Positions 1-64,000 of a stretch of DNA of 64,000 nucleotides are shown here, in pieces. Origin of the DNA: an uncultured Acidimicrobiaceae bacterium. Its GTDB lineage: Bacteria; Actinomycetota; Acidimicrobiia; Acidimicrobiales; Bog-793. Under the pieces are notes generated by a model. It saw nothing but the letters and a program-made list of their open reading frames with translations. It searched no databases and was not told the DNA's origin. The position numbers and the translations under genes are program-made. The stretch spans positions 1,187,922 to 1,251,921 of the forward strand of contig CAWAVB010000001.1 in assembly GCA_963785415.1 (NCBI GenBank), given 5' to 3'. Positions within the stretch are counted from its first letter, which is position 1. Each line of letters begins with the position of its first letter.

Positions 1-1532
1 CCGAGCCGCCGCTCCCAGAACTGGCGCTCGCTCTCGTAGGGCGCGTCGGCGGCCTCCGTGCGGGGACCGAACCGCATCGTCGCGCGCCGCGTGGTTTCGT
101 ACCGGGGCCAGCTCCCGACGAGCTCGTTCGACGGGTCGCCCGCGGCGGCGAACGCCACCCACGACGCCTGCACCTCCTCTGAGAGGTGGAAGGCGTCCTC
201 CCCGGTGCCCGCGAACAGCCCGACGACCGGTTCGTGGACCGTGCCGAACACGAAGGGCAGCTCGATGCCGTGGCAGGCGCCAAGCGCGCCGCCGGCGAAA
301 GGTGACGGCCAGTCGAACAGGTAGGCGTAGGCCGCCGGCGTGCGGGACCGGTGGGCGTCCGCGAGGCGGAGCTGGGGGACCCGGAAGATCCAGTCGGTGA
401 CGATCGCGTCGAGCAGGTCCCGCGCCGTCACCGGCTCGCCACGCCCCGCGCGGGTCGCCCGGTACTCGGCGATGGCGTCGCCGGCGATCGACCCGTCAGC
501 GATCCCCGCGCCCTGCACGTACCGTCCGACGACCCCCTCGAGATCGTCGTCGGTGAGCGTCCTCCCTGCGAGGATCGCGACCGAGAAGATCTTGAACTCG
601 TCACGGTTCGACCCGACGAGCAGGTCGACCCCCTCCGCGGAACCTGCCGCGATGGCGTCCTCGGGGTGGAACGGCAGCACGCCCCCGTCGACCACCGGCT
701 GGAACGGGACCCCGACCCCGTGGTCGACCTCGGCGTTGATCGCGTCCTGAGCATCGACGAGCTCACCGACCGGGACGGCGAGCAAGGCGTCCCGGCTCAG
801 CTCGGCAATCCCGAGCATGCCTGCGATCCGTTCGGCGATGCGCGCCGCGGGCGGTGGCTCGACCGCGAGCGCCGCGCCGCTCTCGGCGATGGCGCGCCGG
901 AACAGTCCCCGCGCCGACGGCGCAGCGAGCAGGTCGCAGATCGACATCGCCCCGGCCGACTCGCCGAACACGGTGACGTTCGAAGGGTCGCCCCCGAAGG
1001 CCCGGATGTTGTCCCTCACCCAGCCCAGAGCGGCGACCTGGTCGAGAAGACCCCAGTTGCCGAGCCCGCCACTCTCCTCGTCGGCGAGCGCCGGGTGGGC
1101 GAGAAAGCCGAGCGCGCCGAGCCGGTAGTTGAAGGTGACGACGACGACGCCGCGGGCCGCGAGCCGGTCGCCCCGGTACATGACTCCCGAACCGCTCCCG
1201 TTGCAGAAGGCCCCGCCGTGGACGAACACCATGACCGGAAGCGGTTCGCGCGCTTCCTCCGGGGCCCACACGTTGCACACGAGGCAGTCCTCGCTCTGGT
1301 CGAGCGGATCGCCGGGGAAGTAGCTGCCGAGCCCCGACGCCGGCTGCGGCGCGATCGGACCGAACGTCGAGGCGTCGCGCACGCCCTTCCACCCCGGCGC
1401 CGGCTGCGGCGCCCGGTAACGGAGGCGCCCGACCGGCGCCGCCGCGTACGGAATGCCCCGATAGGAGCGGACGCCGTCGGCCTCGGTCCCGCGCACGTCC
1501 CCTGAGCGGGTGGAAACGACTCCTGCCGACAC
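1..1532 (-). CDS. Carboxylesterase type B (para-nitrobenzyl-esterase-like); 3' end runs off the left edge
   Basis: Absent from the ORF track because the frame is open to position 1. My reverse-strand translation gives PLPVMVFVHGGAFCNGSGS, NYRLGALGFL and VTVFGESAGAMSI (GESAG nucleophile elbow). GTG at 1532 is the first start after the in-frame TGA at 1601-1599. Confidence 0.8.
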   Translation of the reverse strand, partial: MSAGVVSTRSGDVRGTEADGVRSYRGIPYAAAPVGRLRYRAPQPAPGWKGVRDASTFGPIAPQPASGLGSYFPGDPLDQSEDCLVCNVWAPEEAREPLPVMVFVHGGAFCNGSGSGVMYRGDRLAARGVVVVTFNYRLGALGFLAHPALADEESGGLGNWGLLDQVAALGWVRDNIRAFGGDPSNVTVFGESAGAMSICDLLAAPSARGLFRRAIAESGAALAVEPPPAARIAERIAGMLGIAELSRDALLAVPVGELVDAQDAINAEVDHGVGVPFQPVVDGGVLPFHPEDAIAAGSAEGVDLLVGSNRDEFKIFSVAILAGRTLTDDDLEGVVGRYVQGAGIADGSIAGDAIAEYRATRAGRGEPVTARDLLDAIVTDWIFRVPQLRLADAHRSRTPAAYAYLFDWPSPFAGGALGACHGIELPFVFGTVHEPVVGLFAGTGEDAFHLSEEVQASWVAFAAAGDPSNELVGSWPRYETTRRATMRFGPRTEAADAPYESERQFWERRL

Positions 1533-1658
1533 CTCGACCCTCCCGTCCGTGCACGTGCGACTCGCGGAGCTCGACGCTACCGGACCCGACGGGGCCTCTC
1601 ACCTGGTAGTTCGCCGAGAAGCTTTGACTTTTCCACGGAGTGTGGCCAAAGTTAACGA

Positions 1659-2891
1659 GTGTTATCGGTGAGGTTGAGGGGGTTGATCGCGCCGTTCGCC
1701 GGCGCGGTCGTCCTCGTGGGTCTTTGCGCCTCCCCGGCGGCCGCGACGGCCGGCGCCCCGGGGGGGCCGACGAACGCCGAGATCCAGGCGGCGCGCACGA
1801 AAGCGAGCGAGCTCGCCCAGCTGATCAGCACCGACAACGAGAACGAACAGATCGCCGCCGAGCACTTCGACCAGGCGAACATCATGGTCGGGCTTGACCT
1901 GAAACGGGTGGCAAACCTGCGGGCCCGGATCCGGCGGGAGAACCGCGCAATCGTCGCCGGCCGGCGAAGGGTCCAGGCGGCGGCCATCCAGACCTACGTC
2001 GACGGTGACATCACGTCGGCACAGTTCTCGGGCCTGCTCGCATCCTCGCTCACCGATGCGGAGTCGCTCACGACCTACGCCGAGGTGGCGACGACCTCGC
2101 TCCACTCCGCCGTCGTCCGGCTCGGCGAGGAGCGGGCGCGCCTCGTGGCGAGCGAAGCCGCCGCTCGCACCGCGGCCGCCGACGCCCACGCCGCGGCGCT
2201 GAGCGCCACGGCGGCCCGCGACGAGGCGTCCGCGGCCCAGCAGTCGACCGCATCGGCGCTCAGCGCGGTCCGGGGCCGGTTGGCCACGTTGATCGAGCAG
2301 CGCGCCCTCGCCATCGCCGAGGCGAAGGCCGCGGCGGCGCGGGCGGCCAAGTCGGCGGCGGCGCGCAACGAAGACGCGGAGAGCGCCGTCGAGAACTTCA
2401 ACCTGGCGAATGATCTCGGCGGGAGCGACCCTGCGGTGGCCGAGGCGGAGGCGGCCCAGGCAGCGTACGCGAGCGAGGTCGGCCACCCGGCGCTCGTCCC
2501 GGCGGGGTCGACCGTGGCGGGCGACCTCGCGGTCCACACCGCGGAGAGCTACCTCGGCGTCCCCTACGTCTGGGGCGGCGCGGGGCCGACGGGATTCGAC
2601 TGCTCCGGGCTCACGATGGTGGCGTGGGCGGCGGCGGGCGTCGCCCTGACCCACAGCGCGTGGTACCAGTACCGGGAGACCCAGCACGTCGCCCTGTCCG
2701 ACATCGAGCCGGGTGACCTGCTCTTTTACTCGTTCCCCGACGACGGCCCCGACCCGGTCACCCATGTCGCGATGTACGTCGGGTCCGGCCCGTACGGGGC
2801 CGAGACGATCATCCAGGCGCCCGAGACGGGCGAGACCGTCTCGTACTCGCCGATGTACTACTTCGGCTTCGTCGGGGCCGGTCAGCCCTGA
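1659..2891 (+). CDS. Secreted NlpC/P60 (C40) peptidoglycan endopeptidase with a long Ala-rich coiled-coil N-terminal region (RipA-like architecture)
   Basis: 410-aa ORF with a signal-like N-terminus (LIAPFAGAVVLVGLCASPAAA). The C-terminal YLGVPYVWGGAGPTGFDCSGL ... THVAMYVG matches the NlpC/P60 Cys/His pattern. Confidence 0.85.
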   Translation: MLSVRLRGLIAPFAGAVVLVGLCASPAAATAGAPGGPTNAEIQAARTKASELAQLISTDNENEQIAAEHFDQANIMVGLDLKRVANLRARIRRENRAIVAGRRRVQAAAIQTYVDGDITSAQFSGLLASSLTDAESLTTYAEVATTSLHSAVVRLGEERARLVASEAAARTAAADAHAAALSATAARDEASAAQQSTASALSAVRGRLATLIEQRALAIAEAKAAAARAAKSAAARNEDAESAVENFNLANDLGGSDPAVAEAEAAQAAYASEVGHPALVPAGSTVAGDLAVHTAESYLGVPYVWGGAGPTGFDCSGLTMVAWAAAGVALTHSAWYQYRETQHVALSDIEPGDLLFYSFPDDGPDPVTHVAMYVGSGPYGAETIIQAPETGETVSYSPMYYFGFVGAGQP

Positions 2892-2902
2892 CCGACGGCG
2901 GC

Positions 2903-3529
2903 TCAGGCCCCAGCCGGCCTCAGCCAGTCGGCCTCGTAGGTCTCGCGCCGTTCGGCCCAGTCCTCCGCGGTGATGGCGTACCGGACGTGGTCCTCCCACA
3001 CGCCGTCGATCTCGAGGTAGCGCCGGGCGAGACCCTCCTCGACGAGCCCGAGCTTCTCGACCACGCGTCGGCTCGGCAGATTGCGCGGGATGATCGCCAC
3101 CTGGACGCGGTGGAGCTCGAGCTCGTCGAAGGCGAACGCGAACACGGCAACGCAGGACTCCGGCACGTAACCTCGACCGGCGTGCGCCTCGTCGATCCAG
3201 TAACCGAGGTACGCGCTCTGGGAGGCGCCCCGCTGGATCGACGAGAGGTTGATCTCGCCGACGAACGTCCTGTCGACGAAGATCCCGAAGCTGTACGCCG
3301 TGCCGAGCTGTCGGTCGCGGTCGCGCATCGCGCAGCGCGCCGCGAACGAGGAACGGTCCTCCGCGGGGTACTGACCGCCGGTCCGGCGCGGCTCCCAGTG
3401 GATGAGCCATTCGCGGTCCCGGGTCCGCACCTCGATCCAGTCGCGGTAGTCCCCGGCCCGCAACGGGCGCAGCAACACTCGACGACCGCGAAGCTCCTGA
3501 CCGAGCGAGCGCGGGCTCAGCGTGACCAC
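2903..3529 (-). CDS. GNAT N-acetyltransferase, RimJ/RimL-like
   Basis: 208-aa ORF. LRPLRAGDYRDW ... GYWIDEAHAGRGYVPES ... ELELHRVQVAIIPRNLPSRRVVEKLGLVEEG is typical of ribosomal-protein N-acetyltransferase-type GNATs. Confidence 0.8.
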   Translation of the reverse strand: MVTLSPRSLGQELRGRRVLLRPLRAGDYRDWIEVRTRDREWLIHWEPRRTGGQYPAEDRSSFAARCAMRDRDRQLGTAYSFGIFVDRTFVGEINLSSIQRGASQSAYLGYWIDEAHAGRGYVPESCVAVFAFAFDELELHRVQVAIIPRNLPSRRVVEKLGLVEEGLARRYLEIDGVWEDHVRYAITAEDWAERRETYEADWLRPAGA

Positions 3530-3690
3530 GACCCCGTCCGGCGCGTTGTCGGCGACGTCATGCCTGCGGGACCTGGGAGGCCATCGGTCACGATCCCATC
3601 GTGCCAGATCCCCCGCCGACTCTCACCACCTACACTCGGCCGACACCGGAACGTCGCGATCACCAAGACGACGGGACCGGTCCAAGCGCG

Positions 3691-5640
3691 ATGACCATTC
3701 AGCAGAACTTTCCGGACCGCGAGGACGAACTTGCCCGTCTCGTCGCCGCGCTCGAGCGGACGGCGCGCGAGCTCGACGCCCGAGCCGCGCCGTCGGCGAC
3801 GCGGACCTTCGACTTCTGGCACGGAGGCGACCGGGAGGACCCGGATGCTGGCGGGGTCCCCGCAGGGTCCGCCGGTGGCTATCCCCCCGACGCCTCCGAG
3901 GACCGACGCGCCTACCTCCGTTGGCTCGATCTGCACGGCGAGCCGTCCGGGGTCGGCTCACCGGGCGCCGATTCCCGCCGCACGCCGGTGACGAGGCGAC
4001 CGCGACGTGGCACGCCGCAGTTCACCGTCCTCGTCGCCGCGGCCGGCACGCCCACCGAGTTCTTGGAGCGCTGTGTCGGGTCGATCTTCGCCCAATCCTT
4101 CGCCAAATGGGAGCTCATCGTCGTCTGCGATCTCTCGGACGCATCGGCGGCCGACTGCGTCGGATCCCTGCGGCGCGTCGACCGGCGCGTCCGCGTCGTG
4201 CCGACGGGGGACGGTTCGGGCGTCGACGCGGTCAACGAGGCAGTCCGGGGGGCGAAAGGCGAGTTTGTTGCGTTCGTCGCGGCACGCGACGAGCTCTCCA
4301 AGGACGCCCTGGCCGACGTCGCCGCGGCGATCGCCGAGTCGCCGGACGCCGACGTGGTCTACACCGACGAGGACCGGATCGACCCGGTCGGGGAACGTTT
4401 CGCGCCGATCCTCAAGCCCGCCTGGTCACCGGATTACCTTCTCGACTGCGACTACGTCGGCCGGCTCGTGGTGATCCGCCGTGCCCTGTTCGTGGACCTC
4501 GGCGGCCTGCGGCCGGGTTTCGACTCCGCAGCCGAGTACGACCTCGTGCTGCGCGCGACCGAGCGGGCGCGTCGGATCGAACACGTGACCGGCGTCGCCT
4601 ATCACCGCCGTCAAGCGGAGGCGACGGAACTCGGGGGCCCGGGAGCCGCCGACGCCACGCGCCGCGTGATCGCCGACGCGCTTGTCCGGCGCGGCTCGCC
4701 CGCCACGATCGAGGACGGGGTCATCGCGGGTCATCACAACGTCCGCCACGGCTTCGCGCGCCAGCCGCTCGTCAGCATCATCATCCCGTTCCGCGACGAA
4801 CCCGCGCTCACCGCGAAATGCGTGACGTCGATCCGGGCCCGTCCGGGCTACGAACATCTCGAGATCGTGCTCGTCGACAACGAGAGCGAGCTCCCCGAGT
4901 CGAGGGCCCTCGTCGAACGGCTCGTGGCCGAACCCGGGGTGCGTCTCGTCGACGCGCCCGGTCCTTTCAACTGGTCGGCGATCAACAACGCCGCGGTCCG
5001 GACGTGCGACGGCGAGCTCCTCTTGTTCATGAACAACGACATCGAGGCCCGCAAGCCGCACTGGCTCGACCCGCTCGTCGGCCACGCGTTGCGCCCGGTG
5101 GTCGGCGCGGTGGGGGCGCGCCTCGTGTACCCCGACGGGTCGCTCCAGCACGGCGGGGTCGTCTTCGGCCTCGGCGGGCTGGCGGCGCACGTGCTGCGCG
5201 GCCTGCCCGGAGACCGCCCCGGCTACGGCGCGATGGCGGTCGAGACCCGCGACTGCTCCGCGGTCACCGGCGCCTGCATGATGGTGCGTCGTGAGGTGTT
5301 CGACTCGATCGGAGGATTCGACGAGAAGCTCTCGGTCTCGTTCAACGACGTCGACTTCTGCCTGAAGCTACGGGAGGCCGGCTACCTCGTCGTGTACACG
5401 CCGCTCACCGAGCTCGTCCACCACGAGTCACGCTCGCGGGGCCACACCGAGGACTCGCCGGCCCACCGCAGGATCCTCGACCGCTGGGGGACGACGCTCG
5501 CCAGCGGCGACCCCTACTACAACGACCTGCTGAGCAAGTGGCGGGACTGGTGTCCGATTTCGACGGTACAGGAGGACGAACGATGGACGAACTTTCTCAC
5601 GACGACGCTCTCGACGCCGGATCCATCGTCGAGCAGCTGA
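3691..5640 (+). CDS. Two-domain family 2 glycosyltransferase
   Basis: Two GT2 modules: FTVLVAAAGTPTEFLERCVGSIFAQSF..VVYTDEDRID and VSIIIPFRDEPALTAKCVTSI..LLFMNNDIE. The track ORF starts at 3601, but third-position GC is low before the ATG at 3691, so I prefer 3691. Confidence 0.8.
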   Translation: MTIQQNFPDREDELARLVAALERTARELDARAAPSATRTFDFWHGGDREDPDAGGVPAGSAGGYPPDASEDRRAYLRWLDLHGEPSGVGSPGADSRRTPVTRRPRRGTPQFTVLVAAAGTPTEFLERCVGSIFAQSFAKWELIVVCDLSDASAADCVGSLRRVDRRVRVVPTGDGSGVDAVNEAVRGAKGEFVAFVAARDELSKDALADVAAAIAESPDADVVYTDEDRIDPVGERFAPILKPAWSPDYLLDCDYVGRLVVIRRALFVDLGGLRPGFDSAAEYDLVLRATERARRIEHVTGVAYHRRQAEATELGGPGAADATRRVIADALVRRGSPATIEDGVIAGHHNVRHGFARQPLVSIIIPFRDEPALTAKCVTSIRARPGYEHLEIVLVDNESELPESRALVERLVAEPGVRLVDAPGPFNWSAINNAAVRTCDGELLLFMNNDIEARKPHWLDPLVGHALRPVVGAVGARLVYPDGSLQHGGVVFGLGGLAAHVLRGLPGDRPGYGAMAVETRDCSAVTGACMMVRREVFDSIGGFDEKLSVSFNDVDFCLKLREAGYLVVYTPLTELVHHESRSRGHTEDSPAHRRILDRWGTTLASGDPYYNDLLSKWRDWCPISTVQEDERWTNFLTTTLSTPDPSSSS

Positions 5641-6059
5641 GGTCGCTCGTCGCCGAGGGCCGGAGCGAGTACCCGCGCACCTGGATGCCGCGGGCGACCT
5701 ACGAGGATCTCGTCGTCGACGACGGGCGCAAGCCGATCCACCTCATCGAGAGCCTCCACTACCTCCACCGCCACTGGGACATGGCGAACTCGCGGATCTG
5801 CAAGGGGATCGGCTGGGGGCCGAAGGCCCTCGTCCAGCGCTTGCTCAGCCGGATCGTCAACGGCGCGATGAGCCACTACTACGCCGAGGAGCAGGCGTTC
5901 CGCTCGAATGTCGCCCGGGCGATCGACGCCATCGCCTACCGCGTCGACAACATCAACTACGCCGACCAGCGGGCGCTGCTCGGAGCCGTCCGCGAAGACC
6001 TCATCGACCTCGCCCGCCACGTCGAGCACCAGCTCGACGTCGGCGGCGTCGACCGCTGA
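5583..6059 (+). CDS. Hypothetical protein in the glycosyltransferase cluster
   Basis: AGGAGG lies 5 nt upstream of the ATG at 5583, and third-position GC is high throughout. The pattern LHYLHRHWDM...GWGPKALVQRLLSRIV...EEQAFRSNVARAIDAIAYRVDNI resembles, from memory, the N-terminal helical module fused to methyltransferases/GTs in O-antigen-type loci. Confidence 0.6.
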   Translation: MDELSHDDALDAGSIVEQLRSLVAEGRSEYPRTWMPRATYEDLVVDDGRKPIHLIESLHYLHRHWDMANSRICKGIGWGPKALVQRLLSRIVNGAMSHYYAEEQAFRSNVARAIDAIAYRVDNINYADQRALLGAVREDLIDLARHVEHQLDVGGVDR

Positions 6060-6084
6060 GCCGGAGACGGTCGCCACCCCGGCC

Positions 6085-7269
6085 ATGACGGCGCCCCGGA
6101 TCCGACCCGTCGCCGCGATCGTCACCCGCTTCTGGGGCGACGCGCAGGGGGAGGCCGTCGCCGCGACGCGCCTTCTCGCCGGGGCGCTCGCCCGCCACGC
6201 CGACGTCGCGGTCGTCCAGCTCGGCGAGGCCGAGCGGCCGGTGCACAACGACAGCGTCTTCGAGGTTCACCCCGTCGCCGTCCGTGGCGCGAACCCGCGG
6301 CGCAGCGCGTTGCTGCGCGCCGCGCTCGCCGGGCGGGTCGCGAAGTCGAGCCCGCCCTCGGCCGCGGCCGAACTGCTGCGCCAGTACGCGGGAGACGCAC
6401 CCGACGTCGTCGGGACCCTCGACGCGATCGCCCCGGACGCCGTCATCCTCGCCGGGTTCGATCAGCCCTGGAACCTGTCGACGCTCGGCGTCCCGGGCTC
6501 GAGCGGCCGGCCCCGCGTCGTCGCGATCCCGTTCCTCGACGCCGGACGACCGCTGCGGAGCGAGATCACCCGGCTCGTCGACCACGCCGACCGGGTCGGC
6601 ATCGTCCACCCCGGCGAGCGCGCCCGGCTCGTCGCGCTCGACCCCGACCGCGAACCCGATGTCGTGCCCCTCGACCTCGCGATCGGCGTGAACCGCCACG
6701 CCTACGCGGATCCGCTCGTCGGCGTCGCCCCGTTCGGCGACTATGTGCTGCTCATCCGGTGCTTCCCCGCCGGCAGCCCGCGCCTCGCCCGATCCGTGAA
6801 CGCCGAGATGCTCCCCGCGATCCTGAAGGGAATCTCCGTCGCCGAGGTCGACGGCGAGACGTGGCGGATCTGCGACGCCGACAACACCTCGGTCCTGCCG
6901 GTGAACCCGAGCGGCGTGAACTTCGCCCGGCTCGTCGCCCGGGCCCGGGCGACGGTCGACGCCCGGCCGCCGGGCCCGGTCGGCACCATCGCCATCGAGT
7001 CGATGCTCCTCGGCGTCCCCGTCGTCGTCCCCGACGACTCCGCCTCCAAGGCCCACGTCGCCGCCGCGAACGGCGGCCTGTGGTACCGGGACGTCGGCGA
7101 GTTGTTCGACGCCGTCCGGGTTCTCGTCCACAGCCCCATCGGCGCGAAGCTCGCCCAGCAGGGGCGCAGCTACGCACTGGCCAAACACGGGGACATCGAC
7201 GACTTCGTCGCGCGCACGGCGACGCTCGTCCTCGGTGGCGATCGCGCGAGGACGCCAGCCCAGGTCTAG
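6085..7269 (+). CDS. Glycosyltransferase, GT-B fold (group 1/GT4-like)
   Basis: ATG at 6085 (MTAPRIRPVAAIVTRFWGDAQGEAV); upstream of it the same frame is Ser/Thr-rich junk. The C-terminal VGTIAIESMLLGVPVVVPDDSASKAHV..GGLWYRD resembles the GT1 nucleotide-sugar-binding half. Confidence 0.7.
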   Translation: MTAPRIRPVAAIVTRFWGDAQGEAVAATRLLAGALARHADVAVVQLGEAERPVHNDSVFEVHPVAVRGANPRRSALLRAALAGRVAKSSPPSAAAELLRQYAGDAPDVVGTLDAIAPDAVILAGFDQPWNLSTLGVPGSSGRPRVVAIPFLDAGRPLRSEITRLVDHADRVGIVHPGERARLVALDPDREPDVVPLDLAIGVNRHAYADPLVGVAPFGDYVLLIRCFPAGSPRLARSVNAEMLPAILKGISVAEVDGETWRICDADNTSVLPVNPSGVNFARLVARARATVDARPPGPVGTIAIESMLLGVPVVVPDDSASKAHVAAANGGLWYRDVGELFDAVRVLVHSPIGAKLAQQGRSYALAKHGDIDDFVARTATLVLGGDRARTPAQV

Positions 7270-7282
7270 GAACGCGCGCCGC

Positions 7283-9178
7283 TCAGGCCCCGCGCAGCTC
7301 CGCGGCGATCCCGTCGAGGATGTCGTGCTCCGAATGGACGAGCTCCTCGTGGCCTAGCCGGCCCATCACCTCGGCCAGGACGACGGTCCCGCCGACGATG
7401 ACGTCTGACCGCCCCTCTTCGATCGAGGCCCGCGAGCGGCGCTCGACCGAGGTCTCGGCGGCGAGCCGCGCCAGCCATCGTTCGACCGCGGCCCGTGACA
7501 ACCGGGCCAGGTGGACGGCCTCGGAGTCGTAGTGGTCGAGCCCGAGCTCGAGCGCGACGAGCGTCGAGATCGTGCCGGCGACCCCGACCATCCGGCGGGG
7601 CACGCCGAGGGCGGGGAGGCGGGCGAGCGCCGATTCGACGGCGCCCGCGACAAAGGCGCGGGCGGCCGCCAGCTCGGCCGCGTCCGGCGGGTCGGACGCC
7701 AGGAACCGCTCGGTCACCCGCACGCAGCCGACGTCGAGCGAGACGACCGCCGCGGGCGCGCCGCTATCTCCCGCCGGTCCGGCGACGAGCTCGGTCGAGC
7801 CGCCGCCCAGGTCGACGACGAGGAAAGGACCGGTGCCGGGATCGAGACCGGCGGTCGCGCCCCGGTAGGCGAGACGGCCCTCCACGTCGCCGGCGATGAG
7901 CTCGGGCCGGACGCCGAGGACCGCGGTCGCCGCGTCGAAGAACTCCGCGGCGTTCGCGGCGTCGCGCGCCGCGGACGTGGCCGTCGCCCGGACGCGCACG
8001 ACGCCGTGCGCGTCAAGGCGCGCCCGGAACTCGGTGAGCGCGGCGAGGGTGCGCGCGATCGCCGCGGGCGCGAGCTCACCGGTGCGGTCGACGCCCTCGC
8101 CGAGGCGCGTGACGATCATCCGCCGCTCGAGCGTCGAGCCATCGGGGCCCACGACGAGCAGGCGGGTCGAGTTCGTCCCGCAGTCGACCGCGGCCACCGC
8201 CCCCTTGAGCTCGCCGGCGAGCTCTCCGGCCACCCAGCGCCCGACGGGGTCGCCCCCTCCGGCGAGATACCAGGCGAGGTGGGCGTGGAGGCACTTCACG
8301 CCCGTCCTGGTGCCGCCGACCCCGCCCGCGGGGCGCGGGCCGGAATGGTCGGCGGGGATCCGCCCGTCGCGCTCCGCGGCGTACCGGGCGTGGGCCGCGG
8401 CGAGCGCTCCGGGGTCGGTGGCCCGCTCGGCACGCCGCACGCCCCCGGCGGCCTCGAGCCGGCCGACGAGCTCCTGCTCGGTGCGCCCGACGAGCCAGTA
8501 GCTCGTCGGCATCGGGGTCCCGTCGTCGAGGAACGGGGCGTTGCGGATGACGACGGGACCGCCGGTCGCGTCACGGACGACGACCCGGAAGCCTCCGGCA
8601 GGCGGCCGCCCGAGCAGGGCCGTCACCGCGGCGAGATCCCCGGGCGACGGATCGTCGCCGGGGGTGGCGGCGGGCGACGCGGCGGGGCCCGGCGCGTCGA
8701 GGGGGCATTCGGCGACCCGTGCGGCGTGGGCGGTGAGGGCCCGGCCGACGCGTCCGTCGAAGGGGAGAAGGGGCCAGGCGTCCGCCGATAGCCGCACGAG
8801 GCCCGCCGGCCTTCCGCCGATCGTGCCGACGACGATCTCGCCCGGGGATGCCTCGGCGATCCGGCGCCAGCACTCCCGGTCGGCCGCGACCGGCCCAGCG
8901 GCCAGCGCGTCTTCGAGGGCCACGACGAGCACGTCGGCGCCCGACCGCTGGGCGTAGTCGACCGCGGCGCGCAGCGCCGTCGCCTCGCTCGCCGCGCCGG
9001 CACGATCGACGATCACGGTGGCGTCCTCGGGGAGCCCGCGGAGTCGCGCCGTCGGGCCGACGACCACGACGACCTCGTCGGGATGGGCCCCTCCCGCCGC
9101 CCGAGCCACCTCGTCGAGCCGAACGGGGCCGGCGCCACGGTTCGGGCCGACCGCGACGACGACGGCGATGACGCTCAT
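7283..9178 (-). CDS. ppx: Three-module fusion: degenerate MobA-like nucleotidyltransferase-like domain + DUF501 + Ppx/GppA exopolyphosphatase
   Basis: 631-aa ORF. The middle region PFLDDGTPMPTSYWLVGR...GVKCLHAHLAWYLAGGGDPVGRW matches the DUF501 pattern. The C-terminal AAVDCGTNSTRLLVV...DLGGGSTELV matches the Ppx/GppA ASKHA fold. Confidence 0.8.
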   Translation of the reverse strand: MSVIAVVVAVGPNRGAGPVRLDEVARAAGGAHPDEVVVVVGPTARLRGLPEDATVIVDRAGAASEATALRAAVDYAQRSGADVLVVALEDALAAGPVAADRECWRRIAEASPGEIVVGTIGGRPAGLVRLSADAWPLLPFDGRVGRALTAHAARVAECPLDAPGPAASPAATPGDDPSPGDLAAVTALLGRPPAGGFRVVVRDATGGPVVIRNAPFLDDGTPMPTSYWLVGRTEQELVGRLEAAGGVRRAERATDPGALAAAHARYAAERDGRIPADHSGPRPAGGVGGTRTGVKCLHAHLAWYLAGGGDPVGRWVAGELAGELKGAVAAVDCGTNSTRLLVVGPDGSTLERRMIVTRLGEGVDRTGELAPAAIARTLAALTEFRARLDAHGVVRVRATATSAARDAANAAEFFDAATAVLGVRPELIAGDVEGRLAYRGATAGLDPGTGPFLVVDLGGGSTELVAGPAGDSGAPAAVVSLDVGCVRVTERFLASDPPDAAELAAARAFVAGAVESALARLPALGVPRRMVGVAGTISTLVALELGLDHYDSEAVHLARLSRAAVERWLARLAAETSVERRSRASIEEGRSDVIVGGTVVLAEVMGRLGHEELVHSEHDILDGIAAELRGA

Positions 9179-9279
9179 CGCCGCAGCTTAGAGGTGCCCC
9201 GAAAGCCCCGGTTCTTCCTCGCAACCGCCGCGGCGCCCCGAACCCGGCCGCATCGTCAGTCCTTGGCTAACGTCGCGTT

Positions 9280-10338
9280 GTGGCCGACGATGCCGGCGGT
9301 GTCGCCCGCGGCCGCCACGGACGAAAACGGTCCCAGGCCGGGGCTCGGACTCTGACGACGCGACGCGTTTGGTTCGTCTCCGCGGGTCTCGTCGCCGGAA
9401 TCCTCGCCGCCGCCACCGCGTCCGCCGGGGCCGGGACGTCGACGACCGGGAACCTCCAGTCGCAGGCGAGCGCGATCGCCACCGAGCTCGCCCAGGACAA
9501 CAACCAGCTCAACTCGCTCGGCGAGCAGTACCTCACGGCGAAGTCCGAATACGACGCCGCCAGCGCCGCCGCCAGGCACACCTCCGGGGTCGTCGTGCGG
9601 ATCGAGCACCTCCTCGGCCACGACCGCAACGACGTGGCCGCCGCGGCGATCGGCGCCTACGTCACCGCCGGGAGTACGACCGACCTCGGGACGTACCTCC
9701 TCGAGAAACCGGACGAGGTCGCCGTCGAGCAGACCTACCTCAACTTCGCCTCGAACAAGCTCAGCTCGGCGATCGCGAGCTACCAGGGCGACGAGACCCG
9801 CCTGCGCACGTCGCTCGCCGTCGAGACCCACGAGGCCGCCGTCGCCAAGGAGGCGCTCGCCCGCACGACCGCGGCGCGCACGAGCGTCGTCGGCACGCTC
9901 CAGAGCGAGCAGCGGCTCTACGACTCGGTGCAGGGCCAGCTCGCCCGGCTCGTCGCCGCCCAGCTCGCCGCCCAGCAAGCCGCCCAGCAAGCGGCCGCGG
10001 CGAAGTCCCAGGCCGCGCAGGGCACCAACGGGAACCAGACGGGGCCACCGTCGCTCGCCGGCACCCAGGGGATCGGCACGTCACCGATCCCGAACGGTTC
10101 GCTCAGCCAGGACTTCGCCGAGCTGCGCAACTGCGAGGCGAGCGGCGACTACCAGACGAACACGGGGAACGGCTACTACGGCGCCTATCAGTTCGCGCTC
10201 GGGACCTGGCTCGGCCTCGGCGAGACCGGCCTGCCGAGCGACGCGTCACCCGCCGTGCAGGACGCGGCCGCCTACCTGCTCTACCAGCGCGACGGCTGGC
10301 ACCCCTGGCCGGCCTGCTCCGCCATTCTCAACCTGTAG
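9280..10338 (+). CDS. Resuscitation-promoting-factor (Rpf)-like lytic transglycosylase with an N-terminal membrane anchor/signal and a coiled-coil
   Basis: The C-terminus NCEASGDYQTNTGNGYYGAYQFALGTWLGLG...GWHPWPACS matches the Rpf transglycosylase-like domain (catalytic Glu in CE(A)S). GTG start at 9280. Confidence 0.85.
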   Translation: MADDAGGVARGRHGRKRSQAGARTLTTRRVWFVSAGLVAGILAAATASAGAGTSTTGNLQSQASAIATELAQDNNQLNSLGEQYLTAKSEYDAASAAARHTSGVVVRIEHLLGHDRNDVAAAAIGAYVTAGSTTDLGTYLLEKPDEVAVEQTYLNFASNKLSSAIASYQGDETRLRTSLAVETHEAAVAKEALARTTAARTSVVGTLQSEQRLYDSVQGQLARLVAAQLAAQQAAQQAAAAKSQAAQGTNGNQTGPPSLAGTQGIGTSPIPNGSLSQDFAELRNCEASGDYQTNTGNGYYGAYQFALGTWLGLGETGLPSDASPAVQDAAAYLLYQRDGWHPWPACSAILNL

Positions 10339-10339
10339 G

Positions 10340-14122
<3,783 letters not shown>

Positions 14123-15178
14123 CTACCCTCCGAGCGCGCTCTTGGCGCCGACGGCCGCGGGGTTCGGCACGAGATCGACGGGTGGGCCGGCCGGCGGCCG
14201 GACCTCCCAGGTGCCGCTCACCTTCGCCCAGGTGCCGTACGTCGGGTCGACCGACACGTGCGCGGCGACGACGATGGCGCTGAGCTGCTTGGCCGCCGCG
14301 GTCCTCCCGGCGCTGATCACGGCGTTTGCCGCTTGTTTGAGCGGCGCGGCCGGCCGGCGGGTGACCTTCAGGAGCAGCCAGTACTTCTGGAAATGGACCG
14401 GGCTGGAGAGTCTTCCGAGGGCCAGGCGCCGGACGACGCCCCCGAGCGGGCTCGTGAAACTCGACGGCAGGATGCAGCCGAGGTAACCGCCCTTCGGCGC
14501 CGACGAGGCGTCGAGCGAGTTCTTGCGGGCGATCTTGGCGAAGCTGACGCCGCCGTAGATCGCCGTCGCGAACTGCTCCGCCTTGGCCTGGGACGCGAGT
14601 TCGATCGCCCAGGTGCAGTCGAGCGTCGTCGCCGCCCGGTGGTGCCGTTCGTAGCTCACGATGCCCGCGTTCGACAACGAGGCGCCGGCGGCACGGGCGG
14701 CGAGCGCGTCCTCGTCGGCCTGGAGCTGGACGAGGGCCGCGCGGAACCCGCCAGAGAGGGCGGCGAGCACCTGCTTGCCGGTGACGTGGCAGGCCGAACC
14801 GGACTGGGGCGTGAAGTCCGACTCGATTTCGTTCTCGGCGAGGCCCAGCGCGACCGGACCCTCGGCGAGCCGGAGCCGGCCGACGGCGACGTGGATGGCG
14901 TCGGCCTCGATGAGCAGCGAGAGGGCACCGGCGGCGAACGTCGCGTTGTAGGTGCCCCGGGCGACGCCGACGACGGAGGTCGCGCCCCCTGAAGCCGACT
15001 CGACGAGGCAACGGTACCCGGGATCGGCCGCCACGGAGTCGAGGGCGGAGTCGAGCGTCGACTGGGAGACGGCCGCTCCGTTGACGCGGGCAGCGTACGG
15101 CGTGAACTGCGCGTCGCAGGCGCCGAGCGCCAGGGCCGCGGCGAGCGCCACGCCGACGAGAACAGGGATCCTGCGCAC
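14123..15178 (-). CDS. Lipoprotein with a PpiC/parvulin-type peptidyl-prolyl isomerase domain (SurA/PrsA-like)
   Basis: GTG at 15178 gives VRRIPVLVGVALAAALALGAC (lipobox). Later SFAKIARKNSLDASSAPKGGYLGCI matches the parvulin pattern. The track ORF extends upstream only as Arg-rich junk. Confidence 0.7.
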   Translation of the reverse strand: MRRIPVLVGVALAAALALGACDAQFTPYAARVNGAAVSQSTLDSALDSVAADPGYRCLVESASGGATSVVGVARGTYNATFAAGALSLLIEADAIHVAVGRLRLAEGPVALGLAENEIESDFTPQSGSACHVTGKQVLAALSGGFRAALVQLQADEDALAARAAGASLSNAGIVSYERHHRAATTLDCTWAIELASQAKAEQFATAIYGGVSFAKIARKNSLDASSAPKGGYLGCILPSSFTSPLGGVVRRLALGRLSSPVHFQKYWLLLKVTRRPAAPLKQAANAVISAGRTAAAKQLSAIVVAAHVSVDPTYGTWAKVSGTWEVRPPAGPPVDLVPNPAAVGAKSALGG

Positions 15179-15222
15179 GGTGAGCCGATGGTACGGGCAG
15201 TCCGGGCGCCAAGCCAACCGGT

Positions 15223-18200
15223 TCACACCCCCCCACCGCCGTTTGCCGGCATGAGCGCGGCGAGCAACGTCACGAGGTCTGCAGCGACTCGGCGGCCCGC
15301 CACGAGCGGGACGACGAGTTGCGGAGGTTCCTCCTTGAGGATCGCCCGCGGGGCGAGCCGGCTGAGCCGGACCTGCGCCGAGGCCGGGAGCCGGACCGGA
15401 GTGAGGCGGGCGACCGCCTCGCCGACTCGTCCCGGACCGCCCGACCCCGGCCGCACCGCGACGACGGTCGCCTCCGTCACCCCGGTCCGCACGCACTCGG
15501 CGCGCAGGCGCGCGATCTCGAGGAGCGCCTCCGCCGGGGCCGGAAGGGGCCCGTAGCGGTCGAGCCACTCGGCCCCGATGTCGTCGACCTCGGCCACGGC
15601 CCGCACCGCCGCGAGCCGGCGGTACGCCTCGAGGCGGAGGTCCTCCCGGGCGACGTAGCTCGCCGGCAGGTGGGCGTCGAGCGGCACGTCGAGGCGGACC
15701 TCGCTCGGCTGCGGGACCTCCTCGCCTTTCAGCTCGGCGACCGCCTCGGCGACCATGCGGACGTAGAGGTCGTAGCCGACCGCGGCGATGTGCCCGGACT
15801 GGTCCGTGCCCAGAAGGCTGCCCGCGCCGCGGATCTCGAGGTCGCGCATCGCGATCTTGAAGCCCGATCCGAGTTCGGTGTGCTCGCCGATCGTGCGCAG
15901 CCGTTCGTAGGCCTGCTCGGAAAGGACGCAGTCGGCCGGGTGGAACAGGTAGGCGTACGCCCGCGACGACGAGCGACCGACCCGGCCGCGCAGTTGGTGG
16001 AGCTGGCCCAGGCCCAACAGGTCGGCCCGGTCGACGACGAGGGTGTTCACCGCCGGCATGTCGATCCCGGACTCGATGATCGTCGTGCAGACGAGCACGT
16101 CGTAGCGTCCTTCGGCGAAGTCGACGACGGTCCGCTCGAGGCTCGCCTCGTCCATCTGGCCGTGGGCGATCGCGACGCGCGCCTCGGGCGCGAGGGCGGC
16201 GACGCGGGCCGCCACCGCCTCGATGCCCTCGACGCGGTTGTGCACGAAAAAGACCTGTCCCTCGCGTAGTAGCTCGCGGCGGATCGCCTCGGCGACGGCG
16301 CGGTCGTCCTCCTCGCCGACGTAGGTGAGGATCGGCTGGCGTTCGGCCGGGGGGGTGTCGATGACGGAGAGGTCCCGGATCCCCGTGAGGCCCATCTCGA
16401 GAGTGCGCGGGATCGGGTTCGCCGTGAGCGTGAGAGCGTCGACGCCGATCGCCAGCTTCTTGATCGCCTCTTTCTGGTTCACGCCGAAGCGCTGCTCCTC
16501 GTCGACGACGAGCAGACCGAGCTTCCGGAACTTGACGTCGTCGGTGAGGAGCCGGTGGGTCCCGACGACGACATCGACCGAGCCGGAGGCGATCCCCCGG
16601 ACGACGGCTGCGGCCTCGGCGGCCGTGAGGAACCGGGAGAGCATCTCGACCCGCACCGGGTAGGGCGCGAAACGGTCGGCGAACGTCTGGAAATGCTGCC
16701 GGGCGAGGATCGTCGTCGGCACGAGGATGGCGACCTGTGTGCCGTCCTGGACCGCCTTGAAGGCGGCCCGCACCGCGATCTCGGTCTTGCCGAACCCGAC
16801 GTCGCCGCAGACGAGGCGGTCCATCGGCACGGGACGCTCCATGTCCGCCTTCACCTCGGCGGCGGCGCGCAACTGGTCGGCGGTCTCGGGATAGGGGAAG
16901 GACTGCTCGAGCTCGGCCTGCCAGGGGGTGTCGGGGGAGAAGGCGTGGCCCGGCGAGGCGAGGCGGCGGCGGTACAGGACGACGAGCTCCTGGGCGACGG
17001 CGCGCACCGCCTGGCGGACGCGGGAGCGCTGCCGTCGCCAGTCGTTGCCGTTCAGCCGGTTGAGCGTCGGGTGCTCGCCGCCCGTGTACGGCGTGATGGC
17101 GTCGATCTGGTCCGAGGGGACGTAGAGCCGGTCCCCGCCCCGGTACTCGAGGAGGAGATAGTCGCGTTCGGTGCCCGCGACGCCGCGGCGCACCATGCCG
17201 CCGTAGCGGGCGACGCCGTGGACGTGGTGGACGACGAAGCTGCCGACGGCGAGGTCGTCGAAGAACCCCTCGACGGGACGGGCGCGCGCCCGGGGCACAC
17301 GGTGCGGGCGGTGCCGCCCGGTGAGATCGCTCTCGGCGAGCACGGCGACGCGCGCGGCGTCGAGCACGAAGCCCCGGTCGAGCGACGCCACGACGACGTG
17401 CGTCCCAGGCTCCCGCAACGCCCGGATGCGCCCACCTTGTCCGGCGGGAGCCGCGAGGAACCGGTCGACGTTGACTCCGGCCTCGTCGAGCACGTCGGCG
17501 ATCCGGGCGGCGCTGCCGGCCCCCTCGGCGGCGACGACGACGGCCGTGCCCGCCCGCGTGAGCTCGCCGATCCGGCGGGCGAGGGGCGCCGCGTCACCGA
17601 GCGCCTGGGGCCAGCCAGCCACGCGGATCGTCGGGGTCTGCGGCCCCTCCGCCGTCGCCAGCAGTGACGCGACCCGCGCCGGGGTCCTCGCGAGCAGCCG
17701 GTCGAAACCGAGGTGCAACGCCGGGAAGATCGCCGCCGCCTGCGCCGCCGGCGAGTCCTTCGCCCGCCAGGTCTCGGCGAGCGACGCCGCGAGCGTCGCC
17801 TCTTCGTCGAGGATCTCGACGGCCCGGTCCCGCATCCGCCGGGGCTCGATGAGCACGATCCGGTCGGTCGGGCCGAGCAGGTCGGTGACCAGGCCTCCGG
17901 CCCCGTCGAGCCACGGCAGGAAGGACTCGAGGCCGTCGAAAACCTCACCTTCCGCGATGCGGGCGAACTGCTCGCGGGCGAACGGCGCCTTCCGGGCGAG
18001 CTCGGCCGCGACCTTGCGGCGCTCGTCAGTGACCAGGAGCTCCCGGCAGCCGAAGACCTCGACCGAATCGAGGTCGCGCACGCTGCGCTGGTCGACAACG
18101 TCGAAGACCGTGAGCCGCTCCACGAGATCTCCGTAGCAGTCGACGCGCACGCCGTTGTCCGAGGTCGACGGGAACAGGTCGACGATGCCTCCGCGCACGG

Positions 18201-18753
18201 CGACCTCGCCCCGGTGCTCGACCTGGTATTCCCGGCGGTATCCCGCGGCGACGAGGTGCGCGACGAGCCCCGTGGGATCGATCTCGCCCCCTTGACGGAT
18301 GACGAGCGGTGCAGCATCGGAGGAGGTCGCCGCCAGCCGCTGCAGGAGCGCCCGGACGGGCGCGACGACGACCAACGTCTCGGGCCGGTCCCCACCCTCC
18401 GGGCCGTGGCCGGCGTGCGCCCGGTCGATACGCCAGATCGTCCGCAGACGGCTGCCCATGGTCTCCTCGGCGGGCGAGACCCGTTCGAAAGGCAGTGTCT
18501 CCCAGGCGGGCATCACGGCGACGCTGGCGGGGTCGTAGAAGGCCCCGAGATCGTGGGCGATCCGGTCGGCCTCGACGCCGGTCGGCGTCCCGACAAGTAC
18601 AACGGGCGCGACACCGAGTGCAGCGACCCCCGCCAGCACGAACGGACGGGCGGGGTCGGCGACCGCGATGGCGGTGTCCCCCACGCTGAGCAGTTCGGCG
18701 AGCGCCGGCTCGGTGGCAAGCGCGCCGACGAGCGACGAGAGCGGAGCGGTCAT
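15223..18753 (-). CDS. mfd: Transcription-repair coupling factor Mfd
   Basis: 1176 aa with GDVGFGKTEIAVRAAF (Walker A), VVDEEQRFG, the helicase C-terminal motif QLHQLRGRVGR, and a CarD/TRCF domain. Confidence 0.95.
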   Translation of the reverse strand: MTAPLSSLVGALATEPALAELLSVGDTAIAVADPARPFVLAGVAALGVAPVVLVGTPTGVEADRIAHDLGAFYDPASVAVMPAWETLPFERVSPAEETMGSRLRTIWRIDRAHAGHGPEGGDRPETLVVVAPVRALLQRLAATSSDAAPLVIRQGGEIDPTGLVAHLVAAGYRREYQVEHRGEVAVRGGIVDLFPSTSDNGVRVDCYGDLVERLTVFDVVDQRSVRDLDSVEVFGCRELLVTDERRKVAAELARKAPFAREQFARIAEGEVFDGLESFLPWLDGAGGLVTDLLGPTDRIVLIEPRRMRDRAVEILDEEATLAASLAETWRAKDSPAAQAAAIFPALHLGFDRLLARTPARVASLLATAEGPQTPTIRVAGWPQALGDAAPLARRIGELTRAGTAVVVAAEGAGSAARIADVLDEAGVNVDRFLAAPAGQGGRIRALREPGTHVVVASLDRGFVLDAARVAVLAESDLTGRHRPHRVPRARARPVEGFFDDLAVGSFVVHHVHGVARYGGMVRRGVAGTERDYLLLEYRGGDRLYVPSDQIDAITPYTGGEHPTLNRLNGNDWRRQRSRVRQAVRAVAQELVVLYRRRLASPGHAFSPDTPWQAELEQSFPYPETADQLRAAAEVKADMERPVPMDRLVCGDVGFGKTEIAVRAAFKAVQDGTQVAILVPTTILARQHFQTFADRFAPYPVRVEMLSRFLTAAEAAAVVRGIASGSVDVVVGTHRLLTDDVKFRKLGLLVVDEEQRFGVNQKEAIKKLAIGVDALTLTANPIPRTLEMGLTGIRDLSVIDTPPAERQPILTYVGEEDDRAVAEAIRRELLREGQVFFVHNRVEGIEAVAARVAALAPEARVAIAHGQMDEASLERTVVDFAEGRYDVLVCTTIIESGIDMPAVNTLVVDRADLLGLGQLHQLRGRVGRSSSRAYAYLFHPADCVLSEQAYERLRTIGEHTELGSGFKIAMRDLEIRGAGSLLGTDQSGHIAAVGYDLYVRMVAEAVAELKGEEVPQPSEVRLDVPLDAHLPASYVAREDLRLEAYRRLAAVRAVAEVDDIGAEWLDRYGPLPAPAEALLEIARLRAECVRTGVTEATVVAVRPGSGGPGRVGEAVARLTPVRLPASAQVRLSRLAPRAILKEEPPQLVVPLVAGRRVAADLVTLLAALMPANGGGGV

Positions 18754-19379
18754 CCCCCGGCGTTCACTGCCGTCATCGCGGCGTCGAGGCCCGTGGAGAA
18801 GATGAGCTCCACCGCGTCGGCGGCCCGTTCGACGGCACCGGCAAGGAGCTCGGATTCCGGCCCCGACGGCCGGCGCAGGACATAGTCGGCCCCGGGCATC
18901 CGCCCCGGCGGCTTGCCGATTCCGATCCTCACCCTGGCGAATTCGAGCGTCCCGAGGTGCTGCTCGGCCGACTTCAGACCGTTGTGGCCGGCCGACCCGC
19001 CTCCGAGCTTGACCCGGACGACCCCGACCGGGAGGTCGAGCTCGTCGTGGACGACCACGAGCGACGCCGGGTCGTCAACCGAATAACGGCGCACGAGCGC
19101 CACGAGCGCCATGCCCGAGTCGTTCATGTAGGTGACAGGGATCGCCAGCGCGAGCTTGCGGTCGCCGGAGACGACGGCGACCGCCCGGGACGACGTCCCG
19201 CGCTCGGCACGCAGCACCGCTCCGTGGCGCTGGGCGACGATCGCGACCGCGTCGGCGCCGACATTGTGACGGGTGTGCGCGTACTCGGAACCGGGGTTGC
19301 CCAGCCCGACCGCGAGCAGGTCGGCGATCGCTCCGGTCCTCGCTCGAGCAGAGCGCCGACCGATGAGCGCCGTCGTCAG
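18750..19379 (-). CDS. pth: Peptidyl-tRNA hydrolase; the conserved N-terminus lies upstream of the only canonical start
   Basis: My translation gives LLAVGLGNPGSEYAHTRHNVGADAV upstream of the GTG at 19217, and GHNGLKS downstream. Between the in-frame TGA and that GTG there is no ATG/GTG/TTG, only CTG (19379, 19316) and ATC. The 5' end given is the CTG that overlaps the rplY stop. Confidence 0.75.
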   Translation of the reverse strand: MTTALIGRRSARARTGAIADLLAVGLGNPGSEYAHTRHNVGADAVAIVAQRHGAVLRAERGTSSRAVAVVSGDRKLALAIPVTYMNDSGMALVALVRRYSVDDPASLVVVHDELDLPVGVVRVKLGGGSAGHNGLKSAEQHLGTLEFARVRIGIGKPPGRMPGADYVLRRPSGPESELLAGAVERAADAVELIFSTGLDAAMTAVNAGG

Positions 19380-20026
19380 CTCCCGGCGGCTTCGTCAGTC
19401 GGGATTTCGACCGCGGGCTCAGCCGGGGCGACGCCCTCCTCCTCCTCGGGAGGCGCCTCGACGACCTCGACCCGGGCCGCGTGACCGACGACGACCGGGG
19501 ACTCCGGATCAGCGTCGAGCGTCACGCCCGGCGGGATCGTGATCACGGTGAGCCGGATCGCGTCGCCGATGTCGAGCTCACTGATGTCGACCTCGAACGA
19601 ACGCGGGATGTCCGCCGGCTTGGCGTGGACGTCGACCGAGAGCAACAGCTGCTCCACCGTCCCGCCGACCCGGTTGACGGCGACCGCCTCGCCGACGAGC
19701 ACGACGGGGACCTCGGCGGCGACGATCTCGTCGCGGCGCACGACGATGAAGTCGACGTGCGCGACCGTCTGACGCACCGGGTGGTGCTGCAGTTCACGGG
19801 CCAACGCGAGGTGGTGCGTCTTGCCTATCGTCAAGTCGATGAGCGCGTTCGCCCCGGCTTCGGTCGAGAGCGCGCCATGCAGCGCCCGCTCGTCGACGCT
19901 CACCGGGATCGGCGTGACCCCGTGGCCGTAGACGACGCCGGGGACCCGGCCTCGGACTCGGAGACGCCGGGTCGCGGGCGAGCCCTTGTCGCTGCGGGGT
20001 TCTGCGACGAGAGCAACCTCATCCAT
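19376..20026 (-). CDS. rplY: 50S ribosomal protein L25 / general stress protein Ctc
   Basis: ATG at 20026 with GAGGAG upstream. The sequence has RRLRVRGRVPGVVYGHG...ALIDLTIG...HHLALARELQHHPV and an acidic C-terminal tail. Confidence 0.9.
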   Translation of the reverse strand: MDEVALVAEPRSDKGSPATRRLRVRGRVPGVVYGHGVTPIPVSVDERALHGALSTEAGANALIDLTIGKTHHLALARELQHHPVRQTVAHVDFIVVRRDEIVAAEVPVVLVGEAVAVNRVGGTVEQLLLSVDVHAKPADIPRSFEVDISELDIGDAIRLTVITIPPGVTLDADPESPVVVGHAARVEVVEAPPEEEEGVAPAEPAVEIPTDEAAGS

Positions 20027-20097
20027 GTCAACGCGCTCCTCGGGGTTCGAATCCAGTCGATTGCGGCCGCATCTCGCGGGGCCCCGTCTGTGGGCCG

Positions 20098-20120
20098 CGA
20101 CACGGCACTTATCCGTGTCG
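20098..20120 (-). other. Perfect 8-bp stem / 7-nt loop hairpin in the 221-nt prs-rplY spacer
   Basis: cgacacgg-cacttat-ccgtgtcg seen directly. It could be a leader or attenuator structure for rplY-pth, or an mRNA-stability element. Confidence 0.3.
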
Positions 20121-20247
20121 AGTCTAGGCGACCTGCGACTGCGGCCGGAACTGGTCCCCTCGGGGCGGCGCCACGGCACGCACCGCCTGCCGCGCCCGGA
20201 CCGCCCTCCGGGTTCGGCGGGAGATCGAGACGCCGGGACCTGCCGGC

Positions 20248-21219
20248 TCAGACGAGATTGTTCCCTCCGAAGATGCCCGAGACCGACGTGTCCTCGAACA
20301 CGGCGTCGATCGCCGCTGCGATGAGCGGCGCGACGGAGAGCACCTCGACCTTGTCGATCAGCCTTTCCTTGGGCAAGGGCAGGGTGTTCGTCACGATCAC
20401 GCGGCTGATCGTGTCGGCGCGCAACCGCTCGAGTGCCGGATCGGAGAGCACGGCGTGCGTCGCCATCGCCCAGACGTCGGTCGCGCCCTCGTTCCTCAGG
20501 CGCTCGGCGGCGCCGATGATCGTGCCGCCGGTGTCGATGAGGTCGTCGATGATCACGCAGCGCCGGCCCTTCACGACACCGATCACCTCGCGGGCCTCGA
20601 CGCTGTTCGCCGTGCTCGTCAGCCGCCGCTTGTGGACGAAGGCCAGGTCAGCGCCAAGTTGCTGGCTGAACCGCTCGGCGACCTTCACCCGTCCCGCGTC
20701 CGGCGACACGATGACGAGCTCGTGCGGGTCCTGCTCGGCAAGGTAGTTGCACAGGACCGGCAGCGCGGTGAGGTGGTCGACGGGGAAGTTGAAGAAACCC
20801 TGGATCTGCCCCGAGTGCAGGTCGACGCTGACGACTCGGTCGGCACCCGCGGCGGAGAGCAGGTCGGCGACGAGCTTCGCCGTGATCGGTTCGCGCCCAG
20901 TCGACTTGCGGTCCTGCCGGGAGTAGCCGTAGTAGGGGCAGACGGCGGTGATCCGGTGCGCGGAGGCGCGCTTGGCGGCGTCGATCATGATCAGCTGCTC
21001 CATGATCGAGTCGTTCACTGGGTGGCTGTGGGTCTGGATGATAAAGACGTCCGAACCGCGGATCGATGCGTCGTAGCGGCAGTGGATCTGCCCGTCGGCG
21101 AAATCGTGCAGGTTCGCCTCGCCGAGCGCGATCCCGAGGTTGTCCGCGATCTCGTGCGCGAGCCCAGGGTGCGATCTCCCGCTGAACAACTCGAGACGTC
21201 GACGCGGTACAAGCTCCAT
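20248..21219 (-). CDS. prs: Ribose-phosphate pyrophosphokinase
   Basis: DLHSGQIQGFF, VSPDAGRVKVAE and IIDDLIDTGGT motifs. ATG at 21219 is preceded by GGGAGAGGGG. Confidence 0.95.
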   Translation of the reverse strand: MELVPRRRLELFSGRSHPGLAHEIADNLGIALGEANLHDFADGQIHCRYDASIRGSDVFIIQTHSHPVNDSIMEQLIMIDAAKRASAHRITAVCPYYGYSRQDRKSTGREPITAKLVADLLSAAGADRVVSVDLHSGQIQGFFNFPVDHLTALPVLCNYLAEQDPHELVIVSPDAGRVKVAERFSQQLGADLAFVHKRRLTSTANSVEAREVIGVVKGRRCVIIDDLIDTGGTIIGAAERLRNEGATDVWAMATHAVLSDPALERLRADTISRVIVTNTLPLPKERLIDKVEVLSVAPLIAAAIDAVFEDTSVSGIFGGNNLV

Positions 21220-21236
21220 CTTTTTCCCCTCTCCCA

Positions 21237-22349
21237 TCAGTCCTGACCGGAATCGTCAAATTCGATCGTGCGGAACGCCCCGGTCGCCGAATGTGCCTCG
21301 ACTCGGCTCCCCTTGTCCAGAAAGACGAACGGGCCGACGACGGCCCCTTCGCCGATCGTCGCGTTGCGCGCGACCGTCTGGGAGATCCTCGCCCCGGGTC
21401 CGACGACGCAGTCGACGAGTTGACAGTCCGGTCCGATGACCGCCCCCCTACCGACCGACGTCGCGCCTTCGAGGTGCACCCCGGGTTCGAGGACGACTTC
21501 CACGGCGAGCTCGACGCCGGAGTCAAGGTAGGTGTGGGTGGGATCGGTCATCGTCACGCCACGCCTCATCCACCGCTCGTTCAGCCGTTCGCGCAGCACC
21601 GCCTCCGCCACCGCGAGCTGGGCCCGGTCGTTCACCCCGGCCGCCTCGACGGGATCGGGCACGACCATCGTCACGACGGGATACCCCGCCCCGTCGAGCA
21701 CCCCGATCGCGTCGGTCAAGTAGTACTCGCCCTGCGCGTTCACAGGCGAGAGGCGGCGCAGAGCCGGCGCGAGGACGCCGTGCCGGAAGCAGTAGATCGA
21801 CGTCGCGATCTCGTCGATTCCGAGCTCCTCCTCGTTCGCGTCCGCGTGCTCGACGATGCGGGCGACGTTCCCGTTCTTGGACCGGACAACTCGGCCGTAT
21901 CCCACCGGGTCGGCGACCCGGGCGGTCAACAACGTCGCCGCGGCATCGCTCCGCCGGTGCGTTCGCACGAGCCCAGCGAGCGTCGCCGGCCGCAGAAGCG
22001 GGGTGTCGCCCGGCAGGATGACAAGGTCTCCGCCCGCGAGGTCTGTCCCCTCGTCGAACCCGGTGAGCGCGACGGCGGCGGCGTCGCCCGTCCCGAGCGG
22101 CTGGGTCTGCTCGACGAACTCGATCCGCAGTTCCGGGGGCGCCTCGGCCTGGATGGCCTTCACGACGTCGACCGAGCGGAACCCGACGACGACGACGACC
22201 CGCTCGACGGGCAGCTCGGCCAGGGCGTCGAGCACGTGGAGCACCATCGGCCGCCCACACAGCCGGTGGAGCGGCTTCGGCGTCGCCGAGCGCATCCGCG
22301 TCCCCTCCCCTGCGGCGAGGACGATCGCGGACAGCGGGCGGGGGACCAC
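21237..22349 (-). CDS. glmU: GlmU-like N-acetylglucosamine-1-phosphate uridyltransferase with a shortened left-handed beta-helix domain
   Basis: GTG at 22349 gives AIVLAAGEGTRMRSATPKPLHRLCGRPM, then a hexapeptide-repeat region ending ...VGPFVFLDKGSRVEAHSATGAFRTIEFDDSGQD-stop. About 371 aa, and prs follows immediately. Confidence 0.75.
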   Translation of the reverse strand: MVPRPLSAIVLAAGEGTRMRSATPKPLHRLCGRPMVLHVLDALAELPVERVVVVVGFRSVDVVKAIQAEAPPELRIEFVEQTQPLGTGDAAAVALTGFDEGTDLAGGDLVILPGDTPLLRPATLAGLVRTHRRSDAAATLLTARVADPVGYGRVVRSKNGNVARIVEHADANEEELGIDEIATSIYCFRHGVLAPALRRLSPVNAQGEYYLTDAIGVLDGAGYPVVTMVVPDPVEAAGVNDRAQLAVAEAVLRERLNERWMRRGVTMTDPTHTYLDSGVELAVEVVLEPGVHLEGATSVGRGAVIGPDCQLVDCVVGPGARISQTVARNATIGEGAVVGPFVFLDKGSRVEAHSATGAFRTIEFDDSGQD

Positions 22350-22548
22350 GACCCCATTCTCGCCGAAGGGCCGGGGCTGTGCTGCGCTACAACTGGCAAA
22401 GTGATGGTGATGCACCGTGCACCCGGGTCCAAAGCGCGCCAAGTCGCCTCGACACGGCTGTGACCATCAACCACGTACCAGGCGGAGCTCGATCCGGGAG
22501 TGCGACCGCCAGGCCGAACCCCGTTCGGCACGAGGGAGGTGACCACCG

Positions 22549-24009
22549 TTGAGCACCTGCGATTTGTCGGCGATCGGCCCGTTCGTCGAACGGCACTGGG
22601 AGGACGACGCGCTCGCCACGCTGTCCGAGTACATCGCGATCCCGTGCCTTTCGCCTGAGTTCGACGACAACTGGGCGTCAAACGGGGCGATCGACCAGGC
22701 CGCGGAGCTCCTGCGGACGTGGGCCGGCCGGCGGGCACTCGCCCGCTGCACGGCCGAGGTCGTGCGGCTGCCCGGCCGGACGCCATGCCTTCTCGTCGAT
22801 GCCGGATCGACCGCTGACGGTCCTGCACCGACGACGCTCGTCTACGGCCATCTCGACAAGCAGCCTCCGCTCGGCGCGTGGCGGGAGGGCCTCGACCCGT
22901 TCCGGGCGGTGCGACAGGGCAACCACCTCTACGGCCGGGGAAGCGCCGATGACGGCTACGCGGTGTTCGCTGCGCTCGGGGCGCTCGAGGCCCTGGAGGC
23001 GGTGGGCGCGCCCCACGGGCGCGTCGTCGTGCTCATCGAGGCGAGCGAGGAGAGCGGCAGCTCCGACCTCGATGCGATGCTCGACACGCTCGCCGATCGG
23101 ATCGGGCCCCTGGCGCTCGTCGTCAGCCTCGATTCGGGTTGCATTAGCTACGACCGCCTCTGGGTCACGACATCGCTACGCGGCACGATCAACGCCGTCC
23201 TGCGGGTCGGCGTCATGACCGAAGGGGTCCACAGCGGTCTGGCGGGCGGTGTCGTCCCGTCGTCGTTCCGCGTCCTGCGCGAGCTTCTCGACCGCGTCGA
23301 GGACGCCTCGACCGGTGACGTGCTCATCCCGGGTTGCCAAGTCGAGATCCCGGCCCGACGACGCCGCGAGATCGACACGGTCGCCACCGAGTTCGGCGAC
23401 GCGGCCGCGGGAGACTTCCCCCTCTTGCCGGGCGTGGAGCTCGAGGGCACGGACGCGCCGTCACGCCTCGTCCGCCAGATCTGGCGGGCGTCGCTCGAGG
23501 TCACCGGCGCGGAAGGGTTCCCGCCCATCGAGTCCGCCGGAAACGTGCTCCGCCCGTCGAGTGCGGTGAAGGTTTCGCTGCGGATCCCGCCGACCGCCGA
23601 CGCTGCTGCGGTGGCCGAGGCGCTGCGCGTGGCGATCACGCGCGACCCTCCGTCGGGTGCCGTCATCTCCCTCGAGATCCAGCAGGCGTCCTCGGGCTGG
23701 GACGCCCCCGAACTGCCGGCCTGGCTCGATGCCGCGATCGAGGAATCCTCGGTTCGATCCTTCGCCAACCCACCACGCTCGTTCGGGATGGGCGGCTCGA
23801 TCCCGTTCGTGACTTCGATCGCGCGCCGCTACCCGGCGGCCCAGGTCGTGACGACCGGGGTGCTCGGTCCGGGTTCGAACGCGCACGTCCCCGACGAGTG
23901 CCTCCACCTCCCGACGGCCAAGGCGGTGACGTCCTGCACCGCCCACCTCATCGCCGCGCTCGCCGCGGCGAGCGCGGCGCACGCCCCTCCGCCCCGGTCG
24001 GGGGAGTGA
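22549..24009 (+). CDS. M20-family metallopeptidase (dipeptidase-like)
   Basis: TTG start after GGGAGGTG. The sequence carries YGHLDKQPP, LYGRGSADDGYAVFAAL and EASEESGS metal-ligand motifs. Confidence 0.85.
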   Translation: MSTCDLSAIGPFVERHWEDDALATLSEYIAIPCLSPEFDDNWASNGAIDQAAELLRTWAGRRALARCTAEVVRLPGRTPCLLVDAGSTADGPAPTTLVYGHLDKQPPLGAWREGLDPFRAVRQGNHLYGRGSADDGYAVFAALGALEALEAVGAPHGRVVVLIEASEESGSSDLDAMLDTLADRIGPLALVVSLDSGCISYDRLWVTTSLRGTINAVLRVGVMTEGVHSGLAGGVVPSSFRVLRELLDRVEDASTGDVLIPGCQVEIPARRRREIDTVATEFGDAAAGDFPLLPGVELEGTDAPSRLVRQIWRASLEVTGAEGFPPIESAGNVLRPSSAVKVSLRIPPTADAAAVAEALRVAITRDPPSGAVISLEIQQASSGWDAPELPAWLDAAIEESSVRSFANPPRSFGMGGSIPFVTSIARRYPAAQVVTTGVLGPGSNAHVPDECLHLPTAKAVTSCTAHLIAALAAASAAHAPPPRSGE

Positions 24010-24024
24010 GCGGCCGCCGAGTCC

Positions 24025-25032
24025 CTACGGGCGGACCGGGCCCTCTCCGGCGCCGGTCCGGCTGACCGCGGCGGCGATCTCCGCGAGGTCCGCATCGTCG
24101 AGCGGGAGGTCCGCCGCGGCCGACCACCCGTCGACCTGGGACGGGCTGCGCGCCCCGACGATCGCGCCCGTGACCCCCGGCGTCGCCAGCGTCCAGGCGA
24201 CGGCGACGGCGCCGACCGAGACGCGGTACCGCTCGGCGATCGGCCGCAGCGCGTCGGCGAGGGCGAGGTTCTTCGCGAGTTCCGCCCCGGAGAAATCCGG
24301 GCTCGTCCGGCGCCAGTCCTCCGGGTCGAGTGCTGCAGCACGCGCCTCGCTGAACGTCCCGGAGAGCAGTCCCGCCTGCATCGGGCTGTAGACGATGACC
24401 CCGGTCCCGTGGGCGGCGCACCACGGGATCACATCCCCGCCGGCGCGGCGCTTGACGAGCGAGTACGGCGGCTGGACCGAGTCGACGTGGCCGAGCGCCT
24501 CCGCGGCGTCGAGCAGGTCGACCCCGTGGTTCGAGAGTCCCGCCGCGGCGATCAGGCCCTTGTCCCGCAGGTCGAGGAAGACGTCCCAGTAGGCCTCGAG
24601 CGGGGTCCCGTCCGCCGCCGGCCAGTGCATCTGGTAGAGGTCGATGCGCTCGACCCGCAGCCGGCGCAGACTCGCCTCGACCTCACGCCGCAGGCTCGTC
24701 GGGTCCCCGACGTGGCCCGGCGTGAGCATCGGGTTGTCCGGGTCGACGATCGTTCCGCCCTTGGTGAAGACGTACGGTCGGTCGGCCGGAGCGAATCCCC
24801 CGAGCGCCGCGGCGACGACCTCCTCCGCGTGGCCGATGCCGTAGGCCGCGGCGGTGTCGATCCAGTTGATCCCGAGCTCGACCGCGTGGCGGATCGCCGC
24901 GATCGAGTCCGCGTCGTCCTGGTCGCCCCAGCCGAACCGCCAGCTCCCACCTCCGACCGCCCAGGAGCCATACCCGACCCGGGTGATCTCCATGCCGGTC
25001 TTGCCCAAAGCCCGCGTCGGAAGCAGCGCCAT
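24025..25032 (-). CDS. Aldo/keto reductase
   Basis: 335 aa with GYGSWAVGG, INWIDTAAAYGIGHAEE and LYQMHWP patterns of the AKR family. Confidence 0.9.
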   Translation of the reverse strand: MALLPTRALGKTGMEITRVGYGSWAVGGGSWRFGWGDQDDADSIAAIRHAVELGINWIDTAAAYGIGHAEEVVAAALGGFAPADRPYVFTKGGTIVDPDNPMLTPGHVGDPTSLRREVEASLRRLRVERIDLYQMHWPAADGTPLEAYWDVFLDLRDKGLIAAAGLSNHGVDLLDAAEALGHVDSVQPPYSLVKRRAGGDVIPWCAAHGTGVIVYSPMQAGLLSGTFSEARAAALDPEDWRRTSPDFSGAELAKNLALADALRPIAERYRVSVGAVAVAWTLATPGVTGAIVGARSPSQVDGWSAAADLPLDDADLAEIAAAVSRTGAGEGPVRP

Positions 25033-25086
25033 GTTGTCTCCTGTTCGTTCGCTTCTCCGGCACGTTACGACGCCGGTTCCGCGCTG

Positions 25087-25497
25087 TCAGCCGGATTTGT
25101 TCGGGCCGACGCGGCGCACGGTCATCTTCAGGAGCACGCGGCGGTCGCGCTCCATCGTCGCCCGGTAGTCGTCCCAGTCGGGGTGCTCTCCCGAAATCCG
25201 CCGGTAGTAGTCGACGAGTCCTTCCATCGCCTCCGGCAGCGACACCACCGCGATGTCACCTTCCACCTGGACCCAGTCGCCGAAGAAGCGTTCCGTGAAC
25301 ACGCAGAGCGAGGCGTAGGGCGTCCTTTTCACATTGATCGTCTTCATCGCGGTCTCGCGCGAGCTGACCTCGACGTACCCGTCGCCGTCGACGCCGGCCG
25401 TCACGGGCGAAAGCTGCACCCTGCCGTCCGCCCGTGTCGTTGCGAGCACGGCGCGGTGATGCTCGGCGACGAACTTCTTCGCTTCGATGATGTCCAT
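25087..25497 (-). CDS. Pyridoxamine-5'-phosphate-oxidase-fold (PPOX / F420-dependent class) protein
   Basis: ATG at 25497 gives MDIIEAKKFVAEHHRAVLATTRADGRVQLSPV, typical of the split-barrel FMN/F420-binding family. Confidence 0.7.
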   Translation of the reverse strand: MDIIEAKKFVAEHHRAVLATTRADGRVQLSPVTAGVDGDGYVEVSSRETAMKTINVKRTPYASLCVFTERFFGDWVQVEGDIAVVSLPEAMEGLVDYYRRISGEHPDWDDYRATMERDRRVLLKMTVRRVGPNKSG

Positions 25498-25672
25498 TCT
25501 CCGAGCGTAACCATGGGCGAGCTCGACCCTGATCGCGGACCGGGTCGAAACGCGAATACGCCGCGGACGGGTCGGCGCCCCACTGCCATGCGGGCGACGG
25601 CACCGACGAACAAACGGGGCGGGACCGACGACCACGTCCGGCGGCGCAACGGGCCGGAGCCCGCGGGCACCC

Positions 25673-26056
25673 CTAGTGCACGACTTGGCGATCCGGGGAG
25701 ATCTTCAAGATCACCCGCTCGCTTTCGATCTCGTTCGCGTAGGGCTTCCCCGTGTACTTCTCGGCGAGGAAGTCGATGTGGGCCCGGGCCTCGGGACCCC
25801 GCACCCGCTCCACGACCCGGCCGCGGATCTCCGCGTAGTGGTACGGATTCGTCGCGTCCATGACCGTCACCGTCGCCACCGGGTTCATCTCCACGTTCTT
25901 GAACTTGGTCCGGTGGATCTCGGTATTGACGAGGACGTGGTCGTCGTCAGCGTCGACCCACATGAGGTGCGTCATCGGGCGGCCGCTCGGAAGCATCGTC
26001 GTCAACGCGGCGAAGTTCTTCCCTCTGGCCAGTTCCTTCACGGTCGCATCGAGCAT
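25673..26056 (-). CDS. PPOX-fold (F420/FMN-binding split-barrel) protein
   Basis: AAGGAGG precedes the ATG at 26056. The sequence reads LARGKNFAALTTMLPSGRPMTHLMWVDADDDHVLVNT. Confidence 0.7.
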   Translation of the reverse strand: MLDATVKELARGKNFAALTTMLPSGRPMTHLMWVDADDDHVLVNTEIHRTKFKNVEMNPVATVTVMDATNPYHYAEIRGRVVERVRGPEARAHIDFLAEKYTGKPYANEIESERVILKISPDRQVVH

Positions 26057-26409
26057 CGTCGCCTCCTTGCAACGGGCGATCCAAAGAGATGGTGGCACGA
26101 AACGCGATCCCCCGCTCGTCCCATGTTGGACGACCTTGCCGTGACCGTCCAGTAGGGCTCGCCGGTCCAGAAGTCGTTTTGCGGAGCCTCCGTCCGAACT
26201 TCCCTGAGGTCACGGCCGACCCGTAGGATCAGGGCCGGCCTGTCTGGCACGGTCGCTCGGACGTCTTCGGGACACCGCCACCGTCGTGGGCCGGGCCGGC
26301 TGGGCCCCAGAGCGGCGCCTGAACGGTGTTCCGATAACAGTGAGCGCTCCAGTAACTGAGGATCCACGGGATCGCCGGACCGTCGGTGCCCGCTCCCGGG
26401 AGGCGTGAA

Positions 26410-27447
26410 GTGCGGCATCTCGAGTCATTCCGGGGAACGTGGCAGGTGCGCGCCGTCGCCCTCAGCGCGATCTGGGGCACGAGCTTTCTTTTCATGAAGG
26501 TGGGCGTTCGCTCGTTCGAGCCGTTCGACGTCACGTCGGGCCGGATCGCGATCGGCGCGGTGACCCTCGTCATCGTCCTCGTGGCATCGCACCAGGCCCT
26601 GCCGCGCAGTCTCCGCCTCTGGTGGCATCTCGCCGTCGCGGGCCTGCTGCTGAACGCCGTGCCGTTCACCCTCATCGCCTGGGGTGAGCAACGGATCTCC
26701 TCGGTCGCCGCGGGGATCTGGAACGCGACGACGCCACTTTTCGTCGTGCCAGTGGCGTTCTTGATGGTTCCGTCCGAACGCCCGACGCGTGCCAAGGTGA
26801 CCGGCCTCGCCGTCGGCTTCCTCGGCGTGGCCGTCGTATTCGGCGCCTGGGGCGGGCTGTCCGGGAGCCACCTCTCCGGCGACTTCGCCTGCCTCGGCGC
26901 CTCCGCCTGCTACGGGCTCGGCACCCCGTACGCGAAGCGCTTCGTCACGAGATCATCGGAACCGCCGATCGGCCTCGCCGCCGGCCAGCTCATCGCGGCG
27001 ACCGTCGAGCTCGCGATCGCGTCGCCATTCCTCGCCAGGGTTCCGGCTCATGTCAGCGCGGCGAGCGTCCTGTGCGTCGTCGCCCTCGGCGCCTTCGGGA
27101 CCGGCGTCGCCTACGTCCTCAACTACTCGATCATCCGCGAAGCGGGCGCGTCGAACGCCTCGCTCGTCACGTACATCATCCCCATCTTCTCGACCCTTCT
27201 CGGGATCATCGTTCTCGGAGAGGCCCTCCTCTGGAACGAGCCCGTCGGGGCGGTCGTCATCCTCGTCGGCGTCGCGATTTCCCAGGGCGTGTTCACCCGC
27301 CGACGCTGGGCCGCGGGGAGCCGCGCCCGTCTGGCTCGCGCGACGTCGGGCGACATCGCGTTGGACGCGCAGGAGTTCTCCCTACCCCTGGCGGTGATCA
27401 CGACCGGTGAGCTGGCCGCCACCGAGGAGGTGGAGGGCGATGAGTGA
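26410..27447 (+). CDS. DMT-superfamily (EamA) transporter
   Basis: About 10 predicted TM segments, with AIWGTSFLFMKVG and two EamA-like halves. GGGAGG lies 6 nt before the GTG at 26410 (the track ORF starts at 26386). Confidence 0.8.
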   Translation: MRHLESFRGTWQVRAVALSAIWGTSFLFMKVGVRSFEPFDVTSGRIAIGAVTLVIVLVASHQALPRSLRLWWHLAVAGLLLNAVPFTLIAWGEQRISSVAAGIWNATTPLFVVPVAFLMVPSERPTRAKVTGLAVGFLGVAVVFGAWGGLSGSHLSGDFACLGASACYGLGTPYAKRFVTRSSEPPIGLAAGQLIAATVELAIASPFLARVPAHVSAASVLCVVALGAFGTGVAYVLNYSIIREAGASNASLVTYIIPIFSTLLGIIVLGEALLWNEPVGAVVILVGVAISQGVFTRRRWAAGSRARLARATSGDIALDAQEFSLPLAVITTGELAATEEVEGDE

Positions 27448-28828
27448 CTTTGACGTGGCCGCGATGCTCGCGTCGCGCGACGCCCTGCTCGCCGCCGCGG
27501 CAGAACGCGCCCGCTCCTACCTCGCGGCCATCGACGAGCGGCGTGTTCCGCCAACGCACGAGGCGATCGCCGCTCTCGAGGCGTTCGACATGCCCCTGCC
27601 GGACCGCGGCCTCGACGGGCTCCGCGCCCTCGCGCTCCTCGACGATGTCGGATCGCCCGCGACGATGGCGACGACGGGTCCCCGCTTCTTCGGGTTCGTG
27701 AACGGAGGGGCTCTGCCGATCGCCGTCGCGACCTCGTGGCTGCTCGCCGCCTGGGACCAGAATGCCGCGTTGCGGGTCATGTCGCCGGTTGCGGCGCGTC
27801 TCGAGGCCACAGCGCTTCGATGGTTGACCGAGCTCTTCGGGCTCCCCGAGGGTACGGCCGGCGGTTTCGTGACCGGCGCGACGATGGCGAACGCGACCTG
27901 CCTCGCCGCGGCACGCGACGCGGTCCTCGCGGCGACGGGTTGGGACGCGTCGGCGCGCGGCCTCGTCGGTGCGCCAGAGATCGAGGTCGTCGTGAGCTCC
28001 GAGGCCCACGCGACGGTCCACAAGGCGCTCGGGATCGTCGGGCTCGGCCGGGATCGCGTAACGAGGCTTGCCGTCGACGCGCAAGGACGCGTCCGGGCGG
28101 ATTCGCTCCCGACACTTCGCCAACCGGCGATCGTCTGTCTGCAGGCCGGAAACGTGAACTCAGGAGCGAGCGACCCGTTCGTTCCGCTCGTCCGGTGGGC
28201 TCGCGAGCAAGGCGCGTGGGTCCACGTCGACGGCGCGTTCGGGATGTGGGCCGCCGCGTCGCCGAAGATCGCCCCGGCGGTCGCCGGGGTCGACCGGGCC
28301 GACTCCTGGGCGACGGACGCGCACAAGTGGCTGAACACCACCTACGACTGCGGCATCGCCTTCGTGCGCGACCCCGACGCCCTGCGCCGGTCGATGCAGG
28401 CGCGGGCCGCCTACCTCGTCGCCGAGGCCGAGCACGAGACGATGGAGTACACGCCGCAGTCGTCGCAGCGGGCACGGGGAGCCGAAGTGTGGGCCGTCCT
28501 CGCCACGCTCGGACGCGGCGACGTCGCCGCGCTCGTGGAGCGCTCCTGCGCGCTGGCGAGGCGCTTCGCCGAGGGGCTCGCCGCGTCGGGGTTCCAGGTG
28601 CTCAACGAAGTCGTCTTGAACCAGGTCGTCGTGGAATTCGGGGACGCGGAACGCACCGCCGCCGTGATTGCGGCCGTGCAGGAGGACGGAACGTGCTGGT
28701 GCGGCCCGACGACGTGGCAGAGACGCCGGGCGATGCGCATCAGCGTCTCTTGCTGGGCGACGACGGACGACGACATCGACCGCAGCATCGCCTCCGTCGT
28801 CCGCTGCGCTTCGGAGCCGCACCCGTAG
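27440..28828 (+). CDS. Pyridoxal-phosphate-dependent (group II) amino-acid decarboxylase
   Basis: The ATG at 27440 overlaps the EamA stop by 8 nt. The sequence carries GATMANATCLAAARD and DAHKWLNTTYDCGIAFV (PLP lysine). Confidence 0.8.
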   Translation: MSDFDVAAMLASRDALLAAAAERARSYLAAIDERRVPPTHEAIAALEAFDMPLPDRGLDGLRALALLDDVGSPATMATTGPRFFGFVNGGALPIAVATSWLLAAWDQNAALRVMSPVAARLEATALRWLTELFGLPEGTAGGFVTGATMANATCLAAARDAVLAATGWDASARGLVGAPEIEVVVSSEAHATVHKALGIVGLGRDRVTRLAVDAQGRVRADSLPTLRQPAIVCLQAGNVNSGASDPFVPLVRWAREQGAWVHVDGAFGMWAAASPKIAPAVAGVDRADSWATDAHKWLNTTYDCGIAFVRDPDALRRSMQARAAYLVAEAEHETMEYTPQSSQRARGAEVWAVLATLGRGDVAALVERSCALARRFAEGLAASGFQVLNEVVLNQVVVEFGDAERTAAVIAAVQEDGTCWCGPTTWQRRRAMRISVSCWATTDDDIDRSIASVVRCASEPHP

Positions 28829-28922
28829 GGGCGCTCACGGCTCCTCGGGATCGAGCACCGACTGCCTTCTGCCGCCGTCCGGCCCTGACAAAGGCAAACG
28901 GTGACCGGACGAGGAAGCCTCC

Positions 28923-29696
28923 TTAGAGCACTTTGGCGAGGAACGACCGGGTCCGTTCGTTCTTCGGGTTGGCGAGCATCTCCCGAGGCTGACCGGTCTC
29001 GACGACGACTCCTTCGTCCATGAAGATGAGCGAATCGGCGACCTCGCGGGCAAAACCCATCTCGTGTGTGACGACGATCATCGTCATCCCGTCCTCGGCG
29101 AGACCCCGCATGACGTCGAGGACATCGCCGACGAGCTCGGGATCGAGCGCCGAGGTCGGTTCGTCGAAGAGCATGAGACTCGGCTCCATCGCGAGCGCCC
29201 TTGCGATCGCGATTCGCTGCTGTTGACCGCCTGAGAGCTGACTCGGATAGCTGGCGAGCTTGTCGGCGAGCCCGACCCGGTCGAGGAGCTTGCGGGCACG
29301 CTCCTCGGCGGCCGACCTCAACTCGTGTTTGACCCGGATCGGACCGAGCGTGACATTCTCGAGCGCCGTCATGTGCGGGAAGAGATTGAACCGCTGGAAG
29401 ACCATCCCGATCTTCGCCCGCTTGGCGCAGACCTCCTTGTCCCTCAGCTCGTACAGCTTGCCCCCGTGCTGTCGGTAGCCGACGAGCTCGCCGTCGACCG
29501 AAAGCCGGCCGGCGGTGACCTTCTCGAGGTGGTTGATGCACCGAAGGAACGTGCTCTTGCCCGAGCCCGACGGTCCGATGAGACACGTCACCTGCCCCCT
29601 GGCGACCTCGAGGTCGATCCCGCGCAGGGCCTCGAACCGCCCGTACGACTTGCGCACGCCCTCCGCCTGGACGGCGAGCGTGTCCGACGCCGTCAC
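28923..29696 (-). CDS. Polar amino-acid ABC transporter, ATP-binding protein
   Basis: GTG at 29696 forms a GTGA overlap with the permease stop. Motifs: [35 protein letters not shown]. Confidence 0.9.
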
Positions 29697-30709
29697 GGCA
29701 GGCCCGCCCCGGGTCGGCCCAGGGAATCGATCTGCAGGATCGTGTTCTCCTGGCGCAGGTTGATCACGGCGACGCGCTGGCGGAGCCGCTGATAGGGCGT
29801 GGGCGGGAGCTCTCGCAGTGCGCCCTTCGCGAAGTGGCGCTCCAGGTAGTACTGACCGATCGAGAGGATCGTCGTCACGATGAGGTACCAGATGCAGGCG
29901 ACCATCAGCATCGGCACGATCTCGTAGGTCCACGCGTAGATCAACTCGACGGAGAACAACAGCTCGGCGACGCTGATAACGCTCACCAATGACGACGTCT
30001 TCAGCATCGAGATCGTCTCATTGCCCGTTGGCGGGATGATGACACGCATCGCCTGCGGCAACACGATGCGCCGCAACGTCTGGCCATGCGTCATACCGAG
30101 TGCGTGTGCCGCCTCGGTCTGGCCCTCGTCAACTGACAGGATTCCTGCCCGGACGATCTCGGCCATGTAGGCGCCCTCGTTCAGCCCGAGGGCGATCACT
30201 CCCGCGACGAACGGCGTCACCAAGGTGTTGGCGCTGAAGTGGACGAAGGCCGGACCGAACGGGATGCCGAGCGTCAACTTCGGATACAGGTAGGCGATGA
30301 AATTCCAGAAGATCACCTGGACGAGCACGGGGGTTCCGCGAAAGAACCAGATGTACAGCCAGCTGGCGTTGGAGACGAGCGGGTTCGTCGAGAGGCGCAT
30401 GACCGCAAAGGCAATCCCCAAAAAGATACCGATCGCCATCGCGAGCACGGTCAACTCGATCGTTATCTCAAGACCCAAGAGCACCGGTCTTGCCGTGAAG
30501 TACTGGCCGATCACGTTCCACTGATAACGGGGCGTGTGCACCCCGTAGCGGTACGTCGAGGAGTAAGCGAGAGTGTGGACGAGCATCGCCGCGAGCAGAA
30601 CGACGATCGCCCCGGCCACCCAGCGTCCCGTGTGGCGAACGGGGACCGCTGTGATCCCGCCGCCGGTCGGGCGCGCCCCTTGCGCGCCCGCCGGCTCAGA
30701 TGTCGTCAC
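29693..30709 (-). CDS. Polar amino-acid ABC transporter permease (HisM/GlnP-like)
   Basis: 338 aa, multi-TM, with [22 protein letters not shown] (EAA loop). Confidence 0.9.
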
Positions 30710-30761
30710 GACCAGCGCCTTGCCATGGACCCGCGGGTCACGATGGACTGACGACGACTAG

Positions 30762-31643
30762 CTAGCTGGTCGCGCCGTTGATGACGGGCTTCGAGATCGC
30801 GCCCGATTCGACGCCCCACTTGTCCATGATCTTCGCGTAGATCCCGTCGGAGATGAGCTCCTTGACCGCGCCGAGCACTGGCTTCGCCAGGCCGTTCTTC
30901 GGCAGCGCGATCCCGTACGGCGCAGTCTCGAACGCCTTGCCCGACAGTTTGAACTGCCCCTTGGACTGGGCGACGATGTACGCCGCGACCTGCGAGTCCG
31001 CGAAGCCGATCTGCGCACGGCCCGAAGAGACGGCGAGGTTCGCCTCGCTCTGGGTCTGGTACGTGCTGACGCCGACATGGCACTTCCTCGCCTGGGACTG
31101 CGCGTCGGACGCTTCGGTCGTCCCAAGCTCGACGGAGACCGAATGACCGCAAAGCGACTTGAGGCCGTTCAACTTCAGCTTGCTGTTCGCCGCGACGTAG
31201 AACGCCTCGCCGGCGCTGAAGTAGTCGACGAAATCCACGACCTTCTCACGCAGCTTGTTATCGGTGAACGACGACATGCCGATCTCGTACTTCCCGGCAC
31301 CCATGCCGGTGAGGATGGTCGCGAATGCCACGTTCTCGAGCTTGAGCTTCAACCCGAGCACCTGACCGATCGCGTTGATCAGGTCGACGTCCATGCCGAC
31401 GATCTGGCCGTTGGCGGCCACGAACTCGTCGGGGGGATAGGTCGCGTCCATCGCGACGACGACCGGGGACATGGCGCGTACCGAGGCCGGGACCTCGGCG
31501 GCGAGCGTCGGGGACTTCGGCGCCTTCGGAATCGTCGACCCCCCGCTGCTCGCCGCAGCGGTGGTCGCGGTCGCAACGAGGGAAACCGCAGATAGGAGCG
31601 CCGCGCCGAGGGCAAGCGCACGACGGGAAGAGGGGAGCCGCAC
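30762..31643 (-). CDS. Amino-acid ABC transporter substrate-binding protein (family 3)
   Basis: Signal peptide MRLPSSRRALALGAALLSAVSLVA, then MDATYPPDEF...GMDVDL typical of SBP_bac_3. Confidence 0.85.
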   Translation of the reverse strand: MRLPSSRRALALGAALLSAVSLVATATTAAASSGGSTIPKAPKSPTLAAEVPASVRAMSPVVVAMDATYPPDEFVAANGQIVGMDVDLINAIGQVLGLKLKLENVAFATILTGMGAGKYEIGMSSFTDNKLREKVVDFVDYFSAGEAFYVAANSKLKLNGLKSLCGHSVSVELGTTEASDAQSQARKCHVGVSTYQTQSEANLAVSSGRAQIGFADSQVAAYIVAQSKGQFKLSGKAFETAPYGIALPKNGLAKPVLGAVKELISDGIYAKIMDKWGVESGAISKPVINGATS

Positions 31644-31863
31644 CGTTCACCTCCATGAGGCCGAAATCGGACGTTTATACCTTGGCAACATTCGGAACTT
31701 GGTGCAAAAGACAGTGGCGTTGAACTCCCCCCTCGCCCGAGTGGGACCGAGACGGACTCCATTCGACGACGCGCCGACGGGCGACGTGGGGGGTGCGGCC
31801 TCACCGGACGCGACCAATCCGGGAGTGGTCGACGATCTCCGATCCGCCAGTCGAGCGACGCGA

Positions 31864-31894
31864 CATCGCCACCCGCTGTGCGCGGGTGGCGATG
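31864..31894 (-). terminator. Perfect 13-bp stem / 5-nt loop hairpin about 35 nt downstream of the 31929..32384 gene
   Basis: catcgccacccgc-tgtgc-gcgggtggcgatg read directly. There is no U-tract, which is common for GC-rich actinobacterial terminators. Confidence 0.5.
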
Positions 31895-31928
31895 AAGAAC
31901 CGACGACGCGCGAAGCGTCGGCCGTGAT

Positions 31929-32384
31929 CTATGAGGTCTTCGCGCCCTGCATCTTCTTGACGAACGGCATGACGTACGGAGCGACCGCGACGATCGCCGC
32001 GATCAGGGCGACGAACGCCCCATAGCGCCAACCGACACCCGAGCCACCCGGCTTGAGCAAGAAGCCGATCAGCACGAGGAGGAAGTTGATCCCAGTCGCA
32101 CCGAAAAAGAGCATGTCTTCGGCGAACGGCAACTTGAACGGCATCTCGTCGAAGCTCGCCTTAATCACCAGGTAGATGAGGATTAGGAGGCACAGAATCA
32201 AGTCGATGTAGAGGTACCCGTGCGCCGAGAGTCCGGAAACCGTGGCGCTGACGCTGTAGACGCCGAAGGTCGCGCTCACTCCGAACCAGTCGAGGAACAG
32301 CGAAATAAACAACACAAAGGTTGCGATCCCGACGATGCGGTCGACCTTTGTCCATCGGGCGACATCAAATTTCACTTCGGCCAT
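31929..32384 (-). CDS. Small integral membrane protein, unknown function
   Basis: 151 aa with 4-5 hydrophobic segments. GC is visibly lower than in neighbouring genes. Confidence 0.6.
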   Translation of the reverse strand: MAEVKFDVARWTKVDRIVGIATFVLFISLFLDWFGVSATFGVYSVSATVSGLSAHGYLYIDLILCLLILIYLVIKASFDEMPFKLPFAEDMLFFGATGINFLLVLIGFLLKPGGSGVGWRYGAFVALIAAIVAVAPYVMPFVKKMQGAKTS

Positions 32385-32643
32385 CAGGCCCCCTTGTCAA
32401 TCAGACGACCCTCCCCCGCGCGTTCGTTGCACAGGGTGCGACCGAACCGTACACGCGATCGAACCCGACGCGCCGGGATCCTCCGGCTCCCCTGAACCGG
32501 CTCTGTCCTCCTCGTCGCGGTCACGGCTGCCCGACCGCGACCGGGCGGACCGACCTCCCTGGATCCCGGCCGTCCGAGGATGGTCGGCCGAGGTCAGGGG
32601 CTCTTTCTCGCCGGCGGCAGCGACTGCGCACGATCTCCTCTTG

Positions 32644-32677
32644 CGCGCGCTATCGAACAGGTGTTCGATAGCGCGCG
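32644..32677. promoter_or_regulatory. 34-bp perfect palindrome containing an actinobacterial LexA (SOS) box, TCGAAC-AGGT-GTTCGA
   Basis: cgcgcgctatcgaaca-gg-tgttcgatagcgcgcg has 16-bp perfect arms. The core at 32653-32668 equals the mycobacterial consensus TCGAAC-N4-GTTCGA. It lies about 20 nt upstream of the AAAGGAG RBS of the 32699 ORF. Confidence 0.7.
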
Positions 32678-32698
32678 ACGGACCGAAAGGAGTCGGCA

Positions 32699-32923
32699 AT
32701 GGGAGTGATGCGAATACTGGACAGCAGCGGCGACGCCAAGGTCGTCTGGGACGTGCGCGACGACGAGGCCCTCGCTCGGGCGGCGAAGATCTTCGATGGG
32801 CTCGCCGCCGAGGGTGAGATCGCCTACGAGCGGAATGGCCCGCAGACCGTGGCCTCACGCGTCAACGCGTTCAACCCGGACGCGGACGAGATCATCTGGG
32901 TGCGCCCCCTCCAGGGCGGATGA
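32699..32923 (+). CDS. Small (74 aa) soluble hypothetical protein, predicted SOS-regulated
   Basis: ATG is preceded by AAAGGAG. Composition is balanced (MGVMRILDSSGDAKVVWDVRDDEALARAAKIFDGL...) and third-position GC is high. I recognise no family. Confidence 0.6.
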   Translation: MGVMRILDSSGDAKVVWDVRDDEALARAAKIFDGLAAEGEIAYERNGPQTVASRVNAFNPDADEIIWVRPLQGG

Positions 32924-32924
32924 C

Positions 32925-33572
32925 TTGCCTTCGCTGCTCCCGCTCGAAGAGCTCCCCGGCCGTGGTCTCCTCGTCGAGGTCGTCGGCGGCCGCCACGACG
33001 GGGAGCTCCTCGTCGTCGTCTCAGAACGCCGGGGCGCGGGGTGCCGCCGGGCATCGGAGGTCATCGGCGAGTGTGAGATAAGCGATGAGATCCGCGAGAC
33101 GCTCGCCCTTGTCGAGCGCCAAGCTGCTGGGTCGTTGCCGACCGTCCCGGCACGCCCCAGGACAACGAGAGCCCGGCGGCGGGACAGTCCGACGCAGGCC
33201 CAGTCCACTCCGAGTCGGACCGCGGCACGATCGCTCCTCGAGTCGCTCCTCGACGAGGGCCAACTCGCCTCCTGGCACGACCACGGGCGATTCGAGGTTC
33301 CGGTGGCTGACGGGACGGTCGAGCTCGGCGCGCTCTACGACCTGCGATATCGCCGGTCCGACGGAGCCGAGTTCTCGCTTTGCGTGGTGCCGCGGTCGCA
33401 CACGACTCTTCCGCTCGACGATATCTGGACCAACCTGCTGCTCGTTCTGCGTTCCGACCCCCACGAGTTCTTCCGGGTTGCCAACTACCGCCGCTTTGGT
33501 TCGACCGACGCGCTCCGGCGCGGGCCCTTACCGAGACGCTGTGCCGACGTTCCAGCAGGGGCCGGGGCGTGA
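32925..33572 (+). CDS. Hypothetical protein immediately following the SOS-box small ORF
   Basis: The frame shows coding-like third-position GC from about 32925 (a TTG 1 nt after the upstream TGA) to the TGA at 33572. The C-terminal half (LLESLLDEGQLASWHDHGRFEVPVADGTVELGALYDLRYRR...DDIWTNLLLVLRSDPHEFFRVANY) looks like a real fold. The start is uncertain. Confidence 0.45.
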   Translation: MPSLLPLEELPGRGLLVEVVGGRHDGELLVVVSERRGAGCRRASEVIGECEISDEIRETLALVERQAAGSLPTVPARPRTTRARRRDSPTQAQSTPSRTAARSLLESLLDEGQLASWHDHGRFEVPVADGTVELGALYDLRYRRSDGAEFSLCVVPRSHTTLPLDDIWTNLLLVLRSDPHEFFRVANYRRFGSTDALRRGPLPRRCADVPAGAGA

Positions 33573-33629
33573 AATCCGACCGAGCCACGAACCGTTCGCC
33601 CACCTCGTCCCCGGCAGATTCCGCGAGCC

Positions 33630-33992
33630 TCAGCGTCCCCGCACGCGGTCCAGCCGACGGCGGTCCCGCTTCGTCGGACGCCCCGCCGCCGGGTCCCGGA
33701 CGAATGCCACCGGCCCGACGTCCTCCGGGGGCGCAGCCGGGGTGTGGTCCACATAGCAGGACGCGGCGATCGGCGCCCCGACCCGCTTGTCGATCACGGT
33801 GGCGACTTCGAGGATCCGCTCCCTCCCCCGGGTCCGGGTCGTCACACGGTCACCTACCCGCACGCTGCCGGCCGGTTTCACCCTGGCGCCGTTGAGACGC
33901 ACGTGTCCGCCGCGGCACGCCGCCGATGCCTCGGTACGGGTCTTGAAAGCCCGCACCGCCCAAAGCCAGCGGTCGATCCTCGTCGACTCCAT
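33630..33992 (-). CDS. S4-domain RNA-binding protein (Hsp15/HslR-like)
   Basis: MESTRIDRWLWAVRAFKTRTEASAACRGGHVRLNGARVKPAGSVRVGDRV is the S4 alpha-L motif. Confidence 0.8.
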   Translation of the reverse strand: MESTRIDRWLWAVRAFKTRTEASAACRGGHVRLNGARVKPAGSVRVGDRVTTRTRGRERILEVATVIDKRVGAPIAASCYVDHTPAAPPEDVGPVAFVRDPAAGRPTKRDRRRLDRVRGR

Positions 33993-34102
33993 GCGCGCAT
34001 CGTTGCACGGCCCGAAGGGGTGAGCGCAGGAGCCGAGCGGCGTGGCGCGGCAATCGGCCCGGCCTGTGCTCCATGATGGGGGATCGGACCGGGGAGGCGC
34101 GG

Positions 34103-34858
34103 ATGAGGGTTGCGGCTGTCCAGTGCGACGTTGTGTGGGAGGACGTGCCCCTCAACCACGCGCGTCTGGCCGATCGAATCGCGGCCGCCGCCGACGCGGG
34201 GGCCCGGCTCGTGCTGCTGCCCGAGATGTTCGCCAGCGGGTTCTCGATGGCGACGTCTCGAATCGCCGAGCCTGTCGACGGCCCGACGGCGACATTCCTC
34301 GGCGAACAGGCGACCACGCTCGGCGTATGGGTCGGAGGATCGTTCGCGTGCCGAACCGAGGGATCCCTCAAGCCGAGGAACCGCCTCCTCCTCGCCGCCC
34401 CGGACGGTTCGACCGAGTACTACGACAAGGTGCATCCGTTCGCACTTGGTGGCGAGAAGGAACGCTACGCGGCGGGCGACAGGCTCGTCACCGTCGCGAT
34501 CGAAGGAGTCCGCTTCACTCCGTTTATCTGCTACGACCTCCGTTTCGCCGATTGGTTCTGGCGAGCAGCGCCCGGGACCGACTGCTACGTGGTCGTCGCG
34601 AACTGGCCGGCGGAACGACAGTCCCACTGGACCGATTTGCTCCGGGCGCGGGCGATCGAGAACCAGGCCTTCGTCGTCGGCGTCAACCGGGTGGGAGAGG
34701 GCGGCGGCGCCGCCTACCTCGGCCAGAGCGTCGTCTTCGAGCCGTTCGGCGGCGTGGTGGCCGCAGCGGGATCGGCCGAGGAGACCCTGGTCGCCGAGAT
34801 CGATCCGGATCGTGTCGTCGAGGTCCGGTCCCGCTATCCGTTTCTCGCGGACAGGTAG
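34103..34858 (+). CDS. Carbon-nitrogen hydrolase (nitrilase superfamily, omega-amidase-like)
   Basis: MRVAAVQCDVVWED...LVLLPEMFASGF (catalytic Glu), KVHPF (Lys), and ICYDLRF (Cys). Confidence 0.85.
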   Translation: MRVAAVQCDVVWEDVPLNHARLADRIAAAADAGARLVLLPEMFASGFSMATSRIAEPVDGPTATFLGEQATTLGVWVGGSFACRTEGSLKPRNRLLLAAPDGSTEYYDKVHPFALGGEKERYAAGDRLVTVAIEGVRFTPFICYDLRFADWFWRAAPGTDCYVVVANWPAERQSHWTDLLRARAIENQAFVVGVNRVGEGGGAAYLGQSVVFEPFGGVVAAAGSAEETLVAEIDPDRVVEVRSRYPFLADR

Positions 34859-34864
34859 TCAGAC

Positions 34865-35245
34865 GTGCACGTCCGCGACGAATTCGCCATCAAGTACGGC
34901 GCGTTCCGGCTGCTGCTTTCCGTGCTGGGCCTCGGTCCCCGCTTCTCCCGCGTCGTCGTCGACGCCGACCGCCTCATCGTGAAGATGGGCTGGGGGTTCT
35001 CGGCTGACGTCCCCCGGTCCGCGATCGCGTCGGCGCAGCGAAGCCGGGGACCGGTCGGCGGGATCGGCGTGCACGGATGGCGCGGTCGCTGGCTCGTCAA
35101 CGGGGCCGCCTCCGGACTGGTGATTATTCGATTTGATCCTCGCCGACGGGCCCGGGTCATGGGCCTACCTGTCGCGCTCGCCGACCTGTGCATCTCGCTC
35201 GAGGAACCGGACCGGTTCGTCGCAAAGACCGCACCGGGCACCTAG
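34865..35245 (+). CDS. Hypothetical protein
   Basis: 126 aa, GTG start, very high third-position GC, no recognisable motif. Confidence 0.5.
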   Translation: MHVRDEFAIKYGAFRLLLSVLGLGPRFSRVVVDADRLIVKMGWGFSADVPRSAIASAQRSRGPVGGIGVHGWRGRWLVNGAASGLVIIRFDPRRRARVMGLPVALADLCISLEEPDRFVAKTAPGT

Positions 35246-35404
35246 CGAAGCTCCGCCTACGCCAGCTCCTGGACTTCCAGCCGGACGCGCCGAGCCCTGC
35301 GTCCCGATAAGGTCGGCGCGCTGCCGGCGTAGAGGCGGACGCCCGAACCTCCCGCGGCCGTCGACCCACTCGACGACACGACAAGCGGCCGGACAGAATC
35401 TGAC

Positions 35405-36247
35405 ATGGCCTGGCACGTCACCGAGTCAATCGACCTCTACACCGAGCACGTCTGGGATCTCCTGACGAGTCGAGCCGACCTCAACACGGTCGCGCTCACC
35501 CAGATCACCAGCGCCCGAACCGAGACGTTCTGGTCGAGCGACGAGCCGACATTCGCCTGGTGGAGTCACGGCGGCCGGACGCTCGGGGCCGTCTCGCTCA
35601 CGCCCCCCTACGAGATGCTGTTGAACGTCGTGCCGGACGGGACGCTCGAGGAGCTCGTCGCCGTCTTGCATCGCAATGGGACGTCGGTGCCCGGCGTGAA
35701 CGGCGTTCCCGACACGGCGAGCCGATTCGCCGAGCTATGGACCGCCGGCACCTCCCTGCCGACCGTGCTCACGCGGCGGATGCGCCTCTACGGCACGGCG
35801 CGCATCGTCGCCCCGGAACCGGCCCCGGCGGGTCGCGCCCGGCTGGCCCGCGAGGACGAGATCGACCTCATCGTCGACTGGTACGGGGCGTTCGGCCGGG
35901 AGCTGCACGACCGGCCGATCGACGCGCGCCCGTTCGTGCGGGAACGGGTCGCGGCCGGACTCGCCTGGCTCTGGGAGGACGCGGACGGCACGCCCGCGTC
36001 GCTCGCGGCGCGCCATCAGCCCGCCGCCGGCGTCTCACGGATCGGACCCGTCTACACACCACTGCAGCATCGCCGGTTCGGGTACGGCGCGGCGGCCACC
36101 GCGTCGTGCTCCCAGCACGCGCTCGACACGGACTCGGCGTCGACGGTCCTTTTCACCGACCTCGACAACCCGACTTCGAACGACATCTATCAGAAGATTG
36201 GCTACGCACCGCTTGAGGACCGGCTCGTCCTGAGCTTCGAGGCATAG
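35405..36247 (+). CDS. GNAT-family acetyltransferase (two-lobed)
   Basis: The C-terminal VYTPLQHRRFGYGAAATASCSQHAL...VLFTDLDNPTSNDIYQKIGY matches the acetyl-CoA-binding motif A. Confidence 0.7.
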   Translation: MAWHVTESIDLYTEHVWDLLTSRADLNTVALTQITSARTETFWSSDEPTFAWWSHGGRTLGAVSLTPPYEMLLNVVPDGTLEELVAVLHRNGTSVPGVNGVPDTASRFAELWTAGTSLPTVLTRRMRLYGTARIVAPEPAPAGRARLAREDEIDLIVDWYGAFGRELHDRPIDARPFVRERVAAGLAWLWEDADGTPASLAARHQPAAGVSRIGPVYTPLQHRRFGYGAAATASCSQHALDTDSASTVLFTDLDNPTSNDIYQKIGYAPLEDRLVLSFEA

Positions 36248-36460
36248 GCCTTTCTCGCCGCCGGCGAACCGCGACGCGGCCCCAGAACCGGACGCGATAC
36301 GGACGGAACTAAAGTCTGTCTCGTCGCGCATGGGCGACAGGTGTGCCGGGAAGCCTGGTCGGCGAGGAAAGGACCGTGCCAGTGACCGTCGCCAGTCGTC
36401 AGGTGTCCCGCCGCCGCACCGTTGAACAGATCTCGTCCACCGATTCGTCGCGCGCCACAT

Positions 36461-37897
36461 CCGATGTCCGGGGCTGAGCTGCCGGTCGCCTCGCCTCCCG
36501 AGAGGCGCGGGCGGAGCGGGCGGGGCAGGCTGCCGAGCTGGCGGTGGGAGGCGCTCCGGACGACCTTCTGGTTCGTGCCGACCGTCCTCGTGCTCGTCGC
36601 GGGCCTGTTGTTCGTGGCCACGCTCGAGATCGACTGGGCCGTCTACCACAAGCACCTGGCGTTGCCGTTCTGGATCGCGACAATCAGCGCCGGCACGGGT
36701 CGCGAGGTGCTCATCGGGATCGCCGCGGCGATCATCACCGTCGTCGGCGTCGTGTTCTCAGTCACCATCGTGGCCCTCACCCTCGCCTCTCAGCAGTTCG
36801 GACCCCGCATGATGCGGAACTTCGTGCGGGACGTCGGCAACCAGATGACGCTCGGCGTCTTCGTCGCGACGTTCGTCTACTCGATCCTCACGCTCGTGGC
36901 GATCACGCGGGTCACCAACGGCACGTTCGTCCCCCACCTCTCGATCACCGTCTCCGAAGCACTCGTGCTCGTCGACCTGGCGGTGCTGATCTACTTCATC
37001 CACCACATCTCCAAGTCGATCCAGCTTCCCGAGGTCATCGCGAGCATCGCCACCGACCTCGTACGCGCGATCGACGCGGAATTCCCGGAGATCGCCTCGG
37101 ACGAACGCCCGCTGCCCGATGCGAGCGGAAGGTCACTGAACGAGATCCTCGGCCTCATCGATCAGCACGGGGCACCGGTCATCGCCAGCGCGAGCGGCTA
37201 TTTGCAGTTTGTCGGTTACGGGCAGCTGGTCGACATCGCGGCCCGGACCGATTCGGTCATCCGCCTCGCCTACAGCCCCGGGCACTTCATCGTGGCCGGC
37301 CGGCCGCTCGCCTCGATCTGGCCACCCGAGGCCGCCGACCAGGTGGCGATCGCGCTCGCCCGGGCCCACGTGACCGGACCCCACCGGACACTCATGCAGG
37401 ATCCCGTCTTCGCGATCGACCAACTCGTCGAGATCGCGATCCGCGCCCTCTCGGCGGCGGTCAACGACGCGTTCACGGCCATCACCTGCATCGACTGGCT
37501 ATCGGCGGGCCTCAGCCGCGTCTCGGGACGCGTCCTCGCGGAGGGCGTCTACCGGGACCGCGACGGGCGCATCCGGCTCATCGAAACGGACCCGTCGTAC
37601 GCCCGGATGGTCGACCGGGCCTTCGACAAGGTCCGTCAAGCGGCTCGCGGCATGCCGGCGATCATCCTCCGAATGATCGACGCCCTCGCCGCGATCGGCG
37701 ACCTGACGACGACCCCCGAACAGCGTCGGGTGCTCTTGCGCCAGGCCGACGCGATCTTGCGCGGCGCCGAGGAGTCCGTGTCGGAACCGAACGACCGCGC
37801 CGACATCCGAGCCCACTACGAGCGGTTGGTACGGCGATCGGCCGACCGCGACGCGGCGACCCATCGGTTCCCCGGCACGGCCGCGCTCGGGCAATGA
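36461..37897 (+). CDS. DUF2254-type membrane protein
   Basis: N-terminal TM segments (FWFVPTVLVLVAGLLFVATLEI, AAIITVVGVVFSVTIVALTLASQQFGPRMMRNF) followed by a large soluble domain. ATG 36461 is preferred over the track start because third-position GC is low before it. Confidence 0.65.
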   Translation, partial: PMSGAELPVASPPERRGRSGRGRLPSWRWEALRTTFWFVPTVLVLVAGLLFVATLEIDWAVYHKHLALPFWIATISAGTGREVLIGIAAAIITVVGVVFSVTIVALTLASQQFGPRMMRNFVRDVGNQMTLGVFVATFVYSILTLVAITRVTNGTFVPHLSITVSEALVLVDLAVLIYFIHHISKSIQLPEVIASIATDLVRAIDAEFPEIASDERPLPDASGRSLNEILGLIDQHGAPVIASASGYLQFVGYGQLVDIAARTDSVIRLAYSPGHFIVAGRPLASIWPPEAADQVAIALARAHVTGPHRTLMQDPVFAIDQLVEIAIRALSAAVNDAFTAITCIDWLSAGLSRVSGRVLAEGVYRDRDGRIRLIETDPSYARMVDRAFDKVRQAARGMPAIILRMIDALAAIGDLTTTPEQRRVLLRQADAILRGAEESVSEPNDRADIRAHYERLVRRSADRDAATHRFPGTAALGQ

Positions 37898-38110
37898 ATT
37901 CGGGGTGCGGCTGAGAACCTGTCCGGCGCAACAATCGGCGCGGCGGCACGACCGGGCTTCGAGCCAGGGGCTCACCCGCGGCACCCGGGCAGGGTCGGGC
38001 CACCCGGGTGACCCCTCGCCGGCGCGCACGGCTTCACCCGGGGGGACTCGGAGGAACCGCCCGGAATACTTCCCGGTGTCGTCACGTTCGTTCTTGTCAG
38101 TCAACGCGCG

Positions 38111-38134
38111 GCACCGCTAATTTGCACCGCTAAT
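38111..38134 (+). repeat. Tandem direct repeat GCACCGCTAAT-tt-GCACCGCTAAT, 34 nt upstream of cydA
   Basis: Read directly. Each copy ends in a TAnnnT-type hexamer (TAATTT / TAATGT), so these are candidate duplicated -10 elements or response-regulator half-sites. Confidence 0.5.
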
Positions 38135-38167
38135 GTCAGCTCCGCGCTGGCGACTGGGGGAGGGGCG

Positions 38168-39550
38168 ATGACGCTGGACCTGGCACGATGGCAGTTCGCC
38201 GTCGTCACGATCTTCCACTTCTTCTTCGTGCCCCTGACGATCGGCCTCAGCTTCCTCGTCGCCATCATGCAGACACTCTCCTACCGGCGAAAGGACCCCG
38301 GCTGGGACCGGATGAGCCGATTCTTCGGGCGCCTGTTCCTCATCAACCTCGCCGTCGGCGTCGTCACCGGCATCGTCCTCGAGTTCCAGTTCGGCCTCAA
38401 CTGGTCCGCGTACTCGGTCTTCGTCGGCAACATCTTCGGGGCCCCGCTCGCCATCGAGGGGCTCTTCGCGTTCTTCCTGGAATCGACGTTCGTCGGCCTA
38501 TGGATATTCGGCAGGGGACGCCTCTCGCCCCGGCTGCACCTCGCCACGATCTGGCTCGTCGCCGTGGGCACCGTGCTCTCGGTGCTTTTCATCCTGGCCG
38601 CCAACTCCTGGATGCAGCACCCGGTCGGCTACAAGGTCGTCCATGGCCAGGCGGTGCTCACGAACTTCTGGCTGATACTCGGCAACCCGACGCTGTGGGC
38701 CTCGTTCGGCCACACCGTGCTGGCGGCCTTCACCACCGGGGGTGCCGTGGCGCTCGGCATCTGCGTGTGGCGGGCGCACCGCGACCGGAACGACCCCGAG
38801 TCCCGCCGGGCCTTCCAGCGCGCGGCCCACCTCACCACGATCTTCCTGCTCGTCTCCGTCGTGCTCACCGCCGTCGCCGGCGACTCCATCGCCCGGGAGA
38901 TGAACACCCAGGAGCCGATGAAGATGGCAGCCGCCGAGGGTCTCTACCACACGACGAGCGGCGCACCCTTCTCGCTCGTCACGATCACCGATCTCTCCGA
39001 CCAGCCGGTCGTCCAGATCCGGGTGCCACACGTGCTCTCGTTGATCGACGACCTGAGCTGGAACGGCCAGGTGCCCGGCATCGACAACCTCCAGGCGGCC
39101 GACGTCGCCAAGTTCGGCCCCGGGAGCTACGTCCCGATGGTCTGGCTCGTCTTCTGGTCGTTCCGGGTGATGGTCGGCGTCGGCATGCTCCTCATCCTGC
39201 TCGGGCTCTGGGGCCTGTGGCTCGCCAGGAAGAAGAAGCTCACCGAGAACGTGTGGTTCCGGCGAGCAGCGCTGTTCGCGATCGTCCTGCCGTTCATCGC
39301 CAACACGTCCGGCTGGATCATGACCGAGGCCGGTCGGCAGCCGTGGATCGTCTACGGAGTGATGCTGACGGCGAAGGGGGTCTCGAGCGTCACCGTCGCC
39401 GACGTCGCGACGACGCTCGGTGCCTTCGTGCTCCTCTACACCGTCCTCGGCGTCGTCGAGGCGGTGCTGATCACGCGCTCGGCCCGCCGGCCGCTCGACG
39501 AACCCGGGAACGACGCCGAGAAGTCCCTCGTGCCCGGCCTCGTGTACTGA
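38168..39550 (+). CDS. cydA: Cytochrome bd ubiquinol/menaquinol oxidase subunit I
   Basis: ARWQFAVVTIFHFFFVPLTIGLSF N-terminus, a Q-loop region and 9 TM segments. GGGGGAGGGG RBS. Confidence 0.95.
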   Translation: MTLDLARWQFAVVTIFHFFFVPLTIGLSFLVAIMQTLSYRRKDPGWDRMSRFFGRLFLINLAVGVVTGIVLEFQFGLNWSAYSVFVGNIFGAPLAIEGLFAFFLESTFVGLWIFGRGRLSPRLHLATIWLVAVGTVLSVLFILAANSWMQHPVGYKVVHGQAVLTNFWLILGNPTLWASFGHTVLAAFTTGGAVALGICVWRAHRDRNDPESRRAFQRAAHLTTIFLLVSVVLTAVAGDSIAREMNTQEPMKMAAAEGLYHTTSGAPFSLVTITDLSDQPVVQIRVPHVLSLIDDLSWNGQVPGIDNLQAADVAKFGPGSYVPMVWLVFWSFRVMVGVGMLLILLGLWGLWLARKKKLTENVWFRRAALFAIVLPFIANTSGWIMTEAGRQPWIVYGVMLTAKGVSSVTVADVATTLGAFVLLYTVLGVVEAVLITRSARRPLDEPGNDAEKSLVPGLVY

Positions 39551-39560
39551 GGAGGACGCG

Positions 39561-40610
39561 ATGACCCCATTCTCCGACCTCAACACGACCTGGTTCGCCC
39601 TCATCGGGCTGTTATGGACCGGCTACTTCTTCCTCGAGGGGTTCGATTACGGCGTGGCCGTCGTCACGCCCTTCATCGCCCGGGACGAAACCGACCGGCG
39701 GATGTGCCTGAACGCCGTCGGACCCGTCTGGGACGGGAACGAGGTCTGGCTCATCGTCGCCGGCGGGGCGATGTTCGCGGCGTTCCCGCTCTGGTACGCG
39801 CGCCTGTTCAGCGGCTTCTACCTGGCGCTTTTCCTCGTGCTCATCGCCCTCATCTTCCGGGGCATCTCGTTCGAGTTCCGCCAGCACGACGACCGGCAGA
39901 GCTGGCGGCGGACCTGGGACACCGCGAACTTCGTCGGCAGCCTCATCCCCGCCTTCGTCTGGGGGGTCGCCTTCACCAACCTCGTCCACGGGCTGCCGCT
40001 GTCACCGGGGGGCCACTACTTTGGGGGGCTGCCCGGACTGCTCCACCCGATCGCCATCGTCGGCGGGCTCGCCAGCCTGGCCGTCTTCGTCTTCCACGGC
40101 TCGCTCTTCCTCAGCCTGAAAACGAGCGGTGACGTCGCCCGGCGCGCCCGGCGCGCCGCCGGTGTCGTCGGCGTCGCCGCCGTGGCCCTCCTCGGTGGTG
40201 CCGTCGCCTGGGTGGCCGAGGCTGGCCGACCGGCGGTCGCGGGCTCCGTGAGCCCGGTCCTGCCGCTCGTCCTCGGGATCGGCGCCGTCGCCGCCCTGGT
40301 CGCGGCGACCGCCCTCGTCGTCGCCCACCGGGACGGGTGGGCGTTCGCCGCCACCGGCACGGCGATCCTCGCGACGATGGGAGCGGTCTTTGGCCGGATG
40401 TTCCCCGCCGTCCTTCCGGCGAGCAACCGGGCCGCGAACGCCCTCACCATCGCGGCGAGCGCCTCGCAGCACAACACGCTCATCGTCATGACCATCGCGG
40501 CGGCCTGCTTCACGCCGTTCGTCCTCGCCTACCAGGCCTGGACGTACTGGGTGTTCCGCCAGAGGATCATCCGCCCGGTCGCCACGCCCGGCGCCGCCGC
40601 CGCGAGCTAG
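39561..40610 (+). CDS. cydB: Cytochrome bd oxidase subunit II
   Basis: WFALIGLLWTGYFFLEGFDYGVA is the typical CydB N-terminus. Confidence 0.95.
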   Translation: MTPFSDLNTTWFALIGLLWTGYFFLEGFDYGVAVVTPFIARDETDRRMCLNAVGPVWDGNEVWLIVAGGAMFAAFPLWYARLFSGFYLALFLVLIALIFRGISFEFRQHDDRQSWRRTWDTANFVGSLIPAFVWGVAFTNLVHGLPLSPGGHYFGGLPGLLHPIAIVGGLASLAVFVFHGSLFLSLKTSGDVARRARRAAGVVGVAAVALLGGAVAWVAEAGRPAVAGSVSPVLPLVLGIGAVAALVAATALVVAHRDGWAFAATGTAILATMGAVFGRMFPAVLPASNRAANALTIAASASQHNTLIVMTIAAACFTPFVLAYQAWTYWVFRQRIIRPVATPGAAAAS

Positions 40611-40612
40611 AC

Positions 40613-42418
40613 GTGCCCGGCCGCTTCGGCGCACGCCGCCGGGGGGCCGAGCGGACCCGATCGGGCGCCGACCGACACCTCGTCGGCGAGCTGCCGGTCG
40701 TGCGGCGCACCATCGCCGCCTCCGTCGCGGTCGGGCTCGTCTCCACGGCCACCGTCGTCGTCCAGGCGGTCGCGCTCGCCCACCTCCTCGCCGGCGCGCT
40801 GCCCGGGGCCAGCCCCGGGGACCGGCTCACCGACTTCGTCTGGCTGGGCGGCGCAGCCGTCGTCCGCGGCCTCGCCGCGCTCGTGGGCGAGACCCTCGCC
40901 CACCACGGTGCGACAACGGCCAAGGCCGACCTGCGATCGCGACTCGTCTCCGCGGCCCTCGCCCGAGCCCCCTTTGGAGACACAGGCGGTCCGGGAGACC
41001 TCGCGACGGTGGCCGGACGCGGGCTCGACGCCCTCGACGTCTACATCGGGCGGTGCCTGCCGGATCTCGTCCTCGCGGTCGTGGCTCCGCTCGCCCTCGC
41101 GGTCGCCGTCGGCGTGCTCGACTGGATTTCGGGTCTCATCGTCGTCGCGGCGATCTGCCTGTTCCCGGTGTTTGGCGCGCTCGTCGGACGGGCGAGCCTG
41201 GCGCTCGCCGGCAACCGCTGGAACCAGGTCGAGGACCTCGGCCGTCACATCACAGACGTCTTCGAGGGCCTTCCCGTCCTGCGGGCCTTCGGCCGCACCG
41301 CCGAGCAACGCGCCCGCATCGCGCGGGCCGGCGAGGCGCTGCGGACCGCCAGCCTGTCGACGCTGCGCGTCGCCTTCCTCTCGGCGCTCGTGCTCGACAC
41401 GCTGGCGTCGGTCTCAGTCGCCCTCCTCGCGGTCCCCCTCGGGCTGCGGCTGCTGAACGGGACGGTCGAGCTCCCCGCCGCGCTCGCCGTGCTGATCGTC
41501 GCGCCCGAGGTCTTCCTGCCTCTGCGCCGGGCGAGCGCCGAGTTCCACGAGAGCACCGAGGGGCTCGCCGCGGTCGCCCAGGCGCTGGTGCTCATTGGCC
41601 CGGGACGGCCGTCCGGGACATCCTCGGCTCCGGCCGTCGCGACACGGGTCGCGGCGGTCCCGGACCCGACGCGGGTGACGGTCGCGCTGCGCGCCGTGCG
41701 CTACGAGATCCCGGGCCGGCCCGAACCGGTCCTCGACGATGCCGACCTCGCCATCGCCCCGAGCGAGACCGTCGTCGTGGTCGGCCCGAACGGCGCGGGG
41801 AAGTCGACCGCGGCCACCCTGCTCCTCGGGTTCGCCTCCCCGAGCCGCGGGTCGGTCACCGTCGGCGACGTGGATCTGCGCGACATCGATCTGCGGGCGT
41901 GGCGCAGGCAGATCACCTACCTGCCCGAGCATCCGGCGCTCCTCGGCCGCACGCTCGCCGAGAACCTCCGGCTCGCCGATCCCGAGGCGAGCGACGACGA
42001 CCTCGTCGCCGCGCTCGGCGCGGCCGGCGCCCCCGAGCTCGTCCACGACCTGCCCGAAGGGCTCGACACGCGTCTCGGTGACGGCGGGCGACCGGTGTCG
42101 TCGGGGGAGCTGCAGCGCATCGCGCTCGCGCGCGCGTTCCTGCGCCGCGGATCCCTCTACGTCCTCGACGAGCCAACGGTGCATCTCGACGCGGCGAGCG
42201 AAGAGGCGGTCGTCGCCGGGCTCCGCCGGTTGCTCGCCGGACGCAGCGCGTTCGTCGTGACGCACCGCCCGGCGGTCGTCGACCTCGCCGACCGGGTCGT
42301 GACGTTGCGCGCCGGCCGGTTCGTCCCGGCCGGGGGCCCGTACGGGATGCCGTCGGGTGCTCCCGGCGCCGAACCGGCGGGGGTCGGCGAGACGACCGGG
42401 GCGATCGTGCCCTCATGA
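40613..42418 (+). CDS. cydD: Thiol reductant ABC exporter CydD (permease + ATPase)
   Basis: TM domain followed by GPNGAGKST, SSGELQRIALARA and VLDEPT. GTG at 40613 lies just after the cydB stop; the exact start is uncertain. Confidence 0.85.
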   Translation: MPGRFGARRRGAERTRSGADRHLVGELPVVRRTIAASVAVGLVSTATVVVQAVALAHLLAGALPGASPGDRLTDFVWLGGAAVVRGLAALVGETLAHHGATTAKADLRSRLVSAALARAPFGDTGGPGDLATVAGRGLDALDVYIGRCLPDLVLAVVAPLALAVAVGVLDWISGLIVVAAICLFPVFGALVGRASLALAGNRWNQVEDLGRHITDVFEGLPVLRAFGRTAEQRARIARAGEALRTASLSTLRVAFLSALVLDTLASVSVALLAVPLGLRLLNGTVELPAALAVLIVAPEVFLPLRRASAEFHESTEGLAAVAQALVLIGPGRPSGTSSAPAVATRVAAVPDPTRVTVALRAVRYEIPGRPEPVLDDADLAIAPSETVVVVGPNGAGKSTAATLLLGFASPSRGSVTVGDVDLRDIDLRAWRRQITYLPEHPALLGRTLAENLRLADPEASDDDLVAALGAAGAPELVHDLPEGLDTRLGDGGRPVSSGELQRIALARAFLRRGSLYVLDEPTVHLDAASEEAVVAGLRRLLAGRSAFVVTHRPAVVDLADRVVTLRAGRFVPAGGPYGMPSGAPGAEPAGVGETTGAIVPS

Positions 42419-44166
42419 CGACGGCGGCGATCCCGGCCGGGACCCGGACGCGGCGTCGCGGCGACGACGGCCCGCCCATAGGCGAACCGCGGATCGCGCC
42501 GCGCCGGTTCGGCCGGGCGGCCGTGTCGGGGTCGATCGGTGCCGCCTGCGGCATCGGGCTCCTCGCGACGTCGGGTTGGCTCATCACGCGGGCCGCCGGG
42601 CGCCCGCCCGTGTTCGTGCTCAGCGTCGCCATCGGCCTCGTGCAGGCGTTCGCCCTCGGTCGGGGACTCGCCCGCTACGCCGAACGCCTCGCCGTCCACG
42701 ACGTCTCGCTCGACGTGCTCGGGCGCCTGCGGCTCGGGCTCTACGACTCGCTCGAACCCCTCGTCCCCGGGGGCCTCGGCCCGAACGGATCAGGCGCCGT
42801 GCTCAGCGCGTTCGTCTCCGACGCCGAGATCCTCGCGACGGCCTTCGCGAAGAGGGTCACGGCGGCGGTCGACGTGACCGCGAGCGTCGTCCTCGGGGCC
42901 GGAGTCGCCGCGGCGGTCGAGCCCTCCGTCGGGGCCGTGCTTCTCGCGGGGGCCGTCGTCCTGGTCGGCGCCGCCTTCGCCCTTGCTCGCCTCGGCCGGG
43001 CCGGCGCGGAGCGCGAGGCCGCGGCGCGCGCCGAGCTCGCCGACTCGGTCATCGACACGATGCGCGTCGCCCGCGAGCTCGTCGCCTACGGCCGCGAGGA
43101 TCTCGTCGACTCCCGGCTCGAGGAGATCCGCCGGCGATCGAACGCCGGTGCGGCCCGGGGCGCCCTCGCCACCGGCATCGGCCGCGCCGTCGCCACGTTC
43201 GGCGCGGCCGCGGCGCTCATCGCCGTCATCGCCACGGGCATCGCCGCCCACGACGCCGGTCGCCTCTCGGGCGTGATGCTCGCCGTCGAGGCCTTCGTGG
43301 CCCTCGCCGTCTACGACCAGTGCGCGAGCCTCCCGCCGGTCCTTGCCGACGTCGGCGCGGCCCGCGCCGCGCGGCGTCGACTTCGCCACCTCGGGGCGCT
43401 CGCCGCTCCAGTGCGCGAACCCGGCGTGGACGAGAGCCCGCCCGCTGGTCGACTTGCGGTCGCGTTCGACGACGTCGCGGTCGTGCACGCCGACAAGGTC
43501 GCACTCGACGGGCTGTCGCTGCGGCTGGAGCCGGGACGCCGGATCGGTCTCGTCGGACCGAGCGGCTCGGGCAAGACGAGCGCGCTGTGGGCGCTTTTGC
43601 ACTTCGTGCCGTGCGCGCGCGGCGCCGTGTCGATCGGCGGCGTCGGCGTCGACCGGATGTCGCGCAAGGGCCTCGCCCGCCACGTCGGGTGGACGGCGGA
43701 GACGACCCACGTCTTCGCCGCGAGCCTCGCCGACAACCTGCGCGTCGCCGACCCGGGCGCCGACGACGCGGCGCTCATCGAGGCGATCCGGCGCGCCGGG
43801 CTGGCCGCCTGGCTCGCCTCCCTGCCGGACCGCCTCGCCACCGTGCTCGGCGCGGGCGGGCGCCAGATGAGCGCCGGCGAACGCCAGCGGCTGGGACTCG
43901 CCCGCGCCCTCCTCGCCGGGGGCGAGGTGCTGGCGCTCGACGAGCCGACCGCGCACATCGACCCGGCGTCATCGGCCGACGTGCTCGCCGAGCTCGTCGG
44001 CGCAGCCGGGGCGCGCTCGGTGCTCGTCGTCAGCCACGAACCCGACCTCGGCCGGCTCGTCGACGAGATCGTCACCCTCGACGCCGGCCGGGTCGCCACG
44101 CCCCCCGGCCTCGGCGGAACCGGTGCGCCGGAGCAACCGCCCGCCCCAAGCGCCCGGCCCGCCTGA
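42415..44166 (+). CDS. cydC: Thiol reductant ABC exporter CydC
   Basis: ATGA overlap with cydD. Motifs: GPSGSGKTS, SAGERQRLGLARA, ALDEPT. Confidence 0.85.
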   Translation: MTTAAIPAGTRTRRRGDDGPPIGEPRIAPRRFGRAAVSGSIGAACGIGLLATSGWLITRAAGRPPVFVLSVAIGLVQAFALGRGLARYAERLAVHDVSLDVLGRLRLGLYDSLEPLVPGGLGPNGSGAVLSAFVSDAEILATAFAKRVTAAVDVTASVVLGAGVAAAVEPSVGAVLLAGAVVLVGAAFALARLGRAGAEREAAARAELADSVIDTMRVARELVAYGREDLVDSRLEEIRRRSNAGAARGALATGIGRAVATFGAAAALIAVIATGIAAHDAGRLSGVMLAVEAFVALAVYDQCASLPPVLADVGAARAARRRLRHLGALAAPVREPGVDESPPAGRLAVAFDDVAVVHADKVALDGLSLRLEPGRRIGLVGPSGSGKTSALWALLHFVPCARGAVSIGGVGVDRMSRKGLARHVGWTAETTHVFAASLADNLRVADPGADDAALIEAIRRAGLAAWLASLPDRLATVLGAGGRQMSAGERQRLGLARALLAGGEVLALDEPTAHIDPASSADVLAELVGAAGARSVLVVSHEPDLGRLVDEIVTLDAGRVATPPGLGGTGAPEQPPAPSARPA

Positions 44167-44321
44167 TCGTGACGGCGCGCCACCGGATGGTCCTCGCCGA
44201 GTGCAGCTACGGCCACGGGGCGCGCCCGAAGATGCCCTCATCGACACCCGGCGCGAGCGGCGGGACAGGTGGCTTTGCAGCGCGACGGACTTCCCACCGC
44301 CTACTGGCACGTCATGCTGCG

Positions 44322-44341
44322 CGGCCCTGAGCCCGCAGGGC
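44322..44341. terminator. GC-rich 7-bp hairpin in the convergent cydC / hdr-operon spacer
   Basis: ggccctg-agcccg-cagggcc lies about 20 nt beyond the stop of the 44362 gene. No U-tract. Confidence 0.3.
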
Positions 44342-44361
44342 CCACCCGGCCGGCTACGTCG

Positions 44362-45048
44362 CTAGGCCCGGTGGTCGCGGTCCCCGCCCCAGGCGCCCAT
44401 CGACACGAGCCGGTCGCGGAACCCCGTCTCGTCCATGATCGTGCGCATCTCGGCCGCGGCGCGTTCCGACGGGAACATCGAGCCGAGGCCGAGCTCGTCG
44501 CGCAGCTCGTCGCGGCGGGCGATGAAGGCCCGCCACTTCGGGCCGAGCGCCTCGACCCGGTCGGCGAAGAAGACCTGCGGCGTGCCGCCGATCCCCTTGT
44601 CGTAGAACTGCTCGGCCCAGGCGGTGAACATCTCGACGTGCTTGATCCCGTAGCCCTCCTCGACCTGGAGCCCGCGGATGATCTGGTTGATGACGGCGAC
44701 GGAGTTGCCGCGCGGGCATCGGCTCTGGCACGTGTAGCAGTAGAAGCAGAGCCACACCGTGTCGTCGGAGAGCAGCGTCGGGTCGCCGTCGAGGGCGCGG
44801 CGGACGATCTCACGCGGTGAGTAGTCGCCGAAGCGGGCGGCGGGGCACCCCGAGGTGCAGATCCCGCACTGGATGCACGAGAGGAACCCCTCGACGTGGG
44901 CGTGCATGCGCGGGTCCGTGGCGATCCGCGCGGTGAGCTCGAGGTGCGCCGGCGGCGGCTCGGAAAAGGTGTTCTCGGCGATGACCGAGTACGGATTCGT
45001 GTGCGCGCCGTCGTCGGCGAGCGTCGTCGGCTCTTTCGTCTTAGGCAT
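44362..45048 (-). CDS. HdrC-like 2x[4Fe-4S] subunit with a C-terminal extension of about 110 aa
   Basis: ATG at 45048 (MPKTKE). Motifs CIQCGICTSGCP and CFYCYTCQSRCP. Overlaps the upstream gene by 8 nt. Confidence 0.8.
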   Translation of the reverse strand: MPKTKEPTTLADDGAHTNPYSVIAENTFSEPPPAHLELTARIATDPRMHAHVEGFLSCIQCGICTSGCPAARFGDYSPREIVRRALDGDPTLLSDDTVWLCFYCYTCQSRCPRGNSVAVINQIIRGLQVEEGYGIKHVEMFTAWAEQFYDKGIGGTPQVFFADRVEALGPKWRAFIARRDELRDELGLGSMFPSERAAAEMRTIMDETGFRDRLVSMGAWGGDRDHRA

Positions 45049-46186
45049 CGGATCCTCCGCGATCGGGCTTGTCGGGGGCGGCCCGGAAGAACTCGGGCCA
45101 GAAGTAGGCGGCCACGCCGGCGCGGCGGCGCCGGGCCGCGGACCGGACGTTGTCACGGCACAGAAGGCACGGCGTGACGATCGGGGCTTGCTCGGCAGCG
45201 GCGAAATCTAAGAGCGCCCCCACCTCCTCGCTCGGCCCCCGGTAGACGCCACCGAGGCCGCCGCAGCAGCCGGCGTGCAACGCGGGGTAGGAGATCACGG
45301 ACTCGGCACCGGCGAGCTCGGCCGCGTCGGCGAGGAGCGCCAGCGCGCCGTCCCGATCGGCGAGGCACCCGACGTAGGGCACGAAGCGCGCCGCGGCGGC
45401 CTCGAGCTTGCGCCCGTCGCGGCGGGCCGTCTCGACGAGGACCCGCCACACCGGCGTGACCTCTACCCCGGCGTCGCCGAGCGAACGGTCGCACGCCGGG
45501 CAGGCCGTCACGACCGCCCCGAGGCCGACGAGGTCCGCCGGCGGACAGGCGCCCGCCGGGTGGCCGCAGCACACGGCCCCGGTGGGCCGGACGAGCCCGA
45601 CGCCGAGCTCGGCGGCGAGACCCAGCGTGCCGGCGAGGAGGGACGGGTCGGCGTCGAGGGCGCAACCGGCGAAGAACGACACGTCCCCGTCCGCCGGCGC
45701 GGCGGAGCGGGGCGCGCGCCGGAACCGGCGGGCGACGCGGTGGACGCCCTGGGAGGCCGCGTCGACGAGATCGTCGGGAACGAAGCCCCGGACCGCCATC
45801 GCCGCGCCGAAGGCGACGGCGTCGACCGTCGGCTTTCTCGACAGGCGCCGCGTGGCGACGGCGGCGGCGCCGCGCTCGGGACAGCGCGGCCCCCCGAAGG
45901 CCTCCTGGAGCCGGCGCACGTCGGCCATCACGGCGGCGACGTCGACTCCCATCGGACAGGCCTCGTTGCAGGCGCCGCAGCCGGTGCAGCGCCACACGTC
46001 CTCGGCTGCGAGCAGCTCGTCGACGTCCCCCGCCAGCAGCTGCCGGATCACCCGGCGCGGGCCCTCGGCCATCGCGAGGCCCTGCGGGCAGGCGCTCCGG
46101 CACCGCCCGCACTGGTAACACGGCCGGCAACGCTCGGCGATCGCGGTGACGACTGAGCGTGCCTCCTCGGTGGCGACGGCCGTCAT
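45041..46186 (-). CDS. Soluble HdrD/GlcF-like fusion: HdrC-type ferredoxin domain + two CCG (HdrB-type) domains
   Basis: CYQCGRCRSACP and CTGCGACNEACP, then FFAGC...AVCCGHPAG...TACPAC and YVGC...AGCCGGLGG...TPCLLC. ATGA overlap with the upstream gene. Confidence 0.8.
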   Translation of the reverse strand: MTAVATEEARSVVTAIAERCRPCYQCGRCRSACPQGLAMAEGPRRVIRQLLAGDVDELLAAEDVWRCTGCGACNEACPMGVDVAAVMADVRRLQEAFGGPRCPERGAAAVATRRLSRKPTVDAVAFGAAMAVRGFVPDDLVDAASQGVHRVARRFRRAPRSAAPADGDVSFFAGCALDADPSLLAGTLGLAAELGVGLVRPTGAVCCGHPAGACPPADLVGLGAVVTACPACDRSLGDAGVEVTPVWRVLVETARRDGRKLEAAAARFVPYVGCLADRDGALALLADAAELAGAESVISYPALHAGCCGGLGGVYRGPSEEVGALLDFAAAEQAPIVTPCLLCRDNVRSAARRRRAGVAAYFWPEFFRAAPDKPDRGGSDA

Positions 46187-48580
46187 GACGATCCCCCGCC
46201 GATCCCCGCCAGGGCGGGGTCGGCTCCGGTAGCCCGCTCATCGGCGAGCCTCTCGGCGTGGGCGCAGAAGGTGCGGAGCCGGCGCCCGACGGTGTGGCGC
46301 TCCGCGGCGCACAGGTGCCACTGCTCGATCGGCATCGGGTTGCCCGCCTCGGCGAGGAGCTCTACCGCCACGGCGATCTGCTCGGCGGCGCTCCGGTCGC
46401 CGCCCCGGTACTGGCAGCGGTCCTCGGCGCAGCCGGCGAGGAAGACCCCCGCCGCACCGAGCCGCGCCGCCTCGACGAGGTGCAGCGCGCTCACCCGCCC
46501 GAGGCAGGGCAGCTCGACGAGGCGCACGTTTTCCGGGTAGCGGTCGCGGCGCACCCCCGCCAACGAGAAGGCGGCGCCGGCACACTCGGCGCAGACGAAT
46601 CCGACGACGGGGTGGTCCGCGCCCTCGACGAGCGTGCGCACCCGGCCGAGCAGCGTCTCGTCGTCGAGGCCGTGGGCGATCGCCAGCTCCGGGCAGTGCG
46701 CGGCGCAGATCCCGCAGGCCCGGCAGCGGTCGGCGTCGACGACGGCGATCATCGCGTCGTCGCGCAGCCCTGCCGGGCGCGGCGCGTCGGCGGAGCGCGG
46801 CGACAAGACCCATCGCCCCGAACGGGCAGGCGCCCGTGCAGACGTCGCATCCGACACAGCGCGACCCGTCGATCGTCGGGGCCGCCGCGGGACGCCGGGA
46901 CGTCGAGGTGAGGTAGCGGTGGACCTGACCCGCCGCCGCGGACGCCTGGGACGAGGACTCGGCGAGCGACTTCGGCCCGGAGGCGGATCCGCAGACGAAC
47001 ACACCCTCGGCCGACGTCTCGGTCGCCCGGTTCTTCGCGTCGAGGACGTCGACGAAGCCCGCGGCGTCGAGTCGCGCGCCGAGCACCCCGGCGACGCGCT
47101 CGGTGTCGGCGGACGGCACGAACCCAGTCGACAAAACGACGAGATCGGGCCGGAGCACCCGCTTCACGCCGGCACCCACGTCCTCGACCTCCACGACGGG
47201 CCGTTTGTCGCCGTCGAGCTCGACCCGGGGCGGGGAGCCCCGCAGGAACTCGACGCCGGCCGCGCGCGCCGCCGTGTACCAGCTCTCCCCCTCGGTGCCG
47301 AGGGTGCGCAGCTCGAGGTAGCAGACTGTGACCCGCGTCGTCGGGAACAGCCTTCGCAACCGGATGGCGTGCTTCAGGGCGATCGTGCAGCAAAGCCGCG
47401 AGCAGTACGGCAGGCGCCGCAGGTCACGTGACCCGGCGCACTGGACCATGACGACGTCCCCGACCGGGGGCCGGTCGAGCCAGAGCCGCTCCTCCCAGCC
47501 GTCAAGCACGGGCGCGAACTCGGTCTGGGTGAGCACCCGTTCGGCGGGGTAACCGAGGTGGGCGACGAGCTCCGCGGGGGCGGGGTCGCAACCGGTGGCG
47601 GCGACGATCGCGCCGGCCCGGATCGTGGCGAGCCGCGGCGACTGGGTGAAGTCGATCGCCTCGACCGGGCACGCCTCGGCGCAGGCGCCGCAGAACGTGC
47701 AGCTGTCGAGGTCGACCGCCCAGCGGACCCGGCCGTCGAACAGCTCTGAGTAGATCGCCTTGTGCTCGCCGTCCGGCCCGGTGACCCCGCACGCCTTCTC
47801 GCACAGACCGCAGTCGACGCAGTCCTGCGTCACCATGTTCGGGAGCTGGCGGAGGGTGACCTCGAACCCGCCCGGTTCGCCGGACACCGACTCCACCTCG
47901 GTGCGCCGCCAGATCGCGAGGTTCGGGTGGTCGACGGCCGCGTTCCGGAAAAGGCAGCGGCGGACCCCGGACTGCTCCTCGACCGTCGGCAGGCACGCCC
48001 CGCAGTCGTTCGTCGGGTAGGCCGTGCCGATCCGGGTGGCGTAGCCGCCGAGGAACGCCTGGCGCTCGACGAGGTCGACGTGATGGCCCATCCGGGCGAG
48101 CTCGGTCGCCGTGGCGATGCCGGCGACGCCCCCGCCCAAGACGACCACCGAATCGACCCGTGCCGCGGGGGCGGCCGGCCGGGGACGGGCCGCGGGGAAC
48201 CGCAGGGCCGCCCGGGCGATGCGCAGGGCCTTGTCGGTGACCGCCGTGCGATCCTCGCCGTGGACCCAGGAACAGCCTTCCCGGACGTCGGCCACCTCGA
48301 GAGAAAGGCCCAGAGCCGCGAGGTTTCCGAAGCGCTGCGCGACGGAGTCCGCCGAGCAGCCGACGAACACCAGGCGCTCGCCCGTCCCGTTTTCGGCGAG
48401 CTCGGCGAGCCGGGCCCGACCCTCGCGTCCGCACCACACCCGGCGCCGTTCGACCGGTCCCCCGTCGTCGGCGAGCCCGCGCTCTACGACGCCGAAGTCG
48501 ACGTTCGCCGCCATCGTCCCGGCGCACTCGCAGACAAGGGTGCGCGCGCCCCCGGGGGCACCCGCGTCGGATCCCGTCAC
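46183..48580 (-). CDS. HdrA-like flavoprotein continuing, after a +1 frame break near 46770-46815, into a second [4Fe-4S] motif and an MvhD domain (QmoB-like architecture)
   Basis: GTG at 48580 forms a GTGA overlap with the ferredoxin stop. Frame A carries LVCECAGTMAANVD, VVVLGGGVAGIATATELA and ...CVGCDVCTGACPFGAMGLV. Frame B continues with AVVDADRCRACGICAAHCPELAI and VVGFVCAECAG...LPCLGRVS...GCAEDRCQYRGGD. The interval is 2398 nt (3n+1), and frame A has no stop until 46238. Confidence 0.7.
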
Positions 48581-49029
48581 GCCAGCACCGCAGTGGCAAA
48601 GCTTCTCGTTGCCGCGAGGCACCCGAGATCGGCCCCGTCGACCGGCCGCGCCGTCACCGCACCGGTCGGACAGGCGCGCGTGCACGCCCCACAGCCGAGA
48701 CAGCGGTCGCGGTCGAACTCGATCGTCCGAAAGGTCCGCACCCGGTCGGGGACCTCGAACGAACCGTCCGGCTCGTGGCGGGCGATCCGTCGCAGGCAGG
48801 CACCGAGGGCTCCGCGCGTCGTCCCGGCGGGCGCGTCGTAGAGCTGGAGCGGATCGAAAAGTGCACTCTCGGCAATGGCGGCGGACGGGCAGACCTTGAC
48901 GCATCGACCGCAGCCGATGCAGAGCTCCTCGTGGCGGACGATCTCGCAACCGATCCCGTCGGTCGCCGTCTTGGGCGCCACTCCGGGGAGCGAACCCAGC
49001 ATCTCCCGTCCGCGGGCGGTGAGCGGCAT
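48577..49029 (-). CDS. 2x[4Fe-4S] ferredoxin-domain protein
   Basis: CIGCGRCVKVCP and CLGCGACTRACP motifs separated by about 70 aa. Confidence 0.75.
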   Translation of the reverse strand: MPLTARGREMLGSLPGVAPKTATDGIGCEIVRHEELCIGCGRCVKVCPSAAIAESALFDPLQLYDAPAGTTRGALGACLRRIARHEPDGSFEVPDRVRTFRTIEFDRDRCLGCGACTRACPTGAVTARPVDGADLGCLAATRSFATAVLA

Positions 49030-49032
49030 CGC

Positions 49033-49512
49033 CTACCGCCTCGACAGCCGGGGCAGGCCCGAGATCGTCGCGTGCATCCGGCGTGTCGCGGCGACGAAGC
49101 GCGGCGAGTCGTTGGCGCTCATCGTGAACATCTGGACGCGCTCGGGCTCGACCCCCACGGATTCCAGCAAACGTTGGACGAAGGCGACCCGGTCGAGCGC
49201 CGACAGGTTCCCTTCCCGGTAGTGGCACTGGCCCTCGAGGCAGCCGGCCACGAAGACGCCGTCGGCCCCCTCGGCGAGGGCACTCAGCACGTGGAGGGGA
49301 CTGACGCGGCCGGTGCACGGCATGAGCACGCTGCGAACGGTGGTCGGCAACGGGACGCGTGCATTCCCGGTCGCGTCGGCGGCGGCGTAGGCACATTCCC
49401 GGCAGAAGAACCCGATGATCGTGCGTCCACTGTCGTCGGCGTCTGATCCGTCCGGGCCCTTCGGGACGGGCGCGACCGTCCCGGGAACGAGCGCAGCCGG
49501 GACGCTAGGCAC
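49033..49512 (-). CDS. MvhD/FlpD-like (methyl-viologen-reducing hydrogenase delta subunit family) protein
   Basis: IIGFFCRECAYAAAD...MPCTGRVSPLHVLSALAEGADGVFVAGCLEGQCHYREGN matches the MvhD Cys pattern. Overlaps the hdrA2 stop by 8 nt. Confidence 0.8.
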   Translation of the reverse strand: MPSVPAALVPGTVAPVPKGPDGSDADDSGRTIIGFFCRECAYAAADATGNARVPLPTTVRSVLMPCTGRVSPLHVLSALAEGADGVFVAGCLEGQCHYREGNLSALDRVAFVQRLLESVGVEPERVQMFTMSANDSPRFVAATRRMHATISGLPRLSRR

Positions 49513-52500
49513 GGGCGGTCACCTCGGCGAGAATCTCGGCATCCGAGAAGCCGCCGAGGGTCATCGCCCCGGACGGGCACTCGGCGACGCAGATGCCGCA
49601 GCCCCGGCAGCTCTCCGACTCGACGACGGCGTGGGCGGGCACGCCGTCGACGAGGTGCACGGCGCCCTGGGGACAGACGTTCTCGCAGACGCCGCAACCG
49701 ATGCAAACCTCGGGATCGGACCAGGCGACCTCGGCGGGGGTCATGAGGAAGCCGCTCGAGAGCATCGACATCACGCGGGCCGCGGCCGCCTTGGCCTGGG
49801 CGATCGTGTCCGGGATGTTCTTCGGGCCCTGGGCGGTCCCGGCGACGAAGACGCCGGCGCGCTGGGTGTCCACCGGGCGCAGCTTGGGGTGGTACTCCTT
49901 CAGGAAGCCCGCGGCGTCCTGCTGCAGGCCGGCCACCCGGGCGATCTGCGCCGTCCCGTCCGAGCCCTCGAGCCCGGCGGAGAGCACGACGAGGTCGAAC
50001 AGCTCCTCGGTCTTGCGCCCGGTCACAGTGTCCTCGAAGCGGACCCGGAGCCGTTGGTCGGGCTCCTCGATCAGCTCGCCGACCCGGGTGCGGACGTAGC
50101 GAACCCCGCGGGTCGCCACCAGCCGGTAGTACTCCTCGTGCGCCTTGCCGGGCGCCCGCAGGTCCGTGTAGCCGATCGTCACCTCGCACTCGGGATGGTC
50201 CTGTCTGATGAGCGAGGCATGCACCGTGGCGAAGAGGCAGCAGATCGCCGAGCAGTGCGTGTTGCCCCGTGAGGTCTGGTCGCGCGAGCCGACGCACTGC
50301 AGCATGAAGATCCGCTTCGGCGTCTCGCCATCGGAGGGCCGCCGCAGCTCGCCGCCGGTCGGCCCCGAGGCGGAGACGAGGCGGGCGAGCTGGCTCTGGG
50401 TGATCACGTTGGCGTACCGGCCGAACCCGAGCGGAGGCTTGCGCCGGGCGTCGAACTCGCGGTGGCCCGTGGCGATCACCATCGCGCCGACCGTCAGCTC
50501 CTCCTCCCACGGCTCCTGGTCGAAATCGATGGCGTGCGCCGGACAGACCGTCTCGCAGGAACGGCAGTCGCAGCAGCCGCCGCAGGCGACGCAGCGCCGC
50601 GCCTCGGCGACGGCGTCGTCTTCGCTGAGCCCGAGGCGCACCTCGCCCCAGGTCCCCCTGCGCTCCTCGGGGGCGGCCATCGGCATGGGCCGGCGCCGCT
50701 GTGGCCTGCCCGACGGCAGGTCGGCGTCCGCCACCTCGGCTGTCGGGCGGCCGGGTTGCCAGACCTCCGCCCACTCCTCGCCGCGCAGGAAGTTGTGGAT
50801 CGCGCGAGCGGCGCGCCGTCCGTCGGCGATCGCCTCGACCGGGGTCGAGAGCCCCGGCACCGCGGCACGGCCCGCTGCGAACACGCCGGGCCGCTCCGTG
50901 AGAAGCGTCGCCCGGTCCGTGACGACCTGTCTGCCGGCCACCCGGACGCCCGTCGCGCCCACGAGGAACCCCTCGTCGATCTCCGAACCGTCCGCCAAGA
51001 CGACAGAGTCCACGGCGATCTCGCGCGGCTCTTCGCCCGCCCGGGCAAGGAACCGGAGGGCGCCGGCGGCACCGTCTTCCGAGATCTCGACCGGCACGAG
51101 CCCGCAGGCGAGCTCGACCCCTTCGTCGACCGCCTCGGTGACGAGCTCCGGCTGAGCGGCAAGGGCCGGGCGGTCCTCGGCGCAGGCGACCGTGACGGTT
51201 TGCGCGCCAAGCCGCAGGCAGCTGCGGGCGGCGTCGAAGGCGGCGTCGCCGCTCCCGACCACGACCACCCGCCGTCCGATCGCGACCGGCTCGCCCGTGG
51301 CGCGGGCGCCCAGCAGCTCGGCGGCCGAGACGACACCAGGCCGGTCCGATCCGGGAAGCGTCGAGGTCGCGGCACGCTGGCGACCGACGGCGAGCAGCAC
51401 CGCCTGGTAACCGGAGGAAACAAGGGAGTCCACGGTGAAGTCCGCCCCACAACGCTCGCCGGCCCGGAACTCGACGCCGTGGGCGAGCACGCGCCCGACC
51501 TCCTGGTCGAGGAGCTCGCGCGGCAGACGGAACTCCGGGACGAGGCGACGCAGCTCCCCGCCCGCTTCGGGCTGCGCCTCGAAGACAGTGACGTGGTAGC
51601 CGAACCGGGCGAGCTCCCGCGCCGCGGTGAGCCCCGCGGGGCCGGCGCCCACGACGGCGACCTTCTCCTCGTACACCGCCGGGGGGGCGACGACTGGGGG
51701 CGCCGCCGTGACGCGGTCAGCGACGAAGCGCCCGACAGCGGCGATCGCGACGGGCTCGTCGACCCGGCCCCTCGTGCACGCGGTCTCGCACTCGTGGCCA
51801 CAGACCCGGCCGCACACGCTCGGGAACGGGTTCTCCCGACTCGCCAGCTCGTAGGCGTCGGCGGTGCGCCCCTGGGCGACGAGGGCGGCAACCCCCTGGG
51901 CGGCGGTGTGCACCGGGCAGACCGCCACACAGGGCGCCCAGCCGCGGTAGTCGATCGCGAACCCCGCGGGGACCGCGTTGGCGAACGGCCGTCCGATTGC
52001 CTTGCGCTTCGCCATGCCGAAGTCGAAGGCGCTCTCCAGCTCGACCGGACACGCCGAGGTGCACCGCCCACAGGCCACACAGCGCTCGGAGACGTAGCTC
52101 GGACGGTGGAGCACCCGCACCCGCAGCTCGCCCGGCGGGCCGACCACGGACGTCACCTCGGAGAGGGTGTGGACGTGGATGCGTGAGTCCGTCGCGGCGT
52201 TGGCGAGACGTGGCGCGAGCGAGCACATCGCGCAGTCCTCGGTCGGGAAGGTCTTCGACAAGCGTGCCATGTAACCGCCGAGCGACTGCTCGCGTTCGAC
52301 GATGTGTACCTCGATGCCCGCGTCGGCGAGCTCCTCGGCAGCGGACATCCCGCCGATCCCCCCACCGACGACGACCGCGGAACGGTGCAGGAACGTCCGG
52401 GTCCGCGTCAGGTCGGACTGCTGGGTCGCGCGGGCGACCGCCGCGGCGAGGATCGTCTCGGCCTTTTGCTGCGCCTTCGCCGGTTCGTCGCGGTGGACGA

Positions 52501-52807
52501 ACGAACAGCCTTCGCGCAGATTGGCGAAGGCCACGGCGTTCTCACCCAGGCGCAGCTCGCGCGCGATGCGCTCGAACGTCGGGCCCTGGACGCGCCGCGA
52601 GCAAGCGCCGATCACGATGTGGTCGAGTCCCCGCGACTGCACGGCCCGCTCGATGCGCCGCCGTCCCTCGGTGCCACACATGAACTGGCTGACCGACACG
52701 TTCACGACACCGGGCAGGGCGCGACCACCGGCGGCGAGGGACCTGAGGTCCAGGACGTCGGAGATGTTGCCCCCGCACTCGCAGAGGAAGACGCCGCAGC
52801 GCGTCAG
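49505..52807 (-). CDS. Giant HdrA-like flavoprotein with an inserted GltD/NfnB-like NAD(P)H-binding FAD/FeS module (HdrL-like)
   Basis: The HdrA N-terminal domain (GVFLCECGGNISDVLDL...IVIGACSRR...FANLREGCSFVH) is followed by VVVGGGIGGMSAAEELA. The insert carries NPFPSVCGRVCGHECETAC, VAVVGAGPAGLTAARELA and VVVVGSGDAAFDAA. HdrA then resumes (FMLQCVGSRD...CSAICC) and ends with two C-terminal CxxCxxCxxxCP motifs. Start assigned to the CTG at 52807 (see findings). Confidence 0.8.
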   Translation of the reverse strand: MTRCGVFLCECGGNISDVLDLRSLAAGGRALPGVVNVSVSQFMCGTEGRRRIERAVQSRGLDHIVIGACSRRVQGPTFERIARELRLGENAVAFANLREGCSFVHRDEPAKAQQKAETILAAAVARATQQSDLTRTRTFLHRSAVVVGGGIGGMSAAEELADAGIEVHIVEREQSLGGYMARLSKTFPTEDCAMCSLAPRLANAATDSRIHVHTLSEVTSVVGPPGELRVRVLHRPSYVSERCVACGRCTSACPVELESAFDFGMAKRKAIGRPFANAVPAGFAIDYRGWAPCVAVCPVHTAAQGVAALVAQGRTADAYELASRENPFPSVCGRVCGHECETACTRGRVDEPVAIAAVGRFVADRVTAAPPVVAPPAVYEEKVAVVGAGPAGLTAARELARFGYHVTVFEAQPEAGGELRRLVPEFRLPRELLDQEVGRVLAHGVEFRAGERCGADFTVDSLVSSGYQAVLLAVGRQRAATSTLPGSDRPGVVSAAELLGARATGEPVAIGRRVVVVGSGDAAFDAARSCLRLGAQTVTVACAEDRPALAAQPELVTEAVDEGVELACGLVPVEISEDGAAGALRFLARAGEEPREIAVDSVVLADGSEIDEGFLVGATGVRVAGRQVVTDRATLLTERPGVFAAGRAAVPGLSTPVEAIADGRRAARAIHNFLRGEEWAEVWQPGRPTAEVADADLPSGRPQRRRPMPMAAPEERRGTWGEVRLGLSEDDAVAEARRCVACGGCCDCRSCETVCPAHAIDFDQEPWEEELTVGAMVIATGHREFDARRKPPLGFGRYANVITQSQLARLVSASGPTGGELRRPSDGETPKRIFMLQCVGSRDQTSRGNTHCSAICCLFATVHASLIRQDHPECEVTIGYTDLRAPGKAHEEYYRLVATRGVRYVRTRVGELIEEPDQRLRVRFEDTVTGRKTEELFDLVVLSAGLEGSDGTAQIARVAGLQQDAAGFLKEYHPKLRPVDTQRAGVFVAGTAQGPKNIPDTIAQAKAAAARVMSMLSSGFLMTPAEVAWSDPEVCIGCGVCENVCPQGAVHLVDGVPAHAVVESESCRGCGICVAECPSGAMTLGGFSDAEILAEVTARA

Positions 52808-53751
52808 TCGCTCCTTCCCTCTTGGGCCGGCACGCTCGAGCGTTTCCGGGCGCCGATGCGTTCGAGCAGCGGCTCGAGGTTCTGGGAGTGGGCCTCGACG
52901 CCGCAGACCGTGTCCGGGTCGGCTCCGAGGGCGAGCGCCACGAGCTGCTGCACGTGGAGGTGGACGAAGGGATACTCCTCGCCGGAGGACGCCGAGATGG
53001 CGTCGTGGTAGCGGTCGAACTGGACCGAGCAGTTCGGGCACATGTGGACGAGCACGTCGATCTTCTCGGCCGCCAGTCGCCGCAGCTTCTCCCGGGTGAC
53101 GGCGAGCGAGCGCGAGGGGTTGACGAAGATCTGACGGAATCCGGCGCCGCAGTGCGTCGTCTTTTCGGGGTAGTTCCCGGTCTTCTCGACGCCCATCGGT
53201 TCGAGCAGGTCCTCGGGAAGCATGAAGTTCTCGCTGTCCCCGAGCACCTCGTCAGGGAAGACCTTGCAGTAGTGGCACGCCGGGTGGGTCGCGACCTTGA
53301 GGCCCGACAGCCGCCGACGGATGAGGTCGGGGATCTGTCGGTGCCGGCTCCAGAGGATCTCGAGGGTGTGGCGGTGCTGGATCGTGCCGGCGATGCGGTC
53401 GTCGTAGCGGCGGCCGATCTTCGCGAGCGTCTCGTTCGCCTGCCGCCGGTACTCGGGGACGTTCAGCACGTCGCGGCACTTCTTGTTGATCGCGTAGCAC
53501 GTCGAGCACAGGTACGACTGGACCGGGTGGTCTGCCTCCACCGCCACGCAGGCGTTGCGCGCCGCGACGGCGAGGGTCGTCTGGAACGGCATGAGGTCGG
53601 AGTAGTAGCCGAGCCCGGTGCAGCAGGTCTGGTCCGTGTTGACCGTGTACTCCACGTCGAGCCGCTCGAAGAGCCACTTCGTCGCCGCCTCGACCCCCGG
53701 GTACTCGGAGGACACGAGGCAGCTCCGGAAGAGCTGTACCCCGCCTTTGAT
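52804..53751 (-). CDS. HdrB-like subunit with two CCG domains
   Basis: LFRSC-X31-CCTGLG...CSTC, and ACHYC...THCGAGFR...MCPNC. The first canonical start (GTG 53715) lies after the first conserved Cys, so the 5' end is placed at the in-frame ATC 53751. This is uncertain. Confidence 0.75.
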   Translation of the reverse strand: MKGGVQLFRSCLVSSEYPGVEAATKWLFERLDVEYTVNTDQTCCTGLGYYSDLMPFQTTLAVAARNACVAVEADHPVQSYLCSTCYAINKKCRDVLNVPEYRRQANETLAKIGRRYDDRIAGTIQHRHTLEILWSRHRQIPDLIRRRLSGLKVATHPACHYCKVFPDEVLGDSENFMLPEDLLEPMGVEKTGNYPEKTTHCGAGFRQIFVNPSRSLAVTREKLRRLAAEKIDVLVHMCPNCSVQFDRYHDAISASSGEEYPFVHLHVQQLVALALGADPDTVCGVEAHSQNLEPLLERIGARKRSSVPAQEGRSD

Positions 53752-53787
53752 GGGGTCGATGTCTGGCGTCGTCTGGGGGATGTCTCT

Positions 53788-53816
53788 TACTTAATCAAAT
53801 CTATGGAGCTTGTCAA
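53788..53816 (-). promoter_or_regulatory. Candidate promoter for the hdr-type operon: TTGACA -17 nt- TAAGTA
   Basis: A perfect TTGACA (53816-53811, minus strand) sits in a locally AT-rich patch (cttacttaatcaaatctatggagcttgtcaagttaatgg). The -10 match is weak. Confidence 0.3.
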
Positions 53817-54186
53817 GTTAATGGAGGTGGGGACGGTCCCCGTTTCGGAATATCCCCTCCCGAGCAGGGCCTGGGCGTGGCGGACTACGGCGCGGTCGTC
53901 TCCGGGAGCCTCCGTAAACGCCTCGCCCGCGCCGCCAGGGTCGTCCGAGGAGCCCGGCGACCGGGATCGGCCACCTCGGGGACGTTTTCGTCGACCGCCG
54001 GCGGAATCCCGCCCTGGCACCGGCGTGCCGTCTCCGGCGCGTCACGGGCGGCTGACGCGATCACGCGCCGGCGGTCATTTCACGGTTCGGCTATTCGGAT
54101 TTCCGCACCACTGTGTTTCCCGCTCCGCGCGCGCTCGCATCTCGAATCGGGCGAATCCCCTATTTTGCTTGGATCCCCGGGCCAAT

Positions 54187-54200
54187 TTTCTCGTGAGAAA
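54187..54200. promoter_or_regulatory. Short palindrome TTTCTC-gt-GAGAAA in the hdr / GH94 divergent intergenic region
   Basis: Read directly. Short, in an AT-richer patch about 160 nt upstream of the GH94 start; a candidate operator only. Confidence 0.2.
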
Positions 54201-54358
54201 GATCACACCCCGCCGATACCCGCGATCCGTGCTCTCGGCAGAGGCGATGAAACCCGGTGCGGTAAAGGGGCCACGATATCGTTCGGTCCGGTACGACATA
54301 CCCGTCGCAGGACGCGGAAACCGGTTTCGGGGCGATCCCAGCGGACAAAGGAGACGCC

Positions 54359-56824
54359 GTGCACTACGGATACTTCGACGACGAGCGCCGGGAGTACGTC
54401 ATCACCCGGCCCGACACGCCGCTGCCGTGGATCAACTACCTCGGCACCGAGGAGTACTTCGCCTTCGTGTCGAACACGGGGGGCGGCTGTTCTTTCTACC
54501 GCGACGCCCGCCTGCGCCGACTTATCCGCTACCGCTTCAACAACGTGCCCCCCGACTTCGGGGGCCGCTACATCTACGTGCGCGACGACGCCGACGGCGA
54601 CTACTGGTCGCCGTCGTGGCAGCCCATCAAGAGCCAGCTCGACGCGTACGAGTGCCGCCACGGGATGTCGTACACGTCGATCTCGTCGGTCCACAACGAC
54701 ATCCGCGCCGAGACCCTCTACTTCGTCCCCCTCGGCGAGAACCTCGAGGTCTGGCGCCTCCGGGTGACGAACAACCGCAAGCGGCCCGCCAAGCTCTCGC
54801 TCTTCTCGTCGGTCGAGTTCTGTCTCTGGGACGCGATGGACGACATGACCAACTTCCAGCGCAACTTCTCCGTCGGCGAGGTCGAGGTCGTCGACGGTGT
54901 CATTTACCACAAGAGCGAGTACCGCGAGCGGCGCAACCACTTCGCCTACTTCGCCTGCTCCGAACCGCTCGCCGGATTCGACACCCAGCGGGAGATCTTC
55001 CTCGGCGCCAACCGGGGCTGGGACACGCCGGCGGCCGTCGAGCGCGGGAGCTCCTTCGACTCGGTCGCCCACGGCTGGTCGCCGATCGGCTCGCACCACG
55101 TCCGGCTGACGTTGGCGCCCGGAGAGACGCGCGAGGTCGTCTTCCTCCTCGGGTACGCGGAAAACCCGCCGGACGCCAAGTTCGACCCGCCCGGATCCCA
55201 GACGATCGACAAGCGGCGCGTCCTGCCGACGATTGAACGCTGGTTGAAGCCGGCAACGGTCGAGGACGGGCTGGCGGCGCTGCGCCGCTCCTGGGACGCG
55301 CTCCTCTCGGTCCTCCACGTCGAGACCCCTGACGAGGACACGAACCGGATGGTGAACATCTGGAACCCCTACCAGTGCATGGTGACTTTCAACCTCAGCC
55401 GGTCGATGTCCGGCTACGAGTCGGGAATCGGCCGCGGCATGGGTTTCCGCGACTCGAGCCAGGACCTCTTCGGCTGCACGAGCGAGGTCCCCGAGCGCGC
55501 CCGCGAGCGCATCCTCGACCTCGCGGCGACCCAGCTCGCGACCGGCGGCGCCTACCACCAGTACCAGCCACTCACGAAGCGGGGCAACGACGCCGTCGGC
55601 TCCGGGTTCAACGACGACCCGCTCTGGTTGGTCCTTGCCGTGGCGGCCTACCTGAAAGAGACCGGGGACACCGCGATCCTCGACGAGCCCGTGCCCTACG
55701 ACCTCGTCGCGGGGACCGAGACACCGCTCTACGAGCACCTCCAGCGCTCCGTCCGCTACACGCTCGAACGGCTCGGACCCCACGGCCTGCCGCTCATCGG
55801 TCACGCCGACTGGAATGACTGCCTCAACCTCAACTGCTTCTCGGACACCCCGGGCGAGTCCTTCCAGACGACGGGAAACCGCGAGGGTGGCGTCGCCGAG
55901 TCCGTGTTCATCGCCGGGCAGTTCGTCCTCGCGGCCCGCGAGCTCGCCGCGGTCGCCGCGGGGCGGGGGTTGGCCGACGAGGCCGCCGGATACGAGTCCG
56001 AGGCGACCCGGATGGCCGCCGCGGTCGAGGAGCACGGCTGGGACGGCAACTGGTACCTGCGGGCCTACGACTACTCCGGCAACCCCGTCGGTTCGCACCA
56101 ATCCGACGAGGGCCAGATCTTCCTGGAGTCACAGGGAATCTGCGCCATGGCTGGCATCGGATCGGCGAACGCCCGGCCCGCCGCCGCCCTCACGAGTGTG
56201 CGGGAACGGCTCGCCACCGAGCACGGCATCATGCTCGTCCATCCCCCCTACACGAAGTACCACCTCGAGATCGGGGAGATCTCCTCGTACCCACCGGGTT
56301 ACAAGGAGAACGGCAGTGTCTTCTGCCACGCCAACACGTGGGTCATGATCGCCGAGGCAAAGATCGGCGACGGCGACGCGGCGTTCGACTACTACCGACG
56401 GACCAATCCCTCGGCACGGGCACCGATCAGCGATGTCCACCGCTGCGAGCCGTACGTCTACGCCCAGATGATCGCCGGCCGCGATGCGCCGACCTTCGGC
56501 GAGGCGAAGAACTCGTGGCTCACGGGATCGGCGTCCTGGCACCTGACGGCAATCACGCAGTGGATCCTCGGTGTGCGCCCCGAGCTCGACGGGCTGCGCA
56601 TCGACCCGGTGCTGCCGGCGTCGTGGGGCGGTTTCTCGGCCCGCCGCCGTTGGCGCGGCGCGACCTACGAGATCACCGTCCACAAAGAACCCGGGGTCAC
56701 GGGACGCGTCCGGGGGCTCGCCGTCGACGGAACCCGTCTGGAAGGGAATCTCGTCACGCCGGCCGACCCCGGGTCGTCCGTCGTGGTCGAGGCGACCGTG
56801 GAGGCTGCGGACCCGGCGAGCTAG
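54359..56824 (+). CDS. GH94 cellobiose / cellodextrin (or chitobiose) phosphorylase
   Basis: GTG start after AAAGGAG. The N-terminus HYGYFDDERREYVITRPDTPLPWINYLGTEEYFAFVSNTGGGCSFYRDARLRRLIRYRFNNVP is highly characteristic of GH94. 821 aa. Confidence 0.9.
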   Translation: MHYGYFDDERREYVITRPDTPLPWINYLGTEEYFAFVSNTGGGCSFYRDARLRRLIRYRFNNVPPDFGGRYIYVRDDADGDYWSPSWQPIKSQLDAYECRHGMSYTSISSVHNDIRAETLYFVPLGENLEVWRLRVTNNRKRPAKLSLFSSVEFCLWDAMDDMTNFQRNFSVGEVEVVDGVIYHKSEYRERRNHFAYFACSEPLAGFDTQREIFLGANRGWDTPAAVERGSSFDSVAHGWSPIGSHHVRLTLAPGETREVVFLLGYAENPPDAKFDPPGSQTIDKRRVLPTIERWLKPATVEDGLAALRRSWDALLSVLHVETPDEDTNRMVNIWNPYQCMVTFNLSRSMSGYESGIGRGMGFRDSSQDLFGCTSEVPERARERILDLAATQLATGGAYHQYQPLTKRGNDAVGSGFNDDPLWLVLAVAAYLKETGDTAILDEPVPYDLVAGTETPLYEHLQRSVRYTLERLGPHGLPLIGHADWNDCLNLNCFSDTPGESFQTTGNREGGVAESVFIAGQFVLAARELAAVAAGRGLADEAAGYESEATRMAAAVEEHGWDGNWYLRAYDYSGNPVGSHQSDEGQIFLESQGICAMAGIGSANARPAAALTSVRERLATEHGIMLVHPPYTKYHLEIGEISSYPPGYKENGSVFCHANTWVMIAEAKIGDGDAAFDYYRRTNPSARAPISDVHRCEPYVYAQMIAGRDAPTFGEAKNSWLTGSASWHLTAITQWILGVRPELDGLRIDPVLPASWGGFSARRRWRGATYEITVHKEPGVTGRVRGLAVDGTRLEGNLVTPADPGSSVVVEATVEAADPAS

Positions 56825-56867
56825 CCCGCGCCCTCGAACCCCCGGCCGGGAGTCCCCGGGGGCCGCC

Positions 56868-58289
56868 TCAGTCCTGGTCGCCGGGCGGGATCTCGACCGC
56901 GTTCGCGGCGATGACGTCGCGCAGCCAGTAGGCGCTCGCCTTCGGGATCCGTGCCTGGGTCCCGTAGTCGACGAAGACGATCCCGAACCGCTGCGAGTAG
57001 CCGTCGGCCCACTCGAAGTTGTCGAGCAGTGACCATACGACGTGGCCCCGCACGTCGACGCCCTGGGCGATGGCGGCGTGCACTGCCGCGAAATGGCTCG
57101 TCAGGTAGTCCACACGCTCGGGGTCCATCACCGCGCCGTCGGGGTCGACATAGTCCGGATACGCCGCGCCGTTCTCCGTGATGTAGATCGGCACGCTTCC
57201 GTAGTCGGCGCGCAGCCGCAGCAGAAGATCGGTGAGTCCCTCGGGATCGATCGTCCACCCCTTCGTCGTCACGGGCCGGTCCCCGTGGGCGATCTCGGCC
57301 GCCCCGAGCCACCGCGCCAACAAGAGGTTCGCCGGCGATCCGGACAGAGCACCGGGCGAATCCGCGCGCGGGGCGGCGGCCACCCGACGGCTCTTGTAGT
57401 AGTTGACGCCGAGGAAGTCGACGCCGGTCCGGATGACGTCGAAGTCCCCGTCGTGCAGTAACCCGTCCCCGCCGATCCCCAGGCAGTCTCCGAGGACGTC
57501 ATCGGGGTAGCTGCCTTTCAGGACCGGATCGAGGAACCAGCGGTTGAGCTGGGCGTCGACCCGCCGGGCCGCGGCGACGTCCTCGGGACGGGTCGTCGCG
57601 GGGTACACCGACTCGCAGTTCAGCGTGATCCCGATCTCGGACGGCCCGGCGACTGCCTCGGCGAGGGCCCGCGACGCGAGCCCGTGCCCGACGAGCAGAT
57701 GGTGCGCCGCCCGCACCGCCGCGCCAACATCATGGATCCCCGGGGCGTGGATGCCGGCGGCGTAGCCGGTGAACGCGGCCACCCACGGTTCGTTCACTGT
57801 CGTCCACCGCCTCACTCGGTCGCCGAGCGCGGCACCGACGATTCCGGCGAACTCCGCGAAGCGGCTCGCGGTGTCCCGGCTCGTCCAACCGCCCTTGTCC
57901 TCGAGCGCCTGGGGCAGATCCCAGTGGTAGAGCGTCACGAACGGCTCGATGCCCTGCGATACCAGCAGGTCGACGACTCGCCGGTAGTAGTCGAGGCCCG
58001 CCTCGTTCGCCTGGCCGCTGCCGTCAGGTTGTACCCGCGGCCAGGAGATCGAGAAGCGATAGGCGGGAATCCCGAGCGACACCATCAGCTCGACATCGCT
58101 CGCGATCCGGTGGTACTGGTCACACGCGACGTCGCCGTTGTCGCCGTGGTGGACCGCCCCCGGCCGGTGGCTGAAGGTGTCCCAGATCGACGGCCCCTTG
58201 CCGTCGGCGCGGGGAGCGCCTTCGACCTGATACGAGGCGGTCCCCACTCCCCACAGGAAACCGGGCGGGAACTCGAGGCGCCGGCTCAC
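56868..58289 (-). CDS. GH1 beta-glucosidase
   Basis: FLWGVGTASYQVEGA, TVNEPW (acid/base Glu), and YITENGAAY (nucleophile Glu). Confidence 0.95.
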   Translation of the reverse strand: MSRRLEFPPGFLWGVGTASYQVEGAPRADGKGPSIWDTFSHRPGAVHHGDNGDVACDQYHRIASDVELMVSLGIPAYRFSISWPRVQPDGSGQANEAGLDYYRRVVDLLVSQGIEPFVTLYHWDLPQALEDKGGWTSRDTASRFAEFAGIVGAALGDRVRRWTTVNEPWVAAFTGYAAGIHAPGIHDVGAAVRAAHHLLVGHGLASRALAEAVAGPSEIGITLNCESVYPATTRPEDVAAARRVDAQLNRWFLDPVLKGSYPDDVLGDCLGIGGDGLLHDGDFDVIRTGVDFLGVNYYKSRRVAAAPRADSPGALSGSPANLLLARWLGAAEIAHGDRPVTTKGWTIDPEGLTDLLLRLRADYGSVPIYITENGAAYPDYVDPDGAVMDPERVDYLTSHFAAVHAAIAQGVDVRGHVVWSLLDNFEWADGYSQRFGIVFVDYGTQARIPKASAYWLRDVIAANAVEIPPGDQD

Positions 58290-58539
58290 CGCGGCCCGCG
58301 CCCGGCCGTCGCGGGATGGACGCGCCGCCTCGTCGCGCCGCCTCGTTGCTCCGTCATCGACGTGCCACCGTAGTCGCCGACTTGGGGGCTAAGCCCGAAA
58401 CGGCACAACGACGGCGACCCTCATGCGGCCCCATCCCGCCTCCCGGACCGACGATCCCCGAGGAGGCGCCGGCCCTCTCACCTTCCTCGAACGCGCGGGA
58501 ACGCAACTCCGACACCCCTCGTACGCGAACGCGAAACCG

Positions 58540-58596
58540 CCGGTGACCCAGGCCCGACCCCGTGTCCTCCACGGAGCCGGAAGCCTGGGCCACCGG
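58540..58596 (-). other. Long imperfect hairpin (14-bp stem with one mismatch, 29-nt loop) between the SBP gene and the GH1 gene
   Basis: ccggtgacccaggc ... gcctgggccaccgg read directly. It lies 30-90 nt downstream of the SBP stop on the minus strand. Confidence 0.4.
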
Positions 58597-58626
58597 CGTA
58601 TTTCAGAAACTGAGTTGACTAACCGA

Positions 58627-60366
58627 CTATGAAGCCGCCGTCAGGTGAAGGACGATGACTTCGTTGGTCGGCGTGTTCGGGCTGCCGGACTCGTACGCGT
58701 TGGTCGAGGTCGGCCAACCTGAGAAGGCTCCCGTGTTGTACTCGTCAAACGATGCTCCGTAGAGGATCGGGATGACGGGCAGGTTCGCTGCCACGTACTG
58801 CTCGATGGGCAGGAGGTCCGCCTTCTGCGCCTTGACAGTCGTCGCACCCGCCAACGTGGTGAGGTCGGTCTGCATCGCAGCATTGCGCGAACGCTCGAAG
58901 TCGCCACCACCGGTGCCGATGAGCTTGGAGTTCAGCCAGTTGTTGTAGACCTGGTAGGCCGAGATGCTCGAGGCGCCCCAGTGGATGTCCAGCTGGAAGT
59001 GGCCAACTTGCATCGCCTGTCCCCAAGCCTGCGGGGTCTGGCCGATGAAGGTTGCGTTGAAGCCCGCAGCCCTCAGTTCATCCGCCGCCAGCGCACAGTC
59101 GGAGGCGTAGTCGGTGTAAGCCGAGGGGTCTCCGAGGTTCAGCGACAGTTCCTTGCCCTTCAGGTTGAAGTAGCCGTTCTGGCCCATCTTCCATCCGGCC
59201 TTCACAAGGACAGCCTTCGCAGCCTTGATGCTGGCGTTGTCATTGAAGTTCCCAATCTTGCTGGAAACGAGCGATGAGAAGCCGGGCTCGGTGAGACCGC
59301 TCATGCTGGTCGCCGGTGGCTCGAAGCCAGACTCTCCGACAAAGCTCAGCGTGTTGCGGTTGACCGCCAGGCTGATGGCTTCACGCACCGCCAGCATGTT
59401 GGTCGGGAAGACGGTCAGGTTCGGCCACATGGTCACGGTGTTCACCGGAGCGAACCAAACCGCGTGACCCGTGCCCTTGAGGAAGGTGCTGCTCAGGCCG
59501 GTGATGAAGTTTCCAGCCCAGTCGAGCGTGTTGTTGTCAAGGAGCGAGAGCACGCTGGTGTTCGAACCGATCTGCGGGAACTGGACCTCGGTTGGTCCGG
59601 ACGTGAAGGTGCCGACCGGGTCCGGGGCCGCGGCCGTGGCCGGAGTGACCCAAGGAGCCTTGGTCGTCCACTGCGGGCCGCCCCAGTAGTTGGGGTTCTG
59701 GACCAGGGTGATGGTCCCGCTCGAGTACCCAGCCTGCAGCTCGTACGGGCCGGTGCCGGCGATGGCGCCGGCGTCAGCGTAGGTCGCCGGAGAAGATCCA
59801 GCGGCGGTCCAGAAGGCCGGTCCGACGATCGGCACGGTGCCGATGTTCTGCAGGTTCGTGTACTGGGCCGACGAGAAGTTCACCGTCACGACGTTGCCGG
59901 CGGACGTCGCCGACGTGATCGCAACTCCACCGCCGTTGATGGCGGCGTTCGCGCCGACTTCGCTGTAGCACTTCGCCACGTCAGCTGCGGTCAATGTCGA
60001 GCCGTCGCTGTACTTAATGCCCGGGCGAATTGCGAACATGATCGACGTGCCGCCGCTGCCCCACTTGTACGTCGACGCAATGAAGCCGTACGGCGGGACT
60101 GTCGGCTGGGCGATGTCGAACTGCAACACCGACTCGTAAATCAGCGAGGTGGCCCCAACCTGGGTCTCACTGGAGCTGATGTACGGGTTGAAGTTCGCCG
60201 TCAGCGCCGATTCTGGGCTTGACTCCATGACCAGTGTGCTGCCCGTTGCCCCCGACGTTGTCGCCGAGGCGAAGATGCCCGCGAGCATCCCCCCGCCAAG
60301 GCCGGCGACCATGAGGGTCGACGCAGCTACCCGCCGAAGCTTCTTATCAGTAAACCATCGTGTCAT
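58627..60366 (-). CDS. ABC transporter substrate-binding protein, family 5 (Opp/Dpp-type), probably oligosaccharide-binding
   Basis: 579 aa with an N-terminal signal/anchor (LRRVAASTLMVAGLGGGMLAGIFASA) and no lipobox Cys. SBP_bac_5-like length and pattern. GC is visibly lower than in neighbouring genes. Confidence 0.8.
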   Translation of the reverse strand: MTRWFTDKKLRRVAASTLMVAGLGGGMLAGIFASATTSGATGSTLVMESSPESALTANFNPYISSSETQVGATSLIYESVLQFDIAQPTVPPYGFIASTYKWGSGGTSIMFAIRPGIKYSDGSTLTAADVAKCYSEVGANAAINGGGVAITSATSAGNVVTVNFSSAQYTNLQNIGTVPIVGPAFWTAAGSSPATYADAGAIAGTGPYELQAGYSSGTITLVQNPNYWGGPQWTTKAPWVTPATAAAPDPVGTFTSGPTEVQFPQIGSNTSVLSLLDNNTLDWAGNFITGLSSTFLKGTGHAVWFAPVNTVTMWPNLTVFPTNMLAVREAISLAVNRNTLSFVGESGFEPPATSMSGLTEPGFSSLVSSKIGNFNDNASIKAAKAVLVKAGWKMGQNGYFNLKGKELSLNLGDPSAYTDYASDCALAADELRAAGFNATFIGQTPQAWGQAMQVGHFQLDIHWGASSISAYQVYNNWLNSKLIGTGGGDFERSRNAAMQTDLTTLAGATTVKAQKADLLPIEQYVAANLPVIPILYGASFDEYNTGAFSGWPTSTNAYESGSPNTPTNEVIVLHLTAAS

Positions 60367-60792
60367 GTCTTAGCGACCTTTCTATGGACTAACGCCAGAG
60401 ACCGACTTACACGTGCACGATTCAGCTCCGCGGACAGAAAAGCCCTCGGACCACCCGCAACCTATCAGATGGCGCACCGGCGGGGGAGGGACAAAGCTCG
60501 GATCGGCCACCAGGTCGCCGTCAGCGCGGTACGTGTTTTCCCAGGTGGACACCGCCGATGACGGCTCGTGCACTCGCGCGGTCCGGCCTGTTGTGATCCC
60601 CGGCGCGTCGCTCGCCAACGTCGGCTCGGGCGTCCATCTCCAGAGACTCCGTCCAGGGGGCGCGTCGCGATCGCAATGGGGCGCATCGGTCATCCACCAG
60701 GGCCAGATCCGCCAGGAATTTCCGGCCCGCCGCCACCGTCGCCGCGAATCCGGCACCGAGAGGCGCCACTCCTCCCGCGTCGCCGGGTCACG

Positions 60793-60829
60793 CTCTGACG
60801 AGCGCCCGTCACAAAACGGCTCGTCAGAG
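60793..60829 (-). terminator. 11-bp perfect stem / 15-nt loop hairpin about 55 nt downstream of the OppF-like gene
   Basis: ctctgacgagc-(15 nt)-gctcgtcagag read directly. Confidence 0.35.
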
Positions 60830-60881
60830 CCCCGTGCCGTCGCGCGACTCCGACGGCAGCTCGCGCGACGGAGTTGGAAAC

Positions 60882-61951
<1,070 letters not shown>

Positions 61952-61955
<4 letters not shown>

Positions 61956-63073
61956 TTCCGGTGTCCTTTCGCTGCGTCCGCCTTCACCGGGGTGTCGGGC
62001 AGGACGAACGGGCAGGCCGACATATGGGTGAGATCGCCCTCTCCGGCGATCTGCGCGAGACGCATGTCGATTCCCGTGCAGGCCTCGGTCGCGTACGAGC
62101 AGCGTGGGACGAACGGGCAACCCGGGGGCAGGTCACGCAGGTCAGGCGGCGAGCCCGGGATGCCCGCCAACTCCACCCGGGGTCCGTGCAGCGCGGGAAA
62201 CGAGTGCAATAGACCCCGCGTGTACGGGTGCGCCGGACGGTGGTGGATCGCCTGCGAGGTTCCGACCTCGACGAGCTGACCGGCATACATGATGGCGATC
62301 CGGTCTGCGATCTCGAGCAGGAGCGACAGGTCGTGGGTGATGAAGAGAATCGAGAAACCGAGCCGCTCCTTCAGCTCCACGATCTGCGAGAGGATCTCGC
62401 GCTGCACGACGACGTCGAGCGCCGTCGTCGGCTCGTCCATGATCACGATCTCCGGGTCGACGGCGAGCGCCATCGCGATCATCACCCGCTGCCGCATCCC
62501 GCCGGAGAGCTCGTGGGGGTAGCTCCGGAGACGGTCGCGGGGGATCCCGACGAAGTCGAGCAGCGACGCCGCACGCTCATGACGCTCGGCGTGGTCCATC
62601 GGGAGGTGGGCCTCGATGACGTCTTCGAGCTGTTCCTGGACCTTCAGCACCGGGTTCAGGGCGTTCATCGCGCTCTGGAAGACGATGGCGATCTCCCGCC
62701 AGCGCAGTGTCCGCAGTTCCGAGATCGACTGCTCGAGTACCGCGACGCCCTCCGCGCCGACCCGGCGACCGCGATAGGTCACGTCACCGGCGGTGATGAT
62801 CGCCGGCGGGCGCAGCAGCCGCACGGAGCCGTAGGCGAGGGTCGACTTGCCCGATCCGCTCTCCCCGACGAGCCCGACGATCTCCCCCGGCATGAGCGCA
62901 AGGTCGACGTTCTCCACGGCCCGGACATCGCCCGCGAGCGACCGGTAAACGATCGACAGCCCCCGGATGTCGAGAACGGGCAGGGATGCACCCGGAGTCG
63001 GCTTGACGGGAACCGAGGGAGACGCGGAGGCGAGCTCGCTCTCCAGGTCGACGCCAGCGTCGGCGTGCCTCAC
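61952..63073 (-). CDS. Opp/Dpp-family ABC transporter ATP-binding protein (OppD/DppD-like)
   Basis: [24 protein letters not shown] and [18 protein letters not shown] overlap with the permease stop. Confidence 0.9.
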
Positions 63074-64000
63074 GTGATCCCTCCTTGATCGCTCTGGACG
63101 CCTGCGGCGCGCGAGGCACCCGACACCGTCCCTCCGGCGTCACCGGCCACCGCAAGCGACGACGTCGCCAGGGCTGGGGCGAACCCGCCGGGAGAACGGC
63201 GAGCCTCGCGCACGACCGGCGTCGGGTCCGATGGCCGCCAGGGGCGCCCGGCGATCTTCTGCCGGTGCGCCGCGTCGCGAAGGCGCGGATTGCCGAGCTC
63301 GTCGAGCCCGAAGTTCAAAAGGACGAGGCCCATCCCGAACACCGCAACGGTCAATCCCGGCGGGATGTACCACCACCAGGTGCCGACGATGATCGCATTC
63401 TGGTTCTGCACCCAGTACAGCATCGACCCGAGGCTCCAGGTCGACAGATCCCCGAGTCCGAGGAAGGTCAGGGCGACCGAGGTCAGCACGGCGTAGAGGA
63501 CGGTACCGACGAAGCTCGCCGCAATGAGGCTGACCTCGTTCGGCAGCAGCTCGAAGAAGATGATCCGCCACGTTCGTTCACCGGTCTCCCGGGACGCGCC
63601 GATGAAGTCCCTGCCGCGCAGCGACATGGTCTGGGCCCGAATGACTCGCGCCCCCCAGGGCCAGCCGAGGATGCTGAGCACGAAAGCGGTGACGAGGTTC
63701 CCGGCGTTCGGCAGGTAGCCGAAGATGACGACGAGGAGCGGAAGGGCCGGCAGGACGAGGAAGACGTTGCTCAGCAACGACAGGCCCTCATCGGCGTAGC
63801 CCCCGAGGAAACCGGCCGACACGCCCACGACGACCGAGAGGAAGGTGGCGATCACTCCAGCGGTCAGCCCGATGACGACGGTCGATCGGACGCTGACGAG
63901 CAACTGGGAGAGCACGTCCTGGCCGTAGGTCGTCGTCCCGAGGAGGTGGGACCAGTTCGGCGGCCGCGCGATGTCGCTCGTCGAGAAAAGGCGCGACGGG
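63070..64000 (-). CDS. Opp/Dpp-family ABC permease (DppC-like); 5' end beyond the right edge
   Basis: My translation upstream of the track Met continues ...HLLGTTTYGQDVLSQLLVSVRS, the typical DppC N-terminal motif, so the gene runs off the window. It has an unusual C-terminal tail of about 70 aa. Confidence 0.85.
   Translation of the reverse strand, partial: PSRLFSTSDIARPPNWSHLLGTTTYGQDVLSQLLVSVRSTVVIGLTAGVIATFLSVVVGVSAGFLGGYADEGLSLLSNVFLVLPALPLLVVIFGYLPNAGNLVTAFVLSILGWPWGARVIRAQTMSLRGRDFIGASRETGERTWRIIFFELLPNEVSLIAASFVGTVLYAVLTSVALTFLGLGDLSTWSLGSMLYWVQNQNAIIVGTWWWYIPPGLTVAVFGMGLVLLNFGLDELGNPRLRDAAHRQKIAGRPWRPSDPTPVVREARRSPGGFAPALATSSLAVAGDAGGTVSGASRAAGVQSDQGGIT

Follow-up and report, generated by a model that had tools for sequence, protein, structure and literature searches.

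The window (the whole stretch of 64,000 nucleotides analyzed here) has a GC content of 71% and is approximately 96% nucleotide-identical to JBEKCO010000040.1 (MAG: Acidimicrobiales bacterium isolate SPRUCE 161), a contig of a peat MAG, which we refer to as locus L016. Pfam annotation of approximately 45 window ORFs returned only housekeeping, respiratory, and sugar-use genes. The left part of the window contains a housekeeping block (ppx, eno, mazG, mfd, pth, prs, and glmU) followed by transporters, and the right part contains DUF2254, cydAB and cydDC-type ABC genes, Hdr-like Fe-S proteins, GH94 and GH1 sugar genes, and an Opp-type transporter. Adjoining the two-gene operon described below are an S4/Hsp15-like gene, which is convergent with the operon, a CN-hydrolase gene, and a GNAT gene. 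The sole repair gene of the window is mfd. Using E. coli RecA and LexA as tblastn queries, together with an M. tuberculosis LexA sequence, we detected no credible recA or lexA match (E<=1) in the window or in any of 51 fetched loci, and a regex search for S24, RecA, and Uvr motifs was likewise negative. The first-pass annotation had stated that the window lacks canonical SOS genes, which holds for both the tblastn searches and the Pfam annotation; its description of a stand-alone locus also holds, because neither recA nor lexA is present in the window or the fetched loci.

The feature of interest is a perfect palindrome, CGCGCGCTATCGAACA-GG-TGTTCGATAGCGCGCG, located within the 314-bp spacer that separates a minus-strand ORF of 151 aa from a divergent plus-strand ORF of 74 aa (Table 1). 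A repeat search delimited its two arms at 32644-32659 and 32662-32677; each arm has 16 nt, complementarity is 100%, and 2 nt separate them. These results bear out the initial claims of a 34-bp palindrome with 16-bp arms, located in the divergent spacer before the 74-aa ORF. The SOS-type core of the palindrome ends 16 nt before the ribosome binding site (RBS) and 30 nt before the ATG of that ORF.

Table 1. Features of the window surrounding the palindrome (positions are those of the window)
Feature	Position	Strand	Remarks
Hydrophobic 151-aa ORF	31929-32384	-	Upstream flank of the divergent spacer
-35-like hexamer TTGCGC (TTGAC[AGCT] in more distant relatives)	32641-32646	+	CTTG invariant in the footprint of 11 loci
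Full perfect palindrome (SOS box plus GC-rich arm extension CGCGCGCT / AGCGCGCG)	32644-32677	.	34 bp
Conserved core around the SOS box, 18-mer ATCGAACAGGTGTTCGAT	32652-32669		
SOS box TCGAAC-AGGT-GTTCGA (TCGAACAGGTGTTCGA), putative LexA operator	32653-32668	.	Sole exact match in the window
RBS GAAAGGAG of the ubiquitin-like (Ubl) gene	32685-32692	+	Kept as (G)AAAGGAG or AAGGGAG, 6-8 nt before ATG across loci
Ubl gene, 74 aa, predicted beta-grasp, ends ...EIIWVRPLQGG-stop	32699-32923	+	AF2 model, weak Foldseek matches, invariant GG
Partner gene, 215 aa, TTG start 1 nt past the Ubl stop, translationally coupled	32925-33572	+	34 homologues aligned

We scanned the window for TCGAAC-N4-GTTCGA and obtained the chance expectation from dinucleotide-preserving shuffles. 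Only one exact match was present in 64 kb, against a shuffle mean of 0.01, so the exact actinobacterial SOS box reported in the first-pass annotation is the unique zero-mismatch match. When up to two mismatches were allowed, there were 12 matches compared to 4.6 expected, and the other 11 all carried two mismatches.

The 74-aa ORF had been described as uncharacterized. This is accurate with respect to family libraries, given that we found no sequence match to it in Pfam or NCBIfam (both at E<=0.1), PADLOC, PHROGs, or PDB profiles; what the description overlooked is that the ORF encodes a conserved, GG-ending putative Ubl and stands first in an operon of two genes. Its AF2 model (pLDDT 82) has the topology beta-beta-alpha-beta-beta-beta with a low-confidence C-terminal tail. 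The top Foldseek matches inspected in the PDB are all beta-grasp domains (Raf-RBD, PB1, SUMO, ISG15, and MoaD), and these matches are weak (E >= 0.076, TM approximately 0.45). Comparison of the family with ThiS, MoaD, and ubiquitin by hhalign was insignificant, with probabilities of 0.2-2.7%. The C-terminus has the form ...EEI[IV]WVRPxxGG-stop, and all intact copies, without exception, end in GG-stop (25 distinct sequences, plus those at loci L049-L051 and L043-L047). We found few homologues, all of them from Acidimicrobiales metagenomes. According to the Pfam tables, the neighborhoods of L001-L015 and L049-L051 contain no E1-like adenylase, E2, JAB peptidase, MoaE, or ThiG.

The second gene of the operon, which we call the partner gene, begins almost directly after the Ubl stop codon. 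Homologues P0014, P0016, and P0017 have an ATG at the corresponding position, which confirms its start. In nearly all species loci, the two genes adjoin each other with a 4-bp overlap or a gap of <=70 nt; a few loci have frameshifted ORF calls. In the partner protein, a disordered linker rich in Arg joins a conserved beta-rich N-terminal region to a C-terminal domain of approximately 110 aa, which is also conserved and carries the motif LPxxDIWTNLLLxL...FFxVAN. The AF2 model is confident for residues 95-200 (pLDDT approximately 95) and shows the C-terminal domain as a four-strand meander between two helices, with the Cys after strand 4. Cys153, within LCVVP, is invariant in the 34 homologues. 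Like the Ubl, the partner had no match in Pfam, NCBIfam, PADLOC, PHROGs, or PDB sequence profiles. Foldseek searches of the PDB and BFVD returned no convincing fold match (the best viral match had TM 0.41 and rmsd 14.8), and tblastn against plasmids returned no match. We also considered an E2/UBC-like fold for the C-terminal domain and found no support for it: there was no E2 among the 50 Foldseek matches listed, and the domain has no HPN motif.

An exhaustive HMM search found 2,253 unannotated representatives of the C-terminal domain family at E<=1e-3. One branch of this family, from Acidimicrobiia (the class named for P0206), fuses the domain to a DnaB_C/RecA-fold P-loop ATPase, for which matches to PF03796 have E-values of 1e-7 to 5e-11 and the best PDB sequence matches are DnaB helicases (3e-4). 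In all three fetched contexts of the fusion gene (L049-L051), it is preceded by a Ubl homologue of 77-78 aa ending in ITGG-stop, with an exact box upstream of that homologue. The fusion operon therefore retains both the Ubl and the box, indicating that the box stays with the Ubl despite the changed architecture of the partner. A metagenome scan with P0108 found no relative, and a second metagenome scan found only further Ubl-partner operons.

We found the downstream gene pair in approximately 35 Acidimicrobiia loci, each of which has CGAAC-N4-GTTCG upstream with zero or one mismatch. For the class-wide scan, a profile of the partner protein was run against one genome per GTDB species, yielding 27 loci. 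All 27 are from Acidimicrobiia, including the complete freshwater genome IMCC26256 (54% GC), and at every one a GG-ending small gene adjoins the partner gene, either with a 4-bp overlap or across a short gap. The records of two of these loci carry the wrong label "Bifidobacterium breve."

Among the 28 species-level loci that we tabulated, the CGAAC-N4-GTTCG core is present in 28/28 with zero or one mismatch, and the ten half-site positions (C1 G2 A3 A4 C5 and G10 T11 T12 C13 G14) are 86-100% conserved. The four spacer positions conform to an RnRY rule: R in 22/28, any nucleotide, R in 28/28, and T in 28/28. Nine syntenic relatives, whose Ubl proteins are 68-74% identical, have the 18-mer ATCGAACAGGTGTTCGAT without change approximately 30 nt before the ATG, while the rest of the intergenic spacer has diverged. 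Considering 11 syntenic loci, the only invariant intergenic blocks are CTTG (at the -35 position), CGAAC..GTGTTCGAT, and the start codon, and the RBS is nearly invariant.

The fetched Acidimicrobiia DNA, approximately 420 kb in total, contains 45 exact CGAAC-N4-GTTCG cores, and all 45 lie upstream of a Ubl gene; this sample is highly redundant, meaning that the count is informative about operon specificity and not about regulon size. These data bear on the possibility that the palindrome is one copy of a dispersed REP-like or MITE-like repeat; the first-pass annotation had named a REP-like element at many unrelated loci as a refutation of its own proposal. GC-rich palindromes are common in this window of 71% GC, and beyond that we found no support for such an origin. 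The 34-mer occurs once in 64 kb even with <=3 mismatches (0 copies expected), the core likewise occurs once in the window, no core was found away from the operon in the fetched loci, and the position relative to the gene is conserved throughout a bacterial class. We regard the probability of a dispersed repeat as negligible.

The box overlaps or adjoins a putative promoter. In the main operon type, it lies 6-8 nt past a -35-like hexamer: TTG[AC] hexamers occur at this distance upstream of the box in 26/28 tabulated loci, TTGACA was found by eye 7 nt upstream of the box in L029, and the L034 record has no upstream sequence. The spacing between box and hexamer is fixed at 6-8 nt, compared to 30 to 88 nt between box and start codon. 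For the window itself, CGAAC begins 7 nt downstream of TTGCGC. A consensus scanner found no canonical sigma-70 promoter at the window site, and there is no canonical -10 element (TAnnnT) 16-18 nt from the -35-like hexamer, with TTCGAT standing there at 17 nt. Because no canonical -10 can be placed, the assignment of a promoter in the window is tentative, and TTGCGC is best described as a candidate -35 element. Within the variant operons with the DnaB_C fusion (L049-L051), the box sits inside a canonical promoter, TTGACG-N16/17-TACGGT, TAAGGT, or TACCGT. Some lineages carry additional boxes, either a second box abutting the RBS (L037-L039 and L043) or tandem boxes (L028 and L034). Such arrangements are typical of SOS genes under tight repression, which suggests selection for tight repression or against leaky expression. 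Taken together, these loci have a conserved SOS-type dyad that is locked to the promoter elements of a translationally coupled Ubl-partner operon.

The GC-rich extension of the arms has a different distribution from the core. Perfect arms of 16 bp are present only in the window and in L016, its 96% identical relative, and the arms in other species measure 0-8 bp. The right flank, AGCGCGCG, is common to the nearest relatives (L006, L011, L015, and L018), and a 1-nt deletion plus two or three substitutions separate the left flank from that of L015. Because the flanks nearly match those of the nearest relatives, a few changes in a CG-rich flank would suffice to create the long palindrome. Correction of quasi-palindromes by template switching is a known mutational mechanism. 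Such "perfecting" of a quasi-palindrome, combined with drift in the CG-rich flank, could have produced the extension as a species-specific accident. Judging from this distribution, the extension is lineage-specific and probably without function.

The first-pass annotation had instead suggested that the extension could add a hairpin, either as a DNA cruciform or in the RNA, or a site for a second regulator. In a related rival reading, the functional unit would be the 34-bp palindrome as a structure, with the SOS-like core incidental. It could then act as a DNA cruciform or as a 5'-UTR hairpin that attenuates or stabilizes the mRNA. The palindrome is the longest perfect hairpin-type inverted repeat of the 64-kb window, and when folded as RNA it forms a stem of 15 bp (-31.5 kcal/mol, z = -6.7). 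The z scores of five orthologues range from +0.45 to -1.55, which is no better than shuffles, and the extension is absent from all other species. Neither a terminator-like site nor a T-tract is present at the palindrome, and if transcription starts past the -10 region, the left arm would be mostly untranscribed. Furthermore, the half-sites are conserved as sequence, with no covariation or compensatory changes, which fits a DNA site bound by protein and not an RNA stem. We therefore consider a structural role of the whole palindrome very improbable, and the comparison gave no support to the role suggested for its extension.

Published consensus forms for LexA operators of this type are TCGAAC-N4-GTTCGA, CGAACRnRYGTTYC, and tCGAAC-N4-GNNCGa (PMC2248561, PMC9380542). 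The second of these is the Gram-positive and actinobacterial consensus, a motif common to Firmicutes and other Actinobacteria (PMC2248561), and the AGGT spacer in the window fits its RnRY element. The window site is identical at 15/16 positions to the M. tuberculosis recA box TCGAACAGGTGTTCGG, has the same A...T flanks (ATCGAAC..GTTCGAT) as the perfect dnaE2 box ATCGAACAATTGTTCGAT of that species, and fits the ChIP-derived motif tCGAAC-N4-GNNCGa of S. venezuelae. The LexA-repressed recA promoter of M. tuberculosis is available as the oligonucleotide cTTGAATCGAACAGGTGTTCGGCTACTGT (PMC8607333), and its layout of -35 element, box, and -10 element is the same as that in the variant operons L049-L051. 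Both LexA and RecA have been reported in marine Acidimicrobiales genomes (PMC10205998). Phylogenetic bracketing, given that Firmicutes and other Actinobacteria share the motif, indicates that the LexA of Acidimicrobiia most likely keeps it as well. The literature that we searched contained nothing specific on a LexA regulon of Acidimicrobiia or on SOS-regulated Ubls.

Based on these sequence comparisons, we estimate a probability of roughly 80% that the palindrome has as its 16-bp core a LexA operator of the actinobacterial/Gram-positive type that overlaps the promoter of the two-gene operon. The original proposal of a LexA operator over the downstream small ORF thus gains strong comparative support from the retention of the box, its spacing, and the RnRY rule, and this support falls short of proof.

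The main competitor is a dimeric regulator other than LexA, possibly one specific to the operon, whose operator resembles an SOS box by convergence; the Ubl and its partner could, for example, regulate their own operon as in toxin-antitoxin modules. Autoregulation is common among two-gene operons whose first product is small. Such a regulator would be consistent with the confinement of every box in the approximately 420 kb to the Ubl operon and with the lack of any SOS gene bearing the same box among the fetched loci, which do not include lexA or recA. Against it, the half-sites, RnRY spacer, and flanks are identical to those of LexA-bound M. tuberculosis sites, and neither operon protein has a predicted HTH or other DNA-binding fold. 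The box also persists where the partner turns into the DnaB_C fusion, and the lineages that bracket Acidimicrobiia share the LexA motif. On balance, we judge a non-LexA regulator to be improbable.

If the box is a LexA operator, the operon would be expected to behave as follows. In an undamaged cell, a LexA dimer on TCGAAC-AGGT-GTTCGA would block RNA polymerase by covering the promoter spacer and the -10 region, given that only 6 nt lie between the -35-like TTGCGC and the start of the site. Following DNA damage, RecA-ssDNA filaments would trigger self-cleavage of LexA, and the operon would then be transcribed with a short leader that contains a strong RBS, and the translation of its two cistrons would be coupled. 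The products under control would be a Ubl with an exposed, invariant Gly-Gly C-terminus and a partner with an invariant-Cys domain. We infer the binding by LexA, the induction by damage, and the roles of the two proteins from the comparisons described above.

The combination of a GG tail, an invariant Cys, and a fusion to a DnaB/RecA-fold ATPase suggests a damage-induced Ubl reaction tied to DNA transactions. Under this reading, Acidimicrobiia would hold a new kind of SOS-induced Ubl system in which the Ubl C-terminus is activated and then either forms a thioester on the Cys and is conjugated at stalled forks or lesions, or serves as a thiocarboxylate carrier. Because there is no E1, E2, or JAB gene nearby, we rate this reading as unlikely. 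If it is correct, the system would be the bacterial analogue, under LexA control, of damage-induced ubiquitin/SUMO signaling and would operate without a recognizable E1, E2, and JAB set, and a damage-inducible bacterial Ubl would extend the SOS response by a new branch.

As an operator, the site is ordinary, a textbook SOS box. It would provide the first anchored LexA-type site for Acidimicrobiia, a class with hardly any cultured members that abounds in peat and soil, in freshwater, and in the sea. What is new is the set of regulated genes, an undescribed, class-wide Ubl-partner pair that is linked to an SOS box and absent from all family libraries searched. In addition, the partner's C-terminal domain marks out an unannotated family of >2,000 representative sequences.

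With respect to known Ubl systems, the first protein of the operon resembles ThiS/MoaD/ubiquitin-type proteins (SAMPs, TtuB, CysO, and the Bil/Bub Ubls) in being small (74-78 aa) with a predicted beta-grasp fold, a flexible tail, and a terminal GG, and its coupled translation with the partner gene recalls moaD-moaE. It differs from the ThiS, MoaD, and ubiquitin families in that it has no sequence membership in them and its partner has an unmatched fold.

A second comparison is with the SOS modules of E. coli, where the colicin, tisB, and lexA promoters are tightly repressed by LexA through double operators. Lineages with two boxes, either at the promoter and RBS or in tandem, resemble these double-operator modules. 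The operon proteins are soluble and do not resemble known SOS toxins or division inhibitors, and there is no evidence of toxicity. We know of no homologues of the operon genes in the described LexA regulons of Mycobacterium, Corynebacterium, or Streptomyces, and in contrast to known LexA regulons, the genes controlled here are not repair or mutagenesis genes.

The closest likeness is to the mycobacterial and actinobacterial LexA operators at recA, dnaE2, and Rv3074, which have the same 16-bp dyad, RnRY spacer, A/T flanks, and promoter position. Compared to the mycobacterial operators, the dyad in the window reaches 34 bp and its host belongs to the class Acidimicrobiia.

In some Acidimicrobiia lineages, the operon encoding the predicted beta-grasp, GG-ending protein (Ubl; 74 aa in the window) and its partner (215 aa in the window) is preceded by more than one SOS box. 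We distinguished three types of arrangement at these loci: two full SOS boxes with 9 nt between them, an SOS box accompanied by additional GGTGTTCG half-sites, and an SOS box followed by a second box, CGAAC-N4-GTTTG, that adjoins the ribosome-binding site. The positions of these and the other features described here are collected in the table.

Approximately 10 nt 5' of the -35-like hexamer of the operon, 9 of the 11 closely related orthologous loci contain a second element, (A/G)ATCCACAGGAT, whose conservation is partial. The element forms a small inverted repeat, ATCC-N3-GGAT, and the copy in the window is degenerate (GACTGCGCACGAT). It may serve as an UP-like element or as a site for a second regulator.

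In several metagenome assemblies, gene calls are frameshifted or merged at the Ubl-partner junction or within the partner gene, the products including a 285-aa "fusion" (protein P0022) and an 815-aa call (locus L001). These calls are probably artefacts of sequencing or assembly in the linker region, which is rich in GC and encodes an Arg-rich segment, rather than genuine fusions. Separately, two GTDB records that carry the Acidimicrobiia operon bear the title "MAG: Bifidobacterium breve" (L028, CAMDCC010000039.1; L033, CAMDSG010000133.1). L033 is nearly identical to the locus in the complete freshwater Acidimicrobiia genome IMCC26256 (L032), and each of the two records apparently carries a wrong label or is contaminated.

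Elsewhere in the window, a perfect 28-bp GC-rich palindrome, CGCCGCGCTCGCCGCGGCGAGCGCGGCG, is located at the 3' end of an M20-peptidase ORF, where it may act as a bidirectional terminator-like hairpin. The sole DNA-repair gene of the window is mfd, and a scan of the window found no SOS-like box with fewer than two mismatches near it. Downstream of the CN-hydrolase gene are two ORFs whose synteny is kept in most close relatives: a 126-aa ORF with no Pfam match, and a 280-aa ORF that is annotated as FR47/GNAT-like in relatives and has no Pfam match at 1e-5 in the window.

The C-terminal domain of the partner, in which an invariant cysteine lies within LCVVP, is the hallmark of a large family that lacks annotation. 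The family has 2,253 representatives at E<=1e-3, exemplified among proteins P0063-P0202 by P0165, P0178, P0187, P0199, and P0161. None of the family members examined matched Pfam or PHROGs. Many members have Thr/Ser-rich N-termini and a Glu/Arg-rich coiled-coil linker, the motif C[IV]HP replaces LCVVP in many, and P0161 contains the domain twice. The Cys-containing domain also occurs in a sister operon, in which the first gene encodes a Ubl ending in ITGG immediately before the stop, and the second encodes a protein of approximately 450 aa that combines this domain with a DnaB_C/RecA-fold P-loop ATPase. A DUF8575 gene lies near the sister operon in all three loci, and upstream of the operon is a canonical TTGACG-N16/17-TAnnnT promoter with an exact SOS box inside it.

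Positions of the features described (L, fetched Acidimicrobiia loci with the operon or its sister operon; P, homologous proteins)
Feature	Source	Position	Strand	Remark
Extra SOS boxes	L028	3875-3911		
Extra SOS boxes	L034	12-70		
Extra SOS boxes	L037, L038, L039, L043	upstream regions		
Second upstream element	window	about 32622-32636		
Second upstream element	L017, L018, L022, L015, L020, L021, L013	equivalent position		
Aberrant gene calls	L001	4227-6674		
Aberrant gene calls	P0022, P0011, L020, L021, L036			
Sister operon	L049	97-1754		
Sister operon	L050	5065-6663		
Sister operon	L051	5758-7368		
mfd (transcription-repair coupling factor)	window	15226-18753	-	conserved block with pth, prs, glmU
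M20-peptidase ORF	window	22549-24009	+	convergent with aldo-keto reductase gene
28-bp palindrome	window	23952-23979		
Aldo-keto reductase gene	window	24025-25032	-	
126-aa ORF	window	34865-35245	+	
280-aa ORF	window	35405-36247	+

Follow-up and report, generated by a model that had tools for sequence, protein, structure and literature searches.

The window, the whole stretch of 64,000 nucleotides analysed here, contains a minus-strand operon that encodes, in order, HdrB (G1), a giant HdrA (G2), MvhD (G3), a ferredoxin-like protein (G4), an HdrA-MvhD fusion (G5), an HdrD-like protein (G6) and HdrC (G7) (Table 1). This arrangement raises the question of whether the genes specify a working complex and, if so, from which donor it would draw electrons and to which acceptors it would pass them. 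Pfam and NCBIfam profile searches recovered the domain content that a first-pass annotation of this DNA had assigned to all seven genes, as well as the duplication of modules it described: there are two HdrA, two MvhD, and an HdrB and HdrC plus an HdrC-HdrB fusion, together with one extra ferredoxin-like protein. None of the seven proteins reaches its NCBIfam equivalog cutoff. Placement within the GlcDEF, LutABC or glutamate synthase families had been named beforehand as an outcome that refutes this description; G1 and G7 are instead closest to HdrB and HdrC.

Operon structure, extent and integrity

The seven genes are translationally chained, with 4-8-nt overlaps throughout save one 3-nt gap. 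As read from the sequence, G1 and G2 share CTGA (4 nt), the GTG start of G3 overlaps the G2 stop by 8 nt, 3 nt separate G3 from G4, G4 and G5 share GTGA, G5 and G6 share ATGA, and the ATG of G7 overlaps the G6 stop by 8 nt. In the gene-neighbourhood comparison proposed in the first-pass annotation, 63 of 84 related loci carry all seven genes in this order, and another 19 are truncated only by contig ends. The operon is therefore real, and its order is far beyond chance.

The operon had been given as 44362-53751, of which the 3' end stands but the 5' end moves to 53781, because HdrB has its essential first Cys (FRSC) ahead of the first canonical start and because the ATC codon at 53781 aligns with the ATG of other clades. 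That canonical start, GTG at 53715, would yield a 303-aa protein without Cys21. All seven Acidimicrobiales-clade loci use ATC, ATA or ATT at this position. The TAAGTA of a promoter-like box ends 6 nt ahead of the ATC, and TAACTTGACAAG...TTTGATTAAGTAAGA is kept in the seven Acidimicrobiales-clade loci. Because a consensus promoter scanner made no call there, the box is treated as a putative promoter; a transcript starting from it would have almost no leader. G2 has no ATG, GTG or TTG start; translation would begin at CTG (52807), which lies where G2 overlaps the G1 stop, or one codon later at ACG, the position of the ATG in other clades.

Table 1. Coordinates of the operon genes and associated features in the window
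Feature	Position	Strand	Length and evidence
Promoter-like AT-rich box	53788..53816	-	TTGACA (53816-53811), 17-nt spacer, TAAGTA (53793-53788); read from sequence
G1, HdrB-like	52804..53781	-	325 aa from ATC start; Pfam CCG 1.9e-14; NCBIfam HdrB NF041780 319 bits (cutoff 450)
G2, giant HdrA, 'HdrL' / type III HdrA	49505..52807	-	1100 aa; NCBIfam HdrA2 694 bits
GltD/NfnB-like insert of G2	50573..51943	-	aa 289-745; Pfam Fer4_20 + Pyr_redox_2
G3, MvhD-type [2Fe-2S] subunit	49033..49512	-	159 aa; Pfam FlpD/MvhD 1.6e-41; VhuD 118 bits
G4, 2x[4Fe-4S] ferredoxin-like protein	48577..49029	-	150 aa; Pfam Fer4 6e-18, two stretches
G5, HdrA + ferredoxin motif + MvhD, type Ia, HdrA2-like	46183..48580	-	798 aa once repaired
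G6, soluble HdrD-like protein	45041..46186	-	381 aa; Pfam Fer4_17 2.8e-12, CCG 1.5e-5
G7, HdrC-like protein	44362..45048	-	228 aa; NCBIfam hdrC_Methbact 203 bits (cutoff 270 not reached); Pfam Fer4_8

The second HdrA had been described as fused to a ferredoxin motif and MvhD. This fusion exists as a single intact gene of 776-798 aa in four metagenome contigs (L001-L004) that are 99.7-99.96 % identical and do not contain the extra C, but in the window it is split by this 1-nt insertion at 46799/46800. The HdrA part lies in one frame to 46798 (Pfam FAD_oxidored and Fer4), and the second Fe-S motif and MvhD lie in another, from 46797 to 46183 (Fer4 and FlpD, 8.3e-24), so that positions 5-596 and 600-773 of the NCBIfam HdrA2 model fall on the two frames. 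When repaired, G5 scores 254 bits against 5odc_A and 50 bits against the MvhD 5odc_D.

Domain architecture and cofactor sites

The HdrA core of G2 is very close to a structurally solved HdrA: it matches 8rvv_A at 546.6 bits in two pieces (aa 3-286 on HdrA 2-286, aa 745-1098 on HdrA 290-640) and contains an N-terminal CxC cluster domain, an FAD site (GGGIGG, aa 148), the Cys194/197-equivalent DCAMC, and the inserted and C-terminal ferredoxin domains. The inserted ferredoxin domain is interrupted, between its two cluster motifs, by the GltD/NfnB-like insert (Pfam over aa 291-662: Pyr_redox_2 1.2e-35 and Fer4_20, DPD domain II, 2.3e-18), which comprises a Fer4_20 2x[4Fe-4S] domain and two Rossmann motifs, one for FAD (GAGPAG, aa 387) and one for NAD(P)H (GSGDAA, aa 518), and which matches PRK12771 (417 bits) and gltA (239 bits) in NCBIfam and 9bov_A (290 bits) and NfnB 4ylf_B (207 bits) in the PDB. 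Both dinucleotide motifs and the Fe-S domain are kept and are invariant among relatives, as expected of the built-in NAD(P)H entry that the first-pass annotation predicted and that has been proposed for this insert geometry (PMC12054007, PMC9012536). The donor may be NADH or NADPH: the motif is of the form GxGxxA, but the window lacks the conserved Arg pair that normally follows the next strand. Since G2 and G5 both retain the N-terminal domain and Cys197, the argument for an obligate HdrA heterodimer made for the ANME type does not carry over to this module.

In G1, which matches PDB 5odc_B at 130 bits, the N-terminal CCG domain is canonical (C21-x31-CC-x37-CxxC) and the C-terminal one is a variant (C169-H-Y-C172 ... 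H210-C211-G ... C248-xx-C251). The replacement of CCG by HCG noticed in the first pass is real (H210-C211-G212, window 53146-53154), but it is not a local oddity hinting at a special substrate: H210 is invariant in 76 of 76 family members, HCG covaries across the family with a new, invariant Cys172 (CHYC), and Methanobacteriales HdrB2 proteins have the same rearrangement, CHYC with TCG or HCG. Cys172 looks like a relocated ligand. The nearest relatives of G1 outside its family are found in Methanobacteriales hdrC-hdrB-hdrA/MvhD clusters, which also contain relatives of G7 at 38-41 % identity.

The remaining subunits also retain their ligands. There are five invariant Cys in G3, eight plus one in G4 (77 sequences), where a long spacer separates the two CxxCxxCxxxC motifs, and eight in G7. 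G6 combines an HdrC-like 2x[4Fe-4S] N-terminus with two complete CCG motifs (C175..CC206/207..C229xxC232 and C274..CC307/308..C340xxC343), and every Cys is invariant (61 sequences); the best fold matches of its AF2 model (pLDDT 80.7) are M. smegmatis EtfD 9ojn (E 1.2e-6), LutA and HdrC. No transmembrane helix was found in G6 and no transmembrane segment in any module protein, and dN/dS is 0.07-0.44 across all seven genes, showing that the module is soluble and under purifying selection.

Distribution and genomic setting

All related loci come from metagenome-assembled genomes (MAGs) of Acidimicrobiales (the closest), Thermoleophilia, Dormibacteria and Binatia, uncultured bacteria of peat, fen, sediment and soil. 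The closest genome, an Acidimicrobiales MAG at 96 %, bears out the Actinomycetota origin proposed in the first pass. The block is shared by at least four lineages of phylum or class rank, its seven genes being strictly co-inherited. Flanking genes are not shared between clades, and the donor site must therefore lie within the block itself. For example, the convergent cydABDC operon is indeed next to the module, but this neighbour occurs in 7 of 7 Acidimicrobiales-clade loci and in none elsewhere, so that its link to the module is clade-specific synteny.

The absence of the usual partners from the window also holds, since a scan of ORFs over the 64 kb gave no gene for a hydrogenase, Fdh, Qmo, Apr, Dsr or a lipoate protein, but it does not extend to the Dormibacteria clade, where 13 of 15 loci have PFOR, a small ferredoxin and HoxEFUYH-HypA (a Hox-type NiFe hydrogenase) directly upstream in the same orientation. 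These genes link the module to the pools of ferredoxin, NAD(H) and H2. In none of the clades does a candidate thiol, DsrC, TusA or lipoate-protein gene lie close to the module. Elsewhere in the window, two PNPOx-family genes are located at 25090-26209.

A candidate NAD(P)H-driven bifurcating reductase

Gene content, cofactor-binding motifs, strict co-inheritance, purifying selection and solubility are shown by the data, whereas assembly into a complex, the route of the electrons, their bifurcation, the reaction direction and the kind of acceptor are inferred. No subunit type of the methanogen complex is missing, ligands included, and we give about an even chance to a single, soluble iron-sulfur flavoprotein complex of the HdrABC-MvhD type that has its own electron-input module and uses NAD(P)H to drive bifurcation to a disulfide and ferredoxin. 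In canonical HdrA the inserted ferredoxin domain is the exit to ferredoxin. In G2 this domain has the GltD/NfnB-like FAD domain spliced into it, at which NAD(P)H would be oxidised, and chains of [4Fe-4S] clusters would carry the electrons on to the HdrA flavins, the two HdrA subunits probably being bridged by the MvhD [2Fe-2S] units (G3 and the G5 C-terminus) and G4. High-potential electrons would leave from G7 to G1 (HdrC to HdrB) and through G6, to a disulfide or similar CCG-domain substrate, and low-potential electrons would pass to ferredoxin via the unobstructed inserted ferredoxin domain of G5. The predicted net reaction, reversible in principle, is 2 NAD(P)H + R-S-S-R' + 2 Fd(ox) -> 2 NAD(P)+ + RSH + R'SH + 2 Fd(red). 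Counting against this proposal are the scores below the equivalog cutoffs, the lack of a nearby candidate thiol, DsrC, TusA or lipoate-protein gene, the G5 frameshift and the weak start codons of G1 and G2 in the window, the rearranged second CCG site of HdrB and the fact that CCG-domain proteins also handle non-disulfide substrates.

The latter point is central to an improbable reading in which the CCG modules do not reduce a disulfide but exchange electrons with an organic acid, quinone-like compound or other small molecule, as in LutA, GlcF, GlpC, TfrB and EtfD, making the complex an NAD(P)H:X oxidoreductase. The altered HdrB site, the EtfD and LutA fold matches of G6 and its weak NCBIfam matches to GlcF, GlpC and TfrB are in keeping with this, but G1 and G7 match true HdrB (319 bits) and HdrC (203 bits) far better than they match any other CCG family (<=56 bits), and the module has no LutB/C, GlcD/E or GlpA/B dehydrogenase partner and no membrane anchor. 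A link to F420 like that of Methanosarcina HdrA2B2C2, by which G5 with HdrB/HdrC would oxidise F420H2 and so couple F420, NAD(P)H and ferredoxin pools in F420-making bacteria, is held to be no more probable. Among bacteria, F420 is made mainly by the host phyla, Actinomycetota and Chloroflexota-related lineages; G5 covers the HdrA2 model from end to end; the Methanobacteriales clusters nearest to G1 and G7 are named by NCBI after the F420H2/ferredoxin-dependent HdrA2B2C2 type; and the two PNPOx-family genes would also fit. However, neither an F420 biosynthesis gene nor an F420-dependent one is linked to the module, HdrA2 itself has no defined F420 site, G5 is just 30-31 % identical to archaeal HdrA2, and the complex already has a donor through its built-in NAD(P)H module.

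It is also possible, if unlikely, that the complex runs in reverse or without a free disulfide, as a confurcating or redox-balancing device of fermentative or micro-oxic life, in which ferredoxin (from PFOR) and a thiol or other mid- or high-potential donor would reduce NAD(P)+ and the resulting NAD(P)H would be disposed of by the Hox hydrogenase or respiratory chain. The Dormibacteria-clade gene arrangement and the peat, fen and sediment habitats agree with this direction, which is the one preferred for HdrL-type complexes by the authors who studied S. fumaroxidans and ANME (PMC5947623, PMC9012536). Nevertheless, the Hox/PFOR link is limited to one clade, no separate route is visible for re-reducing a thiol donor, as would be required, and sequence does not reveal direction. 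Very improbable is a decaying relic that makes no working complex in this organism, as might be read from the G5 frameshift, the ATC start of G1, the CTG or ACG start of G2, and the departure from family consensus past the second Rossmann motif of the NAD(P)H site. G5 is intact in four independent assemblies, and three of these differ by a further single base in the length of a G run near the G5 start, so single-base assembly errors are plausible here; in addition, the unusual start codons are conserved over a clade of 82-96 % identity with conserved downstream protein sequence, and the dN/dS values also argue against decay.

Such a gene set has a precedent in Syntrophobacter fumaroxidans, where a cluster of HdrABC, an FeS protein, MvhD and HdrL was detected by proteomics (PMC5947623). 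Another precedent is the F420H2-dependent bifurcation by HdrA2B2C2 (PMC5296606); the literature searches found no biochemical study of an HdrL / type III HdrA complex. The NAD(P)H-linked, probably ferredoxin-coupled reductase of CCG-domain substrates suggested by the first-pass annotation is the function already proposed for HdrL / type III HdrA (PMC2702500, PMC9012536, PMC12054007). With similar gene sets already described in sulfate reducers, the module of these uncultured bacteria is a variant of the known HdrABC/HdrL kind.

Composition and cofactor sites of the module

The seven minus-strand genes that occupy 44362-53781 of the window (G+C 72-75 %), designated G1 to G7 in the order of transcription (Table), follow one another through junctions that are, in order, CTGA, an 8-nt overlap, a 3-nt gap, GTGA, ATGA and another 8-nt overlap; the earlier of the two 8-nt overlaps joins the stop of the giant HdrA gene (G2, of the HdrL type) to the mvhD gene (G3) directly downstream. 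Profile searches with Pfam and NCBIfam upheld the module that the first-pass annotation had assigned to each of the seven genes, at scores below the NCBIfam equivalog cutoffs (HdrB, 319 against 450 bits; HdrC, 203 against 270 bits; HdrA2, 694 against 1100 bits). None of the seven proteins contains a transmembrane segment. The HdrC-like protein (G7) has the eight invariant cysteines of 2x[4Fe-4S], and G3 has five invariant cysteines of a [2Fe-2S] MvhD protein.

Positions of the operon genes and of other features in the window
Feature	Position	Strand	Description or profile match
G1	52804-53781	minus	HdrB-like; Pfam CCG 1.9e-14, NCBIfam HdrB 319 bits
G2	49505-52807	minus	giant HdrA, 1100 aa; Fer4_20 and Pyr_redox_2 at aa 291-662; NCBIfam HdrA2 694 bits, PRK12771 NAD(P)-binding protein 417 bits
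G3	49033-49512	minus	MvhD; FlpD 1.6e-41
G4	48577-49029	minus	2x[4Fe-4S] protein
G5	46183-48580	minus	second HdrA, then extra Fe-S motif and MvhD domain
G6	45041-46186	minus	HdrC-like ferredoxin domain and two CCG motifs
G7	44362-45048	minus	HdrC-like; 203 bits
G1 start codon	53779-53781		ATC/ATA/ATT in the window's clade
First canonical G1 start	53715		GTG
G2 start region	52802-52807		no ATG, GTG or TTG
AT-rich box	53788-53816		TTGACA, 17 nt, TAAGTA
Extra C in G5	46799/46800		frameshift
DUF2254 membrane protein gene	36386-37897		Pfam 8.3e-111
Two adjacent PNPOx-family genes	25090-26209		

Both G2 and the frame-repaired second HdrA (G5) have the FAD-binding thioredoxin-reductase fold together with the clusters of the N-terminal, inserted and C-terminal ferredoxin domains, and all of their Cys motifs are conserved. 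The HdrA core of G2 aligned to 8rvv_A with 546.6 bits in two pieces, aa 3-286 and 745-1098 of G2 corresponding to residues 2-286 and 290-640 of HdrA, so a ~457-aa insert (aa 289-745) separates the two cluster motifs that belong to the inserted ferredoxin domain. This insert matched the structures 9bov_A (290 bits), NfnB (4ylf_B, 207 bits) and GltD (2vdc_G, 126 bits), and it carries a 2x[4Fe-4S] Fer4_20 domain and two Rossmann motifs, GAGPAG for FAD and, as the second, GSGDAA. Relatives show no variation in any of these; the motifs do not discriminate between NADH and NADPH. The same architecture has been described as HdrL in Desulfobacterium autotrophicum (PMC2702500) and as HdrA9-11 or type III HdrA in ANME-1 and Bathyarchaeota (PMC9012536, PMC12054007); according to the proposal made for this architecture, the insert closes off the ferredoxin site and lets NAD(P)H in. 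Repaired G5 aligned with HdrA from end to end (5odc_A, 254 bits) and continues into MvhD, features that would class it as a type Ia, HdrA2-like protein. The argument made for obligate heterodimers in ANME, which rests on one HdrA without Cys197 and a partner without the N-terminal domain, was considered and set aside: G2 and G5 each retain the CxC domain at the N-terminus as well as the DCxxC pair with its Cys197 equivalent, so the complementarity pattern is absent and the heterodimer argument cannot be used.

The HdrB-like protein (G1) aligned end to end with the HdrB of a solved complex (130 bits to 5odc_B), and its first CCG domain is canonical. Its second CCG domain reads C-x2-C...HC...CxxC, not the canonical Cx31-39CCx35-36CxxC: a histidine (H210) replaces the first Cys of the CC pair, and a new cysteine (C172) is found three positions downstream of the domain's first Cys (HPAC-HY-C). 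Both residues are invariant in 76/76 family members. When 1.84 billion cluster representatives were scanned in full with HMMER, the G1 family fell together into a single representative at 70 % identity, the closest full-length relative beyond it was at 42 % and the rest were at or below 37 %; among ~100 full-length HdrB-like representatives, Cys172 and His210 were combined only in the G1 family and in the 42 % relative, the others having a residue other than Cys at 172 and nearly all of them CC at 210/211. The best reading of this covariation is that C172 is a cluster ligand that has moved.

The 42 % relative is an HdrB of Methanosphaera, from a family of Methanobacteriales proteins with the NCBI name ferredoxin:CoB-CoM heterodisulfide reductase HdrB. 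Among 119 sequences of this family, 116 have the C[HQ][YF]C motif, most have TCG and 15 have HCG, and they are encoded in hdrC-hdrB-hdrA/MvhD clusters whose proteins are 38-41 % identical to G1, 38-40 % to G7 and 30-31 % to G5. The first-pass annotation had taken the HCG motif as a hint of an altered cluster or of a different substrate; the motif is real and of interest for the chemistry of the cluster, but since methanogen paralogues share the rearrangement, HCG alone is no argument for a new substrate.

The product of G6 is a soluble HdrD-like protein. The cysteines of its single HdrC-like domain and of both CCG motifs are all invariant, no family-specific HMM (of the HdrD, GlpC, GlcF, LutA or EtfD type) scored above cutoff, and its homologues were found only inside the module (271 matches). 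The best matches of its AlphaFold model (pLDDT 80.7) were Mycobacterium smegmatis EtfD (9ojn), a LutA model and HdrC.

Translation starts and the G5 reading frame

The 5' end of the operon, which the first-pass annotation had put at an ATC at 53751, was moved to 53781; the codon at 53751 is GTC in the closest relative. A protein begun at the first canonical G1 start, a GTG, would be without FRSC, which supplies the N-terminal CCG domain with its first Cys; every relative conserves this segment at the protein level. In other clades G1 begins with ATG, 22 codons upstream of the position equivalent to this GTG, where 7/7 loci of the window's clade have ATC, ATA or ATT, and in 6/7 of them a stop codon lies three codons before it. 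The start at 53781 therefore follows from FRSC conservation, the alignment of start codons and the nearby upstream stop. A comparable situation was found at G2, which has no ATG, GTG or TTG start and reads ACG where other clades have ATG or GTG; one codon upstream of the ACG, a CTG that overlaps the G1 stop is present in 6/7 clade members. Since seven loci spanning 82-96 % identity agree, weak initiation at the first two genes of the operon looks selected, not accidental, in the Acidimicrobiales clade.

An AT-rich box, conspicuous against a genomic G+C of 72 % and conserved in the Acidimicrobiales clade, ends 6 nt before the G1 ATC and suggests a candidate promoter, from which a nearly leaderless transcript would begin at a non-AUG codon, an unusual arrangement. 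The consensus promoter scan called no promoter, so the promoter function of this box is inferred. The terminator matches were unconvincing, and a search for inverted repeats upstream of G1 gave nothing clear.

In the window, the HdrA frame and the Fe-S/MvhD frame of G5 differ by one base. On the NCBIfam HdrA2 model the two frames cover positions 5-596 and 600-773, so that only the reading frame of G5 is missing, and the frameshift is caused by an extra C (GTCGCCGCGC in the window versus GTCGCGCGC). Four ENA metagenome contigs (L001-L004) whose operons are 99.7-99.96 % identical to that of the window are without the extra C and encode G5 as a single protein of 776-798 aa; in every related locus with inspected gene calls G5 is one gene (776-820 aa), and in the window the extra C splits it. 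A programmed frameshift was rejected, there being no slippery site and no in-frame stop and given the four near-identical contigs without the extra C, which is treated as a simple insertion/deletion. It would be an error of assembly or else a mutation that arose very recently in the strain. Three of the contigs (L002-L004) read GGGG at about position 15163, near the G5 start, where the window and L001 have GGGGG, with the called start shifted downstream; this difference signals homopolymer-type errors in those three assemblies and makes single-base length errors plausible in these assemblies.

Distribution, inheritance and neighbourhoods of the module

Close relatives of the giant HdrA number in the hundreds and are 1056-1156 aa long. 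In a scan of one genome per GTDB species, 389/419 pattern-matched stretches encode a relative, and the best 80 all come from metagenome-assembled genomes (MAGs). Identity to G2 is 82-96 % in Acidimicrobiales/Acidimicrobiaceae from peat bogs and Danish soils, 68-70 % in Candidatus Dormibacteria and allies, 56-66 % in Thermoleophilia/Gaiellaceae, 66 % in one Binatia MAG and 39 % in one Caldisericota MAG. When the seven proteins were compared by tblastn with 84 related loci, gene set and order were identical in 63, 19 loci ended at a contig edge, one (L089) stopped after G2, and the distant Caldisericota locus alone was organised differently. In the Thermoleophilia locus L089 (10001-12729) the giant-HdrA match stops at residue 896 and the ~4.7 kb of remaining contig contain no G3-G7, so this is either a disrupted copy or a misassembly.

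Within the window's clade every gene has a dN/dS of 0.07-0.44, lowest for HdrB and highest for G6. Together with the gene order shared by 63 of the 84 loci, these values identify a conserved functional unit, not a chance cluster, and the operon is not generally decaying in the window's lineage. The block occurs in uncultured Acidimicrobiales, Thermoleophilia/Gaiellaceae, Dormibacteria and Binatia of peat and soil, and its gene tree and the species tree disagree (L012-L091 versus the window): although Thermoleophilia belong to its own phylum, the Acidimicrobiales copy is nearer to the Dormibacteria copies, which indicates that the whole cassette has probably been transferred laterally among peat and soil lineages.

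The surroundings of the block differ among clades. When all six-frame ORFs in the flanks of ~85 loci were clustered all-against-all, no neighbour shared between clades was found, so the block has all that it needs. In the Acidimicrobiales clade, cydD and cydC lie convergent and downstream in 7/7 loci. In the Thermoleophilia clade (L008-L010 and 38 loci of the clade), hemE-hemH-hemY (the last a hemY-like amine oxidase) is divergent upstream and NadA, in many loci, or BrkB is downstream; these neighbours are probably inherited vertically. Heme and Fe-S cofactor genes thereby recur next to the module in this clade. The Binatia locus is a bare block flanked only by LysR- and ArsR-type regulators. 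In 13/15 loci of the Dormibacteria clade, same-strand genes for PFOR, a DHODH-like protein, a small ferredoxin, HoxE/F/U/Y/H and HypA precede the block; in one of them (L007, 1-8888) these genes mostly overlap and ~160-230 nt separate hypA from hdrB, and 12-13 other loci of the clade have an equivalent stretch. The whole may form one very long redox operon. The upstream hydrogenase is confined to this clade and is Hox-type, not Mvh-type. Where a contextual link is visible, it ties the block to the pools of ferredoxin, NAD(H) and H2.

Around the operon, the window contains cydABDC, convergent with G7, a DUF2254 gene, GH94 and GH1 genes, a peptide-type ABC transporter, mfd, prs, a glmU-like gene, enolase, ppx and mazG, overall a housekeeping, transport and glycoside hydrolase setting. 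The DUF2254 membrane protein gene lies on the same strand directly upstream of cydA. Rfam and tRNA scans of the window gave no family and no tRNA. As noticed in the first reading of the sequence, no hydrogenase, formate dehydrogenase, Qmo/Apr/Dsr or lipoate-protein gene was found among the scanned ORFs of the 64 kb; nor is there an MvhAG/FdhAB external electron-input module, a flx gene, an NfnA-like gene or a CoM/CoB gene in the window, and dsr, apr and qmo genes are likewise absent from the flanks of the related loci. A coenzyme M link was rejected, since a ComA (phosphosulfolactate synthase) gene stands beside the module in a single locus (L008) and is taken as a chance neighbour. The two adjacent PNPOx-family genes of the window are a weak hint of F420 use by the organism; in Actinomycetota this family includes F420-dependent reductases. 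In one MAG (L011, 1708-4242), a SufB gene upstream of the module contains an intein with a LAGLIDADG endonuclease domain.

Relation to known Hdr systems and possible function

Compared by description, the module comes closest to the HdrABC/HdrL cluster of Syntrophobacter fumaroxidans (Sfum_0819-0824), along with the HdrL-MvhD loci of D. autotrophicum (PMC5947623, PMC2702500). The S. fumaroxidans cluster consists of hdrABC, an FeS protein, MvhD and HdrL; its products were detected by proteomics only with sulfate, and its function is speculative (PMC5947623). The window module shares with these systems an HdrA/GltD fusion followed by mvhD, a small 4Fe-4S protein, a second HdrA, HdrB and HdrC, solubility, and the lack of a hydrogenase catalytic subunit, and for all of them NADH-linked bifurcation or confurcation is only a prediction. 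All six S. fumaroxidans gene kinds (HdrA, HdrB, HdrC, FeS protein, MvhD and HdrL) are thus matched by description in the window, plus HdrD, but the order is B-L-D-Fdx-A/D-HdrD-C as opposed to A-B-C-FeS-D-L. The window module also differs in its soluble HdrD-like protein, in the fusion, in the intact gene, of MvhD to the second HdrA, in a CHYC/HCG-type HdrB, in lacking selenocysteine, and in its hosts, namely Actinomycetota, Dormibacteria and Binatia of peat and soil. Neither DsrC nor genes of sulfate reduction lie nearby, and in the window clade a cytochrome bd operon adjoins the module. No description of the seven-gene module was found in the literature for Thermoleophilia, Gaiellales, Dormibacteria, Acidimicrobiia or peat, nor was a biochemical study of an HdrL/type III HdrA complex.

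Archaeal type III HdrA proteins likewise have a ~450-500-aa GltD/NfnB-like FAD/NAD(P)H module within the inserted ferredoxin domain of a complete HdrA. They are rare (nine sequences), lie beside mvhADG or other Hdr genes in CoM/CoB-using archaea, and are proposed to use NAD(P)H as donor or acceptor, possibly with two bifurcating flavins (PMC9012536, PMC12054007). G2, in contrast, is bacterial, abundant and fixed in a seven-gene block, and its NAD(P)H motif is GxGxxA where GxGxxG is reported for the archaeal proteins. The HdrA-MvhD fusion of G5, read in its repaired frame, resembles HdrA2B2C2 of Methanosarcina acetivorans and the Methanobacteriales clusters; the latter contain the nearest outside relatives of G1 and G7 and, like G1, have CHYC and have lost the first Cys of the second CCG pair. 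Archaeal HdrA2B2C2 is a three-gene system that uses F420H2 and ferredoxin, and its F420H2- and ferredoxin-dependent reduction of CoM-S-S-CoB (PMC5296606) was shown only for M. acetivorans; relative to it, the window module adds HdrL, MvhD, a ferredoxin-like protein and HdrD, and scores below the NCBIfam cutoffs.

Subunit types and cluster ligands match those of MvhAGD-HdrABC (PDB 5odc, 8rvv), and G3 is a typical MvhD, but the module has an internal NAD(P)H domain as input in place of MvhA/MvhG, two different HdrAs, a variant HdrB site and no CoM/CoB context. As in FlxABCD-HdrABC of Desulfovibrio, where NADH oxidation feeds HdrABC via an MvhD-like subunit and ferredoxin and a protein disulfide (DsrC) are the proposed acceptors, the donor may be a pyridine nucleotide; there the NADH module consists of separate FlxABC proteins, here of the GltD-like insert. 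Two other known systems were rejected: QmoABC, given no TM helix in the seven proteins, QmoC scores of at most 41 bits against a cutoff of 300 and no apr genes, and the NfnAB transhydrogenase, given that the NfnB-like sequence occurs only as a domain inside HdrA (207 bits to 4ylf_B), with no NfnA-like gene.

The motifs, the fixed gene set, the solubility and the selection acting on the module are observed, and on this basis complex formation, an electron path, bifurcation, its direction and an acceptor can be predicted. In the full proposal, which has about an even chance of being correct, one soluble seven-protein complex would take in NAD(P)H and deliver electrons to a disulfide-type acceptor and to ferredoxin. 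It would hold three flavins, two [2Fe-2S], about two dozen [4Fe-4S] and four CCG-type clusters. NAD(P)H would enter at the GltD-like domain of G2, from which electrons would reach the HdrA flavins, with two MvhD units and G4 bridging both HdrAs; high-potential electrons would leave via G7 to G1 and via G6 to the disulfide-type acceptor, and low-potential electrons via the free inserted ferredoxin domain of G5 to ferredoxin. An extension of this proposal, which is decidedly improbable as a whole, envisages a three-flavin enzyme (one NfnB-type, two HdrA-type) with two linked bifurcations and separate HdrBC and HdrD disulfide arms, by which oxygen-respiring or facultative soil Actinomycetota and Dormibacteria would make very low-potential ferredoxin from NAD(P)H using a bacterial low-molecular-weight (hetero)disulfide, as a counterpart of the CoM-S-S-CoB cycle with a rearranged, His-containing non-cubane cluster.

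Several other explanations bear on the same genes. The PFOR/Hox neighbourhood of the Dormibacteria clade suggests that the same enzyme could run in a confurcating or redox-balancing direction, which is unlikely. The likeness of G5 to HdrA2B2C2 invites the idea of an F420H2-linked enzyme of that kind, but this is given little chance, and a similarly small chance is given to CCG modules that act on a non-disulfide substrate, although the EtfD and LutA matches of the G6 model may serve as a reminder that CCG domains take part in non-disulfide chemistry too. That the operon is a decaying relic in the window organism alone is a very remote prospect. A sulfur-oxidation role like that of sHdr (HdrC1B1A-Hyp-C2B2 with lipoate-binding proteins) would fit the presence of two HdrB/HdrC-type modules per operon and occurrence in oxygen-respiring bacteria. 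However, such a role needs a short HdrA and lipoate-binding protein genes and is unlikely because neither is present: the sHdr HdrA has ~350 aa and no ferredoxin domains, and its structure (6tjr_A) matches only part of G2 (155 bits) and of G5 (92 bits), whereas the HdrAs described here have 1100 and 798 aa with all ferredoxin domains, and sHdr has neither MvhD nor an NAD(P)H module.

The composition HdrABC/HdrL is known, and what distinguishes the window module from the described cluster is its gene order, its HdrD-like protein, its fusion, its HdrB type and its hosts; the sequence evidence reveals no new principle. Hdr-like genes are common outside methanogens, and their substrate in bacteria without CoM, CoB or DsrC is a long-standing question, for which this module offers a clean test case in that it is a strict and widespread seven-gene block with a built-in donor site and no partner shared across clades, and can be modelled on methanogen structures. 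The CHYC/HCG rearrangement, which Methanobacteriales HdrB2 also shows, gives spectroscopy and mutagenesis a concrete target. If the module proves to be merely another redox-balancing Hdr variant, it would still provide a useful annotation for several hundred genomes now labelled 'FAD-dependent oxidoreductase'. If NAD(P)H bifurcation is true, HdrA-based bifurcation would extend to bacteria that also carry cytochrome bd oxidase, and the abundant but uncultured peat and soil lineages that carry the module would gain a route to low-potential ferredoxin.

Follow-up and report, generated by a model that had tools for sequence, protein, structure and literature searches.

A GltD-type cassette inserted into an HdrL/type III HdrA of a soil actinobacterium

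HdrA belongs to the small number of scaffolds known to support flavin-based electron bifurcation. An HdrA-like protein that carries a large additional block raises the question of what this block is and how it might be wired to the HdrA flavin. The gene in question, hdrL, is located in the window (the whole 64,000-nucleotide stretch of an uncultured Acidimicrobiaceae bacterium analysed here, to which all positions refer). A first-pass annotation had read its product as an HdrA with a GltD/NfnB-like NAD(P)H module following the first CxxCxxCxxxCP motif, comparable to HdrL, and all motifs quoted there were found on the minus strand within one ORF (Table 1). On sequence grounds, the gene is an HdrL, or 'type III HdrA', of soil-actinobacterial type with some unusual residue losses. 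This architecture has already been described as HdrL in Desulfobacterium and Syntrophobacter, HdrA9-11 in ANME-1, and 'type III HdrA' (2025), and such genes are currently annotated as 'FAD-dependent oxidoreductase' or 'HdrA'.

Architecture of the HdrA-GltD fusion

A phmmer search against the PDB aligned the hdrL product with HdrA (8rvv_A, E 1.1e-162; 5odc_A, E 9.7e-156) in two blocks, query aa 3-286 corresponding to HdrA 2-286 and query aa 745-1098 to HdrA 290-640, so that 458 aa stand in for about three HdrA residues. The product also matched NF040770 (NCBIfam) with 694 bits, and the N-terminal Cys-cluster, TrxR-type FAD and C-terminal 2x[4Fe-4S] domains of the HdrA core are all present. In the N-terminal domain, CECGGN (aa 9-14) and further Cys residues make up the HA3-type [4Fe-4S] cluster (invariant Cys: C9, C11, C44, and C69). 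LQCVGSRD and CSAICC occupy aa 836-843 and 852-857, respectively. The Cys197 motif and the N-terminal domain, which are needed for the obligate dimer of canonical bifurcating HdrA, are both retained in HdrL.

The 458-aa cassette sits between the two Cys motifs of the HdrA inserted ferredoxin domain. Fer4_20 (PF14691; aa 291-367, E 2.3e-18) and Pyr_redox_2 (PF07992; aa 382-662, E 1.2e-35) were detected within it by Pfam, and the excised block matched NfnA of NfnABC (9bov_A, E 1.5e-85), StnC (8oh5_C, E 8e-68), NfnB (4ylf_B, E 6e-62), and GltD (2vdc_G, E 1.3e-36), in agreement with the module claimed by the first-pass annotation. That annotation had placed the block at 50770-51950 (about 390 aa); its presence holds but its extent does not, because the last ~65 aa (linker, helix, and RCVAC) also belong to the GltD module. 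We also considered whether the middle block could be merely the normal inserted domain of HdrA, which is ruled out by the two-block alignment together with the GltD matches; the dinucleotide and Fe-S sites are genuinely of GltD type.

In the cassette, PCxxxCP comes first, the FAD and NAD(P)H folds follow, and a helix-CxxC element comes last. Residues 3-42 of NfnB align to query aa 703-742, after the flavin domains; thus, the cassette is circularly permuted relative to NfnB, whereas 9bov_A (residues 102-586), 8oh5_C (residues 95-577), and 9n5u_A are collinear with the query. The NfnB-like signature noted in the first pass therefore stands as far as the GltD/NfnB fold is concerned, but the cassette is closer to the permuted, non-bifurcating cassettes of StnC and NfnABC than to NfnB proper. 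From the permuted order, which is the same in StnC/NfnABC, we infer that the two cassette ends meet at its distal cluster, beside the clusters of the HdrA inserted domain. Gly359 is found at the position of StnC Lys170 and of the NfnB Glu ligand, and NPFPSVCGRVCGHECETAC lies at aa 326-344 (51776-51832, minus strand).

With regard to nucleotide specificity, acidic residues (ACAED) stand where the YRR(T/S) 2'-phosphate clamp is found in four NADPH-binding modules (NfnB, StnC, and two NfnABC modules, read directly from the aligned sequences), and this replacement would predict NADH rather than NADPH as the substrate. The second Rossmann motif of the cassette has the form GxGxxA, and by a simple published rule this form indicates NADP rather than NAD (PMC12054007), which would point against a preference for NADH.

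Structure prediction recovered both folds. The AF2 model had an overall pLDDT of 79.5, with cassette blocks mostly above 80 and many above 90; a range of 85-96 was noted for the cassette. Foldseek matched it to HdrA with an E of about 1e-51 and a TM of 0.91 to the resolved part of HdrA (8rwn_A, 428 residues), and to the NfnABC and StnC modules with an rmsd of 3.1-5.1 A (3.1-3.8 A for the NfnABC modules).

Table 1. Positions of hdrL, its domains and motifs, and the neighbouring genes in the window
Feature	Coordinates	Strand	Remarks
hdrL / type III hdrA, HdrA-GltD fusion	49505..52807	minus	1100 aa, counted from CTG 52807
HdrA N-terminal domain, aa 1-130	52418..52807	minus	aligned to 8rvv_A residues 2-130
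HdrA FAD dinucleotide motif GGGIGG, aa 148-153	52349..52366	minus	
DCAMC motif (Cys197 equivalent), aa 191-195	52223-52237	minus	
Inserted ferredoxin domain, first Cys motif CVACGRCTSACP, aa 243-254	52046..52081	minus	
GltD/NfnB/StnC-like cassette, aa 287-744	50576..51949	minus	458 aa; gap in HdrA alignment
Fer4_20 region, aa 291-367	51707..51937	minus	PCVAVCP + VCGRVCGHECETAC: six of eight Cys for two [4Fe-4S]
Cassette FAD Rossmann motif VAVVGAGPAGL, aa 383-393	51629..51661	minus	
Flavin-contacting Arg427 within VPEFRLP	51521-51541	minus	
Cassette NAD(P)H site	51173..51268	minus	VVVVGSGDAAFDA aa 514-526 (51230-51268) + beta2 end VTVACAED aa 538-545
Cassette FAD 'GD' motif, degenerate GVFAAGR	50867..50887	minus	Asp647 -> Arg
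Helix + RCVAC, aa 732-742	50582..50614	minus	N-terminal (residues 3-42) in NfnB
Inserted ferredoxin domain, second Cys motif CCDCRSCETVCP, aa 745-756	50540..50575	minus	abuts cassette CxxC directly
Equivalents of Glu356 and Lys409	50222..50386	minus	Glu356 -> Ala808 (50384-50386), Lys409 -> Val862 (50222-50224)
HdrA C-terminal ferredoxin domain, aa 1035-1078	49574..49705	minus	two CxxCxxCxxxCP motifs
hdrB-like	52804..53781	minus	two CCG domains
mvhD	49033..49512	minus	[2Fe-2S] FlpD family; PF02662 E 1.6e-41; overlaps hdrL stop
Ferredoxin gene	48577..49029	minus	150 aa, 2x[4Fe-4S]
hdrA2-mvhD fusion	46183..48580	minus	insert-free HdrA keeping Lys409 equivalent
hdrD-like	45041..46186	minus	HdrC-type 2x[4Fe-4S] + CCG domain
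hdrC	44362..45048	minus	NF041890 E 4e-60

Integrity, distribution and residue losses

A fusion of this kind could be an artefact, either a misassembled join of hdrA and a gltD-like gene or a decaying pseudogene, and several features might raise such suspicion. None of the codons ATG, GTG, and TTG occurs close to the true N-terminus of the ORF, the neighbouring hdrA2-mvhD is frameshifted in the window (one extra C at about 46800), and spurious ORFs stay open at high GC. However, the 3303-nt ORF was recovered without indels in five other independent assemblies (99.7-100% nucleotide identity, different assemblers), and a sixth assembly, at 99.1% identity, shows two gaps. The full-length homologues number more than 120, both junctions fall inside one ferredoxin domain with halves that align to HdrA, strong purifying selection acts on the HdrA parts (dN/dS 0.07), and the GC3 of the ORF is 0.86. 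We therefore consider an artefact extremely improbable, and the chimeric assembly that would have undermined the first-pass annotation is refuted, as is a pseudogene. A near-cognate codon, CTG 52807 (or ACG 52804), located 5 nt past the Shine-Dalgarno sequence GGAAGGAG, is the probable start; it overlaps the hdrB stop codon, CTGA being common to both genes. Because the start codon is non-canonical, annotated genes in this lineage are 34 codons short.

The family comprises more than 120 clusters at 90% identity, and homologues sharing the insertion point occur across many bacterial and archaeal phyla. The point is identical in homologues from Pseudomonadales, Dehalogenimonas, Thorarchaeota, and Asgard archaea and in a 1500-aa long form, the same cassette junctions were seen in six other lineages, and exactly this insertion point has already been described in ANME-1 and Bathyarchaeota (PMC9012536; PMC12054007). 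Bathyarchaeia loci from GTDB match query residues 1-1100, and the HdrL representatives of about 1500 aa (P0122) lack the N-terminal domain and have a second HdrA-like half. The domain architecture and insertion point thus fit the HdrL-like label given in the first pass. Its remark that similar proteins are noted in some sulfate reducers and syntrophs is correct in that HdrL is known there, but too narrow, since ANME-1, Bathyarchaeota, and soil Actinomycetota and Dormibacterota are also hosts, the fusion being abundant in MAGs of the last two groups. Its impression that the fusion had not been described in such a genomic background is in line with our literature survey: no paper was found on the fusion in soil Actinomycetota/Dormibacterota, and a search for Hdr in Gaiellales, Thermoleophilia or Dormibacterota returned nothing relevant.

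The cassette of this lineage shows unusual substitutions. The 'GD' motif of the cassette FAD site has Asp in all 119 other homologues and Arg647 here, and position 359, a nearly invariant Lys (at least 90% of the family), is Gly in the window and in the clade of P0002. Among columns that are at least 95% conserved, the window protein deviates at 10 of 120 in the insert versus 0 of 302 in the HdrA parts, and dN/dS is 0.28-0.42 (about 0.3) in the insert versus 0.07 in the HdrA parts. The nucleotide/FAD site thus looks degraded in this lineage (D647R, K359G); such relaxed constraint may mean reduced activity, and the NAD(P)H port may be weak or dead here.

It is conceivable that the cassette is vestigial, i.e., that it has lost both FAD binding and NAD(P)H oxidation and serves only to conduct electrons as an Fe-S wire or to plug the ferredoxin-exit domain, in which case HdrL would be a plain non-bifurcating HdrA-like subunit. 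Besides D647R, the conserved-column deviations and the raised dN/dS, this would be consistent with K359G, as K170A and K170C at the corresponding position of StnC severely reduce activity, and with an insert-free sister HdrA (P0121) that fills the same operon slot (L094), suggesting that the complex can exist without the module. In a neighbour-joining tree whose outgroups were chosen for having the insert, P0121 groups as the sister of the soil HdrL clade (76% bootstrap). On the other hand, the insert has a dN/dS clearly smaller than 1, none of the eight cassette Cys has been lost, the glycine motifs of both Rossmann folds are intact, as is Arg427, which contacts the flavin, and no other part of the model is predicted as well as the insert. 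Moreover, six assemblies and a relative with 97% identity all share R647 and G359, implying that the module persisted after both changes. We regard loss of the module's function as a possibility to be taken seriously, though an unlikely one.

Operon context and proposed role

Seven genes lie on the same strand in the order hdrB-hdrL-mvhD-fdx-hdrA2/mvhD-hdrD-hdrC. The start of hdrB must be ATC 53781, because otherwise the Cys equivalent to HdrB Cys9 would be left out, and the C-terminal CCG motif of HdrB reads HCG, which is atypical. The operon is conserved in a close relative, in a Dormibacteria MAG, and in four GTDB loci, and the hdrD-like and hdrC genes complete it as a strand-contiguous unit in the window and in six related loci (L001, L002, L004-L007). 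Elsewhere, the most common partner of hdrL is mvhD directly downstream, as found by neighbour parsing of 80 GTDB loci, which was used only for the presence of mvhD, hdrB, and hdrC; the small ferredoxin gene was hidden in this parsing because HdrL and HdrA2 hits were merged. Cytochrome bd genes adjoin the operon in the window, and Hox hydrogenase and PFOR genes adjoin it in the Dormibacteria MAG. The DNA has a GC content of 72% and includes an Rpf-like gene.

Two other connections were examined and rejected. Membership in the sHdr sulfur-oxidation system, which is characterised by a short HdrA lacking ferredoxin domains and by genes for a lipoate-binding protein, DsrE, and TusA, does not fit, as the HdrA is full length (6tjr_A, used for the sHdr comparison, matches query aa 774-1015 only) and no lbpA, dsrE or tusA genes were present among the cluster and flanking ORFs scanned. 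Control by the NADH-sensing regulator Rex was suggested by one operator-like palindrome at 54191-54208; however, 26% of shuffles also contained one match or more, and none of the six related loci has the site ahead of its operon.

Lys409 and Glu356, which lie at the FAD N5, have been published as hallmarks of the bifurcating HdrA FAD (PMC12054007; PMC6405883), a criterion that is a published proposal and no proven rule. Both are missing in all 121 family members, with no K/R or E/D at these positions; the soil family has L/V/A in place of Lys409 and A/S/G in place of Glu356. The first-pass annotation had placed an NAD(P)H module and a putative bifurcating HdrA flavin in one polypeptide: the module is there, but the hallmarks of such a flavin are replaced by Val862 and Ala808. 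His863 or Gln806 might stand in for the lost residues. Considering that the neighbouring HdrA2-MvhD retains the Lys409 equivalent, the bifurcating or confurcating flavin is more likely to reside on HdrA2.

The best explanation, to which we assign a probability of about 0.6, is that HdrL uses its cassette as a pyridine-nucleotide port within an Hdr complex that also contains HdrA2. In methanogen HdrA, low-potential electrons leave through the inserted ferredoxin domain (PMC13518236; PMC9012536), and the cassette would occupy this arm, which there delivers them to ferredoxin. As a hard-wired port, it would connect NAD(P)H <-> FAD <-> 2[4Fe-4S] <-> HdrA inserted-domain clusters <-> HdrA FAD. StnC, which has Lys170 at its proximal cluster, provides a precedent for a GltD module that serves as an NADPH port without bifurcating. 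The products of the seven genes would assemble into a cytoplasmic complex in which HdrL is the NADH-entry paralogue of an HdrL/HdrA2 heterodimer, and which may link NAD(H), a ferredoxin, and a thiol/disulfide couple reduced at the CCG-domain subunits. In this scheme, the substrate, direction, nucleotide specificity, and partner stoichiometry of HdrL/type III HdrA are what we infer.

An alternative is that HdrL and MvhD form a self-contained Nfn- or Stn-like NAD(P)H:ferredoxin oxidoreductase or transhydrogenase, with HdrB and HdrC adjacent but functionally separate. Across many distant phyla, mvhD is the sole consistent neighbour, with no hdrB or hdrC in the flanks examined, each HdrL gene of D. 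autotrophicum is paired with mvhD, and in structure the insert comes closest to transhydrogenase subunits. In the soil family, however, hdrB overlaps hdrL through the shared CTGA and the hdrD-like and hdrC genes belong to the same operon. In addition, neither an NfnA-like ([2Fe-2S] + FAD, PyrK-like) nor a HydBC-like partner was found in the operon or among 34 window ORFs scanned with Pfam (GC3-filtered or manually chosen). This alternative appears quite improbable for the window protein.

Returning to the Hdr complex with HdrA2, a more specific version is that soil Actinomycetota/Dormibacterota build an asymmetric complex, in which a non-bifurcating, NADH-wired HdrL is joined to a bifurcating, Lys409-bearing HdrA2-MvhD, and NADH would drive the formation of reduced ferredoxin, paid for by disulfide reduction at the HCG-type HdrB, during hypoxia in O2-respiring hosts. 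The adjoining cytochrome bd genes, and the Hox and PFOR genes of the Dormibacteria MAG, would fit this version, which we put forward as speculative and rather unlikely.

The fusion is no curiosity of sulfate reducers or ANME but occurs commonly among soil and peat bacteria that are abundant, for the most part uncultured, and equipped with O2-respiring machinery. The family represents a natural experiment, with members that have or lack the insert, have or lack the NADPH clamp, a lineage with a broken FAD motif, and a conserved pairing of a Lys409-less with a Lys409-bearing HdrA. Such contrasts could be used to test which residues confer bifurcation on the HdrA flavin and in what way NADH is coupled to this flavin.

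Comparison with known systems

Canonical bifurcating HdrA (HdrABC-MvhAGD, 5odc) shares with the window protein the four HdrA domains, the Cys197 motif, and the partners HdrB, HdrC and MvhD, with about 45% identity over the aligned blocks (estimated by eye). HdrL differs in the added 458-aa insert and the missing Lys409 and Glu356, and its operon is devoid of hydrogenase and formate dehydrogenase genes.

NfnB/NfnI-L (4ylf_B, 5jca_L) and GltD (2vdc_G) share with the cassette its fold, its pair of [4Fe-4S] clusters, its sites for FAD and NAD(P)H, and the Arg that contacts the flavin (R427 here). In contrast, they are unpermuted, with the helix-CxxC element in its native order, their proximal cluster has a Glu ligand, they possess the YRR NADPH clamp, and they need NfnA (or GltB), a partner not found here in the operon or the scanned ORFs. 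StnC (8oh5_C) and NfnA of NfnABC (9bov_A, 9n5u_A) are the best sequence and structure matches to the insert; their cassettes have the same permuted order and are likewise flanked on both sides by other domains, and the StnC FAD has been shown experimentally to be non-bifurcating. StnC K170 corresponds to Lys in the soil-family consensus and to Gly359 in this lineage. Differences are that their host protein is NuoG/FdhF-like rather than HdrA, that the bifurcating partner module is HydBC-like, and that they have the YRR clamp where the window cassette has ACAED.

HdrL of Desulfobacterium autotrophicum HRM2, compared by description, is a 'Heterodisulfide reductase/glutamate synthase fusion' with an NADH site, and its gene is always followed by mvhD; some of the HdrL proteins in this organism contain selenocysteine. 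The same gene set (hdrABC, FeS protein, mvhD, and hdrL) has been reported for Syntrophobacter fumaroxidans (Sfum_0819-0824), where it is abundant under sulfate reduction. Both species are strictly anaerobic and presumably use DsrC as the disulfide, whereas no dsr genes are present here.

Type III HdrA of ANME-1 and Bathyarchaeota (HdrA9/A10), for which NAD(P)H has been proposed as mid-potential donor or acceptor, the access of ferredoxin being blocked in that proposal (PMC12054007; PMC9012536), is similar in length to the window HdrL. Like type III HdrA and HdrL, the window protein has an HdrA core with a GltD domain inserted between the Cys motifs and an adjacent mvhD gene. However, identity to the archaeal proteins is only about 35-40%, and they are reported to keep K409 and E356 (PMC12054007), both of which are missing in the soil family. 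The host here is a cytochrome-bd-bearing soil actinobacterium, and its operon includes a second HdrA-MvhD and an HdrD-like gene. Only nine sequences of archaeal type III HdrA have been reported, compared with the >120 clusters of the soil family.

The GltD-type cassette of HdrL

In the window, which has a G+C content of about 72%, hdrL lies within a stop-to-stop frame at 49505-53251 on the minus strand (GC3 of 0.86), and every motif quoted in the first-pass annotation is present in its product. A phmmer search against all PDB chains gave HdrA as the best match of HdrL (8rvv_A, E = 1.1e-162; 5odc_A, E = 9.7e-156). The match falls into two blocks, query residues 3-286 corresponding to HdrA 2-286 and query residues 745-1098 to HdrA 290-640; thus, 458 aa (aa 287-744, window 50576-51949) stand in for approximately three HdrA residues. 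In Pfam, Fer4_20 (aa 291-367) and Pyr_redox_2 (aa 382-662) are flanked on either side by HdrA-type FAD and ferredoxin matches. The excised block matched the GltD-like module of NfnA from NfnABC (9bov_A, 1.5e-85; 9n5u_A, 2.6e-72), StnC (8oh5_C, 8e-68), NfnB (4ylf_B, 6e-62), NfnI-L (5jca_L, 1.6e-55), and GltD (2vdc_G, 1.3e-36). These matches and the two-block alignment bear out the initial proposal of a GltD-type module within an HdrL-like HdrA; its limits need correction only at 50770, since the insert reaches 50576, about 65 aa further. An AlphaFold2 model based on an alignment of 51 homologues (mean pLDDT 79.5, pTM 0.75, highest confidence in the insert) was aligned by Foldseek to HdrA (E about 1e-51), to the resolved HdrA part 8rwn_A (428 residues, TM 0.91), and to the NfnABC, StnC, and NfnB modules (rmsd 3.1-5.1 Å; NfnB TM 0.77).

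The insertion point lies between both CxxCxxCxxxCP motifs of the HdrA 'inserted ferredoxin domain'. The cassette begins with WAPCVAVCP and closes with AVAEARRCVAC, and both ends may supply Cys to a single cluster, which would explain how the cassette fits into a loop, with this cluster adjoining those of the host. In NfnB the helix-CxxC element is N-terminal, whereas NfnB residues 3-42 align to HdrL aa 703-742, C-terminal of the flavin domains; 9bov_A, 8oh5_C, and 9n5u_A are collinear with HdrL through this element. Thus, relative to NfnB/GltD, the cassette is circularly permuted in the same way as in StnC and NfnABC, in which the module also has other domains on both flanks.

Recurrence and distribution of the fusion

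The 3303-nt hdrL ORF was found with 99.7-100% identity and no indels in five other assemblies (different samples and assemblers), with 99.1% identity and two gaps in a sixth, and with 97% identity in a further relative. A word-indexed search detected 4629 proteins at E <= 1e-30, the best 120 of which have 1038-1156 aa, 58-98% identity, and 93-100% query coverage, with Gaiellaceae, Thermoleophilia, 'Actinobacteria', and Candidatus Dormibacteria MAGs as named sources. This recurrence, the full-length homologues, and a dN/dS of 0.07 for the HdrA parts (compared with two relatives) rule out an assembly artefact.

When 1.84 billion cluster representatives were scanned with HdrL, the soil family (window HdrL and its close homologues, 121 members) formed one 50%-identity cluster, and many further clusters matched as one stretch across both junctions. 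One group of these has approximately 1110-1150 aa and the architecture of HdrL; another has about 1500 aa, lacks the N-terminal domain, and carries a second HdrA-like half. Named members are from Pseudomonadales MAGs, Dehalogenimonas sp. WBC-2 (AKG54036), Thorarchaeota, and Heimdall/Asgard archaea, all with identical junctions. In a scan of GTDB species, the matches of the best 80 loci among those listed span the query largely or completely: in about 65 loci they extend from residue 1-3 to 1087-1100, and in the others they are cut by contig ends or stop earlier. These loci include Actinomycetota, Chloroflexota, Desulfobacterota, Acidobacteriota, Bacillota, Planctomycetota, Armatimonadota, Bathyarchaeia, Hadarchaeota, and others.

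That HdrL-like proteins occur in sulfate reducers and syntrophs, as stated in the first-pass annotation, agrees with the literature. 'HdrL, heterodisulfide reductase/glutamate synthase fusion' was reported in Desulfobacterium autotrophicum, with mvhD after each copy (PMC2702500), and an HdrABC/HdrL cluster with an FeS protein and MvhD is abundant under sulfate reduction in Syntrophobacter fumaroxidans (PMC5947623). The HdrA-GltD fusion architecture has already been described as HdrA9-11 and as type III HdrA, with nine archaeal sequences reported (PMC12054007). Our literature search found no discussion of this architecture in Gaiellales, Thermoleophilia, or Dormibacterota.

A related locus (L094, ena:ERZ25039466:contig_71545, 7069-13136) encodes P0121, a 642-aa HdrA without the GltD insert, which shares 62-73% identity with the HdrA parts of window HdrL. 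P0121 occupies the same operon slot as in hdrL loci (hdrB, hdrA, mvhD/Fd fusion, hdrA2), and a neighbour-joining tree places it as sister to the HdrL clade. The insert must therefore have been acquired or lost between fairly close relatives.

The hdr operon and its surroundings

Coordinates of the hdr operon, the adjacent cyd genes, and the Cys motifs flanking the insertion point
Feature	Position	Strand	Remark
hdrB-like	53781-52804	minus	operon gene 1
hdrL, functional gene, 1100 aa	52807-49505	minus	operon gene 2; motifs, domain matches
mvhD	49512-49033	minus	operon gene 3
150-aa 2x[4Fe-4S] ferredoxin gene	49029-48577	minus	operon gene 4
hdrA2-mvhD fusion	48580-46183	minus	operon gene 5
hdrD-like	46186-45041	minus	operon gene 6
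hdrC	45048-44362	minus	operon gene 7
cydABDC (cytochrome bd oxidase): cydA, cydB, two cydDC-type ABC transporter genes	38168-44163	plus	converges on hdr operon end
First Cys motif of inserted ferredoxin domain	HdrL aa 243-254		CVACGRCTSACP
Second Cys motif of inserted ferredoxin domain	HdrL aa 745-756		CCDCRSCETVCP

Neighbouring genes of the hdr operon overlap or abut, and the seven-gene order is kept in an 84%-identical relative, a Dormibacteria MAG, and four GTDB loci. In distant phyla, mvhD directly downstream is the most constant neighbour of hdrL, and hdrC-hdrB are found upstream in a subset. The convergence with cyd genes is also present in a syntenic relative (L001). On its other side, the operon is divergent from a GH94/GH1/ABC sugar-utilisation cluster, and the rest of the window contains actinobacterial housekeeping genes (mfd, prsA, glmU-like, and an Rpf-like transglycosylase). 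In the Dormibacteria MAG GCA_052139795.1 (L002, 1-18594), the operon is directly downstream of PFOR, a small ferredoxin, HoxEFUYH (an NAD-linked [NiFe] hydrogenase), and hypA, with acetate kinase nearby on the other side; these surroundings are fermentative and hydrogen-cycling. A Rex-operator-like palindrome, TCGTGAGAAAGATCACAC (54191-54208, hdrB/GH94 intergenic region), has two mismatches to TTGTGA-N6-TCACAA and is the sole match in the window, but at least one match occurs in 26% of shuffles and the site is not shared by relatives.

Two consecutive genes, hdrB (start at 53779-53781) and hdrL (52802-52807), lack a canonical start codon. To take in the Cys equivalent to HdrB Cys9, hdrB must start at ATC (ATG in relatives, ATA in L001), and hdrL probably starts at CTG or ACG (GTG or ATG in relatives); gene callers therefore shorten HdrL, to 1066 aa, and in some assemblies also HdrB, to 283-303 aa. 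The C-terminal CCG domain of the HdrB-like protein has HCG for CCG (THCGAGF, window ~53150-53170), as in 6/6 family loci checked (L001, L002, L004, L006, L007, and L094), and its N-terminal motif is normal (CCTG), which suggests a modified non-cubane cluster or another substrate site. The window copy of hdrA2-mvhD carries an extra C at ~46800 (GTCG[C]CGCGC); the resulting frameshift falls between the two Cys motifs of the C-terminal ferredoxin domain and leaves the MvhD part in another frame. Six other same-population assemblies are without this C and encode an intact protein of 776-798 aa; the extra base probably arose by an error in sequencing or assembly, or possibly by mutation in this strain.

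Cofactor sites and a possible electron path

All eight Cys residues, both Rossmann glycine motifs, and the flavin-contacting R427 (StnC R239, NfnB R201) are conserved in the cassette. Where beta2 of the NAD(P)H fold ends, HdrL has ACAED (aa 538-545, 51173-51196), whereas all four NADPH-binding relatives whose alignment was read directly (4ylf_B, 8oh5_C, 9bov_A, and 9n5u_A) have YRR(T/S). An acidic beta2 end in place of a YRR clamp generally goes with NADH preference in Rossmann folds, and the HdrL cassette is predicted from this to prefer NADH. About half of the soil family have 'VYRRT' and half 'ACIED'/'ACAED' at this 2'-phosphate position, suggesting NADH- and NADPH-specific subfamilies within one orthologous group.

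Of the alignment columns with at least 95% conservation across 119 homologues, window HdrL departs at 0/302 in the HdrA parts and at 10/120 in the insert. Its deviations include G519S in the NAD(P)H glycine motif and D647R in the FAD 'GD' motif (Asp in all 119 other homologues); at position 359, the window clade has Gly versus Lys in the family consensus. R647 and G359 are common to 6/6 same-population assemblies. Such changes bear on the main rival reading, namely that the cassette flavin site is dead in window HdrL and its clusters alone count. Confinement of the deviations to the cassette and an insert dN/dS of 0.28-0.42, compared with 0.07 for the HdrA parts, imply that the module is under relaxed, not absent, constraint.

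Lys409 and Glu356 at FAD N5 have been proposed to separate bifurcating from non-bifurcating HdrA (PMC12054007, PMC6405883), and both were reported in all archaeal type III sequences (PMC12054007). Window HdrL has Val862 and Ala808 at these positions (alignment anchored at CC+5 and NVIT+5). The 121-member family has L/V/A and A/S/G, respectively, with K/R or E/D in none, and the insert-free P0121 likewise lacks both residues; HdrL-type proteins from other phyla have retained the Lys and, in many cases, the Glu. Thus, the putative bifurcating flavin assigned to HdrL in the first-pass annotation lacks its proposed hallmarks. The residue equivalent to StnC Lys170, a non-Cys ligand of the proximal cluster that is Glu in bifurcating NfnB, is Lys in the family consensus, and the StnC FAD is experimentally non-bifurcating. 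The second flavoprotein of the operon, HdrA2-MvhD, retains the Lys409 equivalent (CCTIALKHA) in 3/3 orthologues checked (L001, L002, and a third related locus, L089) and identically in the window copy. Taken together, these residues make a simple nucleotide port the favoured role of the cassette and suggest that a bifurcating flavin, if any, is located on HdrA2.

In HdrA of methanogens, low-potential electrons leave the bifurcating FAD through the inserted ferredoxin domain (PMC13518236, PMC9012536). A cassette (nucleotide-FAD-2[4Fe-4S]) spliced into this domain would hard-wire the arm to NAD(H). In the best-supported model, HdrL, perhaps as a heterodimer with HdrA2, would serve a cytoplasmic Hdr-like complex as its NADH port, and HdrB, HdrC, and HdrD would carry out disulfide reduction. 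Ferredoxin, either the 150-aa protein or a soluble one, might be served via the intact inserted domain of HdrA2 and/or the MvhD/C-terminal arms. The overall reaction would be NADH + Fd(ox) + RSSR -> NAD+ + Fd(red) + 2 RSH, or the reverse, similar to the chemistry proposed for NADH-dependent Flx-Hdr systems. The fusion is real, and HdrL is a soil-actinobacterial member of an already described kind rather than a new category; its comparative value lies in family and lineage traits, namely the loss of Lys409/Glu356, the HCG-type HdrB, and the eroding NAD(P)H site.
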